Source of the DNA: Spizellomyces punctatus DAOM BR117
Taxonomy: Eukaryota
Assembly: GCA_000182565.2 (NCBI GenBank)
Contig: KQ257471.1
Length of the DNA stretch: 52,598 nt
Reading direction: 5' to 3' (one strand)
In this document: positions 1 through 52,598 of the stretch, in pieces
How the letters are laid out: each line of letters begins with the position of its first letter
How positions within the stretch are numbered: position 1 is the stretch's first letter
The notes under the pieces: model-generated
Seen by the model: only the letters and a program-made list of their open reading frames with translations
Databases searched by the model: none
What the model was told of the DNA's origin: nothing
Made by a program: the position numbers and the translations under genes

Positions 1-1265
1 TGAGCGGTTGACGAACCACCGGAGGGAACGGCGCTTGGACCACCAATCATTGACGGGTCCAATTCGACAAAGGCTATCAAGAATTCAAGTGATTACAGAG
101 AAAGATAAGAGATTATTCACATTTGCTCACTCACTGCTCCGAATCCCGAACACTTCGTCTATGAGACCCTCGTATGTAAGCTGCGTGGACATGGGTGTTA
201 TGAGATCCACCGTTCGATCGATAACGACCATTGCATCAATTTCCGAGAAGCCAGGGAAAATTTTAGCAGAAGCTTCCTCATCCTCCGCACTGGCGAGGAC
301 TTCGTGCCGCATGCGTAAGAGAAGATCAGCAAGCGACTGTTGCCGAACCACTTAGCATACTCTCCATCTGGCGGAAAGAGATTGAACATACTCGTGCGTA
401 CTGGCCCTTCCCAACAATACGCGGAATTAATCCAAACATGGTTTGCAGTTTCATCAGTGCTTTCGCCATGCAAAATATGGCTGTTGTATCCCCTTCCTGC
501 AGGAGTCATCCATGAGACGCCTGACTCATTCCGCAGCTAGGCGAGCGATGGAGCCAACATACATAATACCCACCAAGTAAAGTTCACGAAACGCAGAATC
601 CAGCTCAAGAGACAGCAAATCGTCTTCCAGAGGTAAAAGATCCAAATGGTATTCTCCCACGATGACATCTCCAAAGACACCCTCCTCTTCCAGGACCCGC
701 TCGCAAATTAGCGAGCGACGTGGCACAAAAAAGATACTGTAGCTGATTTTCACGCCATGCTGACTATGTGTCTGAATATGGCCTACCGGAAGCGAGTGAA
801 CAAACGGATCATGACAGTATGAATACCGGAAAAAAAAATATAGTACCTGCAATACATTTCACATGACCAACTTTAGGCCTGCAGATATAAATTAGACTTT
901 TGCAGTCTGTATCCAGTTTTCCAGGTGCCAAATGATAGATCTTTTCCACGCCGTGCTCCTGCAAGAAGGTTGGTAGCTTTAGCACTCGAATGGTGTCCCC
1001 GGTCACCAGATTTTTAAACAGTAATCAATCAACTAACCTACGGACCTTTAACAATGTAAACTCTGCCACCAAACTCAAGGGCCCGCTCAAGGAAGGATCT
1101 ATGACCAATCCCTTTTTGCCTCGCACCTTGCACATTATGTCCTGTCGGATTGAGTTTATCTTCCAAAAAAATTATGGAAAGACCTACCGAGTCCAACAAG
1201 TCTATAAGCTCCTGCCTGGCATGGTCTTTGACCGCCCCTGTGCTAAATACTCCAGCCGCTTGCAT
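1..1265 (-). CDS. VPS33: Vacuolar sorting protein VPS33 (Sec1/Munc18 family), 5' part; multi-exon, runs off the window start
   Basis: Exons encode ARQELIDLLDS/VRGKKGLVIDPSLSGPLSLVAEFTLLK, FFVPRRSLICERVLEEEGVFGD, LPLEDDLLSLEL and VVIDRTVDLITPMSTQLTYEGLIDEVFGI, all typical VPS33 motifs; GT-AG introns lie between them. Confidence 0.93.
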
Positions 1266-1446
1266 CTTAATATTTGAATCTTACAAGATGCAAAGGAAAG
1301 ATTGCCCCTCCAGTCTTGGGGGAGGGGGTAACCTGTGCAAGCCTCATAACTGTCATTTATCCGAAATTAGCCAAATTGGCTAATCAAAAAAACTGTGACG
1401 AAGTGGATTTCGACACCCCAACGTAGAAAAAGGCAACAAGGACCAG

Positions 1447-3421
<1,975 letters not shown>

Positions 3422-3731
3422 ATTTTTAAAGTGCAGTGTTATTGCCCCCCGTCCATGCCACCCTGCGAAGCTACTGGCGTAATACAATGCTTGCTCAATC
3501 GTCTGCGACAGTTTGTCTGCCACTTAACGTGATGAGTTGTCTTAATAACCGCGCAAGGGATCTCATTATCATCAGTAGCCAGCAAGTCGGCTTCAGGGGC
3601 CTGACCGATGAGACACTGGTTGCCAGTAGATTGACAATGTGAAGGACAGTAACGTGCGTGCAAATGGTACAGTCTATCGAATAGCGGAAGTGAACGTAAT
3701 CCAGAGAGTGGCTTAGCTAGGTGAAATCAAT

Positions 3732-4600
3732 GTGTGGAGGTGATTGAAAGTGGCACTAGGACCCATTATTATCCGGATTAATCCGGTTAATCATATCGCA
3801 TAATCAGCACCCCCATCTATCGCTCAAAGCGGTGTGGCATGCATGTAATGTTTTTTTTTTTTAAACTGCAGTGAGGCGCATGCTGAAGGTCTATAAAAGG
3901 GGACCTGCTCCCTCTTTCCTCTTTACCCATCCTCGACTCTCAAACCATCTGCGCAAACGCTCATCACGACCCACATCACAACCCTCATCGCGACTCGGTC
4001 AACCATGAGAATGCAGATGTAGTGGTGCCGAGGACCTTGCCCACCTGATTACAACCAACTGGAACCAGCGCAGCCTCGGAACCAACAAAGCTGTTATTAT
4101 GCTGCCACATTAGTTGAGCTTGGTTGGTATGTACTGATTGCATTTTGTCATTCTGTCATTCATCTCGCTGACATGCCATTTTTTGTAGTCTCCAAGCCTT
4201 GTCACTGAAAATCCCCCAGCTTGTGACGCTGCCCAGTCGATTCGCTCCTGGATGCAAGAGTCTGGCTTCAATGCCATCAAGAGTTCTGGATCAAGGCCTA
4301 GTAGGGACCGCGTGTGGTGGTGGGCAATCATCCGGTTAGAACCAACCGTTACGTATTGCGTGTATAATTGCCTAGTAGTAGCTTAGCTTTTCCGAACCAG
4401 TTGTCGCCGGTTTATTCCCTGGTGTACAGCTTGTGCAGATAAAGATGGTGCATCACGTGAGTCATGTGGGGGTCTAGAATTCTAGTCTACACGTCCAAGA
4501 TTCTTGCTGGTGCGGCGGCATGACCCCCACATGACTCACGTGATGCACCATCTTTATCTGCACAAGCTGTAGCTAGTGCCAGTTTCTGTCACCTCTACAC
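3732..4600 (+). mobile_element. Non-autonomous TIR element, Fanzor 'ghost'-like, copy A (contains nested MITE)
   Basis: 28-bp imperfect TIRs (left gtgtggaggtgattgaaagtggcactag; right reverse complement gtgtagaggtgacagaaactggcactag; 24/28 match), TA at 4601-4602, and close similarity along its length to 29105-29813. Confidence 0.88.
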
Positions 4601-4617
4601 TAATCGTGCGTGAAAAT
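4386..4617 (+). ncRNA. Putative Fanzor omegaRNA of copy A (scaffold 4386-4602 interrupted by MITE; predicted guide about 4603-4617)
   Basis: gcttttccgaaccagttgtcgccggtttattccctggtgta[MITE]tagctagtgccagtttctgtcacctctacacta; same layout as the other two copies and as the SpuFz1 scaffold recalled from the literature. Confidence 0.7.
4427..4569. mobile_element. 143-bp MITE, Tc1/mariner-type (Stowaway-like)
   Basis: Perfect 48-bp TIRs (4427-4474 and 4522-4569) starting CAG, flanked by TA (4425-4426 and 4570-4571); absent from the homologous site in copy C. Confidence 0.93.
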
Positions 4618-5290
4618 AGAAATGTCAGTGCCACGGAGCATTGCAGCCAGTTGAATTAACCACATTTATTGTGACATCAACCTCATGAAGATAAACAAAA
4701 AGACAGGTCCAATATGTGTGGCCATGAACGGTGCAATTACTATCCCTTGCGGTCATCTATGAGAGGAATATTCTGCAGTTGCCACCTGCATGATGCTCCA
4801 TGACTCAATATATCCACTCTTTTTCTATATAAACTCCCCCTCTTCTTCTTCCCTCTTGTCTCTTTATCCCTCGACTCTCAAAGCATCTGCCCAACGCTCA
4901 AGTCTCAAATCCATCATGAGAATACTGCTCTGGTGCTGAGGACCTCATCCACCCGACAAAACCAACATAATCCCTTGCAAACGCTGCTATTACTATATTG
5001 CTACGATCGCAGGTATATCTTGCTGATTTTTCCCACGTGCATATTCCCAATTTTACGTAGTATCTGAACATCCTCCGACCCAAAAAGAGCTTTGGAATCA
5101 AAGGCTTAGTAGGATTTCTCTCGTGGTGGTGGGCTTAGTTACCCGGTTGACCAACCGTTATGTATTGCATGTGTAATTGGGCCCAGTCGTAGTTGGTTGT
5201 AAGGAGGGAATTACTTAGCTTTTCCGGGCTGGTTGTCGCCAGTCTACCCCCTGGTGTCTTGTGTTGTGACTTTTGTTATTGCCAATACAC
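4606..5290 (+). mobile_element. Diverged Fanzor 'ghost'-like element, copy B (left end approximate)
   Basis: Shares with copies A and C, in the same order: TATA plus CT tract, cctcgactctcaaa, catgagaat, gaggacct, intron, gtggtggtgggc, ccaaccgtta.gtattgc and the 3' ttttccg...cctggtgt...tacacta end. Left TIR is only weakly recognisable. Confidence 0.75.
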
Positions 5291-5307
5291 TACCAGTAGC
5301 GACTCTG
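5218..5307 (+). ncRNA. Putative Fanzor omegaRNA of copy B (scaffold 5218-5292, 75 nt; predicted guide ccagtagcgactctg)
   Basis: Hairpin ggctgg-ttgtcg-ccagtc and closing stem tggtgt/acacta; stem changes are compensatory relative to copy C. Confidence 0.7.
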
Positions 5308-5387
5308 ATGCCGTAAATGCTTACATACTGTCGCCGTTCCAAAGTATGCATCACTGACAGTGGTTATAGAGGTTTGCTGATAGAGAG

Positions 5388-8300
5388 ATGTCCGACGACG
5401 AGGCCCCGCATTCCAAACCAGTAGATGACGCGCCAAATACTGCAGAAAAGAAGCAGGGCATGGCGGCTCTGTTTCACGGAGTGGAAAAATCGGCGGCCGA
5501 AATCGAGAGCGATGAAATCCGGAGAGAAAAGTCGCGCGTTGCAGCAGCTTCCATAGCAGCCGATGTGCGGGAGCGTATCGCTGGGTCTGGGCTCGCTCTT
5601 ACAACAGGAAAAGGAAAGAGTGTGGTGGAAGAGCAGGAAGCAGTTACCAAGCAAGAAATTGATCAAAAGCCCTCCGGCTTTAGGACTGATATCGTAAGTA
5701 TATTATTGAAGTTGATCGTTCACTCATAGCTTGAGCTCATGGCTTGGCAGGTTGATCACCGTCTCAGTCTAGCTAGTCTTGCCGACAAATATTCCACGAC
5801 AATTAATTCTCGGAACCCATTGAAATCGCAAGGGCTTTCACCAAGAGATATTGTTGAGCGAGCGAAGCGACATGGACCAAATGCACTTACACCGCCCCGT
5901 CGTACTCCTTGGTACTGGAAGTTCTTGCAATGTTTGGGCAATCTTTTCAATGTGCTTCTCGGTGCGGCAGGAACCGGATATTTGATAACTTACGCAATCA
6001 ATCAAGTGGACTACTTTGAAAATGTGAGTATTTTTGCTGTAAATAGAGTGTATCTATTCTCATGCTCTCACAAATACAGGCATATATCGGATGCATCCTA
6101 ATTAGTGTCGCGTTTATTAACGCAGGTATCGAATTTTATGAACTTCAGAAAATCGCTGCAATCTTGGGGTCGTTCACAAATCTCATTCCCGCGCAAGCGG
6201 AGGTGATAAGATCTGGACAACTGAAAACTGTACTAGCACAAGAGATAGTCCCTGGAGGTCGATACAGCATTCGTACGCTTGGTAAATGACGGGTTTTGCT
6301 GATATCCACTTCGTTGCAGATATTGCAGTGATTCGTGCCGGCGCTAAAGTGCCCGCAGATATGGTGTTATTTAATAGCACTGATTGCAAGGTAGACATGT
6401 CCAGTCTGACTGGAGAAAGCGATCCACTAGGTCGGACTGCTTTGGAGAATGGGGCTCCACCTGATGTCGAAGCGATTGACGCTCCCAATGTGGTGTTCAA
6501 CGGAAGTGTTATCGTGTCCGGCGAAGCTTATGGAATTGTCATTGGGACAGGAGATGCAACAGTTCTGGGAAAGATTGCCGAGCTTACCAAGGCCGAAAAA
6601 AAGCGCCGTTCGCCTCTCTCCTCAGAGATACACCGCTTTTGTCATACAATATCAGTGCTTGCCACTATCACCGCTTTGATATTCTTTTTATTTGCGGTCG
6701 CTCGCGGGCGTAACTTTAACTACGCATTAACGTTCGGGATCGGAATTCTCGTTGCGTGGATTCCTCAAGGGCTAGCGGTCACTGTCACGATGTTATTGAC
6801 GATCGCAGGAAGACGCATGGCGGAACGGAGCGTTCTGGTAAAGGATCTTCACGGGGTTGAAACGCTCGGTGCTGTTACGATGCTCGCTACAGATAAAACC
6901 GGAACTCTGACGAAGAATGAAATGACAGTTGTTAACTTGTACACTAGCGGTGTTGTGTGGTTCGCGGGACCTGGAGGCCCGAATGAGTGTCCGGTGGGAG
7001 AAAGGCCTTTGAAAATGGATGGAAGTGGTATTCCCCAGATACTTCACATGAGTGCTACATGCACCAGGTAAATGGGTTAAGGTTTTCGATGGGGTTACGC
7101 CTTGTACTCACGGTGGAAAGCGGTTTATTGCCAGAGCCCGCTTTGATCGAACGGATGTTCCGTTGGAGCAAAGAGTTGCATTGGGCGATGCAACAGAAGC
7201 AGGGCTTTTACGATGGGCTGGATCCAGGCTGATGAACATAGATAAGGTAAGATTGAGACAAAGGTTGGCAGTTTCCGCCTCGTTCTAGTTTAAGTATAAT
7301 TGATAATTGCCCAAAGCTTCCAGTGTTGTACCCCAAAGTATTTGAAGTTCCCTTTACCTCTGATACCAAATGCCACATCTCCATTCATCGGAAGGGACAC
7401 TTGACGGGCGGGCTTACCCTTCATATGAAGGGCGCACCGGAAGTTGTTTGGAAGCGCTGTAGCACCGTGTGGATTGATGGAAAAGCGGTCCCCATAGCTG
7501 AAACTGATGAAAAACGGTTTGTAGATGCGCATGCAAAAATGTGCGCAAAAGGACATAGAGGTATATGACTTGAATTCAGACCACAAGCGGAGTTGTACGT
7601 TGACTTGGCTAATAAAAGAGCTCACTGATGCTTGTAGTGTTGGCATTCGCGATGCTGCAGCTCCACGGGAAGAAGTATCCCGATAACTGGAAATTCGACA
7701 AGGAAAAGAATAACTTTCCCACTGTAAGGCGACTTGAGCAAAGCAACGTTTTCGCGTGTTGAGAGTTTTTACAGCCTAACCAGCCAATCTATTCCTTGCA
7801 TTAGACAGATCTGACATTTGTCGGGCTTGTTTCTCTAGAAGATCCACCCAAAACTGGCGTACGCCAGGCGATTGGGAAAGTACGTGGTGCGGGGATAAAG
7901 GTAGTTATGGTTACTGGCGATCACCCGTTAACAGCAGAAAGCGTTGGAAGATCCATCAACCTTGTCACTTCTCTGTCTCCCACGCGGCTCTCGTATCACG
8001 ACGACCTTCCTGTTGCACGTCCTATCCGAGATCGGGACAACACTTCGTGCGTCATTCTAAGTGGGTCGGTTCTCCCACATTTGACTGATAGCGACTGGCT
8101 ACACATACTTCTTCACGATGAGGTAGTCTTCGCTAGAACCTCCCCAGCACAAAAATTAGACATCGTAACTCGAGCACAAGCCCTAGGGCATATTGTTGGC
8201 GTGACAGGGGATGGTGTGAACGACGCTGCCGCGCTTAAGAAAGCAGATCTCGGAATAGCCATGAATAAGACTGGAAGTGATGTAAGCAAGGAGGCAGCTG

Positions 8301-9919
8301 GAATGGTGCTACTGGATGACGATTTTGCAACCATTGTGAAAGGTATATTAGAAGGTAACAAGATATATTTGAAAATGTGCAAATGCGATAATCACTCACT
8401 TATAACCCTCAGGGCGCCTCATATTTTGGAATCTGAAAAAGGCCATTAAATACTCACTGACACATATCATGGCGGAAGTGATTCCCTACCTTCTTTTTGT
8501 TCTTGTACCGATCCCGCAGTGCCTTACGTCAATTCAAATTCTTGCGGTAGATTTGGGATTCGAACTATTTATCACGCTATCTTTTGCTTTCGAACCACCA
8601 GAAGATGAAGAGTTGATCATGAAGATGCCGCCTCGTCGACCTGTTACAGAAGAAAGCATAATGGCTGTAATGCATGCGCGACGACTGCGTCGAGACGCAA
8701 AGCGGAGAGCTATGGACGAAGAAATTGCAGCGGAGGCAGGCGAGGCTGGTTTATCAAGAGAAAATGAGAATGCGGAGGACGATGGGGGAGTACGATCAGA
8801 TTCCCACGAAGGGATCCCTTTGGGAGTTGCCACGTACACCGATTCCCATATGCTAATGGCCAGGCTGGTAGATGAAGACGCAGAGTTGCTCATGGAAGAT
8901 ATTCGACAACAGAATGTGGTTGGCGCAGAAGCCGCAGAAGCAGCAGCTGCTCGAATCCGATCTCGGTACGAGAAATTGTGGTTTGAGGTCCGGGCAGTAC
9001 TCACGCAACCCGGATACTGGAGGGCGCAGTATCGTGCATGGCGAGAGCTCACCCAGGGGTTTATCGTTGGAGAGAGGTTGGTAGATGGAGATGTGATGAT
9101 GTGGGCATACCTGGAGGGCGGCGTTATTGAATGTTGCGGTGGCCTCGCGACATTCTTCGCTGTGCTCTGGTTCTCATTCGGCATATCAGGAGCGGATGCG
9201 GTACGTGCACAAAAAGGCAGACGCTACTTCCTACCGCATAGCCCTCCACTCGAGTTGGGCAATGGGTCTTATGTGGTGAGTGATATGCGGGTGAACGCCG
9301 GCCCAAGGATGCCATATGTATTTAACTGTTGGAAAGCTGGGTGATGCACAATTCGAAGCACTCAAGCAAGCACAAAGCGGTTTCTACCTCTCAGTATTGA
9401 TTATTCAAGTGTGGAACCTGTTCGCTTGCAAAGCTCGTTTGAGACTACCCTTCGGGAAGTTTATGGTCGAGTAAGTTGTGATTAATACAATGCCTTACGC
9501 CTTTGAATGTGCTTGACTCAGCGACACTTTAGAAATCCAAAGACGTGGTATGCGCTCCTTGCCGGTTGTGCGGTTGGTTTTTTCATTGTTTACACTCCTT
9601 TAATGAATGGCAAGTATCTCTTAGTTTGGGGCTAAGAACTCCATGATTGACATGCGTTGCTTGTTTGTAGCGCTTTTCTTCACGTCAATGAACGTCGATC
9701 CTATTTTTCTACTCGTTCCCATGAGTTTCGGCGGATTCCTTTTGTTATACTCCATTTTTCGAAGATTGGTATTACAAAGAGGTGGGTTGGAAACGTGCCC
9801 TCGTGCCTTCCTTATCACCATCTCAAACATATTCGTGGTCAGTTAATCCTGATGAAAGAAGTGCAAGTGTTGAAGGGTTGAACATGGCTCCGTCAAACTG
9901 GGTAAGAGGATTTTCTTGA
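5388..9919 (+). CDS. P-type ATPase, Na+/K+(H+/K+)-like type IIC alpha subunit (multi-exon; 3' end approximate)
   Basis: HGPNALTPP, KVDMSSLTGES, VKDLHGVETLG, DKTGTLT, GDATEAGL, MKGAPE, DPPK, MVTGDHP, VFARTSPAQK, TGDGVNDAAALKKADLGIAM, EGRLIFWNLKKAIKY. Confidence 0.93.
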
Positions 9920-10480
9920 TGATTTTCATAACATTTTAATTGATGCGAAATGCCTGCGAAAGTCTCTCAGCGATCGGAGCAAAGCATCAACATCTGGACA
10001 CAGGAGGGGTTTATTGAGTGGTCTCCGAATAGGCAAGATTGTAACTACTGATAGCTAGCTGAGCACATCCGCAAGCACCAGCTAGAAGATCATCGTTCGC
10101 GTGTGGTGAAAAGTGTCGTTTTGACAGTGTGTTTACGGAAGCCGTGCTTACGTCAGCGTCGGGCTTAGCATAAACCGAGCCAGAGTTCCACTCTTCTTTT
10201 TCCCCTTACCAGGTTTTGATATCGTCGCCAAGAAACGAACACTTAGATTTTGGTATGGCAAGGACTATATCCTACCAAAAACGAAAATCTCACATCTTCA
10301 TTCCTGGCATCGGGCTTGCTGGACAATCCGTACCTGGATCAAACACCAAATGGGATTTTCTTTATTAAGAGTTTCTCCAACATGATTCCCAAGAATTCCT
10401 TCAACCTCAGATCATGACTGGAACACAAACTTCATCTGAAACTGAGCTCTCATTCGATTCAAAATGTTCAAGGATTGACA

Positions 10481-11210
10481 CTAACTTATTTTCAGGCGTT
10501 GTAAACCACATGATGGGCAGAATTTGTCTGCCGCTACGCCGAATGAATGCCCACAATCTGCGCAGAATTTTGCCAGTTTCCACCCATCGCCCCCTGCTCC
10601 ATCGGCAGCACTCGCTACATCATCTCGTCCTGCAGCCAGTGAGACGCCACTTGCTTTCCCAGGGCCAACCTTTGCTTTACTAGCCGCAGCCTTCGGTTTC
10701 GAGGTTAATTGTAGTTTTGACAGGGTCTCAATGGTTTTGGTGGGTTGGGGTATCTCTGGCTTCTTCTGACGCTCTTTGGCAAAATACCCCCCTGGTTTGC
10801 AGCTGCGCAGGTGAACCTCAAGTCGATCGCGCAGGAACTAGCAGAGAAATTGATCAAAATGATATGTCTCGTACTTGCCGAGATTCAAATTATCGTCATA
10901 CCTTTCTAGAGCAATTTGGACATTCTTCCCGGCCTTGGTCCATAAAAGTCGCAAAGGCAGCATCGTTGTAATCCTGTGTTGACAGGCCCCCTACGGCGAC
11001 TGCATCGTTCCCCGAACCCCCCGCATTTGGAGGACGGGGTCTGGGACGTCGCTGCTCTTTCGGAAGCAGGGCGTTCCTAGCATCCCATTTCGCGAGACAT
11101 TGCTTTTCGTGAATGGCGAGGGATTTTGAGCCAAACTCTCGGCCACATATGTAACACACACGGGTGAAAGGATTGCGGCCCTCAGCCTTTGCAGCAACTC
11201 TAGTGTCCAT
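10481..11210 (-). CDS. C2HC zinc-finger protein, ZNF474-like, with C-terminal double zinc ribbon
   Basis: RVCYICGREFGSKSLAIHEKQCLAKW, ECPNCSRK (continuing after an intron as FLRDRLEVHLRSC), and terminal KFCADCG...KFCPSCG; stop at 10481-10483. Confidence 0.82.
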
Positions 11211-11505
11211 CGCTGCTGTCGTAAGAGAAGACTAGAGTATTGCGGTGGGAGCCTAACTTGCCATCAAATAATACTATCCACCATGATGTCACACCCAGTC
11301 AGTCTGAGGGGGAAAAGCTAAAAATAGCCAGTTATGCGCGGCCCGATCAAAGATAGGTCGTCTGTTGCATTTACATGTTAAGTATTAAGGGGTAAAGACA
11401 CAGAGAAATACAATTCATTTAATACACGTTTGTCGCTGTCTTTCGTCGGCTAATGGCTGACTTCACCCCTAAACATTCACCTTTATATCAGCCTGGTTTG
11501 CTTTA

Positions 11506-14500
11506 TCATCCGGCATTTAAAACACTACCTCGTCGAGCCACTCTAGTTCCCATTACGATATGCTGATCCTCGTTCAAGCTGGCTATTGCCGCGGCATGCG
11601 AAAAAAAATTGCGGGGAATATACTTTGCAGCTGTCCGGTTTGAAGGAGCAGCATTTGCGATGGACTGACGACGACAACAATCCCAACGGGTAAGCAAAGG
11701 GTAAGTACTGGTGCTTGCCAGGACTCGCTTACTCTGGAATCATCAAGCATTGCTGTGTGCGGACGGTGACGACGTAGGCCCGCAGAGGGCTGCCTTCTAC
11801 AAACGAACCTTAAATGATCAAGACCTACAATATACTATTGGCTTTGTTTTTACCTTGCCGAAAATGGTCGCGGTGATGTAGCTCTAGTCCGCTGTGCTTG
11901 TATGTCGGCCACATCTGGCGTCTCAAATAATACATGACGGGTAGACTTGAATCTGCGATCAGCTGTAGGCGACTATGCCGTATGATAATCGCAATATACC
12001 TTAGACGGGGCCACGGTGTCAAGCACCTCGTGAGAATGGGAGCCCATACTCCGAATAGGTGGTAGCCGTTTCGAAAGATGAGTGTTCCCAGTTACGGAGG
12101 TAGAAGGCCTAGATGACTCCCTATGCGCGGTATTAATATGGTTCACTCGACTCAATCTGATAGCACTATTGCTAGGTACCAGGCATTTGACGGAGCGATC
12201 CTGGTTTGTCCTATTCCTATGCTTAAGAAAGTGAGGTTGCATCAAAATACTACCGGCGGACAGAACTATGCTTTGTGCGTTAAGATACTGTAATTTAGAC
12301 TAGTTGGATAGCTTACCTCGTCCCATATATCATATCGTTCAAGGCAGTGGGGATGGCGTTGACTGTCGCAGGGCCAGGCACAGCTGGTAATGGTAATAGT
12401 CGCATGCCCGGATTGTTTCTGAAATGATATCCTGTCAGGGAAGAGACTACAGAAATTTGGAAATCCTACCAACCGCTTCCAGTTGTGCCCGCCTTGTTTT
12501 GGTGCGGCGCTTTGCAGCCTGACAGCATGGCTCTGGTGCTGAGAATGATTGAAGACATCTGCAATACGTCCAGACGTGGGACGCGCGGATGTTGGCCGCG
12601 CAGACACAGTAGTTCGTGCAGACGTTGGGCGCGCAGATGCCGGGCGCGATGTTGACGACGCCTCTAAAATGAGCAGACTATTCGCCGGAGTTACAAAAAT
12701 GTCGTGCCTTTTGAGCAGATAGACACTTGTGAAGGTCCGTTAAGGTATTACGAATGAGCAGATTAACGAAACTCACGTCGCGCGAACACGAGCTGAGGAT
12801 TCCCGCTTTTGCAGTGAAACCGGGCGAATTGTGATGGCACTGAGTAGGCCATCGTCGTCGCTATCATCCTGAAACAGCATTTCAGGGTACCCCAATCCTC
12901 CTTGTCCACTGGTCGCGTGGACATTGTCGTGTTCATCCGCTTCTGAACCTCTTAGTGCTAGATGGATGGAAATGTGAATGTTTAATATCCTTCAGCATTG
13001 AGTGTATACCATCTCGGGGAAAGTCTGTCACAGTGGTACTTACTGGCGGACAATGCGTCAATAAGTGGATGGAACATGGGAACCAACTACAAATAGGTGG
13101 CAGATCGGCTTAGTGGAGCAATGGTCATCTGGGTATTAACTTGGGCGGAGCACTAATCCAACCCTGACCTCTTACCTCCGACCATATGTCATCAAATATA
13201 TGTCCTACTATATCCTGCCGAATGCTGGCATTTGGTGTCATTGGAGGTATAGCTTGACGTTGATGTGAGTACCGTTTAATCTTTTTATCCTCTAGGTCCT
13301 CGGCACTTTTACGTGTTAGTTAGCAGAGAACAGATTATGGGTGGTGACCCAACCAGGGATGACACATACGTTTGAGTATCGCACGCAAACCACTCATCGA
13401 CTTCGCCGTTTTCGGCAAAGACTTCTTCGTGCTTATGGTTGACGCACGGCGTAGCGCCATCGTCGATCATCGTCAGAGAGGACATCACTGATTCCGCGGG
13501 TATTCTCAGTAGATCTTCGAACGAAGGTACCAAATACTCATATAATGCTACGCTGTTGAGGTCGTGGTCCTATGAACATGCTCAGTACCTGTCGACGCAG
13601 CCTCAGCCTGGAAGTCTCCATCATTAGGAGAGTCTGTAAAAATCATTACCGGGAGCATCATCAATACGTCATAAATATTCACGATATGGGTTGTCTGAAG
13701 GGGCGCAGTGTCCAAAGGTGGAGTCGAGATTTTCGTGACGTCCAACTTGAGTTCACTTGCGCAGCTTCCAGGGTGGTCAAAGAGTTTTTGCAAGCCAATG
13801 AAAGCTATGGCCCAATCCGCTACGGTGGTCTTGCACAAGCTAGCACAAGATTCCACGCGGAATGATAATAGTGCAAAATACTGATCATCTTGCAAATCTC
13901 TTAGATGATTGCCTAAGTGTTTCTTCAGTGCATCTACACCGCCAGGTCCATTCGCGAAGAGTTCAACGCTGTACGTCGTATCGGGTATCGGTGAAAACTC
14001 CATTGGAAGATACGAAGGTTGTGGGTTTGGGTTCTCCGGTGTTGGAGTTGGACAGCGATCTTCCTCCTCCTCACCGATTCCTGCTTTTCCCTCCTGCCCG
14101 TGGAGTGTTTTAAAGTATCGAAAGATCAGCCTGGATTCGCGTAAAATGTACAGATGTTTTAGATAGAAGATTAATAGGTTATAGGAATACGATCGTACCA
14201 GCGAGTGTGCCCATTTCGTCGGTCATGATTCAGCAATCCTTTTATAGCTTCTTGTACTTTAGGATCCGACCAATCAAACAAGCTCCTTGCATAGTACGGC
14301 CAATTTCCGTTTGGGCCAGTTGGCTCTTTCGCGTGGTCATAAATCTGATCAACTGCCTCCAGCATAAATTTTCGAGCAACAATATCGTTACTGAGACCAA
14401 TTCCTTCAACAAAAGGTAGCGAGTCTGGGTAAGAGGCATGGCACGGCTTTGGTGAATAAAGGGATGCTGAGTTGTGCTCAATTGGATTCTCAGGAACAAA

Positions 14501-15175
14501 AAAATATGGAGAATGGCATCGAAGTTCACTCCTCGGTATAATTTCATACCCCAAATCTTTCGTGGGGAGAATCTGATGTCCACGTACACTGTGACCGGGC
14601 GCATATGTTCATTATAATCAAAGAACAGTTTGCGTATTTGAAGCGCACTTACCGCAAATGGGGGAAAAGGGAAGACCATTCTACGCATTCCTCCATCAAT
14701 TGCTGATTACCAATGAGGGTATCGCTTTCTATCGGAAAACAGGAAGACGCAATGTCAGGAGAGAACATCCCAACATCCTCCCAAAACCCACTGCCCGTAC
14801 CATGATATAGAAACGTTTCGAGTTGCTCCAACATCTCTTCGACCTGGGATGTAGCGTGCGCATCGTAATCCTAGCAACAAATGCCCAACTAACTTCAGTA
14901 TGGAGTTTTTCGTCATTATTCGCTCAAGTTCTGTGCTCATTCCGGCCTTTCCATATTTGCGCCTCATTTACACTTAGTGCAGCTCACATGTTCAACATCA
15001 TCCCAAGAGGAGCTCACAGTACTGACTACGCTGGAAGGTGCATAGTCATATATTCTCTGCGATATTGAGCCGGATGATTGCCTGGAAATAATGCCTTAGT
15101 TTTAATTGCAAGGATTGTCCCAGGTGACAAACTCATGCTAACCAGCGACACGCACGTCTGGGAACAAGTGTCCAT
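11506..15175 (-). CDS. FAM149-like (DUF3719) ciliary protein, multi-exon; both ends approximate
   Basis: Spliced translation gives SSWDDVEH/DYDAHATSQVEEMLEQLETFLY, EECVEWSSLFPHLRVRGHQIL, EEVFAENGEVDEWFACD and IPPMTPNASIRQDIVGHIFDDIWSEV, which match FAM149A/B1 blocks in order. Linking the 11506-13000 low-complexity exons to this gene is inferred. Confidence 0.72.
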
Positions 15176-15711
15176 TACAACTATCACGCCATATGGGCTC
15201 AAAAGGCGGTCAACCAGTTCCAGAGTACACGTCGAAAGCAGTCAATACCGTCTGCAGGTTGGTCAAGGTCGTTGGTGAGGTCTCCCATCCAAATCCGCTG
15301 CTACGTAAGCAAAGATGGTTGATTAGCTTCACATTCCAAAGGCAGTGGCTGGAACCAACAAGTTTGCCAAGGACAAAGTGTGAGATTCGTACTTTGCAGA
15401 TGCCACGTACACGAGAGGCAGATCGACGGAAGCCCTAGTATGCGGGTTTAGGAGGGTATTCATACGCATTCGACAAATGCTTGGGGTCAAGCGTGTGGAA
15501 GACATCTGCCAGGCTGGTAAGTCTACGTTTGCAGGGGATAGTCCAGACTTTGGAGACCCGCGGCAGGCACTTTGTTGCACGTTTCTAATTCTGTCAGCTA
15601 TTAGCCGCGGCGCTTGGACTGGTTGCATACGGGAACTATCTTTTTGGGCAATCTGGATCCATATCGGTTGGCGGTGGTGCATATCTTTTTCTTGGACTGG
15701 CGTTCTATTAT

Positions 15712-18508
15712 GTGTCGAATCACTACCCATCTACCAAGGGGTCTAATGTTGTGAATTATGCTGGAGGCACAAAGGGTTTCCATGCATTGAATGCATCGCC
15801 ACGGGCCGTGTTAATGTGCGCAATTCTGGCGTTGACAGTCATCAGTGCGGAGATCCACCGGCGCCTCGACATAATCAAAATACGACATGTGGAAATTAGG
15901 GACGCTATTGGACACAAGCCAGAAGCATCTCCGTTATCATGTCGTCCCATCGCACAATTGGTTGGCCGCAGGTACGATGCCATATACCGAAATTCAACGT
16001 ATTTTGACCCAGGGGCTTCCTTGGCGTGCGAACCTGCGGGGTGCCCTTGTCTGCAGGGAGTTGCGCGCAGACGTGGAACGCCAAGATGTCATCTCTACCG
16101 GCAATATGACAGACCATTTGACCCCTCCAAGACTGGCTTGTATGTTGCTGAGTACTGGTTCAAATGTGGAGTGAACGGGAAGGGAAAGGACTTGGTGTTT
16201 TCGTCGACTGTTTCTCGAATCCTACATGTTCGAGACCGACCATCACTGCAACTGAGGAGCCTTGGTGTGGATCAAATAACAGTCGCATTCCCAGAAGCAG
16301 TAGCCCGTGATAATAAAGGGGACCTACGGTTCAGTGTTGCACCAACCGCACTCGGTGGACTCGATCCCAGCTCCTTCCAAAGTCGAGTAGTAGATGGGAA
16401 TGGTATCACATTGGCGAATATTATCATAGATGATGTCCACGTCGGTGCTCCTATGACTGAGGCAGCTTTGCATGCTACAAATCAAGATACATCTAAAGCG
16501 ACGTTCATTCTCCACCTCCGTCTCCCCGAATATACAATACCGATTAACCAGTGGCCCGTAAACGCAACGCTCGAAATGTGGCCTTCGCCTAGGGCTTGTT
16601 TTGATGCCCAGTACCCTTTCGCGCCATGTTCACCGAAGCAAGTACGCATATCAATTTTTCCTCCACCCATAGCACGAGCATGGCTTAAACATCGCGTGGA
16701 TGCAGTCACCTTGGTTGCCCGTTTCGCATTTTCCGGCACTTTTATTACAAAGACGGGTAGACAAATGGCACTGGCGGAGTCGTTTTCAGTAACTCTCGCC
16801 CAGCAGACAGCTGGATTCTTTTGGAACAGCCGAACTGTTCGCACCACGCTGGACATTCTGTGGCTCCGTCACGCGACGCTTCCGACGGCGCCAGGTGCTG
16901 ATTTTACGAAAGAAGAGATCGAATATGATATTGCAATACATTTACCACGGGAAAAATACAACACCGGCGATAAGCTCATATTGGCTGTCCGCGAAAATGC
17001 CCTAGTTGGAGCTGGTTGGCCTCATTTCCCAGTATGGAGCGCCAATGCAGAGGTGGAACTAGTCAAGGGTGAGAAACGAACTGCATCCTGCATGTCGAAA
17101 TCTCATGATAGCATGGCTCATTTGTGAATCTTAGGGTTTTGCTGCTCGGATGAGCCTCGTCGCTCCTATCGCGTGGATCTTGCAGCCCATTGCCATCTTC
17201 CCGGCAAGTTCTACGCCAATGCAAACGCATGTCCGCAAATAGGCGCAGTATCCCAACCCCCCGGTGGTTTACAAAGAAAAGCGCTTCCGTCTGCGCGTCT
17301 GCAACTGATTGGACCACGAGTTATGGTTTTGTACGCTGGTGAACCTTTTGTAGATCCTGGGGTCAGCATTGTCGGTCTGCAGGAGGGCGTTTCCGGACAC
17401 AAACCGAAGGTCATTACCCGATTCGATAGATCATTTGATGCCGCAAAGCCTCGGGCGGGTGTCTTCGTACAGACATATCTGCAGGATCCCGTAAACGATG
17501 ACCACACGTCGGTAACCCGAGTTCTCTATGTGCGGCATCGTCGACCAACTGCGGCTCTTGTCGGCTGGTACGAAAAGTTGACGGCACGGAACGAAATGAG
17601 TGAAGGCAACAGGCGGGGTATGATCGTAATACGGTTCTCGTCGCGCGTGAACATCGATTTGGATTCTTTTGCTATTTCGATCAATGGATCTGCTGTGGAA
17701 CCATTGAACATCAAATATCATAATGATACCGATTTATGGGACGTAGAACTAGATTACCAAAAAAGCAAAGGGGCGTGGAGAGAAGGGACCAGCATTGCTG
17801 TCAACATAAATGGTGATAAATGTACGGACGCTCGGCCGCCATTTGGTAGATGCGACGTGAATCAGCGCCTAGAAGCCATCACAGGGCAAGGTGTGCATGT
17901 GATCGGGATTCAGGACACAAGGTGGACCGCCGAGCATCTTGAGGTTACAGTCCAATTCTCTGACGAGGTCAAAGGGGTGTCAGGAACCGACATCGGTCCG
18001 GAGGCTTTTGAGGCCTCTTTCGTTCACGCTAGTGACCGTATCGTGAGAGACTATCAGCCCGCATGTCGAATTCCGGGTGCTGGGTTGGAAGTGATGGGTG
18101 TGGAACGCGTCCTTGGCCAGCACGTTGTCTACAGTTTAAGGATTCGCGGCGCAGTGCTCCAATCCGATGCATGGAAAGGTGCTGTCATAGTAGCCTTGCG
18201 GCCTGGAAAAGTGGTAGCGTCCAATTTTGCCGGACTCATCGTTCCTTGTTGGGCCTCTGTGGTTGACGGTAAGTGAATCCATCATGCTTGTCGAGAGTAT
18301 GTGGAGGCTGACTCATGATTCAGGCCAAGCCAATACTCCAAAATCCTCGATCCAAAGTATAGGATACGAGTTTGCTCTTGCACTCGTTGCACAGCTTGTC
18401 AAGACTATATTGCTTTTCAGCACGCTTTATGTTTGCATCTTTGGAGACGATCATCTTCTAGCAGGTGCTTGGGGAAGTGCCTGCATTTTGATTTTGTTCT
18501 TAGCTTAA
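15712..18508 (+). CDS. Uncharacterised membrane-anchored protein with repeated Ig-like (DUF5011/HYR-like and Big-like) domains; multi-exon, start uncertain
   Basis: Long ORFs 15712-17127 and 17173-18276 joined by an intron. Two repeats (QLVGRRYDAIYRNSTYFDPGAS...VSRILHV; QLIGPRVMVLYAGEPFVDPGVS...VTRVLYV), beta-rich VTVQFSDEV/IVIRFSSRV segments, and hydrophobic stretches at both ends. Confidence 0.55.
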
Positions 18509-18710
18509 TTTGTTACAATTGTTTTATGTTGTATAAGCGTAGATTGTTATTAGGTTTATTTTCGTAGTATGCTGTAACAGCAGATGGAGTTAATCATCTG
18601 TTACAATTCGAAGCACATGAAGAGTTGCTTATGTAAGCCTGGCGGGGTGCTGAAGCACTTAGTTTGGTTCACCTTCCCTCGGCCTCAGCACTGAATGCAC
18701 TAGACCACCT

Positions 18711-21097
18711 ATGGCGGAAGCTGTAATTTCATCCGGTCGGGTTGGTACTCCTACTCAGTCCCATGACAGAATAGTCAGCATAGATAACCAGAACGAACAG
18801 TCCGAGTCCGATAGTCAGGATACTGTGAAAAGCCTTGAGAGGAGAATAGTTGAACTCGAAACCCAGCTCAAGGTAGCGTTGTTCTTACAGCGCCTTTTGC
18901 ATCCCACCTATTCCCTCGAACCCTTCATGCTTTTTGCTTGAATTAGAATGTCAGCGAACAAAAAGAGAAAGAGTTGGCCCTCGCAGCGGAAACTATTACG
19001 CGGAAAAATGATGTGATTGACGTTATGCGAATAAAGCTGAATCGGTACGAGTTTGCAATCAAAGAAGCCATTCTCTTTCTGGGAAAGCCAATGTTGAACT
19101 TTGAGGAATGGCTGACGCGTGGAGGAAAGGAGTCCTTCAGTGGGGATTCCGGCCAAGCTGAGCATTCCCGTATCGCCTCAACTATCAGCAAATCCAACAA
19201 CGATAAGTCTTTGCCGGCACAGATGGCAGAGAAACAACAAGCTCAGCAGGCTGCAAACTTCCAGCTGTCTCTGACGTCCGGCTCAAAAGCAATGTTGCCA
19301 GGCGGCGCAACACCGTTGGAAGTTCAGTGTATGGAATGTCTGCGCCTGGCGTTGAATTATCTAAAAAGTGCCCAGATGTCAGTTAAGGCTGTGTCAGAGC
19401 CCAAGCCACCAGGCATTCAAACTACTCAGGATCTGGAGCCTCTGCCTCGATTGAATGGTGAGGCAGCACATGCAGAGTCAGCGTCCCCCGGCGACGGGGC
19501 ATGGCCCAAACTATCTCCTTGCAGAGAAGAGGAACCTGAGCCCCCACGGCTTGGTACAGCTTCAAGCGATACAAAAGGACTTTTGTCAACCGGAAATATG
19601 TCACAGGCAGGGTTACAATCTGGTCGATCATACTCTTCTGCCTCAAGCCATGAAAGGAAGATTTCAGCTCAAAAGGCCGCTGCAGCACTTTATCATGCTG
19701 CTACTTCTCTACCAGAGGATGACGAGAGCGATCTAGCAACCAATCCATCGAGGAGTACTGGAACAGCCCCAAGCACCCCAACGATCAGTAAATGCCACTT
19801 CTGCCGTGACAATATGCTACAACTACACCACTTGCAGGATACTATTGACGGTCTCAAGCTTGATATCACGGATCTTGCCGATCAATTAGAGGAGGAACGC
19901 GCCATAAGGGATAGACTACAGCTGAGCAAGGACATTTTAGATCAAGAACTCGAGGAGCTTACTGCTCAACTGTTTGACCAAGCGAATCGAATGGTGATAG
20001 ATGAAGCAAAAATGCGGGATGAACTGGAACATTCTAATCGCCAATTGAGGGGCGAGCTGAGCGAGGTAATGCAAAATTTTAGAAGACGGGACGACGAATT
20101 ACAACAGCTGCGTCAGTCTCTACGGGCACTAGAAGCTGCTAAACTACGCTCAAGCTCTGTTACCAACCTTACCTCTGCTGCTGGTTCCAGTTCGCCCCTG
20201 GGTTCACAATCCAGCCTTGCCACTTCTGGCCCTCCTCTCCGTCGTGACAGTATTATGCGAAGGTCATCAGTAATTGTTTCCCCGCATGGCTCTTTCCCAG
20301 TCCTAGGCATCAACTCGTCCTCAACCATCCCAGTCGACGGGATCATCTTCTCAGAATTTCAGGAGCATGTAAAGGAAACCATGAACTCGAACTACCAACA
20401 AACACCCTCTATTACAACTCAGTTCTTTAAACGGTGTATGGCGGAGGATGTCGAACCATGCCTATTCTACGGGTACCACCTGGACGGAGGTGGGATATTC
20501 AAGCAAACACAGGGCCTAAGCGCATCAAGCAAAAAGAAATTCCTGGAAAACATATCACGGGGATGGTGTGAAGTGGTACCGCATTGGGCAACTCGATCGA
20601 ATTCTTCACTTGCGAGTAAGATATCACAGTCACCTTCCTCACCATCACCGTTGTCGGGTGACATCGCCTCCCAACAATCACAGCGACCAGCAGCTCGTAC
20701 AAAATGCTATGCTTGTACGTTGATCCGAGATTGTGATTACAAAATCCGGTTTGTCCCCCCAGCGCCGAGCACATCGTCTACAACCACAGGATCCGTTTCC
20801 TCATCCTCAGCAACACAAACTTCCTTATCACCAGATGCGGCGTGGCAACCTCTATGTCGATTTTGTAGGGATCGAATTCTTGCGGTGCTTGGTTTCTTTG
20901 CATTTTTGTCGCATTTGCGTGATGGGGTGAAGCACGGTGCGACGATCCTTGCGATGTTCCGACAAGTCCTATGGTTGCGAAGGCGTATGGCGGGGTCGAG
21001 AATAGGGAGTACTGCATTGTTCGATGGGGACGCAGACGGAAACTGGAGGCTTGAAGCAGGGGGTGATTGGGAAAAACTGGTGCAAATAATGCCGTGA
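18711..21097 (+). CDS. SEC2: Rab GEF of the Sec2/Rabin8 family
   Basis: Coiled coil with DILDQELEELTAQLFDQANRMV (Sec2p domain), FFKRCMAEDVEPCL, CYAC and LCRFCRDRI C-terminal motifs; one intron at about 18873-18946. Confidence 0.85.
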
Positions 21098-21197
21098 TCT
21101 CATAATATTGATTTTGTTTATATCTTGGCTTCCTGGATAGTGCTGCACCTATATCATGGATGGCATGCCCAACTACCAACCTATGCACATGGTATTC

Positions 21198-24100
21198 CTA
21201 GCACGAAACTGCCACACCCAATCCACCGACCGATGTCCCATCCAACATAGGGAATGCATTTGCAACCAATTCACAGGTTGCTTTACCATCAAAACTATTC
21301 AAAACTTCCATACCAGCAGGGATAAAGTCTTCGGGCTTCCCTCGTCCTCTCCAGTGTTCAGCCATCCACTTAGGAATCTTTCCTTCCCGCAGGGTTGTTG
21401 CCCTAGTCCCCTCTGTTGACAATTGCACTCCCTGTCCTCCCATGACTGCCCATAATGACAACCACACGATATCCTGTCCGTGACGGCAGTTGGCGGCCGC
21501 CTTCAGCACACCCACAGCGCCCTCTGTAACTTCCTGCGTATACCATCGTGAATTCAAGAAGGGTACTACACTAGTTACTATCCTAAAGATACTATTGTTT
21601 GACATCTGGACTCTAAGAAGTAGCTCGGCCATAGTGGTAAGGGACGCGACGTAGACTTTCATCTGTTGTGATGTTACCACCCGATGATGTACATCGCGAT
21701 GTGCTCGATGCGACCCTTCCTTCTCTCCCGCATATGTCCGCTCAACAGCCCTCTGCAAACTTTTTGCAAGGACTTCAAACCGGGGGATCAGATCGTCCGC
21801 CACCCGTTTGACAACAAAATCGGGCGACAGACGACACATGGTTGCCACAGCAATTAATGCTTCAAATACGACGTAATGTTCCTCATCTCCCAAGCGACGG
21901 GTAATGATCGGCCAGAACTTGTGAATGGTTGGGTTGAGATCGTTCGAGCGTAGGCGGAGGATAGCGAGAGAACTATGAAAAATGCGTAGGGATTGGACCC
22001 GAAGTCTCGGGTTGGCACTGGAGTGGTAATGGTATAACTTGTTGACGATTTTCAGAGCCAATGACTGCACATGAGACGGAGGTCCTACTCCGTCGGCTCG
22101 CTCATCGCTTGTCCCGTGCATGTCGAATTTGTCGCCACTTTGGCCTAGGTCATCCGGTGACGAAATCGGTCTGCCAGGGGATGTTACTCCTTCAAATTCA
22201 CCACTTTTGCGGTCCGTGAAGAATTTTTCTATGTCGCCAATCGATGCCTGTCCGCGGTTCTGCTGGTTCGGTGTTCTTCGCTCTTCAACGGACGGCTTGC
22301 ATTCAAGGTAAAATCCAAGCATTTCTTGCGAACAGGCAGAGAGTTCAAAAGGGGCTCGCTCATCGATTATTGGAGCAAGGCAGACACTTTCACTTCGTTC
22401 ATCCCTCGAGGTCTCTTTCTCCACGGGTACACTGGCATCCTCACACATCACGTCCATCAAGGTCTTAAGAACTCCAATTAGATTGAACACGACTAGCCCA
22501 TTTTCATTGTGCCAATGATCCAAAGCATCCAAAATTTCGTCGACAGAATCATCCATGTAAGGAACGATATGAATACCTGCGATCCGGATTGCCGCCTTTA
22601 GCACGAGTGGCGCTCGTGGATTCTGCGCAATGTAGCGCAAGCGTCGTGATACAATATTCACAATGTAGTCAACATTCTGAAGAATCATTTCGCGCGGCCC
22701 TTGCATGCTATCGCTCGACGGTTGAGTGGATTTGTGATACTCACAAGCTTCCGCGACGGCAATTAATGTAGCCATTGCCGAATCGCTTACAGTTCGATTC
22801 GGATCTCCAACGTTTTCAAGTATTGCATAAAGAGTATCCATAAGCAGTAAGCGAAAGTCGGCTCCAGCCACAGCAGCCATGACCGCTACGCCTTCAAGAA
22901 TAAGACTAGTTTTCTGGATGACGGCGTTAAAGGTACCACTCATCGGAGCACTATCCGGCTCATTCACGAGATAATCGGGGTTCAATCTTCGAAGGTCCTT
23001 GAGAAGCTTCAAATCAGCAAGATTTGTCGGAAGTTTCAGTATGGGTGAGTCAAGATATTCGCGAACTACGGATTTTATAATTGGCATCATAGAGGCTTTT
23101 CTGTCTTCTGACCCATTGGAATAACTGAGAGCTTCGACTCCTACACCCGCAGCACCAAGACATATTTCATTCAGAATGTAGATCGCTTGTGGCTGATAAT
23201 CCCCGAACGCTATGGAACGTAGGTGTCCCAAGAAATGGTCTACCAGAGATTCTAGATCCCCATAGTAGCCCAGTAGGCGGCACATTTGGCTGATAGCCAA
23301 AGTAACTTTATCGTTACGGAAGTACTGAAATCGCTTTCGCGGAAACATGTACGCAAACCGCTTGAAATCTTTTCCGGTTGACGGTTCACTCCTCTCCGGA
23401 ACTTCAGACGCCATATCCATGATGGCAAAGCCAATGCTCGACTCTGCTACCCGATCCTCTACCAGCTTGACTTCAGAGCTATCAAATGTCAAGATCTTAA
23501 GCAATCCAAGAGACACATGATTCATTACAGCTCCCAAGGGCTTGTTGATTTCTCCCTTTAAGAGCATCAAGTAACCGTTTGCGATATGAAGGGATTCTAG
23601 TTTTCTGCCATCATCAGTCTGCATCATTTGTCGCGGTAGCGTCATCATGTAGGAGAAGAAGGTCTCTTTCAGGATGGATGTTACGGAATATTGGTCGCGT
23701 ATTTTAGCGGCTACGACTTCAATTTGCGCCCGGCATTCGTTCGCCACCAAGGGGTATTCGTCATTGACGTAGCACAGCAACGTTTCAACCAACAGCGGGA
23801 TGGATAACCCAAGGGAACAAGAGCAGTGCAGTGCCACATTGGATGCAAACCGCAAGAACCCCAGACGTATTTTCCACTGATCATGACTACGAATCGTAAA
23901 TATACGAGTAAAGAGCTTATTGAGACGTATAACGGTGTTTTTGTGCCAATGGGCATCCCTAACTATATATGGTTTCGGTTGCGGTTCTGAAGAATCTGCA
24001 ACGGTGGCTGGGGCGTGCAATGGCGGCCTCAAATTCTGTGCCCGATCATCCATCGATGGAATTCGCTGAGCCAGCTCGACCAGATCAGCCCAACTAGGTT

Positions 24101-25014
24101 TTTGCTTCGGAAGTAAGTGTTCGCAAGCGTCATCACTCATGACTAATACAATAGTCTGGAGAAGTAAATTCAGACATCCAACGATGATTCGATGGCTGTC
24201 CTTTGCGTCTTTCGTTATCGTTTTGGCCAATGTAGAACTGATTCCCGGTAAGAACTGAGCAACTATATCCGGCTCGCGCAATTGCTGCACGACACGCGAC
24301 AACGTGTCTATAGCGGATACTTGCAGACGCAAATTCCGCTCCTTCTCGATCAAGTCCAATAGAACGACTACTACGTGTGCAACAGCTGGCTGATACTCTG
24401 ATCTACTCAGCTCCTTATCAGTCGTATCCCTTATGGCTACCCTGTCTACTTCCTCGCACTGTTCATTTTCTACCGTCGGGGGTACCGCAGGTTTCTTTAC
24501 CAGGGCCAGCAGACACCGAACGCCGAGGCCTTTGACCTCCTCTGATGTTCCTCTCCCGTTTCTCACTGCCTTCGATACAGTTCCTTGAGATATTATGAAC
24601 GGTAAAGTAACTAGCAGCTCCCGATAAAGTTGAAGCGGCACTGCTTCACCCGGACACATTTCCAAAAGGTACAGTAAACATTCGAGACCGCACTCCAAGG
24701 CACTCAAGGAAGCCGACGGGTAGCTGAAAAGCTGCAGAATTGGAAATGTGACGTATTCAACTAGACCGCCCAGCACGCTCGCGCCGCATTCGCTTGCGCC
24801 AATGACGTGCAGCATATCGAGCAGAGCCACGAGCCGGTTGTTCGCATCTCTGGTTGTAGTTGTCCAGCAGTGGGGATTCATTACGTCCACGCATATTGGC
24901 TTGAGCTGAGCAAGCAAATAAGGTTAGATCAAGAAGACCTGCTTTGGTATTGCCGTCTGATAGCACCTGCTTGAAAGCTTCACGCCTTCGAGATTCTAGT
25001 GTAGCTGAATCCAT
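21198..25014 (-). CDS. TTI1: TEL2-interacting protein 1 (TTT complex HEAT-repeat protein)
   Basis: RREAFKQ/LKPICV, LVEYVTFPI, FLPGISSTL, WKIRLG, LMDTLYAILE, ILQNVDYIVN, PTIHKFWPII; 1239-aa ORF plus a short first exon. Confidence 0.85.
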
Positions 25015-25123
25015 GCAGACCCAGAGGACCTTTAGTAGTTCAAGCTGCCCCACACTATCTCGGGACCGTTCAACTATGGAAGCACCATGCGATAGCACTA
25101 GCGACTACTAGCAGAAGAGGCCA

Positions 25124-25142
25124 TAACCCTAACCCTAACCCT
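25124..25142. promoter_or_regulatory. Three tandem TAACCC telomere-type repeats in the divergent TTI1/LRRC40 promoter
   Basis: taaccctaaccctaaccct within the 250-bp intergenic gap; function is inferred. Confidence 0.5.
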
Positions 25143-25264
25143 GGATGTCAGTTGGATTCCAATTCAACTTGATAGCGTAAGCGCATTGGAGCCGGCTCAT
25201 TCGTGTCAGCGTCAGACCCTCTTTCTCGGAGTACGAACTTTTAGCAAGTTGTCGTATTTTCGCC

Positions 25265-27320
25265 ATGCTCAGCAGTAAGTCCTCCAGGGGAAGGTTCAAA
25301 CGACCTGAATTTCGTAGTGCACCAGCCTCCGTTGGGCCCGAGCAAGTCCTAAGGAAGCTGGTAGCTCAATCACGAACTTCCGGGCGTTTAAATCTTTCTA
25401 ACCGGTCTCTGACGGCAATTCCCAATGCTCTTTGGGATGATGTTGCGGAGAGCACGCAAAAGGTGGACCTTTCCTTTGATAGACGCGAGGCGACTGACGC
25501 TAATTGGTGGGAAGTAAGTAACACTCAGTCATGGCAAAAGGTTTGGGGGCTGAAGCTCATCAGCAACTTCTAGGTGGTGGATTTGACGAGGCTTATCATA
25601 GCTGACAACATGTTGGAAGATTTGGACCCGCGGGTTGGAATGCTTCATGGATTGACAGTCCTGGATGTTCGTTGGTTCTTTCACTTCAATCGTCAGGTTC
25701 CCTCGCAGGTTGTTGAAGTTATCTCCATTTTGATCCAGATTCATAACAACGTAATATCGCGGCTTCCTGAAGAGATTGGGGCACTAATAAATCTTTCGAT
25801 TCTGAATGTTTCCGGCAATAGCCTCACGTCCCTGCCAGCGGGTGTATTCGCCTTGCCTATCATCGATCTGAACCTAGCAAACAACAAATTCTCGGAACTT
25901 CCGGCGTCCATTGGCGACTTTAAGCGGCTGAAAACGCTCGATGTCTCCAACAACAAGTTGACATCCCTTCCAACGTCTTTGAATCAGTTGACGACCTTGA
26001 CTACTCTCAACCTCTCTAGGAACGAACTTGACCTGCTAGGCGACTTCAGCAGTCTAGTCCATCTTAGCGATCTAGAAGTGACTGATAACAGGCTGACTCG
26101 GCTCTTTCCTGCGACTGAAAGCAGCGTGACGCTCCTGCAGTCCTTGCTGCGCCTTGATCTTCGTCGTAACCAGCTCACTTCGCTCGCTCCAGCGGGGGAA
26201 ATCATCAAATTCCCTGCATTACGTGAACTCTATGTTTCCCAAAATACTATAACAAAGTTGGGCGTTGGAATTCTGGCAGAAGCACCCCATCTCCAGATTC
26301 TGGATGTTGGGTACAATAAGCTGACAGAGTTTCCAATGGAAATCCTAGGCTTGAAGGAGCTGAAGCGTTTGGACATTACCAACAACTCGATTGGAAAGTT
26401 ACCGCCAGAGCTGGGTCTATTGGAGGGTATCAATGCTTTTCTATTTACTGGAAACCCTTTGCGTGGAGTGCCGCTCGGGTCGACGTCGAAGATTCTGAGT
26501 ACTTTGAGGGATAAGATCGCAGGTACGACGTCAATTGGAGCTACATTCCGTTTCCACGGCTAATCATGTCACATAGACGCGCCATCTCCCGCCATACAAT
26601 CGCACGCGAGCCCGCCAGGAAGTCCCGGCAGAAGGGCTATACCTCCATCTACCCAAGAGGCGGCCTCCCGCACAGTAGATCTCTCTCAGCGTTCTTTGGG
26701 TCAATTGGATTCTTCGTGTTTCAGTGACCTATCTTGGACTCCTTCCAAACTCATTCTGCATCACAATGCGTTTACCAGAATTCCCGAAGCTGTGTACGAT
26801 TTAGCGCACGGATTAACAACACTTGTACTGAACCACAACCAAATTACAGAGTTCCCCGTGAAAAGCCTTCCTAATTTACAAATCCTGAACTTGTCGTCTA
26901 ATTTCCTTACCTCGCTTCCGTCCTCTCCCGATTTTCCTGCACTGCGCGAGCTCAACGTTAACCATAATCGTATCGCAAGTTTGCCGCCCAGGTTGCCGTT
27001 TCCTCAGCTTGAGACATTTCTCGTTTCAGCAAATGTGATAGACCGGATTGACCCCAATACCTTTCGAAACCTCCAACACTTACACATCCTGGAACTAGCC
27101 GATAACAATATAGCACACATTCCACCTGAGCTAGGGTTGTGCACTGGCCTGCGGATTCTAACGCTTGGGGGGAATCCTTTCAGGGTACCTCGCAGACAGA
27201 TTCTCGATAAAGGTACACATTGAAATCGAATTGCAATTTAGTCGCATCAATATAACTCGTCGTTGGAATTTAGGGACGGATGCCATTCTCGCATATTTGA
27301 GAGACCGTATTCCGACGTGA
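25265..27320 (+). CDS. Leucine-rich repeat protein, LRRC40-like (multi-exon)
   Basis: SRTSGRLNLSNRSLTAIP...NWWE/VVDLTRLIIADN, many LxxLxLxxNxL repeats, LGGNPFRVPRRQILDKG/TDAILAYLRDRIPT*. Confidence 0.88.
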
Positions 27321-27699
27321 TCAACCGATCGATGAAATCTACTGAGACTGTATTCTCATTAGCATTTTCCCGCGTACAGAATGGGTCAGACTTCCCAGTA
27401 GGATTTTCTTGGGGTGGTGGGGATGTGTAAATGATGACTTGAAGAGGAATGCGACCAAAAAATCTGTATAAAAGGGTTGATAGCGTACATAGTAACCACA
27501 GTTATTTATTTTGTTGGAGTTAAACTAGTTAGGATACTTTTAGGGTGGTTGTCATCAAAACATCTACTAGATATGTGTCGATACTGGTGCTTTGCAAGCT
27601 ATAGCCTACCAGGGCCTCCTCGACCCGACCGTTAGTGTCTAAAATATCAATGTACAGCTATCTGTTGCATCACTTGAATGCCCATGAATGAAGTCTATG

Positions 27700-28720
27700 G
27701 GTTCTTAAATCTGCCGACATTGCCTTCCCGACTTCCGAATCGAATCGACACTCTTGATTTCCACACTTGTGAATCTGGGGATTGTTTTGTCGAGTGCCTC
27801 TGCGATGCCAATTGTGCGAACGCACTTTCCACACTTGCCACAGTAGGCTTGGTCATCGATGATCAACTAGAGGTGGGAGCCATCATATTGGAGGTTGACC
27901 TCCACAGTTCTCTGTAGATCACTTGGCCGTCGTGCGGCCATCGTGCACGTTTTCGCATGCAGAGAGTACAGCGAAAGAAGCCATGATGGACAATGTAAGA
28001 TAAACCGTATGGACAGAGGTATGAAAATTAAGGAACGATGCTCAGCTGATTACATTGAAAGATCTGGTGCAATTGGAGCAATATAAAGCCCACCACAGCA
28101 TGCCCTATGACACTCAAGCGACTATCCAAGAAACCATGGCGAATTTCAAAACTGAACAGAACACTTACGAGAGATGTCCCAACAAGGGTCACGAAATACA
28201 AGCTAGAGGTCCAAATCATCAGTGGAAAAGACTCAAAGTGTCTGGAGCCAAATGGTTAACATGAGTCCTAAAATTGATTTCGCTGGCTAGGCCCTGACCT
28301 TTACTCGAAAGCTCGTCGGCTGCATTTCTTGATTTCTGTGAGGCAACCACAAAGAGGAAACGTGCGGACGGTTTCACATACCTGTATTTTCAGTGCGGAA
28401 AAGACAAAGGAGGTCGAGTGTTTATAAATCGTTCTTATTCTCTGGATGATTACTGGTACTTTATCATACACTACAATGCAAAGGCCACAGGAGCACCATT
28501 CTGACCAGAGGTCTTGGATGACATATTCTTTAAGGCCATAGCTCTGTTGCAGAGCGAGTAAACGCGCAGATTGGACAGTCTCACCCATTCTCATCGGAAA
28601 CGTGCCGTGGGGCAAACATGTGCTCAATAGCTTGTCGATCCAGGGCACTGTGGACCTTTTTCGATGTCCGCCAATGATCATCTTTTGACGATGTCTATCC
28701 AGCTTCCACAAAAATCTTGT
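27700..28720 (-). pseudogene. Possible decayed gene of unknown family
   Basis: Minus-strand frame EVNLQYDGSHL*LIIDDQAYCGKCGKCVRTIGIAEAL has an internal stop; further short coding-like fragments at 28301-28711; no recognisable domain. Confidence 0.25.
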
Positions 28721-29104
28721 CTTACTTCAGCATCGGAAAGACAAAACTGCTAGCGGGGTTCCTAAACATAAACGAGAGTGGAAGGATAAAAATGAGGAAA
28801 GGACGAGATGCCAGAGCAAGAGAGAACAAGATCAGGCAAGTGTTTTAATGTATGTCAGTCACCTCGTGGGCTATTATGGCGTGCCCCGAGTTGATGATGG
28901 CAGGGAGGGTGCACGACCGAATTCTGCATGAAAGCTTCCTCCGAAGGAAGATTCAGTACATGTGAACATCACCCTACGGTATAGAACGTTTACGTTGCAC
29001 AGGACGACACGCAAGGCAATGATACGGATGCATTTGATCATGCTTTCCGTCAACATCTATTCGTCACGACCGTAGGATACCTAGGACATCATCTGAACCA
29101 CATA

Positions 29105-29813
29105 GTGTGGAGGCGATTGAAAATGGCACTAGGACCCATTATTATCCGGAGTAATCCGGTTAATCATATCGCATAATCAGCACCCCCATCTATCGCTCAA
29201 AGCGGTGTGGCATGCATGTAATGTTTTTTTTTTAAACTGCGGTGAGGCGCATGCCAAAGGTCTATAAAAGGGGACCTGCTCCCTCTTTCCTCTTTACCCA
29301 TCCTCGACTCTCAAACCATCTGCACAACGCTCATCGTGACCCACATTGCAACTCTCATCGCAAGTCCATCATGAGAATGCAGATGTGGTGGTGCCGAGGA
29401 CCTCGCCCTCCCGATGACTACAACCAACTGGAACCAGCGCAGCCTCGGAACCAACAAAGCTGTTATTATGCTGCCACATTAGTTGAGCTTGGTTGGTATG
29501 TACCAATGGCATCATTTCATTCTGTCATTCATCTTGCTGACATGCAGTTTTTAGTCTCCAAGCCTTGTCACTGAACATCCTCCAGCTTGCGAGTCTCCCC
29601 AATGTTGTGAAGACTCTGGCTTCAATGCCATCAAGAGTTCTGGATCAAGGCCTAGTAGGGACCGCGTGTGGTGGTGGGCAGTTATCCGGTTAGAACCAAC
29701 CGTTACGTATTGCGTGTATAATTGCCTAGTAGTAGCTTAGCTTTTCCGAACCAGTTGTCGCTGGTTTATTCCCTGGTGTAGTAGCTAGTGCCAGTTTCTG
29801 TCACCTAATACAC
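29105..29813 (+). mobile_element. Non-autonomous TIR element, Fanzor 'ghost'-like, copy C (most intact)
   Basis: CATA at 29101-29104 immediately 5'; TA on both sides (29103-29104, 29814-29815); imperfect TIRs gtgtggaggcgattgaaaatggcactag / ctagtgccagtttctgtcacctaatacac; homologous to 3732-4600; no transposase or nuclease ORF. Confidence 0.9.
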
Positions 29814-29830
29814 TAAGCATGCCTATTGGA
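29740..29830 (+). ncRNA. Putative Fanzor omegaRNA of copy C (scaffold 29740-29815, 76 nt; predicted guide agcatgcctattgga)
   Basis: gcttttccg-aaccag-ttgtcg-ctggtt-tattccc-tggtgta...tacacta: perfect 6-bp hairpin plus a 7-bp closing stem; resembles the SpuFz1 omegaRNA as recalled. Confidence 0.78.
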
Positions 29831-29990
29831 CGTGCAGGTCGAGTATTTGTTGCAAATGGACCACAATTGAGCACATGGCACATTCGAACCAAAACCTTAT
29901 CAAAGTTTTCCGATCGTGCTATGACTCATTTGGAAGGCCCGTCAGATTGTTGCGGCCATTCTCGACTATCTTCTTGGATGGCGATTAAAA

Positions 29991-32148
29991 ATGTCACTTC
30001 ACGACAACAATAGATCCCTTTCTCCCACTAGGCAACGAGCAGACAGTCCTTCGCGTCAACCACAACAGCGTATACAAAATGATAGAGAAAGAGAGCAGCA
30101 GCGAATAGGCACTCGGGCGCTTATTGGACGGCACTCAAAAGATCGGAACCTGAGCATCTTCCTGGAGGAAAGGAAAATTGTATCTGAGGATGGAGCAAGA
30201 TGGCCGCACCTTGCAGGGTTGGTGACTGTAGATCCTGTAGGTGCTAGGGGACTCCTTCTGGAAAAATATGGTGAGATTCTGCTACTACTATTAATTTCTT
30301 TCGCCGCGAGTGTAATCTGCCTTAACCTGGCTTAACCTTGGTGATGCGGACAGTTCCCTACGCAGAAGTGCAATGCATTCTTTTGTACCGGACGGCGCTG
30401 GGCGCCGTGATAGAAAGGGTTGTCTATAACCGGACAAGCCAATTGCGGGAATTGCCATCAAATGCGGATAGTTCGTCGGCTACCACATGGGAGGGCACTC
30501 AACCGGGGCGTCGAAGATATCCATTTTTCTTCGACTTCGGAAATGATGCGCTACCTCCCTCATTTTGTTTTGATCCAACGGACCTCCATGAAGGTGTTCC
30601 GATTGGACTTCATTGGGAAGTTATGGGCTTCTTGGGACAAAAGGTCATGGTCACCGAAGACGGGATGGCTTCCTTGAGTATGGATAGCGCTGGAAATATG
30701 TTGCAAGGAGCGTCGTATACGTTTCGAAGACAGTCGCTGGTAACACTCAACTTCCATGTGGAGCACCGGCACACTCTTTCGGGACTAGCCCTACCACCAA
30801 TGACATCCACTCAAACGCTTCGCCCATCCCTATTTTCATTTGGACGATCATCGCAACCTGAGACAACCGTCACTGCTACTCTTGAGCGTCCGCTATGCAG
30901 TTCCGAAGCACCTTTGAAAGTGAATGTTGAGCTTACCAAGCTCCACAAATCTCACCGTGTCCAGCGAATTCGTCTCGTTGCCAAACAAATCATTACTATC
31001 CGCCTACCTACCCAACAGCAGTTACAGTACAAAGCAAATATCGCTGTAGCGGAGGATACTCCTGCTCCACGGTACGACCCGTCAAGCAATAACGAGTTCA
31101 ACGGTGTTTATGCGTTGCATGTTGGCCGAGGGATCCCAGAGAAACCGAAGAAAGGCAAAAGTCCGGCGCGGGTGATACCGTTGGATTGGTTTAAGAATCC
31201 CGTGCCGTTATCCGCGGCAAAGGAATTTGTTGCGTCTACTCCTCCGGTGAAGTCCTTCGATGACGCTTGGGGCCTCGAGGTCAAGTACGTTTTGAAAGTG
31301 GAGGTATCCCTCTCCGACTCGAGCGGGACGTTCGGAACTAGGGAACGTGAGTTGGAAGTGTCTTTGCCGTTCATACTGACCGGGGTTCCAGAGGGTGAGT
31401 TTTCTTGCTGAACTTTGTGGGAGCGGATATTAATTGGTGTCTCCTCTTAGACGAGGCTCCAGCGGCAGCTGCGATTGTATCACCATCCCGTCGTTCCTCA
31501 ACTTCAGAAGATACTGTACCCACCGCACCCGACGCGCTACTTCCCTTACTTTCCGAAACCTTGGATGATCTTGAGCAATCTACGGCAGATGTAGCGATTT
31601 TGCGCCAGGAATGGCGAAGCTTACGCAGTGAATCGACAAATTGCACTAGGTCTTCGGACCATGCCCACGAGATACTTGATATTCTGGGGATGCTAACCAG
31701 GCAACTTAAAGTTTTTGCGGAAAGTTACTCTGTTAGTGACGGTGCGGTCCGTTGGCCCAAAAACCCGGTTCCCTTCAATATGCTCGTGCTCGAAACAGAG
31801 CTACTAGCTCGAGCTGCACCGGATGAGTTGACAGTTGAGGCTCAAGACACCGCGGGACGCACTGGTGGAGCTGCCGAAAACAGTGTATCCGTGGTGGACG
31901 CTGTCTTGAAGGCCACCGATGCCTTCTTTTCCGCCGGTAAATCAGTCGTTCTTGCGTGGATCGCCTCACGTGGCGGAACCCACGACGCTGCAGAATCTGA
32001 AGAATTTTCAAGAAAGGTCGATACTCTCGAAAATGCAATAAACAGCTTGAAGAGGGGATTGGAAGCGATTGTCGCAGGGGCCGATCAGGAGTTTGTGCAG
32101 GCTGAAGATTTAGACAAAGATAGGGAAACCTCAGCTTTGGAAGCGTAA
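29991..32148 (+). CDS. Arrestin of the beta/visual type with a C-terminal helical extension (multi-exon)
   Basis: HSKDRNLSIFLEERKIV...GLVTVDP, RYPFFFDFGNDALPPS...GLHWEVMGF, VTATLERPLCSSEAPLKVNVEL...[31 protein letters not shown]. Confidence 0.75.
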
Positions 32149-32785
32149 ACCACTTAATAAAACTCTTGTCAAAATTACAATTGAGTGCTTAGCATCTGGC
32201 GACGTCTTGACACGTCATGCTAACCAGTTGAACTATTTGTTGAGAAATTCTGTAGGATCGGTCCTTTGTTGCTAATTCCACTACAGTTCCCTTAAGACAA
32301 TCGGAGATCCTGATGCCTGTTGACTTTGGAAAGCCGACATATATAGTACCTGACCTGTCCACGTTAGTGTGGGAAGATGCTGCAGCAAGAAAACCATATA
32401 TCCCTATTTGTTTGGACATAGAAACGAAATCCACAACGACCAACTCAAAGCTTCGTATTCTCTCTCTGGGAAGATTTATTAACAACGCTGCGCTTCCGTC
32501 TGGTTTTGCAAGGTAGGTTCCTCAAGATCCCTGCATATCCTGCGCAGCTGTAACGTCTCTTTGCACAACTAGCTCTTGTACCATTCTTGGATTTGAATGC
32601 ACATCCCTCGTTGAAAGAGATAAAGTGCATATGATAATTAGGAACGAACCCGCACGAATAATTGTTCGGAATACGGTGACAGGTGAGCAATTGCATGGCT
32701 CGACATACTGTGCATTCGTTCATTCTGTTCGCATCAAGAGGCGTGGAGGGCTGTGCTTGAAATTTTAAAGGAAAAGGGCGAAGCA

Positions 32786-34334
32786 ATGAGAGAATTGTAT
32801 CAGATGGACATACAATCATGGGATTGGACCATCCTTATGTTGTGCAGCTACTGGAGCAAATGTCGGAGGTCGATGTCGCTGTTTCAGGTAGGAATTATAA
32901 CCACTGACCTTTGGGGCAAAGGCACTAAACCCTTCTTAAGGCTCGCATCAGCGTAAAACCAAGATGAAGAGCATACGCGAAGATCCAGCGCTAATTGCCA
33001 CCAAAATGGTTTCGAGTAACGTAGGGGGAGCAGGCCAGAAATGTAATCTTCTGCCTGATGAGCGATCCTTGTCCAGCCTGAGTTTCGCTGAAGAGAAATC
33101 GAGAATACTCGCACAGCCCGTTTGGTTGAGTACAACGACTGCAGTCATTGCCCTCGGCCGGTTTATGTCCCGTGCAGATGCCTACCCAACTGGATACCAA
33201 ATGTGGGCGTCTTTTTTGAGACTAATCGAGTTGGCAACTTCTGAAGCTTTGCTACAGACTCAAACGAGCGGAAGAACAGATTTACGTACTCACTGCCATA
33301 GGAAGCCGAGAATTTCAAGCCAGATCAACAACAGAAGTTATCTGCACCGAGAAGTCACCATTGTCCGTTGTCGTCGCTGCCGACCCAAATACACCACTAA
33401 TAAGATAATTTTTTTTGGCATAGATTAACCTTGAAACGTCTTCAGAATGTGTCGGTATGGTTGCCGTTCTGATGCAAAGTCATTTCCTTGTTCAGCGTTA
33501 GACGGTCGCTCTTGTAGGACTTTTTCGCAGGGGCCCTTACTGAAACACATGCGGCCGTGAGTTCTTAAGGTGTGCTGCGTTTAGTGGCTACCCTTATGCG
33601 GAAATCTTGCCAAGCAGGAGCAGTGGGGTTTCGTCGACGAACGTGTCCGACGATGGTTCGCCGATATGAGAAACGTTGTCAGCGATCCGGAGACACTGCC
33701 CTCAATTACACTCGGGGAAAACTGCTCTGGTCATTATCATGTAGCCACGATTGATGGACCCAGGTATAAGCGAGATACGGTAACCGCAGAGTTTACTTCT
33801 GTATCCGAACTCGCGGGGTTAGATATCTTTGCACCAACCTTCATCCGTACATTGGAAATGCCCTTGGAAAACTTTACCGATTTGAGCGTTTCCGACCGGT
33901 GCGAAGATGGGCAATATGATATAGACGTGGAATCTGAATTCGGCAAGGCGGATGTTGAGCAGCCGGACAATATTCGGCATTCCCTCACGCCCTGCCCAGA
34001 GTTGGACGTGAAACCCATAGAGCCAGATGGCCATCAGGTTCTCGAACGAGCACAGTCTGTCATGTCTGTTGTAACCGATACATTGCGTGAAGCAGGCAGC
34101 AGGTTAGCTTTGTTACATGAACAACAGAAGGGCCTTGCTTCTCTGTTGCCACCCGTGATCAGACAGCGTCTTGTGAAACGTGATTGGGATGCAAAAGCAT
34201 TACGAGTGAAAAGGAGTTACGACCAGCGAGAGAAGTTAATGGTAAAAGAGTTAAAGCGACTGCAGTCTCAAATTTCCGATGCAGAGAATATGATGGCAAT
34301 TGCCAGGAAAAAGAGGCGAGCCTTGATAGAGTGA
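32786..34334 (+). CDS. Hypothetical protein, multi-exon, with C-terminal coiled coil; 5' structure uncertain
   Basis: 222-aa ORF 33666-34334 ending in a heptad-rich basic helix; upstream coding-like segments with splice signals. Confidence 0.4.
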
Positions 34335-34876
34335 GTCTTAGAAGTCCCAACTATCTCTTTCACTCGTAACATATCCTTCTGCTAGAGGACTCGAGGAAAC
34401 ACTAGCGGCAGTTGTGGCGATGGACTGACATTCCATAGTCGCGTAGAGATCAATCGGCTCCTATTACTAAGTGTGATTTGACAATGAGGACCTTATATTG
34501 AGTACACGTAATTACTATAGATACTCCTATTGATTTGTGTAAAGTACGGCGGGTGGCTGTCGCGCAAATATATACTGTGGTAGTCTAACGTCCAATACTC
34601 CTAAAGATCGCTTACTTTCTTGATACACTCATTTGGCATCCGATCCAGTAAATCAGCAATACTATATGAAATTGTTCTGGTCCTCAGCTTTTAGCGATGC
34701 TTATGTTCGTAGGTCCAGCTCACCACAAAAATTAACGAGTTTGTTCAAGTAAATAGTAAATAGTTGATTTTGCTACATTATGACTTCGGCTACTGAAATC
34801 CAAGATCGTCGCACTGAGGGATTGAGTATATTATCTACAGAAAAAGCCAGTGTCTAGCGATAAATAAAATAAGTAA

Positions 34877-37800
34877 TTATATGGCGGTGTTCATTCCGTT
34901 AGCAAAGGATTGCGGGACTGCGAGAGACTGATTTTGCTCAAAATTATTTCCGGCCGTCAGTACTGGCGCCGCTACTTCCGGTGCTTTATGCTGCGGAGGA
35001 GTTGCATAGCGTATCCCAAGTTCGAGCAGATTCTTCTTCAGGGCAAACATGAACTGTTTTAAGCAGTTAGTGAGGGGTTGTGCAATCGGAATGCGAAATT
35101 TCACACAGACCATAGTTCTCCTATTCCATCGCTTGGATCCATCTTGCCTATTTCCACAAGAACCTGTCAGCGACCCGTTATCTTTCAATTTTCATTGTCG
35201 TCCTCACCAGTTGCCCTTATGCTTCAAAATGACGTTAACTTTTAATTTATTCAGGTTTTCAATCTCTGATATGTGGATATCGCAAACTCCCTGGAATTCT
35301 CGGGGCTCTGATTTGACAAAGTCGATCATTCGCTCCTTCAGCGCTCGTAATTTCTCTTCAGGAGTGTCGAAATCTGAGTGGTAGCATAAGTATTCAGCGA
35401 AATGGTTCGCCTGGGGATGACGGAATACTTACTGAGTTGAAGCTCGATACTTTCGGACTAAACAAGGGAAATTTCAGCGAAGAAACTATCACGGCTGATA
35501 CATCGGACCCTCATTAGGAGCGTACCTGATCACCCGACCTCCGGAGATTGTGAATTAACTTGGACGCCACTAAAGCTGCAACCATAATCACTGGTATCGG
35601 TAGGTGTCCAATACGACGATGATTGCTGTCCAGACATACTATTTGGCGCATATATAAGTTGTCCATCCAACCTCTTGAAAACCGTAGTTAAAACTCCAAC
35701 CTCCTCAACGAGCAGATTTTGATTGTCAATAACGACTCGGTCACCTTACGTTCTATGAGTTGTGTGATTTTGCCAGCGAGCTGGAATTGAATAGATCTGC
35801 TTACCAGCGTCATACGGATGTGTCAAAAAGAGAAACAGAAGTGACTCAAATGCCGTACGGGCTGCCGTCCCTACAAACAAGCACGTCAGTGGCAGAAAAA
35901 ACGGTGCTGTGTAGCGATCGGGAAAGTTACCAAATACAAAACTAAGAGCCAAAATGAAACTTGTAAACGGTAGCATTGCGGTGAGTGATATTCCGAAAAT
36001 CGGCAGTGCTATGCAGAAGGTAACAAAGCTTGTTACAAAATAGAAAAACCTGACAGGTCCAACACGAAGTTACTCGACCGGATCAAGTGCTTATCCTAAC
36101 ACAGCGCGATACCTACGTGTTCAGTTTCCCAAGTGCTTGCGACAAATCTCGCATCGCTCGGAACAATCGACGGCGTTCGCGATACATCCCAATGACGACC
36201 TCTTTGACCTCCTTGCGCGTAATAGATCCGTTCCCATCTTGATCGAGAGCAGCAAAGGCATCTGCAGCCTCAGTGGGGCTTGAGAAGGTGCTATGTATAG
36301 ACTAAATGTGAGAAGGCCTAGCTGGAGTCAACCCAGTATGGTCCAAAACTGATTCTCTTACCATACTAAGTCATCTAGAGTCAAGTACCCCTTTTCATTG
36401 CCACCAAGGCCGATGAAAATCTTTTTCGCTAGTTTTCCTGCTTGGATATTGCTTGTGATGTCCATTCTTGCCAGTTCTCTAATATATTTATGTCCATGAA
36501 AAGTGGGTGGATTCATAATGCTGTTCAGCGTATTGGAGGTATCTGGTGAATGTAGTGACTCAGGAACCCCTTGCTCGATGGGTTGATGAACAGAAGATGC
36601 ACGAGACCTAGGTCTAAGAAGAGACGGAAGTCTCGTCGAATGGCGACTATGACGACCAAGGTCCGTTGCGTCCAACATCTTTGATGGTGTCATAGCTGGA
36701 GATCGTGGGGCAGATCTTGGCGTTGGGTTTCTCACGCTGGAGCTTGATAATCGCCTCATTGTCCCTGATTGTTCTACGGTCGTGGTTTGCCCCAAGTCGT
36801 AAACCTGTGGCGCTGTGATGAGCTCGTTGGATGCAAGCGCCGATGACTTGACCACTTCCTCTTCCTCAGCATGCTGTCCAATGACATCAAATGTTGTATT
36901 AAGCTTCGCGAGCCCCACGTCTGATGTCTCATCGGAAGTCTCTATCATTTCCATCGCCGAGCTGGCGTCCTCGGTAGTAGAAGAGCCAGTACGACGTCTA
37001 GATACTACCATCTTCCAGAACCCTGATCTTCGTGTCCTCTTTCTAGGCGACTGATCAACTGCAGGTAGTGTGTCGGTTCTTTCGCCCCGGGTATTGTCCT
37101 CCTCCAGCACCCCCTGAGAACGTCCCTTGGCGGTGTTAAGCTCCGCAGGAACAAAGAATTCGGCAAAGGTGCGACTTTTGATGGACTTTTTAAGATTGTC
37201 CAGAACTATGAAGTAAGGAATTTCCATGGAGTCAGCTGCTGTCTTATTTCAATCTTACAGTTCAACTTTGAGTACATTCACTTACTTCTCATGTGATGCT
37301 TCGATTCTGCAATGCGATCCCGGTATGCGACTCTGCAGCAGATGAAATTGAACCAGATGAGCATTAATGCCTGTCAAACGTAACGCGAAACCTTTACCTA
37401 TGGAAATTAACCGCTAATGGGGCCAGTGAACGTAAATTGAGCATCTAATGCTGTGAAAAATTGGCATGGTCACATCGTACTTACCAATAATCTGCAACAC
37501 AAGTTTGTGCACCAGGAGGCAGATCGCAAACACCATTCCCGTCACCAAAACATGAAAGACTGTCTCCCAATAATCCACCTGCTGCATTTGGTTGAATAGT
37601 AGAGCATAGGACACGACGGTCAAAATTGCCCAGCAGGTAATGGTTAGGAAAAGCTTCACTGCGACCATGTACTACAATTTAAAGGTAAGCCAACGTGCAT
37701 GACATGCAACGACATATCGAAATTACCTCTAATCGAGCACGAGCACGCTCACTGTATCCACCAAACAGCTTGCTCAGAAATACTACGATGAGGTAGGGTA

Positions 37801-38508
37801 GTGCATCGATAAAGTACCATAGCACCACCCAACTAATCCACGTAGCACCCAACCAGCATGACCTATGCGAGCATCGTGTGTCAGTATCAAGCAAAGTAAT
37901 GTCATATATTCGTGATTCTACCATCTTGCAACCTCAGTACTGACACGTAAATCGGATTTTGATGATACCGAATCAAACACTCCTGGGTCTCCAGGATTCC
38001 AGATAATTAGGCTCACGAGCGCCGGTGTCGCAAACAACGCAATACCGGAGAACAAGTACACAAAGAAACGCGCCCACCCTGGTAAGTAGCAACAATCGAG
38101 GCCAAATAAACCTTTTGCCCGATATTCTTTTTCTTCCTCCTCCGGCTGGGCATCGGTCTCCACATGAAACCAGTCAAACTCATCCTCTGGAGGCTTCGCC
38201 GTACCTGGCGCCCCAGTGTTGGGCGACTGTTCGTTGAGGAGAGGATTTGAGCCTGGAGAATAACGTGGTGGAGAGGAACCGGAACCGGACTGTGGCGGTA
38301 ATGATGTAGAAGATTGCGCAGGGCCTTGTACGCGCACTGTGAGATTCTCGGTTTGCCGCACCCTCAAGTTCTTTTGCAAAGCTCCGGGTGTGGTCGGTAA
38401 CGCTGATGAATTCGATTGATTAGATTGAATATTTTCAACAGTTTGCGATGCTCCTTCGGCGGATGCAGGAGGTGATGGATGTGATTTAAAATTCTGGGGG
38501 CTCGACAT
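34877..38508 (-). CDS. MscS-like mechanosensitive channel (Msy1/Msy2 type) with EF-hand
   Basis: N-terminal TM helices, AGKLAKKIF, FAALDQDGNGSITRKEV, LALSFVFG...AFESLLFLFLTHPYDAGD, LVASKLIHNLRRSGDQ, HKGNWQDGSKRWNRR...FMFALKKNLLELGIRY. Confidence 0.9.
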
Positions 38509-38734
38509 TTTCCTCCCTGAAAGCAAGTCTATGTAACCTGGGGCACCGACGAAAGTCGGAGATTTGTGCAGCTTCATCCGAGTCCTGTTGCTCATTTTGA
38601 TTTCACATCCCGTAAACATTTACCCTTATCACATTCCATAAGGCTGATCATATTACGAAGATCATAAGCAGTACATTAACTTCCACATCGCCCGAGTCGC
38701 GAATGCATCATCTAGTCATCATCGCTGCATAAAA

Positions 38735-39165
38735 CTATGTTTCGCCACTGTCAAGCTCGCTACTAGATGCGATCTTCTTCTTCAATGAATTATGCCAATG
38801 ATTGCGAACTTGCGACTCGGTAACGCCGTATATTTTGTTGAATGCTTCAGTTACTTTTCCCCATTGCTTTCCATGCTCTTTTACCAGTTCGATGATCGTG
38901 GCATCTTCCTCCGGTTGCCAGATTTTTCCCGGTTTGAGCAGTGCCTTGGATTGCCCCTGATAGATACGTATTCAAAGCCAAAGCTGTCGTGGGCAACAAC
39001 AATAGGATGGATCTGGCAGGATCTAATAAGCAAAGTGCTTACCTCACTGGCGTCAGTGGATTTCTTGCGTTTGGGCGTCGGTGGAACTGATGTACTGCTT
39101 CTTGGCTCGTTCTCATCCTGTTCCAGAACGAGTTCTTCCGATTTTATTTTCTTTGGCCTTCCCAT
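38735..39165 (-). CDS. Small single-Myb/SANT domain protein (about 114 aa, two exons)
   Basis: Exon 1 MGRPKKIK...STDASE, GTAAG...CAG intron, exon 2 GQSKALLKPGKIWQPEEDATIIELVKEHGKQWGKVTEAFNKIYGVTESQVRNHWHNSLKKK with three spaced Trp residues. Confidence 0.85.
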
Positions 39166-39572
39166 TGGCGTAGGGTATGTGACTGTCTTTTTTCAACGTG
39201 ACGAAGATTAAATTGATAATGCAACTTGCGTGCGAAATCTCCTCATATCTATACTCATCTTTATATGAACGCGAGTTACTGATGGGCTGGCATGATGTGG
39301 ATTAGAAGGGGCTTGCCACTTGTGTGATGGCCAGTGACAGCGCCCCCAATACTTGAACACTGGATACACATATTCAATAGGGCACCATTGAGCGGGCACG
39401 ATGTGGCGGGTTGTTTGCAGGCAGTAGATTTCATCTTTTGATTTTTATTATCCATGGTGCATTAGGGGATACAGTTAATGGAAATGCTAAAATGCAGGAC
39501 AGCATTACCGAATACAATTTATGCACAGAGACTGAAATTATCATTATTCGCTAAGTGACTTTGAAAATCAAT

Positions 39573-39656
39573 CCGGCCTTAGCTCAGTTGGCAGTAGCAT
39601 TAGACTGTAATGATTCAGCAATCTAAGGGTCCCCAGTTCGAATCTGGGAGGCCGGA
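39573..39656 (+). tRNA. tRNA-Tyr(GTA) with 10-nt intron (39611-39620)
   Basis: Acceptor ccggcct/aggccgg, anticodon arm ttaga-ctgtaa..a-tctaa, T arm cccag-ttcgaat-ctggg, downstream T-run. Confidence 0.92.
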
Positions 39657-40077
39657 CTCTGAGGTCGTTTCACCGTAACTTTTTTGATGCTGCGTCGGTG
39701 ACGAGCGGGAACTCATTTTTACATCAATATGCTGAATGCTGAACTAATTGACAGACACAATGCCCTATTATAAATAGATAGTACTTGTACGGGCAACAAC
39801 GGTGGTCGACCGAATACGACGGATAGGCGGATAGCCTGACGGCACCTCAGACGGCGAATTGGCAGTTAGCTGGGACGAGTTATTGCGCGAATTCGTGAAT
39901 GACGAGTGAGGAATAGCGACTCAAGAGCATCTTAGTATGGCTGAATGTAACTATATATTGTTTATACAAATCCCAAAATATCATTTCATACCAAAGCTAC
40001 CAATCCCCAAGCACTAATATCCTATATGTACTTTCCACAAAACTGTCCATTGGCATGAGAAGACGCAATGTCGTCAT

Positions 40078-42188
40078 TCAGTAACCGATCCAGTATCCAG
40101 CTAACTTTTCCACTGTATACCGCCGCAATAATCCAATTGCAAGGATAACGGTCAGAATATGATACATAATCGACCGCGGCGGCTTCATCTGAGAATCAGT
40201 ATTAGACGGGGTTCACCTTTCGAAAATGATTGTCAATCTTAAATACGAACCACAGGTTTGAAATCACGATATTTCGGTCTAAAAGTCTGCACCCAGTACC
40301 AAAATACAGTGTGAGGCCATAACGCAGTGACCTTCCCTGACTTGTTTTTGTACCAACTCTGACAACCACCTGCATTCCAGGTGGTTGTTTCCATGGCTTT
40401 GTAAATCTTCTCTGTGAATGCCTGTAAGGCTTCACGACGAACTTCGACTGCTAGCGTTTTGGTCGCGAGCTGTGTGCTGATCATCTGCACGATGTAGTTG
40501 ACCTGACACCTTTCATAGATATGTTGAACACGACGAACGATTGAAACTTTGCGAACAGGGTTTTGAACTTACTCAATCATAGTAAGAACCGAAGAATGTC
40601 CCAAGCCAGAATGCGGTCCCAGGATGGTATAAAAGTTGGGGAATCCGTTGACAGTCATTCCAAGGTACGCTTCGGGATCATTTTCCCATCTGGCTTTCAG
40701 TTTTAAACCATCTCGGCCCTCGACATCTATATGGCCCATAGAATCCTGCGTCACAAATCCAGTTGCAAGTACAAGCGCATCCACGTCATGCCGGTTTCCG
40801 CCGGCCGTCACAACCCCATATTCATCAATTCGCGATATAGGGTCGGTAACTAGTACAGTTGTGGGATGTTGAATAGCGGAAAGATAGTCACTGCTTAGAA
40901 TAACGCGCTTGCAGCCGACCGCATAATTTGGAATGAGTTTCGTTTGGAGTTCGGGATCTTTGATTTGATCTTTCATGAACTTTGCAAATCGTGCGGTAGC
41001 AGCTTTGGAGATAATCCCTCCAGGACGAAATGCACCAAGTCCAAATAAGAGATCTCTCTGTTTTGAAGATTTGAGATTAGAAAGTGGGCTATGGGCATTG
41101 AGTCATTACGTACCCGCGCAAAAAGAATAGTACGCCACAGTGCTTGTACACCAGGAATGTACCGGAAGATGAACTTCAAGAACTTCGGGTGTTTGTAATT
41201 GTATCGCGGAAGCACCCAGTTGGGCGTCCGTTGGAATACGACCAGTTTTTCCGTAATAGGCACCAGTTCTGGGATTACTTGCGCCCCACTACAGTTGTCA
41301 GTCAGACAGATAAAATGAGCTGTCAGAGTTTAAATCGACTTGTCACACATACCTTGCAGCATTCCCAATTACCCCAACTCTCTTCCCTTTCAGTGACACG
41401 TCCCGATCCCACATGGCTGTATGTAACGTAGGCCCTTTGAAGTCATTCAATCCTGGTATCTCAGGGTAGTACGGCCGATTCAATCCGCCTACTGCAGACA
41501 ACAGGATATTCGCGGTGGCATCAACCTCTTTGATGACGCCATTATCGCCCGCAATGTTCAGCTTCAGACGCCATAGGTTTTGCTCAGCATCCCATCGAGC
41601 GGAGACAACTTCGGTCCGAAATCGGATATGTTCAATCAAGCCATATTTGCGGGCGACAGATGCGAAATACTCTCTGATTTCATCTGCAGGAGAGAACGCT
41701 TGACTCCAATCTAAGAAAGAGGTAGTTAACACTGAAGCCAACATGAGGCTAACCGTTCGGCAGTTACCTGGGTTTGGCTCAAAGCTGTAAGAGTACAAAT
41801 GCGAAGCAACATCGCATGCGCATCCAGGATATTTGTTATCAAACCTACAGAGGTCGGAATCACATACTCGTTAGATCCCATTGGGTTACGCTATTTACCA
41901 GGGCGGCCATCATTACACTTCCATAAAATGCGCTCTTTGCATCACTCTTGACGTCCATTTTTCAAATATGCCGTGTCAATGTGTGTGTCAAACCTACCAG
42001 GTTCCCCCCAAATCGGCTGATTTTTCGTAAATGGTGAACGAAGTGAGCCCGAGCTTCTTTATGAGTTGAATAGCAGCACATAGTCCAGAGGCACTACAGG
42101 GAGGAATAATGTCAGAACTATGGTTTCTGACGTGCATATATCCCATGCCCACTTACCCCGCCCCGATAATAGCTACGCTCAGCTGCAT
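40078..42188 (-). CDS. Baeyer-Villiger / flavin-containing monooxygenase (multi-exon; 3' end either 40239 or 40078)
   Basis: VAIIGAG, GGTW/FDNKYPGCACDVASHLYSYSF, BVMO fingerprint FKGPTLHTAMWD, KRVGVIGNAAS, VFQRTPNW, GCKR, LVLATGF, GFPNFY. Confidence 0.93.
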
Positions 42189-42663
42189 ACCGTCTTGCGA
42201 TACCACTGAAAAGTGTGGTTTTCCAAAAAAAAAAAAAAAACTTTGATGGCGGAAACTGCCTTGTTGACGTTCTTTTTGGATGGGTGGTGAGTCGGCTAAA
42301 GCGGTATTCGGAATTCGGCTTGGGCGGAGAAACCTTACCTTATGCCTTTGATGCAGATCACACGACATATTGTTGCACAAGAACGCATTTCCATGACTGT
42401 GCACAGATCTGTTCATTAACCTATAAAAGGTTACATTGCAGAATCAATCGATGGACAAAAATGCAACATCGCGTTGGTTGTAATTTTTTGGATTGCTCAC
42501 AAAGCCGCTTTTCGGGGCGACTTTTTGAATCTCCGCTTTCACCCTCGAAAATTGCGTTGACTAAAACAACGAACAGTGGCCATACGGTGGAGAGACCGGC
42601 TCACTGAATTGCATTGCATATCGCGAACGTTGTTGCACGATGCGAACGAACGGAATGTCGAAG

Positions 42664-44310
42664 ATGGCACTGGAGAGGTCGCCTCTTGCTTCAACAGACG
42701 CCCGTCAGCGACAAAAGGGTTCTGCCACAACTCAAACCTCTTCCAACGTAAAAGCTTTGAACGACAAATCACCAGAGTCTAGACTGCCGTCTCCTCCATA
42801 TAATACTGCACCAGCGGCGCACGTCACACCGCACTCCAATTCAGTCCAACCCACGTACCCTCTTCCACGACTGAAATCTGCCCTCCGCTCTATTTTGCTT
42901 CCCATCATCCAGTACGAAACCAGCGGAATCGCGAATTTGCAGAGAAGGATACGATCGCCGCTTGTAGATGCCTGTTTCAAGTATTTGGGCGCGTTGGGAA
43001 CACATACGGCGTTTCTACTGCTGCTCCCCATGCTCTTTTGGTTCGAAAGCGGTGCTATGATGGACGTACACGGGCGAAGCGTGGATGTTAATAGAGTGTA
43101 CGGGAGATCACTCGTCCTCTTGTTGGCAGCGGGCGTTTACTTGTCAGGTGCCGTCAAGGTAAGATTGCTCCGCAAGAACGAACCTCCGCGATGCAAAGAT
43201 TGAATGGAATATTGGCAGGATTACCTGGGTCTTCCTCGACCCTTTTCTCCACCAGTCGCACGCGTTTCCGTCTCACGGTCCATCGATGCTGAGTACGGCT
43301 TCCCATCAACACACACGGCCAATGCGGTTTCCTTATCGCTTTTTACAGGGCTCTTTTTTCTAAGACACTGGTCAGATGGATGGACAGACAATGGTCAACG
43401 TAATGTCCTGGCAGTCCTTACATTGTATTCCATTTTGATTGCAATCAGTCGAATCGTTACTGGGATGCACACTTTGTTGGATGTTCTCGGTGGGGCAGTG
43501 GTTGGAGGCGGAATAGTGGTGATACATTGGCTGTGGACTATGCCGATGATGGAGGAATGGTTGATGACAAGTTGGACCGGTAAGGTTTTCTTCGGGACAC
43601 CATTTTGATCAGTCAAAACCCCTCTTGACCAATGTCTTTTCTAGTTCCTATTATCATTGTTCCAATCTGCATCCTTCTAATTAGTATTCATCCTGACCCG
43701 GACGGCCCTTGCCCGTGCTTTGATGATTCAGTTGCATTTGTCGGCGTGGTGATGGGTTTGACCATTGGTAACTGGCATCACGCCATATATGTGGCATCAA
43801 GTGGATACACAGCCACCAGCAAATCAGCTGCACTGGGACCTATAATGGTGATACAAAGGCTGGTCTATGGTGCGTTCGGATTCGCAAACCGAACGAACGA
43901 TTATGTACTAACTACTACTGTCATAACCCAGGTGTTAGTATAATTGTTGCGTGGCGGTTATCCGTAAAACGGATTTGCTATGCACTATTACCCCCACTTT
44001 ACCGGCTACTGGCATTTCCCTTCGGACGCAAGTATTTTGCTCTTGCCGACAAGTGAGTCAAACCTGCCCCGTCAAAGTCTTTCCTGGTCATTAACGCAAG
44101 TATAAATCTTCTAGGGACTACCAGTCCATTCCGTCGTCGCATGTTGGGAGCTTTGCACCATCTTTGCTTCACCTGCCGACTAGCGAACGCAACCGATTCA
44201 AGCTCCCCCGATATGATGTGGATATTGCCACGAAACTGATTGTGTACTCTGGGATTGGATGGCTGGCTACAGAAGGCATCCCAGTGTTATTTGAATTGCT
44301 AGGATTATAG
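42664..44310 (+). CDS. LCB3: Sphingoid long-chain base-1-phosphate phosphatase (PAP2 family, LCB3/SGPP-like)
   Basis: LGTHTAFLLLLP, K/DYLGLPRPFSPP, EYGFPSTH, SRIVTGMHTLLDV, HPDPDGPCPCFDDS, PRYDVDIATKLIVYSGIGWLA. Confidence 0.9.
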
Positions 44311-44553
44311 TGTACAGTAAACCTGATTTTGGGATGCGAGAATTCTCCGCTGATGATGATGAGATGGTTACATATATATTACCCATTATAATAAGAGCCA
44401 CCATTAAATAAAAGCCCCTTTGCACAGTTATAATATTCCTCTCCTCCATATCCCAAGATAGTGCCATATTCCGCGCTCATATTTCCATGACCAAGTTATA
44501 AATACATCACATATGTGGCAAACAAACTAATGAGGAATGTACACGACGAATAA

Positions 44554-45306
44554 CTAACTAGCAGCAGAGGTAGATCCAGTCAGCTGAGCCAATAACAGTC
44601 GCAGTCTTCTCTTCGAGATCTCACTTGCGTCGGCAGGTTCACCTCCAAGGTGAGCATTGCCCTCTTCCAGCTCACTTACTCGACGAAACACCAGATCCCA
44701 GTTCCACTCCGGTCGGGATTTTGGTGCACTGTCCCAATACGAGGCCTCTGCTTCTTCGATGGCTTCGTAGAAGGATTTCAAATCATTAGATCCTACTGAG
44801 GGCGAGGTGAGAAATTCGTCGATGAGAGATGATGCGGTGAGGTCAGAACGAGGAGGGTGAAGATGAAGTTGGGGTTGCGGTGGTTGAGGCGGTGGCGGGT
44901 GCGATTTTAGATACTGAATCGTAAAAGCTTCGTCGCCCCATTCTGTACTGTACTCTTCTTCCTCCTCTTCCTCTTCTACCATCTCCCGGGTCCACTGGTC
45001 CGCCAAAAAGTTCGACGGTGGTTGTAGCGACTGTCGTTCTTCTGAGGGAACAGGTCGGGCAGCACCCTTTTTCCAATCAGTATTTCCATTATCAAACTCC
45101 TCAAACTCCTTTCCCCATCCGTTCACATCCAGCCGGCCCCTATGGCTCCAGCCATTCTGCTCCAGAAGCGGTGGTTCGGCAACTCGAGCAATACTTGAAC
45201 TGGACTCGCCCAAACGGAATTTGGAACTCCCGGAATCAACTAAATGGTCAAAGAGGTGCGCCACTGCGTGGGAAGAGCCCACACAGGCATCTGCGGAACG
45301 GCTCAT
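44554..45306 (-). CDS. Acidic disordered protein with Pex5/Pex20-like N-terminus and WxxxF motifs, no TPR domain
   Basis: Single ORF: MSRSADACVGSSHAVAHLFDHL, WGKEF, WTREM, WDLVF, C-terminal RLRLLLAQL. Confidence 0.55.
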   Translation of the reverse strand: MSRSADACVGSSHAVAHLFDHLVDSGSSKFRLGESSSSIARVAEPPLLEQNGWSHRGRLDVNGWGKEFEEFDNGNTDWKKGAARPVPSEERQSLQPPSNFLADQWTREMVEEEEEEEEYSTEWGDEAFTIQYLKSHPPPPQPPQPQLHLHPPRSDLTASSLIDEFLTSPSVGSNDLKSFYEAIEEAEASYWDSAPKSRPEWNWDLVFRRVSELEEGNAHLGGEPADASEISKRRLRLLLAQLTGSTSAAS

Positions 45307-45471
45307 TTCATGAGTGAATAGGCTGTCGATATGTAAAGCTAGTGACAAGATAGAGAAACTCCGATCGAACTCTTTTCACCTACCCGAAAATTACCGAGGT
45401 TACAGAAGAATCACATGGGTGTCACTGAAACTATCTAGGACTTGTCGCACTCCGGTAAAATGTTTTTCAAG

Positions 45472-45544
45472 GCTTCCTTAGCTCAGTTGGGAGAGCGTTA
45501 GACTGAAGATCTAAAGGTCTCGTGTTCAATCCACGAAGGGAGCA
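45472..45544 (+). tRNA. tRNA-Phe(GAA), intronless
   Basis: gcttcct...agggagc-a acceptor, ttaga-ctgaaga-tctaa anticodon arm, 73 nt, downstream T-run. Confidence 0.96.
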
Positions 45545-45674
45545 TATCTTGGTCGACAGAGGACTCTTTTTTGGATTGCTGGGCCGCCCTAACGTACGCA
45601 GTCACTGGGCGACTCATGATGTCATCGTCCTAAAGTGATTGCTAGAGGAAGCTTTTTACCACTTGCTCTCCGCA

Positions 45675-47000
45675 ATGGCGACCGCTGAACGTCCCTCTGC
45701 CGATGGTCTAACGGAGTGTGAGCATCGTACAGTTGTCAGAGTAGGATCATCGGCCAGCGACGGTATAGACATTTTGGGGCTGACCAAGCCGATATCAAAT
45801 ATAGAAACGATATTTCATGAGATCGATGGTATCTGTTGAGTTGTGATAGCGTCCTCAGCTCTCATATTGTTCACACTCTCCACTTTCAGTGGCACTCAAT
45901 CGCGACAGCCCACCAGCTCTAGAATATCTGTTTTTTGAACCGTATACATCATTTGTTATCTTCCGCAACTTTTTAAGTATTGGAGTGCGACCGTTCGGAC
46001 ATTCCGCATTACGATATACCCTCCCGAATGGGCAACAAATATTGGTGAATGTTACCAAGAAGGAGGGGTGCAAGCTTGTGGAGATATGGGATCCCGTGGA
46101 CTTTTTGTATGGGATTGGAGAGGTAGGGTGAGGTTAGTCCGACATTGGGCGAGTCAGTGGGATATATACAGTGTTGATGGTACGCTGGTCTTGCAGCTGA
46201 TTAACCGTTCCATATCCTACCCACTTAGGCAAGCCGCGAACAAGGCGGAATATATTCTCGCCACGTTGTTTCCATTCGCATCGAATCCCTCCCTGCAGCC
46301 CAAATCCACGCCCTCCACAGCTACTTTGTTTCCGTTCGTCAGGCAGTAGAAAACCACGAAGCGGCATTCAGTACCATGCTGGGACCCCTATTGAACCTGA
46401 CGCGACGCTGCTTTCCATCTCCTGAACGTGGCAACTGTGCTCGATGGATATCAAAAGGTCTTGTTGAAGCGGGCGTCATGTCCCGATATCGCATGTTTCC
46501 CAAAGATATTTTTGTGAGATTGTGGAAAGAGAATAAAGGGGAGCGTGGGAATGGCAATGTAAATGTCGTTTGGTATCAGCGCATAGAACATGCTTGGCAT
46601 CGATATGGCCAACAGTGGAGAAATAATCATGGGTTCTCGTTTGTGACTTTGTCGCCCAAAGGCTTGGTTCGGACAGTCAAGTAGGTTTGGTCACCTAGAA
46701 CATTGTGGGGTCATGCACTAATAGGGTTCTTTATCCTTCTACAGATACCTCCATCTTCATCATATTGCCAATGTTGTCGTCCAAGTTCCAGCGGACTCAT
46801 CCCGTGCCGAAGTGCGCGTACTGAAGCGAGATGGGCAATCTGATACATCAACAACGCTGAACTATGAACAACCTAATACGGAATCTTCCTTATCTGAGCC
46901 AGCAAGGAAATCATCAAAGAAGACGGGACATCGAAAATGGTGGAAAATCGGCCGGAGAAAGAAAGGTGATCAAGAAGTTCTATCATAACTCGTCGGGTAA
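45675..47000 (+). CDS. Conserved hypothetical protein, possible permuted papain-like (His before Cys) hydrolase; multi-exon
   Basis: PFGHSALRYTLPNGQQILVNV and ERGNCARWISKGLVEAG; GT-AG introns; stop at 46998-47000. Confidence 0.55.
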
Positions 47001-47419
47001 GAAGCATAAGGGAACATCGTCATATGTCGAAATTATCGTCTAATTTACTTTCATCATTTTACAGCTTTCTTAACTTACACCAGTAAAATGTAGCCCTTCT
47101 TATGGCCACTTTTCCTTTTACTGCTTTTATTGACAATTCAGGAATGTAGCTCTAGCATGTGAATGTAGTCGCGTGATCTTACAATATGCAATTATTCTGA
47201 GTCAGATTCAGCGGTCCTTGTGTTTGAGATATTCTCCTACAGTACGGGCATTGCGTTTCATCAAAATTCCATAATTTCAACGGCAGTTTGAGGTAATGAA
47301 CAAGTGACTGGGTGGGGAACTACAGGATCGCTTTGGTGTGGTGACAAAATTCCCCAAAAAAAGTCGTGGCCAAGAAAACATCTAGCTCCAATGCAAAAAA
47401 GAACCCGACAGCAACAAGA

Positions 47420-47492
47420 TGCTCCCTTCGTGGATTGAACACGAGACCTTTAGATCTTCAGTCTAACGCTCTCCCAACTGAGCTAAGGAAGC
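47420..47492 (-). tRNA. tRNA-Phe(GAA), identical inverted copy of 45472-45544
   Basis: Exact reverse complement; A-run at 47395-47400 gives the Pol III terminator on the minus strand. Confidence 0.96.
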
Positions 47493-48586
47493 TTATGTTC
47501 AGCATTCAAATATAGGCAAATATAAAGATTGATCTTGCTCTGCATCAATAGGCACAGTCGGAATTGCTATGTAGCAGTGTGCGGCGATAACCAGAAAAAC
47601 CACAGACTCCTCCTTGTGCCTCCCAAGTTCAGCAGTTTCGAGCACGTTCATGGGTTCTTCTTTTGACTTGGGGTGTTCAGATAGCCCCCATGTCTCGTTA
47701 TCCCGTCAAAGTGCCACCCACATCCGCCTGACAATGAGACACAGCCCGATGGCTCTCCAGCAAATTCCCCCACTCTTGTTCATATCTATGGATTAGAACC
47801 CGTCGTTTTCCCCAAAAAGGGTTGGATTGTGCCCACTTGATCAGCTGTGACACGGGCTACTCTTTTCAGCTTTTCCCACCCAAAGTAAGATAAGCTTGCG
47901 CGATCCCCGCAAACACGGAATGGTGTCACCGTACATCTGCGCACTGCAAAATTCTACCGATTGATATTGGCACTGTGCCACACTTTACATGCTTTTGCCA
48001 CCCCCGTCTATAGTCACGAGGAGACGCGCAGAGGGGGAACGGGGGACGTTTGGGGTCACCCTCCGTCATTTCCACCCGAAATGTGCACTTTCCACAAACG
48101 CGCGGATGGAAAAAACTTTGCGGTTGTTTGATCGTGGGGAGAGCCGCTGCCCCTTGTTGTGGCTTTTTGAAAAAGACGTGAGATAAGGCGCATACTTTTT
48201 GCCGGAATTTCTTTTTTCAATTGTTGGCGATTGTCGATTTTTTACTTTTTTTTTTACTTTGCGCGCTTGATATGGACTTCTGGCGGAGACAAGCGCAACT
48301 CAAAGTGGGGGTTTGAATTGGTGTTTTAAGTTACAAAAAGTTCCTACAAATAGGACGATCCCCCAGTTTCTCCTCCCTTAGCCCGGTTGCTCTCCATCCA
48401 GTTGTTCCCTTTTGTTGTCGTCTTGAAACTTGCCCGCTGGTCGGTGCTTTCTTTAGCTGCATTCACCCTCATTACCAAACTGTTCCCAACCTCATTAACG
48501 CAAGGTCGGTAGTAAAAGAATGAGTTGTTGTTGTGACGAGATGGAACATCGCAGCTAATCTTCCCTTCAATAGTTCGCAAGTAGTG

Positions 48587-50406
48587 ATGGCTACTATTGA
48601 CGAAAAGAAAGACCCTATCGGGCTAGTTGAAGGCGGTGTACTGGACGAAATGGACGAGGAGGCTCGTCGTCACGCCGAGCTCGAGGCAAAGCTCAACAAA
48701 GACCTCGATGAGAAGATCCTTTCCAACCCGAACTCCTTCCCCAAGGCCGTTTTCTTCATTATCCCCAATGAGATGGGAGAGCGATTCTGTTTCTACGGTA
48801 TCAACCCTCTTCTCAAGGATTATCTCAAGGAGTTTGTTGGTTACAAGTCCAACAAGGCTGAAGCTATGGTCCACGTTTACAAATCCGTCACCTACTTCTT
48901 CCCTCTTGTTGGTGCCGCGATTTCCGACTCTTTCTTGGACAAGTACAAGACAATCGTGTCCTTGTCCACCTTCTACCTCCTTGGTGTCTCTCTCTTGGCT
49001 ATATTTTCTAAGCCCGGTGTGATCGGCACACCACCAACGGTTCCCGAATGGGGCCCTTTGCTCGGTCTCTTCCTCATCGCATTCGGCACGGGAGGTATCA
49101 AGCCCTGTGTGTCCTCTCACGGTGGTGATCAGTTCTTGTCTGTGCAAAAGCTTGAACTGAACAAGTTCTATAACTGTAAGTCGACATCCATATTGAAATC
49201 AGGCTCTATCCCCATCCAACGGTATTAACATCCTCCGTTAATATGTAGACTTCTACATGTCCATCAACGTCGGAGCTGTTGCTGCCGGTTTCATCACCCC
49301 CGCCATTAAAAACAGAAGCTGCTACGATCTCGCTGGAGGAAAGGACTGTTACGCTTGGGCTTTCGGTGTCTGTGCCATGGCCTTCGCCCTTGCTATGTCT
49401 GTCTTCATTATCGGAAAGNNNNNNNNNNNNNNNNNNNNNNNNNNNNNNNNNNNNNNNNNNNNNNNNNNNNNNNNNNNNNNNNNNNNNNNNNNNNNNNNNN
49501 NNNNNNNNNNNNNNNNNNCGGTCCAATTTATCCCATGGCAATTGTTCAAGACCGCCCGTTTCCTATTCCCAAGAATGCTCTTACAAACGGCTTCAACCAC
49601 GAGAAGGCAAAAGCTGCAGCTTCCGAGTCCCAGGGTGAAACTAATGTGATCGAGCTATTTGATCTTCTCCGCGTCATTATGGTTATTTCCCCCGCGCCCT
49701 TCTTCTGGATGGCATTCGACCAGAACAATACTTCATGGCAATCTCTTACTGATCAAATGAACCGAAGTGTTTGGCCATCGTCTGAGACTATCAACGCCGT
49801 CATGAACCCCTTGCTGATTGTTATCCTCGCACCTATCTGGGCCAACTTCATCTACCCTGCCATTGAACGTCGAGTGCAATTTGGTCTCTTGAGACGTATG
49901 GTCGTCGGAATGATTCTCTGTGGTCTTGCCTTCATCGTTTGCGGTATTATCCAAAATCGTGTCAGCAGCAACTGTGTTGTCCGTGAGTTCACAAATGCGG
50001 GCGTCACGTCAACTGAGTGCATTGACGACGGAATCAGCACACCCATCTTTATCATTCCATACTTCATTATGACTACTGGTGAGATTTTGTTCTCCATCTC
50101 CGGATTGAACTTCACCTACATGGAAGTCGGCAAGCGAACAAAGTCATCCTGTGCTGCCCTGTGGTTGTTGGGAACCGCTCTTGGAAACGTCTTTGTAAGT
50201 TTGCAACAAGTTCTTTCTGACGATTTGACCGCATCGATGCTCATCAATTCAATCTGTAGGCCACGGCACTTTTCGAGTCACCCATTGGTGATACTGACCA
50301 CACCGGCCGTGCAAAGTTCTTCTACATCAACGCGGGTATCTGCTTTGGTGCATCTATCCTTCAGATGTTCCTCAACCGTTTCTACGTCTACAAGGCTGAC
50401 CGATAG
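48587..50406 (+). CDS. PTR2: Proton-dependent oligopeptide transporter (POT/PTR2), spans the assembly gap
   Basis: NEMGERFCFYG, GAAISDSFLDKYKTI, GTGGIKPCVSSHGGDQF, FYMSINVGA, FWMAFDQ, GEILFSISGLNFTY. Confidence 0.95.
49419..49518. other. Assembly gap (100 N)
   Basis: Run of n characters inside the PTR2 gene. Confidence 1.
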
Positions 50407-50681
50407 GCTGGCCGGAGTTGTTTTGGAGAATGCAGTGTATTCTAGTGGATTAGGAGTCGACGGTGTTACCATCTCACTGTACAGAGTAGCTTCTATGAGT
50501 AAAAAGTATAGCCTACAATATGTAACAGTTGCTCATTGCAGCAAGTCTTTTGTCAAGTCATTGACCTTAGGAGATCCTTGAATTGGCGATTACCTAATAT
50601 ATATGCTTAGCCACTTAACATTGCCACTTGAGGCGTGGCTGTGCAGTAGGGTTCGGTGCTGAGTCGACGACCTATTCCACA

Positions 50682-52298
50682 ATGTCGCTGAGATCTCAAG
50701 GACGACCAGTAGCGTCCCGACCTGCCATGAGTAGTTTCAAATACTGAAATCCGCTGTGAATATTTTTTTCTTCACCATATTGGTACACAACCGTTGCTTC
50801 GAACGTTTTCTCGCACATAAGGGCCACTACGGTTTGCAGCAATGGGCAACATTTGCGCTGCCGGCGTGCACACTTCGACGGACGCCTATGAGCGTGAACG
50901 ACAGATGTTTCTATCACAAGACGTGGCAGATGGAGTAGTTGAACCCACCTATGTAAAAGCTAAGGGAATGACAATCGAGAAGATCACGGTGAGCAAGAAA
51001 AAGTTGGGCAAGAAACTCTGGGGCGCTGCTCCTGCTGCAGGTTGTATGGAATGTCGTCAAACTCTGTTTACATCCAACAGTGCTGACTGACTGGTATTTA
51101 GAACCCTACTCACCTACAATCCCTACACGGACGGCCAGTTTGATTCCATTCATTTTGCTTGACCTTCCACCTGTATCGCACACCATTATGCAGTATCTTT
51201 CATATCTCGAGATTGCAAAATGCCGACAAGTTTCAAAGAGGTGGTGCGAAATAGCAACGCCGATCATGAGGTAAGAAGCCATGGGGACCTATTACAATAC
51301 AGAAATGTACAAGGTGTGCCAACAATTATGGTCCATAGGTCACATCACAGAATCCTAACTCTGATCGCCAAAAATGATCCGTCCAAACAATGGTCTGTCA
51401 AAGTCTTTCCTAGCACCCGTTACACTCTTGATCACGGCAAGATCGCCATTCAAACCTACCGACCCACCATGCCACCCACGTCGACCGATCTCGAAGCACC
51501 CGACCCATTGAGCATATTACCTGGTCGGGTAGGGGAGGTACGACTGGTTCCTTTCAATTTGGGTGAAGCAAGGGTATTTGATCGAGGGTGCGGAGAAGAT
51601 GGGTTTGCTGTTGGCTTGTTGGATAAGTGGGACGCCGATGGTGTATTTGGGGAATGGGTTTTTGGGGAAACGTTTTGGATTGAGTTCATGACGGGGGGTG
51701 CTCGGGGAGTGGAGGTTTTTGGAGTGGCAGTTGGTACGTTCCAATGTCCCCTATTTTCTATTCATCTGTTAGTGTCATACTCATATGGGGACCGTTGTAC
51801 GCTTCTCGTCCAGATTCTCAACCCATCTACTCAACGTCACGAAAAGCGCATTTGGAAGCCCTTTACAAATCCCTTTCATACCCATCCACTGAGCTTCAAG
51901 CCTTAACCCACCATCCCTCACTCCTTCGATATCTGTCTACTCCATTAACGACCCGCACAGCAGCTTACCGATCTATCCTTGGGTACGCCCTCGGAGCAGG
52001 GAGCATTGAAACTGGTACACACGTCCTCTCGGATGCAATAGCCCGTCTTGATCGTGTGATGCACCGTGTGGAGATTCTGATGCGGGTTGAGGGACGGCAG
52101 GAAAAGATGCGTGAGTATGTTTCGGAAGGAGTGAGGATTTGGCAAGGAGTTAAAGGGTGGGAGGCTGTGATGAGGGTCGCAGGATATCAGGGAAGATTGG
52201 ATGATGAGGAACGTGTTTGGGCATTTTTGTGGCAGGTTGTTGTTCCTGGGTTGGCTGGCCCGGGCGCATGGTCTGCGGATGAGTGGGATGTTGTTTGA
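50682..52298 (+). CDS. F-box domain protein (multi-exon, start approximate)
   Basis: ILLDLPPVSHTIMQYLSYLEIAKCRQVSKRWCEIA F-box consensus; downstream ORFs 51220-51906 and 51744-52298. Confidence 0.7.
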
Positions 52299-52598
52299 GG
52301 ACTGATTATCTTTCATGTAAATTTATTGCATATCTGATCGTGAAGAACACTTTCTTTGGGATGGCCTTTAGCATGTTTTTTTGGTGTCAATCAAACAAGC
52401 AAACAATGAACCATGTGGACCAGAGTGTCGAAACAAGCAGAGTACAAATAAAGTTGAAAGGATTCTGGTTGACAGGACGTAGCACTAAGAAAAAAAAGGA
52501 GGAGACCATAGGTTTTGGCACACGATTGTGCGAAATGCGATACATCGATCGACGAATGGAATGTTTCAGTAAGATGAGATGCTGTAGATGCAGAGGAG

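Follow-up and report, generated by a model that had tools for sequence, protein, structure and literature searches.

Probable ghost Spu-1 elements in a Spizellomyces genome end in a Fanzor-type omegaRNA scaffold with compensatory changes in stem 1

The window, meaning the whole stretch of 52,598 nucleotides analyzed here, contains three short related elements (A, B, and C) among ordinary genes, which include those for a P-type ATPase, an arrestin-like protein, an LRR protein, Sec2, and TTI1. Pfam scans of 29 ORF translations from the window returned the families P-type ATPase, LRR, arrestin, Sec2, TTI1, and POT and no TnpB- or Fanzor-type domain. The Sec2-like protein is 94% identical to a protein of Spizellomyces sp. 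'palustris', and its next match is to Powellomyces at 55%. A frame of 894 codons (15589-18276, + strand) with a single in-frame stop at 17125-17127 gave no Pfam or PDB sequence match and has no Fanzor look by eye. Two tRNA-Phe(GAA) genes with identical Rfam scores lie in inverted orientation ∼1.9 kb apart (45472-45544, + strand, and 47420-47492, - strand), and ARAGORN reported, at 39573-39657, an odd tRNA whose anticodon has four bases.

The feature common to the three elements is a module of 74 to 75 nt, present in three copies in the window, all on the + strand. A 20-nt pattern, CTTTTCCG-N6-TTGTCG, has three exact + strand matches, at 4387, 5219, and 29741; a further match on the - strand carries two mismatches and is spurious. 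Chance predicts 0.36 matches to this pattern, and none of 100 shuffled sequences reached four. Each module forms the 3' end of an element of ∼700 bp that has inverted repeats of ∼32 nt and flanking TA and that lacks a nuclease gene. The elements span 692 to 873 bp, or 692 to 730 bp end to end when a MITE (miniature inverted-repeat element) in copy A is left out. Copies A and C are ∼90% alike across ∼710 bp, and B is a diverged copy of the same unit. The elements and their parts are as follows, with scaffold positions numbered as in the published structure, in which position 1 is C1 of CUUUUCC.

3730..4602, + strand: element A, probably a ghost Spu-1 element of the C type, with a MITE inside; 5' junction CAAT, not CATA
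3892-3898, + strand: TATA box of element A, conserved with C
4005-4126, + strand: short exon-1 ORF of A
4127..4188, + strand: intron of A-type elements, 62 nt, GT..AG; 919 + 5 reads skip 62 bases
4387-4602, + strand: copy A module, interrupted by the 143-bp MITE
4387..4426, + strand: 5' part of the copy A scaffold (stem 1 with one A.C mismatch, linker, start of stem 2)
4427..4569, no strand assigned: MITE of the TIR type, 143 bp, in distal stem 2 of copy A; ∼50-bp helix; flanked by TA
4570..4602, + strand: 3' part of the copy A scaffold (remainder of stem 2, which is the 3' inverted repeat)
4601..5292, + strand: element B, probably a diverged ghost element, 692 bp; abuts A, with the TA at 4601-4602 in common
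4826-4833, + strand: TATA box variant of element B
4916-5012, + strand: short exon-1 ORF of B
5013..5060, + strand: intron of B-type elements, 48 nt, GT..AG; 379 reads skip 48 bases
5130..5185, + strand: conserved block upstream of the B scaffold, counterpart of 29675-29728
5219..5292, + strand: copy B, putative omegaRNA scaffold, 74 nt
5293..5307, + strand: presumed guide of copy B, placed as for copy C
29103..29815, + strand: element C, probably a complete ghost Spu-1-type element, 713 bp; TA at both ends; CATA at 29101-29104
29263..29269, + strand: TATA box of element C
29371-29495, + strand: short exon-1 ORF of C; the three ORFs have M-R ... W-C-R-G-P-R-P-P-D ... C-Y-Y, common to diverged subfamilies
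29496..29554, + strand: intron of element C, placed by homology to the A intron
29675..29728, + strand: conserved block upstream of the C scaffold, probably structured, with three helices
29741..29815, + strand: copy C, putative omegaRNA scaffold, 75 nt, assigned from its fold and its nucleotide-by-nucleotide agreement with the published description; stem 1 = 8-27, linker = 28-33, stem 2 = 34-75
29816..29830, + strand: presumed 15-nt guide of copy C, from the published 14- to 15-nt extension

In the terminal inverted repeats of C, 24 of 32 columns agree (5' end against the reverse complement of the 3' end, counted by hand on the alignment); those of A are similar to those of C, and those of B are weaker. 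The 5' junction is CATA in C and CAAT in A, and directly upstream of B lies the end of A (AC-TA). C carries TA at either end, and A and B carry it at the 3' end; without an empty site, duplication and repeat are indistinguishable. A loose contig end from another B-type copy, lying before 4612 at the 5' side of element B, reads ...CATAGTGTG. The elements contain no transposase, such as the DDE enzyme of Tc1/mariner-type cut-and-paste elements, in which TA is the target-site duplication. No ORF of at least 80 amino acids (ATG, GTG, or TTG start; table 11) lies wholly within A or B, and the short-ORF pieces of element C (exon 1 and exon 2) showed no Fanzor similarity and no meaningful match to PDB sequences, which are expected to include the SpuFz1 complex. 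What the unit does contain, besides a TATA box and the start of a short ORF, is an intron bearing fungal-type signals and a 3' stretch of 200 nt that is well conserved; a CTAGTAG-like motif, akin to the inner part of the inverted repeat, recurs in the conserved upstream block.

Elements A and B are directly joined head to tail, and it appears that the terminal TA of one ghost element was the exact insertion site of another. Since B starts at the TA that ends A, A would have the inverted repeat of B as its guide. The MITE of copy A occupies the part of stem 2 that is reported as dispensable in the cryo-EM paper discussed below. Copies that are free of the MITE read TAGTA at its site, which could be an excision footprint. 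Two sub-threshold Rfam matches to miRNA families (4441-4555) reflect only the MITE hairpin.

Pairing within the module is regular. The minimum free energy fold consists of stem 1, six unpaired nucleotides, and a stem 2 in which the internal UGGUGU pairs with the terminal ACACUA. On the + strand the B and C modules each fold into two hairpins (z = -3.7 and -4.0), and folds of the same modules on the - strand are much weaker (z = -1.35 and -1.31). The arms of stem 1 are AACCAG/CTGGTT in C, GGCTGG/CCAGTC in B, and AACCAG/CCGGTT in A, the last with a single A.C mismatch. Between B and C all six pairs are kept. Both sides differ, with Watson-Crick pairing retained, at pairs 9-26, 12-23, and 13-22; pair 10-25 is A-U in C and G.U in B; and pairs 11-24 and 14-21 are the same. 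The loop, the 5' CUUUUCCG, the CCCUGGUGU block, and the terminal AAUACACUA are invariant. The identities of B to C by segment (C numbering) are as follows.

Positions 1-8: 8/8 identical between B and C
Loop, 15-20: 6/6
Positions 34-39: 6/6
Last nine nucleotides, 67-75: 9/9
Stem-1 arms: 5/12
Distal stem 2: 11/27

A preliminary description of this DNA, made from its letters alone, had reported the three compensatory swaps and one G-U wobble in stem 1, the mismatch in copy A, and the invariant blocks around a freely diverging stem-2 interior, and all of these held at the same positions. It had also given lengths of 75 and 76 nt; the near equality stands, and the published numbering gives 74 nt for B and 75 nt for C, so that the start at 5218 was one base early.

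Rfam recognized only the two tRNAs when the whole window was scanned at gathering scores, leaving the scaffolds unmatched, and E-value scans of 3600-5500 and 29000-30000 also gave no match on the scaffolds. A metagenome scan with a pattern anchored outside stem 1 returned no matches. A second, on the scaffold invariants, returned two, both in prokaryote-like coding DNA with unpaired arms, and these are therefore chance matches. A snoRNA or other cellular noncoding RNA gene, a Helitron end, a hAT element with an 8-bp duplication, and a small secreted-protein gene were considered as identities for the unit and dropped, given the inverted repeats and the match to the literature.

That match is to the Spu-1 family. 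SPu-1 was described as a transposon of ∼2.1 kb with 33-bp inverted repeats, putative TA duplications, and one ORF, the first Fanzor (Bao & Jurka 2013, PMC3627910), and Table 1 of the same paper lists three Fanzor1 families for S. punctatus. Ghost Spu-1 was the name given to 134 loci that have the repeats and lack the Fanzor ORF (Saito 2023, PMC10432273). According to these accounts, the inverted repeats are 30 to 33 nt with putative TA duplications (PMC10432273, PMC3627910), CA is conserved upstream of the 5' repeat of the ghosts, the TAM is CATA, and the conserved region is 'around 550 nt' (PMC10432273). A 75-nt scaffold around the 3' repeat is followed by a variable guide of 14 to 15 nt, which gives an RNA of 88 to 90 nt; SpuFz1 binds this RNA, and ghost scaffolds support editing, including in human cells (PMC10432273). 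The cryo-EM structure is described as two stems with a 6-nt linker and a dispensable C40-G70 region, and the SpuFz1 scaffold is reported to have no pseudoknot (PMC10432273). More recently, 126 unique ghost scaffolds (gst1-gst126) of 74 to 76 nt were reported in several clades, including small divergent ones; the collection was clustered, representatives were tested, and one was engineered (Nat Commun 2026, PMC13434818).

The elements of the window share with the published ghosts, as described, the absence of a gene, inverted repeats of ∼30 nt, the CA/CATA 5' junction, the presence of many copies, the host genus, and a 75-nt 3' scaffold composed of stem 1, a 6-nt linker, and stem 2 (PMC10432273). 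No difference from them is demonstrable, the lengths being 692 to 730 bp here and 'around 550 nt' for the published conserved region. With gst1-gst126 the window copies share the length range of 74 to 76 nt, and the division into sequence clades (PMC13434818). The collection was used for scaffold engineering, as the preliminary description had proposed for copy B.

Comparison with the canonical SpuFz1 omegaRNA can be made nucleotide by nucleotide, as the structural paper names 16 nucleotides that contact the protein: U5, C6, C7, U16, G17, U18, C19, G20, G22, A29, C32, C34, U35, G37, A72, and A75 (PMC10432273). Copy C has the same letter at the same number for 11 of the 16 (U5, C6, C7, U16, G17, U18, C19, G20, C32, A72, and A75), and 15 of 16 agree if one 1-nt indel between positions 20 and 28 is allowed, which adds A29, C34, U35, and G37; C32 of the canonical scaffold still faces C after the indel. 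G22 has no counterpart in A, B, or C. Copy B has the same letters as C at every aligned contact position, with its end shifted by one, and the two copies are identical at positions 1-8, loop 15-20, C31-U39, and the last nine nucleotides. The likeness to the canonical RNA thus comprises U5 C6 C7, the loop U16-G20, a linker ending in CCC, the U-G-G start of stem 2, and A72/A75, together with a distal stem 2 that is free to vary in both. The window copies differ from it in having one nucleotide fewer between 20 and 28, no G22, and a U-A pair in place of C40-G70; moreover, the canonical omegaRNA lies behind a Fanzor ORF, whereas the window copies do not. The invariant blocks of the module are the nucleotides that the cryo-EM text reports as touching SpuFz1, and the free interior of stem 2 is the part reported as dispensable. 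The divergence between B and C and the MITE of A fall in this region (C40-G70).

Taken together, A, B, and C are very probably ghost Spu-1 elements (probability about 0.9), on a comparison with the published ones by description and by named nucleotides rather than by letters. The preliminary description took the 3' end for a selected structured RNA with a link to Fanzor, and this is likewise supported by the anatomy of the 75-nt scaffold, the contact blocks, the dispensable stem 2, and + strand transcription. This is no new kind of system; earlier publications cover ghost omegaRNA loci, the structure of the scaffolds, and the engineering uses made of them.

The arrangement has a bacterial parallel. 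In TnpB omegaRNA and in PATE-type nonautonomous derivatives of IS200/IS605, the guide RNA scaffold overlaps the right end of the transposon, the guide of the TnpB omegaRNA is flanking DNA, and gene-less derivatives in bacteria keep the RNA. Compared with these, the elements described here are distinguished by a eukaryotic host, inverted repeats, flanking TA, and probable Pol II transcription with an intron, and the published SpuFz1 scaffold differs by its lack of a pseudoknot.

How far the compensatory changes by themselves argue for selection on RNA was assessed with the B-C alignment. All 34 proposed pairs are paired in both copies, and 5 of them changed on both sides; when the partner was slid by one to three columns as a control, the number of both-side changes was 0 to 1. 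If 7 of the 12 arm positions of stem 1 had changed independently, the survival of all 6 pairs would have P = 0.005 to 0.012 at a transition fraction of 0.5 to 0.64, as measured in the same alignment, but this figure is weakened because all of the changes are transitions and a CpG palindrome is involved, in which deamination on the two strands tends to give matching changes. With only two independent lineages, the pairing statistics alone are suggestive, not decisive.

A mutational explanation would make the compensatory pattern a by-product of CpG deamination in a DNA palindrome and the hairpin a DNA-level feature of the transposon end. Each of the 7 stem-1 differences between B and C is a transition, a palindromic CpG of the CCGG type underlies two of the three double changes, several of the A-C differences are TG/CA pairs of the kind left by CpG decay, copy A and the read variant AACCGG (seen in 6 reads) resemble intermediate states, and under a transitions-only assumption the probability of keeping all pairs is 0.16. 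On the other side, all three copies retain intact CpGs in CUUUUCCG and UUGUCG. The G.U pairs and the far better fold of the + strand favor RNA over DNA, two more compensatory pairs are found beyond stem 1, in helices upstream of the module, the stem is present in the solved RNP structure (PMC10432273), and the family is abundantly transcribed. We consider the mutational explanation very improbable. Selection at the RNA level is supported by the kept G.U pairs, the good fold on the + strand only, the intact unpaired CpGs, and the upstream compensatory pairs.

An equally improbable alternative is that the last ∼200 nt are kept only for the needs of transposition at the DNA level, as an inverted repeat and subterminal binding sites, with the RNA as an unused by-product. 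The 3' inverted repeat does lie within the module, the CTAGTAG-like motif recurs in the conserved block, and no Spu-1 transposase is known according to the discussion of PMC10432273. DNA binding sites leave the paired changes and the G.U pairs unexplained, however, and use of the RNA is demonstrated by the published pull-down, cryo-EM, and editing data (PMC10432273).

The preliminary description further proposed that copy B could serve another Fanzor subfamily. In this case, the same genome would encode another Fanzor1 paralogue to which B-type scaffolds are dedicated, and changes in stem 1 would have gone together with changes in that protein. The arguments for this are indirect: three Fanzor1 families are listed for S. 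punctatus (PMC3627910), B and C differ strongly in stem 1 and distal stem 2, and with SpuFz1-v3 editing was poorer for ghost scaffolds that are distant from the canonical scaffold (PMC13434818). Such dedication is unlikely all the same: the alignable nucleotides that touch SpuFz1 are identical in B and C, and the changes are confined to helical arms and to the part of stem 2 without protein contact. The proposal thus found no support, B retaining every alignable contact nucleotide, as C does. Its companion suggestion, use in guide engineering, is not new, as natural ghost scaffolds have been screened systematically for this purpose (PMC13434818).

Transcription was examined with RNA-seq run X7, which carries the same species label; ∼6% of the run, as raw 60-nt reads, was used and placed on window positions 3600-5700 (A and B). 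This is ordinary rather than small-RNA sequencing and shows long transcripts, not the 88- to 90-nt species. Of 26,394,413 reads, 268,098 (1%) fell on this region, and in nearly all of them the first mate was on the + strand. Over the 3' 200 nt the depth was 10,000 to 34,500 (24,000 to 34,500 across 4239-4451 and 10,000 to 24,000 across 5091-5303). The P-type ATPase gene, which starts 96 bp downstream of copy B, has a depth of 0 to 1.2 (5375-5700), and the reads on the elements are therefore not DNA carry-over. Both introns are spliced as GT..AG on the + strand, so that the RNA of the family is + sense. The MITE is skipped by 1,170 + 32 RNA reads from MITE-less copies, and the RNA depth inside it is 3.6. 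Onset of the + strand depth is ∼30 to 60 nt downstream of the TATA box. Low-level reads in the opposite orientation (depth, 58 to 176) at 3813-3954 and 4736-4877, immediately upstream of the TATA box in each of A and B, look like divergent transcription from the element promoters.

Few of these transcripts come from the window copies themselves. At position 5271 the letter of B is present in 55 of 16,522 + strand reads and another letter in 16,467, and at position 4021 the letter of A is present in 3 of 908 + strand reads and another letter in 905. Since most reads differ from the window copies, the family is very active and the A and B loci are at best marginal contributors; the B locus of the window is at best marginally expressed. 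The depth drops to ∼3,000 at 5247-5248. The 362 reads that join B-like upstream sequence to A-like stem 1 indicate that the B version of stem 1 is a minority form among expressed copies. A multicopy family fits the contig data as well: two contig runs of unrecorded kind, probably DNA (X1 and X3), gave 237 and 226 pieces on the 2.1 kb of 3600-5700, and the summed word depth in X1 was 40 to 565 on the elements and 2.8 to 4.1 on the flanks, depth not being equivalent to copy number. A further run, X8, gave no placements.

Reads extending past 5292 (7,030; median, 16 letters) carry a flank unlike that of the B locus, with a consensus of AATCACATG followed by a run of A (agreement, 0.72); no pile-up of read starts or ends was reported. 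The run of A could mean polyadenylation ∼9 nt past the scaffold, a distance shorter than the 14- to 15-nt guide. An A-rich flank in a dominant copy would give the same picture.

Conservation extends upstream of the scaffold. In a block of ∼55 nt, 21 pairs are proposed, and all are paired in both B and C, two of them with the compensatory changes mentioned above; RNAalifold also pairs the 5' CUUUUCC of the scaffold with the upstream GGA..AAGGC. The exon-1 ORF has stops in A (4020-4022) and B (4937-4939) that are private to these loci, with a sense codon at these sites in ∼99% of the RNA reads (4021 A>G; 4937 T>C). The reading frame of exon 2 is not common to the B and C types.

The TATA box, the intron that two diverged subfamilies keep and splice, the exon-1 ORF, and the covarying ∼55-nt domain lead us to suggest, tentatively and at a little under even odds, that ghost Spu-1 elements are complete Pol II guide-RNA genes and not mere deletion leftovers. 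If so, the omegaRNA would arise by maturation of the 3' end of a precursor resembling an mRNA, with the upstream domain as a naturally occurring 5' extension of the scaffold. Nothing on transcription of ghost loci was found in the main texts of PMC10432273 and PMC13434818; the main text of the former makes no mention of an intron, polyadenylation, or a TATA box and refers to promoters only for U6 and GAL constructs, and a literature search found no further paper on ghost loci. The Pol II unit, with its TATA box and intron, and the further covarying domain upstream of the scaffold are possibly not yet in print.

We propose the following. (i) A Spizellomyces genome, most simply that of S. punctatus, would carry A, B, and C as short gene-less derivatives of Spu-1, whose full form is a TA-flanked transposon with inverted repeats that encodes the RNA-guided nuclease Fanzor1 (SpuFz1), and the window copies would belong to the published ghost set. 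(ii) The last 74 to 75 nt of each element, including the 3' inverted repeat, would be the omegaRNA scaffold. This RNA may be excised from a longer Pol II transcript, spliced and initiated at the TATA promoter of the element itself. From the literature, the scaffold and 14 to 15 nt of flank would form an RNA of 88 to 90 nt that is loaded onto SpuFz1 in trans for cleavage next to CATA. (iii) Protein contact may keep the blocks invariant, and the arms of stem 1 may be free to change provided that pairing stays, so that B would represent a diverged subtype of scaffold, minor but still compatible with SpuFz1. The anatomy of the elements, the pairing with its covariation, and the + strand transcription and splicing of the family were observed directly.

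A reader of the sequence alone recovered a real RNA-guided system from covariation, and the constrained and free positions agree with the solved structure. If the Pol II guide-gene reading is true, the guides of a eukaryotic relative of TnpB would come from abundant, spliced Pol II transcripts of mini-elements, which bears on the supply of Fanzor guides in vivo, and the extra structured 5' domain would bear on why 5' extensions improve editing in human cells.

What the first reader, a model, noticed from the sequence alone, without database searches (positions are those of the whole stretch)
29101..29830. Nuclease-less Fanzor 'ghost' transposon carrying an intact omegaRNA-like guide scaffold next to a CATA TAM
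Seen: a 709-bp element with imperfect ~28-bp TIRs and TA at both ends, preceded exactly by CATA, with no nuclease or transposase ORF. Its last ~76 nt fold into a hairpin (aaccag-TTGTCG-ctggtt) and a closing stem (tggtgta/tacacta) that overlaps the right TIR. Established: Spizellomyces punctatus Fanzor1 is a TnpB-derived RNA-guided nuclease with a 5'-CATA TAM. Its omegaRNA is a ~75-nt scaffold at the element's right end plus ~15 nt of flanking DNA as guide, and Fanzor-less ghost loci are known. From memory, that scaffold shares TTTTCCG, TTGTCG, CCCTGGTG, GCTAGTGCCA and terminal CACTA with this sequence. Inference: this locus supplies a guide (agcatgcctattgga) in trans that targets its own empty site CATA|agcatgcc..., acting as a homing/retention cassette.
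Basis: partly seen in the sequence, partly recalled or inferred. Interest (0 to 1): 0.9.

Follow-up and report, generated by a model that had tools for sequence, protein, structure and literature searches.

The report
Known Fanzor "ghost" guide-RNA transposon
This is one copy of the nuclease-less "ghost" jumping elements already described in the soil fungus Spizellomyces punctatus, which keep only the folded guide-RNA end of the Fanzor RNA-guided nuclease system; it is real but ordinary for this genome.

Summary
At 29103-29815 there is a 713-bp element with imperfect ~31-nt inverted ends. TA sits at both tips and CA lies just upstream, so 29101-29104 reads CATA. No reading frame exceeds 112 aa. 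The last 75 nt fold into two stems (z -3.68).

The window is Spizellomyces punctatus DAOM BR117: one ORF is 716/716 identical to SPPG_08473. Saito et al. 2023 reported 134 such "ghost Spu-1" loci in this genome, and a 2026 paper catalogued 126 ghost scaffolds.

With position 75 set at the element's end, the scaffold carries 11 of the 18 canonical omegaRNA nucleotides named in print. Allowing a 1-nt shift, 15 of 18 match.

Two further copies lie in the window. A divergent one shows three compensatory base-pair swaps in stem-loop 1.

The idea that the element targets its own empty site is geometrically consistent and untested.

Small additions, found in neither paper's main text:
- The ghost core has a TATA box and a 59-nt intron that is spliced in RNA-like runs of the family.
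- Its short ORF is not conserved.
- A conserved ~60-nt block just 5' of the scaffold may be structured.

The parts
29101..29104 (+). CATA: the conserved CA (29101-02) plus the element's terminal TA (29103-04). It equals the SpuFz1 TAM.
   Evidence: In X1, six contigs of family copies become unlike this locus only before 29100 (table 7). The paper reports CA conserved upstream of the 5' inverted repeat and a CATA TAM.
29103..29134 (+). Left inverted repeat
   Evidence: 24 matching positions against the reverse complement of the right end, 0 of 2000 shuffles.
29263..29269 (+). TATAAAA box, kept in copy 2 and, as TATATAA, in copy 3
   Evidence: Promoter function is inferred.
29371..29495 (+). First part of the short ORF, from the ATG to the 5' splice site
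   Evidence: Its only database relatives are SPPG_09412, SPPG_09407 and SPPG_08830.
29496..29554 (+). 59-nt GT..AG intron
   Evidence: table 5: a 29494->29554 joint in X16 (1 contig) and X7 (2 contigs). The three annotated gene models share the same LVELG|CLQ junction.
29555..29693 (+). Second part of the short ORF, up to TAG 29691-93. The spliced product is 87 aa and is probably not a conserved protein.
29672..29732 (+). Block just 5' of the scaffold. It is the part best conserved between subfamilies and is predicted to form a three-way fold.
   Evidence: 26/32 identical in each of two 30-nt windows, c1 vs c3; 2 pairs changed on both sides; z -2.45, -1.32, 0.12.
29741..29815 (+). 75-nt omegaRNA scaffold (ghost type)
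29748..29767 (+). Stem-loop 1: 8 bp around the motif TTGTCG
   Evidence: Between c1 and c3, 3 pairs changed on both sides and 1 on one side, all kept as pairs.
29774..29815 (+). Stem 2, closed by UGGUGUA/UACACUA, with a 3-nt bulge in the predicted fold
   Evidence: The paper says ghost stem 2 has a 3-nt bulge.
29783..29815 (+). Right inverted repeat, ending in TA
29816..29830 (+). 15 nt of flank: the putative guide, AGCATGCCTATTGGA
   Evidence: Inferred from the paper's 14-15-nt extension beyond the scaffold. No RNA was seen for this locus.
3730..4602 (+). Copy 2 of the same subfamily, preceded by CA then AT. It has a premature TAG in the short ORF.
4427..4568 (.). 142-bp foldback insertion that splits stem 2 of copy 2
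   Evidence: The covariance model aligns only the first part of this scaffold.
5219..5292 (+). 74-nt scaffold of copy 3, a divergent subfamily

Best explanation
This is one of the published 'ghost Spu-1' elements of Spizellomyces punctatus DAOM BR117. It is a non-autonomous transposon with inverted ends and TA on both sides, related to the Fanzor1-carrying SPu-1 transposon. It has no nuclease gene but keeps the 75-nt omegaRNA scaffold at its right end.

**Likely working, shown in part.** The core is transcribed from its own TATA promoter as a spliced, probably non-coding RNA. The 3' end of that RNA (scaffold plus about 15 nt of flank) would be trimmed to an ~90-nt omegaRNA. SpuFz1 protein made from the Fanzor-bearing copies elsewhere in the genome would load it.

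**Inferred consequence.** That complex could cut the element-free version of this site, CA-TA followed by AGCATGCCTATTGGA, which has the CATA TAM. The occupied site reads ACTA before the target and would be spared. Repair from an occupied copy would keep or restore the element. I put this homing step at about 0.35.

**Status of each step.**
- Shown here: identity, anatomy, the RNA fold with compensatory changes, and splicing of family transcripts.
- Shown in print: ghost scaffolds from four loci guide SpuFz1 in human cells.
- Inferred: expression and use of this locus's own guide, and homing.
For: **Organism.** ORF 18947-21094 is 716/716 identical to SPPG_08473 of S. punctatus DAOM BR117.

**Printed description of the class.** There are 134 ghost loci with 30-nt inverted repeats, CA upstream of the 5' repeat, no Fz ORF, a 75-nt right-end region like the Fz omegaRNA, a 14-15-nt guide and a CATA TAM. 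Bao and Jurka 2013 give 33-bp inverted repeats and putative TA duplications for SPu-1.

**Match at this locus.**
- Ends.
- CATA.
- No long ORF.
- Fold: z -3.68 with a 3-nt bulge in stem 2.
- Named canonical nucleotides: 11/18, or 15/18 with a 1-nt shift, with position 75 fixed at the element's end.

**RNA-level constraint.** In stem-loop 1, three pairs changed on both sides and one on one side between c1 and c3, all still pairing. Unpaired columns are 32/39 identical against 19/36 for paired columns.

**Family size and expression.**
- In X1, depth is 576.6 in bin 29103-29169 against 4.02 in the left flank. The tool warns that depth is not a copy number.
- The 29494->29554 GT..AG joint appears in X16 and X7.
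- X7 also joins 30269->30353 in the neighbouring single-copy gene, so it holds cDNA-like molecules.

**Subfamilies.** A 2026 paper reports 126 unique ghost scaffolds of 74-76 nt in several clades. This fits the two subfamilies seen here.
Against: - No Fanzor-bearing SPu-1 locus could be fetched, so homology of these inverted repeats to the Fz-locus repeats rests on the paper, not on a test here.
- The core between the repeats is about 650 nt, against 'around 550 nt' in the paper.
- The published omegaRNA letters and the list of 134 loci are in supplements I could not open.
- No RNA-like contig crosses the right end of this locus. X16 and X7 have depth 0 in bin 29840-29906, and contigs cannot show RNA ends.
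- The X1 and X2 contigs that cross both junctions look like DNA: flank depth is even and there are no splice joints.
- With the flank included, the fold is not distinctive (z -1.50).
- Compensatory changes between two ghost subfamilies may date from Fanzor-bearing ancestors.
- Copy 2 is preceded by CAAT, not CATA.
Confidence: 0.85

Rival explanations
1. An inert, decaying non-autonomous transposon. The right end looks like an omegaRNA only because it descends from a Fanzor element. The RNA made from this locus is not loaded or used, and the element persists simply as junk mobilised in the past by an unknown transposase that duplicates TA.
For: - Two of the three copies in the window are damaged. 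Copy 2 has a 142-bp insertion in stem 2, a broken pair in stem 1 and a premature stop. Copy 3 has no clear left inverted repeat.
- No RNA was seen across this locus's right end.
- The authors found no transposase for the Spu-1 elements and leave the role of ghost loci open (discussion passage).
Against: - This copy's scaffold is intact and matches the protein-contacting nucleotides named in print.
- Stem-loop 1 kept its pairing through three double changes.
- Ghost scaffolds from four loci work with SpuFz1 in human cells.
- The family core is transcribed and spliced.
Confidence: 0.3
2. The element is a vehicle for a small protein gene. The spliced ORF (87 aa in this copy) would be the functional payload and the RNA scaffold would be secondary.
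For: - A TATA box, an ATG and a spliced 59-nt intron are present.
- Three annotated gene models share the N-terminal part and the splice junction: SPPG_09412, SPPG_09407 and SPPG_08830.
- The two indels between c1 and c2 inside the ORF are multiples of three, 3 and 12 nt.
Against: - Copy 2 has TAG at codon 6 and copy 3 has TGA at codon 8.
- After the splice site the three gene models read different frames.
- c1-c2 substitutions fall 2:9:8 on codon positions 1:2:3, with no third-position excess.
- Pfam gives one weak match, below its cut-off (NinE, E 0.037, for SPPG_08830), among the five sequences tested at E<=1.
- The only PDB matches at E<=10 are weak repeat proteins.
- Only 2 proteins in the 5.8-billion collection match, both from this species.
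Confidence: 0.05
3. An ordinary Tc1/mariner-like miniature transposon unrelated to Fanzor, whose right-end hairpins are a coincidence.
For: TA lies on both sides and the inverted repeats are about 30 nt. Rfam has no match at E<=10.
Against: - Ten of the scaffold nucleotides named in print match in exact register counted from the element's end: U5, C6, C7, U16-G20, A72 and A75.
- The organism is the one in which ghost loci were defined.
Confidence: 0.02

Closest known systems
Ghost Spu-1 elements and ghost omegaRNAs of Spizellomyces punctatus (Saito et al. 2023, PMC10432273; passages and section 10 read)
   Same: - Same genome.
- About 30-nt inverted repeats with CA upstream of the 5' repeat.
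- No Fanzor ORF.
- A 75-nt two-stem scaffold ending at the right tip, with a 3-nt bulge predicted in stem 2.
- CATA formed at the left junction.
- A multi-copy family.
   Different: Nothing essential. The core here is about 650 nt against 'around 550 nt'. Whether this locus is among the 134 listed could not be checked, because the supplement is closed. The TATA box, intron and non-conserved ORF of the core are not mentioned in the main text.
SPu-1, the Fanzor1-encoding transposon of S. punctatus (Bao and Jurka 2013, PMC3627910, passages read; SpuFz1 loci in Saito 2023)
   Same: Inverted repeats of about 30-33 bp, putative TA target duplication, and an omegaRNA scaffold at the right end.
   Different: SPu-1 is about 2.1 kb and carries the 633-638-aa Fanzor1 ORF. 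This element is 713 bp with an unrelated core. According to the paper, the ghost repeats differ from the Fz-locus repeats at seven positions; this was not tested here.
Ghost scaffold collection gst1-gst126 (Nat Commun 2026, PMC13434818, passages read)
   Same: Ghost scaffolds of 74-76 nt that fall into several sequence clades. The window's c1/c2 and c3 scaffolds (75 and 74 nt) are two such types.
   Different: That work treats the scaffolds as editing reagents. Which gst number, if any, equals this locus could not be checked, because its Supplementary Data are closed.
IS200/IS605 TnpB with its omegaRNA (from established knowledge; cited in Saito 2023, discussion passage)
   Same: It works alike. 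The guide RNA is read across the right end, the guide is the flanking DNA, and the TAM sits at the left junction. The nuclease therefore recognises the element-free site.
   Different: The bacterial elements have no inverted repeats and no target duplication, and they move as single strands through TnpA. Here there are inverted repeats, TA on both sides, an unknown transposase, and the nuclease is supplied in trans.

Membership tests
Ghost Spu-1 element (Saito 2023) | Lies in the genome of S. punctatus DAOM BR117 | tested here: met
   ORF 18947-21094 is 716/716 identical to SPPG_08473. The ghost-core ORF hits only S. punctatus proteins.
Ghost Spu-1 element (Saito 2023) | About 30-nt inverted repeats at both ends | tested here: met
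   24 matching positions over about 31 nt, 0 of 2000 shuffles. 22-nt arms, 82% complementary.
Ghost Spu-1 element (Saito 2023) | Conserved CA just upstream of the 5' inverted repeat | tested here: met
   CA at 29101-02 for c1 and 3728-29 for c2. In X1, six family contigs diverge only before 29100.
Ghost Spu-1 element (Saito 2023) | No Fanzor ORF between the inverted repeats | tested here: met
   The longest frame is 112 aa. No Pfam match reaches its cut-off; one weak hit for a paralogue, NinE at E 0.037. The two ORF peptides do not match SpuFz1 chains in the PDB.
Ghost Spu-1 element (Saito 2023) | 75-nt right-end region similar to the canonical SpuFz1 omegaRNA | tested here: met
   The test is indirect. 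Of the 18 scaffold nucleotides named in section 10 of the paper, 11 match directly and 15 match with a 1-nt shift for positions 29-40.
Ghost Spu-1 element (Saito 2023) | Ghost-type stem 2 with a 3-nt bulge | tested here: met
   The minimum-energy fold of 29741-29815 has a 3-nt bulge in stem 2. This is a prediction only.
Ghost Spu-1 element (Saito 2023) | Conserved core of around 550 nt | tested here: inconclusive
   The core here is about 650 nt (29135-29782). Copy 3 is shorter. The paper's alignment (Extended Data Fig. 3b and its supplement) was not visible.
Ghost Spu-1 element (Saito 2023) | Inverted repeats homologous to those of the Fz loci, differing at seven positions | not testable with these tools
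   There is no Fz locus in the window: 29 of 30 ORFs of 150 aa or more were scanned and none has a TnpB or Fanzor domain. No genome is held.
Functional omegaRNA locus | An 88-90-nt RNA that runs 14-15 nt past the right end | tested here: inconclusive
   Only contigs could be laid. RNA-like runs X16 and X7 have no cover in 29840-29906, and contigs cannot show RNA ends.
Functional omegaRNA locus | Supports cleavage by SpuFz1 at a CATA-flanked target | not testable with these tools
   Shown in print for four other ghost loci only.
SPu-1 family transposon (Bao and Jurka 2013) | TA target-site duplication | tested here: met
   TA at 29103-04 and 29814-15. Copy 2 has AT on the left and TA on the right. 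No empty site was available to prove duplication.

The most novel reading that the evidence does not exclude
Ghost Spu-1 elements may be self-contained guide-RNA genes, not mere gutted transposons. On this reading they have:
- a TATA promoter
- a spliced, non-coding leader, which the genome annotation wrongly models as small proteins
- a conserved three-way-junction RNA domain (29672-29732) directly 5' of the 75-nt scaffold

Together these would drive, stabilise or process the omegaRNA. The native ghost guide RNA or its precursor would then be longer and more structured than the 75-nt form used for genome editing.
Probability: 0.3. Interest if true: 0.5.

Novelty: already known. Interest (0 to 1): 0.15.

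Why it matters
This adds little as a discovery. Ghost omegaRNA loci of S. punctatus were described in 2023 and mined again in 2026.

It also leaves two modest leads for those who study the natural biology of Fanzor:
- how ghost guide RNAs are made, given the core's own promoter and intron
- whether a conserved structured block 5' of the scaffold belongs to the native RNA

Tried and rejected
- **Whole genome.** None is held for this window. TIR copies and upstream 4-mers could therefore not be tallied genome-wide.
- **Rfam.** No match at E<=10 in 28000-31000, so Rfam gives no test of omegaRNA membership.
- **Published omegaRNA letters.** Six motif variants were absent from each of the two main Fanzor papers. 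Six variants were absent from the whole paper library. TTGTCG and UUGUCG were absent from the 2026 paper. The letters are presumably in closed supplements.
- **Metagenome contigs.** A 21-base-specified scaffold pattern gave 0 matches.
- **Is the ghost core a deleted Fanzor gene?** The two ORF peptides give no SpuFz1 match in the PDB at E<=10. Other frames were not tested.
- **RNA across the right end.** Only contigs could be laid. X16 and X7 have no cover in 29840-29906, and the X1 and X2 contigs that cross both junctions look like DNA. No conclusion either way.
- **Own covariance model.** A model built from the c1 and c3 scaffolds found only the three known scaffolds. The next best hit is 25033-25119 on the minus strand at 12.9 bits, E 0.083.
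- **Left end of copy 3.** Two candidates gave weak repeat alignments, reached by 123 and 24 of 2000 shuffles. This is left open.
- **Guide target elsewhere in the window.** With up to 3 mismatches, CATA plus the 15-nt flank matches only the locus itself, which reads ACTA.
- **Earlier notes of this scan.** None exist for this genome or this sequence.

Full report
**What is in the sequence**

One search shows an element from T29103 to A29815 (713 bp). Its first 32 nt align with the reverse complement of its last 33 nt at 24 positions with one gap. None of 2000 shuffles reached that score. The repeat finder finds the core of this repeat as 22-nt arms, 82% complementary.

TA is at both tips. The two bases before the left tip are CA, so 29101-29104 reads CATA. 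The longest stop-to-stop frame overlapping the element is 112 aa, so it cannot encode a nuclease or a transposase.

The element is a repeat, not a chance pattern. A second copy lies at 3730-4602. It is 90% identical over 709 aligned bases and is interrupted by a 142-bp foldback insertion at 4427-4568. A third, divergent copy ends at 5292.

**Where the window comes from**

The ORFs of 150 aa or more that match Pfam are ordinary eukaryotic genes, such as TTI1, Sec2p, a P-type ATPase, an LRR protein, an arrestin-like protein and POT. I scanned 29 of the 30 such ORFs. The one left out, 48623-49198 on the minus strand, lies antisense to the POT frame. None has a TnpB, Fanzor or transposase domain.

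The Sec2p-like frame 18947-21094 is 94% identical to a Spizellomyces sp. 'palustris' protein. It is 716/716 identical to SPPG_08473 of Spizellomyces punctatus DAOM BR117. The window is therefore from that strain or one indistinguishable from it.

**What is already in print for this genome**

Saito et al. 2023 (PMC10432273; passages read, section 10) report the following for this genome:
- 42 loci with full or partial Fanzor1 genes
- 134 'ghost Spu-1' loci that keep the inverted repeats but lack the Fz ORF
- about 550 nt of conserved core flanked by 30-nt repeats
- CA conserved upstream of the 5' repeat
- a 75-nt region at the right repeat similar to the Fz omegaRNA
- RNAs of 88-90 nt that extend 14-15 nt into the flank
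- a CATA TAM

Ghost scaffolds from four loci supported SpuFz1 editing in human cells. Ghost stem 2 is described as having a 3-nt bulge.

Bao and Jurka 2013 (PMC3627910, passages) gave 33-bp inverted repeats and putative TA duplications for SPu-1.

A 2026 paper (PMC13434818, passages) collated 126 unique ghost scaffolds of 74-76 nt in several clades.

**Does this element fit that description?**

The repeats, the CA, the TA tips, the missing nuclease and the multi-copy nature all fit.

The last 75 nt fold into stem-loop 1 (29748-29767) and a long stem 2 closed by UGGUGUA/UACACUA, with a 3-nt bulge. The z-score is -3.68 and 0 of 200 shuffles fold as well. Copy 3's scaffold folds the same way, with z -4.04 and 1 of 200 shuffles.

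I could not align the scaffold to the published omegaRNA. No main text prints it and supplements are closed. Section 10 of the paper does name 18 scaffold nucleotides. I numbered this scaffold so that position 75 is the element's last base, a boundary fixed independently by where copies 1 and 2 stop being alike.
- 11 of 18 match directly: U5, C6, C7, U16, G17, U18, C19, G20, C32, A72 and A75.
- 15 of 18 match if positions 29-40 are shifted by one.
- The three misses (G22, C40, G70) lie in the covarying stem 1 and in the distal stem 2, which the paper shows to be dispensable.

Rfam has no matching family.

**Evidence that the RNA structure was under selection**

Between copy 1 and copy 3, stem-loop 1 differs at four of its eight pairs. 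Three changed on both sides (A-U to G-C, C-G to U-A, A-U to G-C) and one on one side (A-U to G-U). All four still pair. The loop and the flanking single-stranded motifs are identical.

Unpaired columns are 32/39 identical, against 19/36 for paired columns.

This rests on two independent sequences. The changes may also date from Fanzor-bearing ancestors of the two subfamilies.

Copy 2 is decayed. It has one broken pair in stem 1 and the insertion inside stem 2.

**The core of the element**

The following features are not mentioned in the main text of either Fanzor paper that discusses ghost loci. Searches find no 'intron' or 'TATA', and 'splic' occurs only in a reference title.
- A TATAAAA box lies at 29263-69.
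- A conserved leader follows it.
- An ATG lies at 29371.
- A 59-nt GT..AG intron spans 29496-29554.

When public runs were laid on the locus, contigs of X16 (1 contig) and X7 (2 contigs) joined 29494 to 29554. X7 is labelled 'DNA?'. It also joins 30269 to 30353 with GT..AG ends in the neighbouring single-copy gene, so it holds cDNA-like molecules. Because family members lay at 90% likeness, these joints show splicing of the family, not of this copy specifically.

The only database relatives of the short ORF are three S. punctatus gene models: SPPG_09412, SPPG_09407 and SPPG_08830. They share the same splice junction.

The ORF does not behave like a protein gene:
- Copy 2 has a stop at codon 6 and copy 3 at codon 8.
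- The three gene models read different frames after the junction.
- c1-c2 substitutions fall 2:9:8 on codon positions 1:2:3.
- No Pfam family reaches its cut-off; the one weak match is NinE, E 0.037, for SPPG_08830.
- There is no SpuFz1 match in the PDB.

I read the core as a promoter plus a spliced, non-coding carrier transcript for the omegaRNA. This is an inference.

**A possible extra RNA domain**

The stretch best conserved between subfamilies is 29671-29730, just 5' of the scaffold. It is 26/32 identical in each of two 30-nt windows.

It is predicted to form the same three-way fold in copies 1 and 3, with two pairs changed on both sides. The z-scores are modest: -2.45, -1.32 and, for the decayed copy 2, 0.12. 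This is a lead, not a finding.

**How it most likely works**

By analogy with TnpB and as proposed by Saito et al. (discussion), the scaffold plus about 15 nt of right flank (AGCATGCCTATTGGA) would be loaded onto SpuFz1 made elsewhere in the genome.

If TA is a target duplication, the element-free site reads CA-TA-AGCATGCC.... That is a CATA TAM next to the guide's target. The occupied site has ACTA before the target. The paper reports that any TAM mutation abolishes cleavage.

The geometry for cutting only the empty site is therefore present. Expression of this locus's guide, its loading and any homing effect are not shown. I rate the homing step at about 0.35.

**Family size**

In X1, depth is 576.6 in the left-repeat bin against 4.02 in the left flank. 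X1 looks like DNA: flank depth is even and there are no splice joints. This is in line with the hundred-odd loci in print. The tool warns that such depth is not a copy number.

**Verdict**

The element is 713 bp rather than 709, and the CATA is CA plus the element's own TA.

The kind of element is already known, and was defined in this very genome. Interest is low. The only additions are the promoter-and-intron anatomy of the core, the non-conserved ORF behind three annotated 'proteins', the stem-1 covariation between subfamilies, and the possible 5' structured block.

Noticed in passing
window 3730-4602, insertion at 4427-4568: Copy 2 of the ghost element carries a 142-bp foldback insertion inside stem 2 of its scaffold. 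The insertion is 80% self-complementary and occurs once in the window. Removing 4427-4568 restores the copy-1 sequence exactly.
   Followed up: partly
window about 4600-5292: Copy 3, a divergent ghost subfamily, lies about 110 bp downstream of copy 2, so three ghost elements sit in 52 kb. Its left inverted repeat could not be placed: the two candidates were reached by 123 and 24 of 2000 shuffles. An IR-like fragment lies at 4610-4634.
   Followed up: partly
window 29975-29998: A 19-of-22-nt look-alike of the left inverted repeat lies 160 bp right of the element (D3). It falls inside what X7 contigs show to be the spliced 5' part of the neighbouring arrestin-like gene's transcript. It may be a remnant of another copy.
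   Followed up: no
window 29150-29162 and 29680-29692: The motif A(A/T)TCCGGTTA occurs in direct orientation near both ends of the element (D7). It could be a subterminal binding site. The right-hand one lies inside the conserved 5' block.
   Followed up: no
proteins P0001, P0002, P0042 (SPPG_09412, SPPG_08830, SPPG_09407): Three 'uncharacterized proteins' of the S. punctatus annotation appear to be translations of ghost-element transcripts in differing frames. They are probably non-coding RNAs annotated as genes.
   Followed up: partly
run X7 laid on window 28500-30500: A run labelled 'DNA?' shows GT..AG joints both in the element and in the single-copy neighbour gene (30269->30353). Its depth is very uneven: 0 at 29840-29906 and tens of thousands over the element's 3' part. 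It behaves like RNA or cDNA.
   Followed up: no
window 25033-25119 (-): A weak hit of the home-made scaffold model (12.9 bits, E 0.083). It is probably chance and was not examined.
   Followed up: no

Follow-up and report, generated by a model that had tools for sequence, protein, structure and literature searches.

A TATA-associated, spliced transcription unit inside Spizellomyces punctatus ghost elements runs into the omegaRNA region

What does a transposon relative without a nuclease carry in its interior? The ~134 nuclease-less ghost loci have so far been treated as a scaffold plus inverted repeats, and guides have so far been defined through small-RNA sequencing and yeast expression. The text of Saito 2023 (PMC10432273) describes the ghost interior just as 'a conserved region of around 550 nt' and, supplements and figures aside, mentions neither a promoter or start site nor an intron or long spliced transcript for ghosts; Extended Data Fig. 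3b of that paper aligns ghost loci under a legend that names just 'IRs and omegaRNA regions', and this figure or Supplementary Data 1-2 may show interior conservation. Ghost elements are known; their internal architecture, comprising a promoter and a spliced transcript, appears undescribed, as an earlier, sequence-only reading of this locus had asserted and as our literature search, the supplements and figures of Saito 2023 aside, agrees.

Three copies of such an element, here called A, B and C, lie in the window, that is, the whole stretch of 52,598 nt from contig KQ257471.1 of S. punctatus DAOM BR117 that was analysed. The copies, and the ends of copy C, are placed as follows.

3730 to 4602, plus strand: ghost copy A, with a TATA box at 3892, an ATG at 4005, a predicted intron at 4127-4188 and a TAG at codon 6
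4823 to 5292, plus strand: ghost copy B, of a diverged subfamily, with a TATA box at 4826, an ATG at 4916, a predicted intron at 5013-5060 and a scaffold at 5218-5292
29103 to 29815, plus strand: ghost copy C, 713 nt from repeat to repeat
29101 to 29102, plus strand: CA dinucleotide of copy C, 5' of the left inverted repeat TAGTGTGG
29103 to 29132, plus strand: left inverted repeat of copy C, 30 nt, from local alignment against the reverse complement of 29785-29815
29133 to 29262, plus strand: left arm of copy C, with a small palindrome (ATCCGG..CCGGTT) and a T10 run; barely transcribed
29785 to 29815, plus strand: right inverted repeat of copy C, from a repeat search and local alignment

Copies A and C fit 'ghost Spu-1', that is, nuclease-less, inverted-repeat-flanked relatives of the S. 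punctatus Fanzor1 transposon. Like ghost Spu-1 as described in Saito 2023 (PMC10432273), they lack a Fanzor ORF and have 30-nt inverted repeats, a CA upstream, several hundred nucleotides of conserved interior, and at the right end a 75-nt scaffold whose stem-loop 1 has the loop UGUC(G) and which ends in ..ACACUA; a further likeness is that the sole protein relatives named come from Spizellomyces punctatus. In copy C the CA and the first TA of the left repeat together give CATA, which is equal to the published SpuFz1 target-adjacent motif, and copy A likewise has CA directly before its left repeat ATGTGTGG. The copy C arms at 29111-29132 and 29785-29806 are 22 nt long and 82% complementary and extend to 30/31 nt with one gap; those of copy A span 28 nt and are 86% complementary. 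The longest frame of copy C has 87 codons when spliced and 107 when unspliced, and no Fanzor ORF is present; the TnpB/Fanzor Pfam families gave no match in the 10 window ORFs scanned (of 25 ORFs of at least 150 aa). At ~650 nt, the interior of copy C is somewhat above the published ~550 nt. Its left arm, which is 97% identical between A and C, would be the upstream promoter region. Judging by its sequence, copy B appears to hold the transcription unit and right end in common with A and C. Only a right repeat was found for it: its best left-repeat score was reached by 370 of 500 shuffles, and no matching left repeat was found elsewhere in the window, including next to copy A.

Is there a gene-like unit between these ends? 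The sequence-only reading had proposed that a conserved TATA-driven, spliced unit lies upstream of the omegaRNA, and both the sequence and RNA-seq bear this out, with the unit running into the omegaRNA. Its parts in copy C are the following.

29263 to 29269, plus strand: TATA box, from the sequence, the onset of RNA downstream, and the homology with copy B, which begins here
29289 to 29316, plus strand: transcription-start interval in the CT-rich tract (plus-strand depth 7 at 29288, 447 at 29316 and 641 at 29335)
29300 to 29495, plus strand: exon 1 (5' limit approximate), from the sequence and RNA reads, with the first AUG of the RNA at 29371 and A at -3
29496 to 29554, plus strand: 59-nt spliceosomal intron, with a GTATGT donor, a GCTGAC branch-like site, a TAG acceptor and junction reads
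29555 to 29740, plus strand: exon 2 5' of the scaffold, holding the end of the 87-codon frame (stop at 29691-29693) and a conserved folded domain

The TATA boxes are where they had been reported (TATAAAA at 29263-29269 in C and 3892-3898 in A, TATATAA at 4826-4832 in B), each followed by a CT-rich tract, and so are the ATGAGAAT starts, at 29371 (C), 4005 (A) and 4916 (B). The introns noted earlier are likewise present, at 29496-29554 in C and 4127-4188 in A (both GTATGT..GCTGAC..TAG) and at 5013-5060 in B (GTATAT..TGCTGAT..TAG), and in-silico splicing of copy C produces the 87-codon frame that the earlier reading had written out. That frame is indeed broken by TAG at codon 6 in A and by TGA at codon 8 in B, promoter and splice signals being kept in both.

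The three copies are homologous repeats, so that motifs in common could by themselves reflect no more than inheritance. A comparison of the DNA of the three window copies indicated that the similarity of copy B to A and C extends from the TATA box to the right end and not upstream of the TATA box. Between B and C, identity is 0.90 in the 5' untranslated region, 0.86 in the structured 3' domain and 0.73 in the intron, and the splice signals of B are kept though the length and sequence of its intron have changed. Between A and C, identity is 0.96-0.98 in the promoter, the part of exon 1 that holds the coding frame, the 3' domain and the scaffold, and the intron is again the segment with the lowest value (0.83), its signals intact. 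Conservation between the subfamilies is highest from 29633 onward. Two gene models elsewhere in the S. punctatus DAOM BR117 genome read over the same exon junction (..VELG|CLQ..). The unit goes beyond chance on three grounds: this retention of signals in copy B despite its divergence, an RNA junction that is exact, and the presence of the intron in DNA runs.

Public stranded raw RNA-seq reads (data set X23) placed the start of the RNA close to the promoter, gave its strand and its splicing, and revealed high abundance and coverage through the scaffold with no read-through from neighbouring genes. The reads are 60 nt long, contigs built from them break at repeat variants, and reads were accepted at 90% or greater likeness to the copy C stretch, so that the evidence describes the element family and not copy C alone. 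Indeed, only 181 of 2,776 plus-strand reads have copy C's own letter at 29463, and at 29463 and 29465 letters other than those of copy C are carried by 90-93% of reads. On this footing, 156,028 of 26,394,413 sampled reads (0.59%) fell on the element family. Junction reads had been named as the check on the intron at 29496-29554, and they connect 29494/5 with 29554/5, in exact agreement with the predicted GT..AG when the cut is taken one place to the right. The joint was found in 930 reads with the first mate on the plus strand and 5 with it on the minus strand, from 21 start places, and three contigs of a second RNA data set, X1, contain it as well. Splicing is nearly complete, with 2-3 reads in the intron interior at 29535 against 3,883 at 29473 and 2,893 at 29583 (X23). 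Over the element the first mate lies on the plus strand ~100-1000 times more commonly than on the minus strand; the strand was called from the orientation of GT..AG and the ratio of 930:5, depths over the neighbouring genes (at most 1) being too low to give the library convention.

Plus-strand depth is 4-11 up to 29288 and then 447 at 29316 and 641 at 29335, which places the beginning of the RNA 25-50 nt past the TATA box. Depth is 1,300-5,100 over exon 1 and proximal exon 2 and 22,800-39,300 over 29605-29805, and it is zero in the flanks at 28734-29068 and 29873-29939 (X23). Across 29739-29939 depth goes from 24,609 to 212 (bin 29806-29872) to 0, such that coverage reaches the right inverted repeat. 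The loose read ends listed included no poly(A) tail.

Could such a pattern arise from DNA contamination, read-through from a neighbour, or a retro-copied, intronless version of the element? The family has many copies, so that reads are easily mis-assigned, and one of the two RNA sets, X1, is labelled 'DNA?'. X1 is nevertheless RNA-like: the neighbouring gene's 83-nt GT..AG intron, near 30270-30353, is absent from it, and we therefore take it to be RNA. It also has zero depth in intergenic bins, and in it the element stands more than 1,000-fold above the flanks. In the DNA runs X2 and X3, in contrast, the ghost intron is covered (bin depth 101 and 131), flank depth is ~3-4, and contigs run unbroken across intergenic DNA and the neighbour's intron; not one contig in either run has the joint that an intronless copy would carry. 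The intron and left arm, well covered in DNA, are almost uncovered in RNA, and the strand ratio of 100-1000 to 1 and the zero plus-strand depth in the flanks likewise weigh against an artefact. The RNA and DNA reads together largely refute such an origin, which we consider extremely improbable.

How does this RNA relate to the omegaRNA? Three further features of copy C bear on its 3' part.

29675 to 29728, plus strand: predicted three-way junction immediately upstream of the scaffold; copy B has compensatory changes in it
29741 to 29815, plus strand: ghost omegaRNA scaffold, 75 nt, with stem-loop 1 at 29748-29767, a linker, and stem 2 including the right inverted repeat
29816 to 29830, plus strand: predicted 14-15-nt guide in flanking DNA, following the rule given in the text of Saito 2023; RNA depth drops here

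The splice acceptor is 187 nt upstream of the scaffold, which is part of the terminal exon. Saito 2023 (PMC10432273) numbers the canonical SpuFz1 scaffold and not the ghost one; of the 18 positions that its structure text names, 11 match directly in 29741-29815 (U5, C6, C7, U16, G17, U18, C19, G20, C32, A72 and A75), A29, C32, C34, U35 and G37 match when shifted by one base, and G22, C40 and G70 do not match. Three compensatory pairs fall in stem-loop 1 of the scaffold. In the consensus fold, helices 4-6, which form the three-way junction, have 2 of 5 compensatory pairs, and pairing in the fold as a whole extends to 96.4% of cells, compared with 36-44% for slid controls. According to Saito 2023 (PMC10432273), SpuFz1 omegaRNA transcripts reach 14-15 nt past the 75-nt region, and four ghost scaffolds gave guide function with SpuFz1 in human cells; the small-RNA data described in its text concern Fz loci, not ghost loci, and its Discussion reports that transgenes have been expressed in S. 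punctatus.

Raw depth rises 5-10-fold near 29605-29640, a step that might reflect either a second start inside the element or a 3' species that is processed and stable. Were the first of these true, the omegaRNA would have its own start in exon 2 near 29600-29640, and the TATA-driven spliced RNA would be separate or incidental, for example a promoter, first exon and intron captured from the host and not feeding the guide. The rise is from 2,893 at 29583 to 21,883-30,236 at 29641-29681 in X23, and similar in X1, and the region from 29633, besides its conservation between subfamilies, folds on its own. The step coincides, however, with an indel and divergence boundary between subfamilies, and it is largely gone in the ratio of RNA to DNA depth, which is 62-78 over exon 1 and 62-287 further downstream. 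By bin, the ratio of X23 plus-strand RNA to X3 DNA is 0.41, 0.46 and 0.02 upstream of the start and 6.3 in the bin where the start lies; exon 1 gives 78 and 62, the two intron-holding bins 10 and 17, and the 3' domain 100, 287 and 62. The measure is crude, using summed contig depths that are no copy number. By this crude measure, and once mappable copies are allowed for, RNA levels in exon 1 are similar to those in the omegaRNA region. Moreover, 7,162 reads over 29610 extend upstream into the variant carried there by copy A, the X23 start-site table has no place where many molecules begin and thus no pile-up of read starts, no conserved promoter-like motif lies there, and tiled X1 contigs lead from the splice acceptor into the scaffold (29554-29633, 29622-29695 and 29682-29761). 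An internal start for the omegaRNA accordingly seems unlikely to us.

The sequence-only reading had offered two alternatives for the unit, a Pol II spliced host transcript from which the guide is processed and an accessory peptide that replaces Fanzor. The first gains support from the efficient splicing, the single strand and an extent from ~29290-29316 to the right repeat; the second fares poorly. It would make the spliced RNA, perhaps in addition to any other role, the mRNA for a small protein acting with or instead of Fanzor and comprising at least the ~41-43-residue exon-1 part (MR..WWCRGPRPPD..YYAATLVELG). In its favor, the frame opens at the first ATG of the transcript, which has A at -3 and is kept in 3 of 3 copies; 5 of 5 copies can be aligned over the exon-1 frame, where 12 columns are invariant and length differences are on balance in frame, the indels between A and C being of 3 and 12 nt; and two loci are annotated as proteins. 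Against this, the stops at codon 6 (A) and codon 8 (B) break the frame in two of the three window copies, copy C, P0002 and P0003 read three different frames past the splice with different stop places, and an RNA domain with compensatory pairing overlaps the frame in its 3' half. Synonymous to non-synonymous changes number 3:2 between A and C (40 codons) and 5:18 between B and C (32 codons), which is no coding signature, at low power and with few sites. Four Pfam queries returned no family at the cut-off (best NinE, E 0.037, 14.4 bits against a cut-off of 25), and annotated relatives amount to only 2 among 5.8 billion clusters, both from one genome; annotated models are in any case a biased sample of open copies. 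A peptide that takes the place of Fanzor thus has against it the broken frames, the three exon-2 frames, the lack of a Pfam family and the mere two relatives, and we hold a protein product of any of these kinds to be quite improbable.

We favor the reading that the ghost interior, rather than being inert filler, is a compact Pol II cassette that makes a spliced and probably non-coding precursor with the omegaRNA in its last exon. In particular, the left arm and TATA box would drive initiation ~25-50 nt downstream, in the CT-rich tract; exon 1, of ~190 nt, would be followed by the 59-nt spliceosomal intron, to be removed almost completely; and exon 2 would pass through the conserved folded domain into the 75-nt scaffold and end within a few tens of bases of the element edge. 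RNA polymerase II is the likely enzyme because of the TATA box and the spliceosomal splicing, and a single molecule would span exon 1 to the scaffold. The spliced RNA would then be laid out like a Fanzor mRNA, which has a long 5' part and the omegaRNA at its 3' end, with a short leader in place of the nuclease ORF, and would be the likely precursor that gives guides to a Fanzor made elsewhere in the genome, each ghost copy expressing a guide against its own insertion site. Trimming to an 88-90-nt guide and loading into Fanzor would follow. Maturation of the 3' end is plausible because, in Saito 2023 (PMC10432273), expression in yeast of the Fz ORF plus 3' repeat from a GAL-GAPDH promoter gave the same omegaRNA species. 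The intron may have a role of its own, for instance in raising expression or in identifying the RNA as the product of a gene.

Like snoRNA host genes and pri-miRNAs, ghosts would make a spliced Pol II RNA that has a short ORF of poor conservation and presumably serves to yield a small structured RNA. The likeness to snoRNA host genes that had been drawn for this locus holds for the spliced host transcript and fails for the position of the guide; the guide is part of the terminal exon rather than of an intron, which makes the analogy imperfect, and, unlike intron-hosted small RNAs, it ends in flanking DNA that differs per copy. As with the TnpB omegaRNA made from the 3' end of the tnpB mRNA, as described in Nety et al. 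2023 (PMC10278001), the guide would sit at the 3' end of a longer transcript with a distant upstream start, trimmed to size; unlike that system, ghosts have a short spliced leader, a eukaryotic TATA promoter and a nuclease supplied in trans. IStrons, as described in 10.1101/2023.11.20.567912 and PMC13521648, are IS605/IS607 elements that join a group I intron and an omegaRNA. Ghosts are like them in being TnpB-family transposons that combine splicing and guide production in one transcript, and unlike them in having a small spliceosomal intron inside the element, upstream of the guide.

At 0.59% of sampled reads, ghost family RNA is among the more abundant RNAs of the cell, and our findings suggest that guide supply is an actively maintained function of ghost elements. 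The TATA box, the intron and the 5' folded domain are concrete parts that can be tested, as can the question of whether a non-autonomous element persists by expressing a guide for its own insertion site, and the cassette offers a natural design for Pol II-driven guide expression in eukaryotic genome editing. A bolder proposal, which we put forward only tentatively and which may well prove wrong, is that ghosts are no decayed remnants but dedicated mobile guide-RNA genes in which the TATA box, efficiently spliced leader and covarying three-way junction make up a module for expression and processing that supplies Fanzor in trans with more than 100 site-specific omegaRNAs, with the intron required for high expression or escape from silencing. 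If true, ghosts would be a dispersed, polymerase II-transcribed eukaryotic counterpart of a CRISPR array and the first native blueprint of polymerase II-driven OMEGA guide expression.

Several searches touched on the 3' domain and scaffold. Two metagenome pattern scans with conserved 3'-domain motifs yielded no locus in one and one locus in the other; the latter, from seawater, shares a 26-nt pattern only (best BLAST E >0.2) and was set aside as a chance match. A pairing of the 21-nt insertion of copy B with exon 1 was also dropped, the score being reached by 8-10 of 500 shuffles against an A/C-type exon 1 and by 401 of 500 against its own. Rfam 15 covariance models, those of self-cleaving ribozymes included, gave no match at E up to 10 in 29050-29900. 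In 3650-5350 they gave only chance-level matches and, far below gathering scores, two miRNA-model matches on the palindromic insertion that interrupts the scaffold of copy A at 4425-4571.

The window is eukaryotic, with a G+C of 44-51% and ORFs for TTI1, Sec2p, LRR, P-type ATPase and POT-family proteins, and contains three related putative ghost Spu-1 copies, here termed A, B and C. The sequence-only reading had described, in each copy, a TATA box, a CT-rich tract, ATGAGAAT and a short intron upstream of the omegaRNA, and inspection of the sequence bore this out in 3 of 3 copies, at the following positions.

Ghost copies and their internal signals
about 3730-4602, plus strand: ghost copy A
about 4823-5292, plus strand: ghost copy B
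29103-29815, plus strand: ghost copy C
3892 (A), 4826 (B) and 29263 (C), plus strand: TATA boxes, each followed by a CT-rich tract
4005 (A), 4916 (B) and 29371 (C), plus strand: ATGAGAAT
4127-4188 (A), 5013-5060 (B) and 29496-29554 (C), plus strand: short GT..AG introns

Copies A and C are 90% identical across about 700 nt; B resembles them only in blocks, at 68-85% identity. Imperfect inverted repeats of about 30 nt terminate A (arms of 28 nt, 86%) and C (22 nt, 82%, extendable to 30/31 nt), and CA precedes both elements, in C as CA-TA, i.e. CATA. By these sequence features, A and C match the ghost Spu-1 elements described in the text of Saito et al. (2023, PMC10432273), namely 134 loci in Spizellomyces punctatus, bounded by 30-nt repeats and preceded by CA, whose conserved interior of about 550 nt lacks a Fanzor ORF and whose right-end 75 nt serve as omegaRNA scaffold; CATA is there given as the target-adjacent motif of the nuclease SpuFz1. 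The TA at both ends of C likewise fits the TA target duplications reported for SPu-1 (Bao and Jurka 2013, PMC3627910). Of the 18 nucleotides that the structure text of Saito et al. numbers for the SpuFz1 omegaRNA, 11 recur in the terminal 75 nt of C (29741-29815), namely U5, C6, C7, U16-G17-U18-C19-G20, C32, A72 and A75, that numbering being of the canonical scaffold, from which ghost scaffolds differ in stem 2 (PMC10432273). With a one-base shift, all five named linker and stem-2 positions (A29, C32, C34, U35 and G37) fit; G22, C40 and G70 are mismatches.

The scaffold of copy A contains, between stem-loop 1 and the right repeat, a TA-flanked 147-bp insert (4425-4571) whose 50-nt palindromic arms are perfect. 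This insert resembles a separate MITE and would be expected to have disabled the guide RNA of this copy; two weak miRNA-model Rfam matches stem from it. Copy B lies directly downstream of the right end of A (4603-4825 between them), so that the would-be guide of A is the DNA just upstream of B.

Four public sequencing runs were mapped on 28600-30600 at a likeness of at least 90%. X23 is stranded RNA, sampled to about 6% of the run as raw 60-nt reads. X1 bears the label 'DNA?', yet is RNA-like in behaviour: the neighbouring gene's 83-nt GT..AG intron (near 30270-30353) is absent from it, its intergenic bins have zero depth, and the element stands more than 1,000-fold over its flanks. The other two, X2 and X3, are DNA at low coverage (flank depth 2.6-4.0), with contigs unbroken across intergenic DNA and the neighbouring gene's intron. 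The flanks of the element are matched in sequencing runs without a single difference. At this likeness the reads describe the ghost family and not copy C alone: C's own letter at position 29463 occurs in only 181 of 2,776 reads, and the three intron-internal reads carry a letter other than that of C. DNA depth over the element is, crudely, 9-115 times that of the flanks, which fits the published locus count.

The sequence-only reading had named RNA-seq junction reads at 29496-29554 as a check on its intron, and these were found. The joint 29494>29554 (equivalent to 29496-29554, GT..AG) is present in 930 + 5 X23 reads with 21 start places and in 3 X1 contigs, and depth within the intron falls to 2 + 1 reads at 29535, as against 3,883 at 29473 and 2,893 at 29583 in X23. 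In the DNA runs X2 and X3 the intron has coverage (bin depth 101 and 131) and no contig shows the joint, indicating that the intron is spliced out of the RNA and not missing from the DNA. A few molecules (6 X23 reads and one X1 contig) use a minor donor that lies 4 nt further upstream (29490>29554). A further joint, 29335>29368 (2,635 reads), was rejected as a splice; it is a DNA-level deletion variant, also found in one X3 contig.

The spliced RNA is abundant. At the level of the family, the ghost element takes 156,028 of 26,394,413 sampled X23 reads (0.59%), against a depth of at most 15 for neighbouring genes. First mates fall roughly 100-1000 times more often on the plus than on the minus strand, and since the intron reads GT..AG on the plus strand, the RNA is of plus sense. 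Plus-strand depth in X23 is 0 over 28734-29068 and 4-11 at 29255-29288, then rises to 447 at 29316 and 641 at 29335, a jump that places the start about 25-50 nt 3' of the TATA box, in the CT-rich tract. At the other end, depth is 22,850, 39,319 and 24,609 in the three bins spanning 29605-29805, 212 in the next bin and 0 from 29873; coverage thus ends at the right repeat or a few tens of bases past it, and X23 has no read-through in or out at the flanks. Loose read ends place copies with a B-type tail, and those with B's 21-nt insertion, among the most expressed (12,017 and 6,699 reads, 12,017 being the count for the insertion). Low plus-strand RNA over the left arm (29069-29202, depth 113-214, falling to 7 ahead of the TATA box) might stem from read-in at other copies or be a short RNA of its own. 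Weak minus-strand RNA at 29203-29336 (depth 130 and 60), immediately 5' of the TATA box and across it, amounts to at most about 0.5% of the downstream sense signal and may reflect divergent transcription from the ghost promoter.

Raw depth climbs 5-10-fold near 29605-29640, which, taken alone, suggests a second start there or a stable 3' fragment. However, the step falls on an indel/divergence boundary, 7,162 reads across 29610 extend upstream into a variant carried by copy A, no pile-up of read starts was found, and X1 contigs (29554-29633, 29622-29695 and 29682-29761) tile from the acceptor to the scaffold. Moreover, when X23 plus-strand depth was divided by X3 DNA depth per bin (summed contig depth being only a rough proxy for mappable copies), the ratios were 0.41, 0.46 and 0.02 in the left arm and TATA bin, 6.3 in the start bin, 78 and 62 in exon 1, 10 and 17 in the intron-holding bins, and 100, 287 and 62 in the 3' domain. 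Exon 1 and the omegaRNA region thus stand at comparable levels per mappable copy, both more than 100-fold over the left arm, and for this reason we favour a single transcription unit that starts near the TATA box and extends as far as the right end, although no single molecule joining both was seen.

Conservation was compared between the copies by segment.

Identity of A to C
core promoter: 0.96
5' UTR part of exon 1: 0.86
frame-bearing part of exon 1: 0.97
intron: 0.83, with 3 gap columns and GTATGT, GCTGAC and TAG intact
proximal exon 2: 0.91
3' domain: 0.98
scaffold: 0.97

Between B and C, identity is 0.90 in the 5' UTR, 0.73 in exon 1, 0.73 in the intron (length changed, signals kept), 0.86 in the 3' domain and 0.75 in the scaffold. 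Upstream of its TATA box, B has no recognisable similarity to C, the 220 nt upstream of B have no match in A or C, and no left repeat of B was detectable, so that B has in common with A/C exactly the part that begins at the TATA box and continues up to the right end. A consensus fold of the 3' part of the three copies has 48 pairs; 96.4% of cells are paired, compared with 36-44% after the partners had been shifted by 1-3 columns, and 5 pairs are changed on both sides, compared with 0-1 in slid controls (6 of 500 shuffles attain 5), controls that flatter a fold derived from the same three sequences. Three of the five compensatory pairs lie in stem-loop 1 of the scaffold, where the reads likewise vary at two partner positions (A>G at 29753, 45%; T>C at 29762, 40%), and two lie in a further predicted structure.

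Predicted three-way junction, immediately 5' of and outside the published 75-nt scaffold
4321-4374: copy A
about 5128-5185: copy B
29675-29728: copy C

This junction is kept between subfamilies and so may help to stabilise or process the precursor. Copy B has an extra 21-nt segment between its 3' domain and scaffold (5186-5217), which could pair with part of exon 1 in A/C-type copies (8-10 of 500 shuffles attain the score) and not with B's own exon 1, a complementarity set aside as unconvincing.

The sequence-only reading had also proposed an accessory peptide in place of Fanzor. In-silico splicing bore out its 87-codon frame in C, as well as the TAG at codon 6 in A and the TGA at codon 8 in B. 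The AUG of this frame is the first in the RNA, is conserved and has A at -3; the exon-1 frame can be aligned in 5/5 copies with 12 invariant columns, and the A/C indels are of 3 and 12 nt. Against a functional peptide, the frame is interrupted in A and B; C and two annotated S. punctatus proteins (P0002 and P0003) continue after the splice in three different frames with different stops; the distal part of the frame shares its sequence with the covarying RNA domain; the ratio of synonymous to non-synonymous codon changes is 3:2 for A versus C and 5:18 for B versus C; and no Pfam family reached cut-off for the peptide queries. Among 5.8 billion clusters, the exon-1 frame has no relatives but these two, both named 'uncharacterized proteins' from S. 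punctatus DAOM BR117 and a biased sample of open copies; this species is therefore the most likely source of the window. We consider it improbable that the spliced RNA codes for a functional peptide, and the peptide reading is disfavoured.

Taken together, the reads confirm the internal unit, and they support its reading as a host transcript for the guide RNA, as first proposed, up to but excluding the processing step: a plus-strand spliced unit has coverage into the omegaRNA. Most likely, the ghost interior is a compact polymerase II cassette, in which a promoter formed by the left arm (a small palindrome and a T run) and the TATA box would drive a CT-rich start region, a first exon of about 190 nt, an efficiently spliced 59-nt intron and a last exon comprising a folded 5' domain, the 75-nt scaffold and then a copy-specific guide past the repeat. 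Such an RNA would mimic Fanzor mRNA, with a short leader in place of the nuclease ORF, and might be trimmed and loaded into Fanzor, the intron having a possible role. According to the text of Saito et al. (PMC10432273), a Fz ORF and 3' repeat expressed from a GAL-GAPDH promoter in yeast gave native-type omegaRNA, which establishes for the canonical locus that omegaRNA matures out of the 3' end of a transcript made by polymerase II, and bacterial TnpB is described as having its own mRNA processed into omegaRNA (PMC10278001).

The elements themselves and the activity of their 75-nt scaffold in human cells are already known (Saito 2023, PMC10432273; PMC13434818). The sequence-only reading knew of no description of the internal architecture, and this agrees with our searches: for ghost elements, neither the main text of these two papers nor the passages covered of PMC3627910, Yoon et al. 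2023 (PMC10711439) and a review of 2025 (PMC12649098) mention any promoter or start site, an intron or a spliced precursor, and wider literature searches returned no such description. Within the literature text searched, the promoter, intron and spliced precursor accordingly appear to be the new part. Elsewhere in the window, two tRNA genes with identical Rfam scores (45472-45544, plus strand; 47420-47492, minus strand) lie inverted about 1.9 kb apart, and an assembly gap of 100 N occupies 49419-49518.
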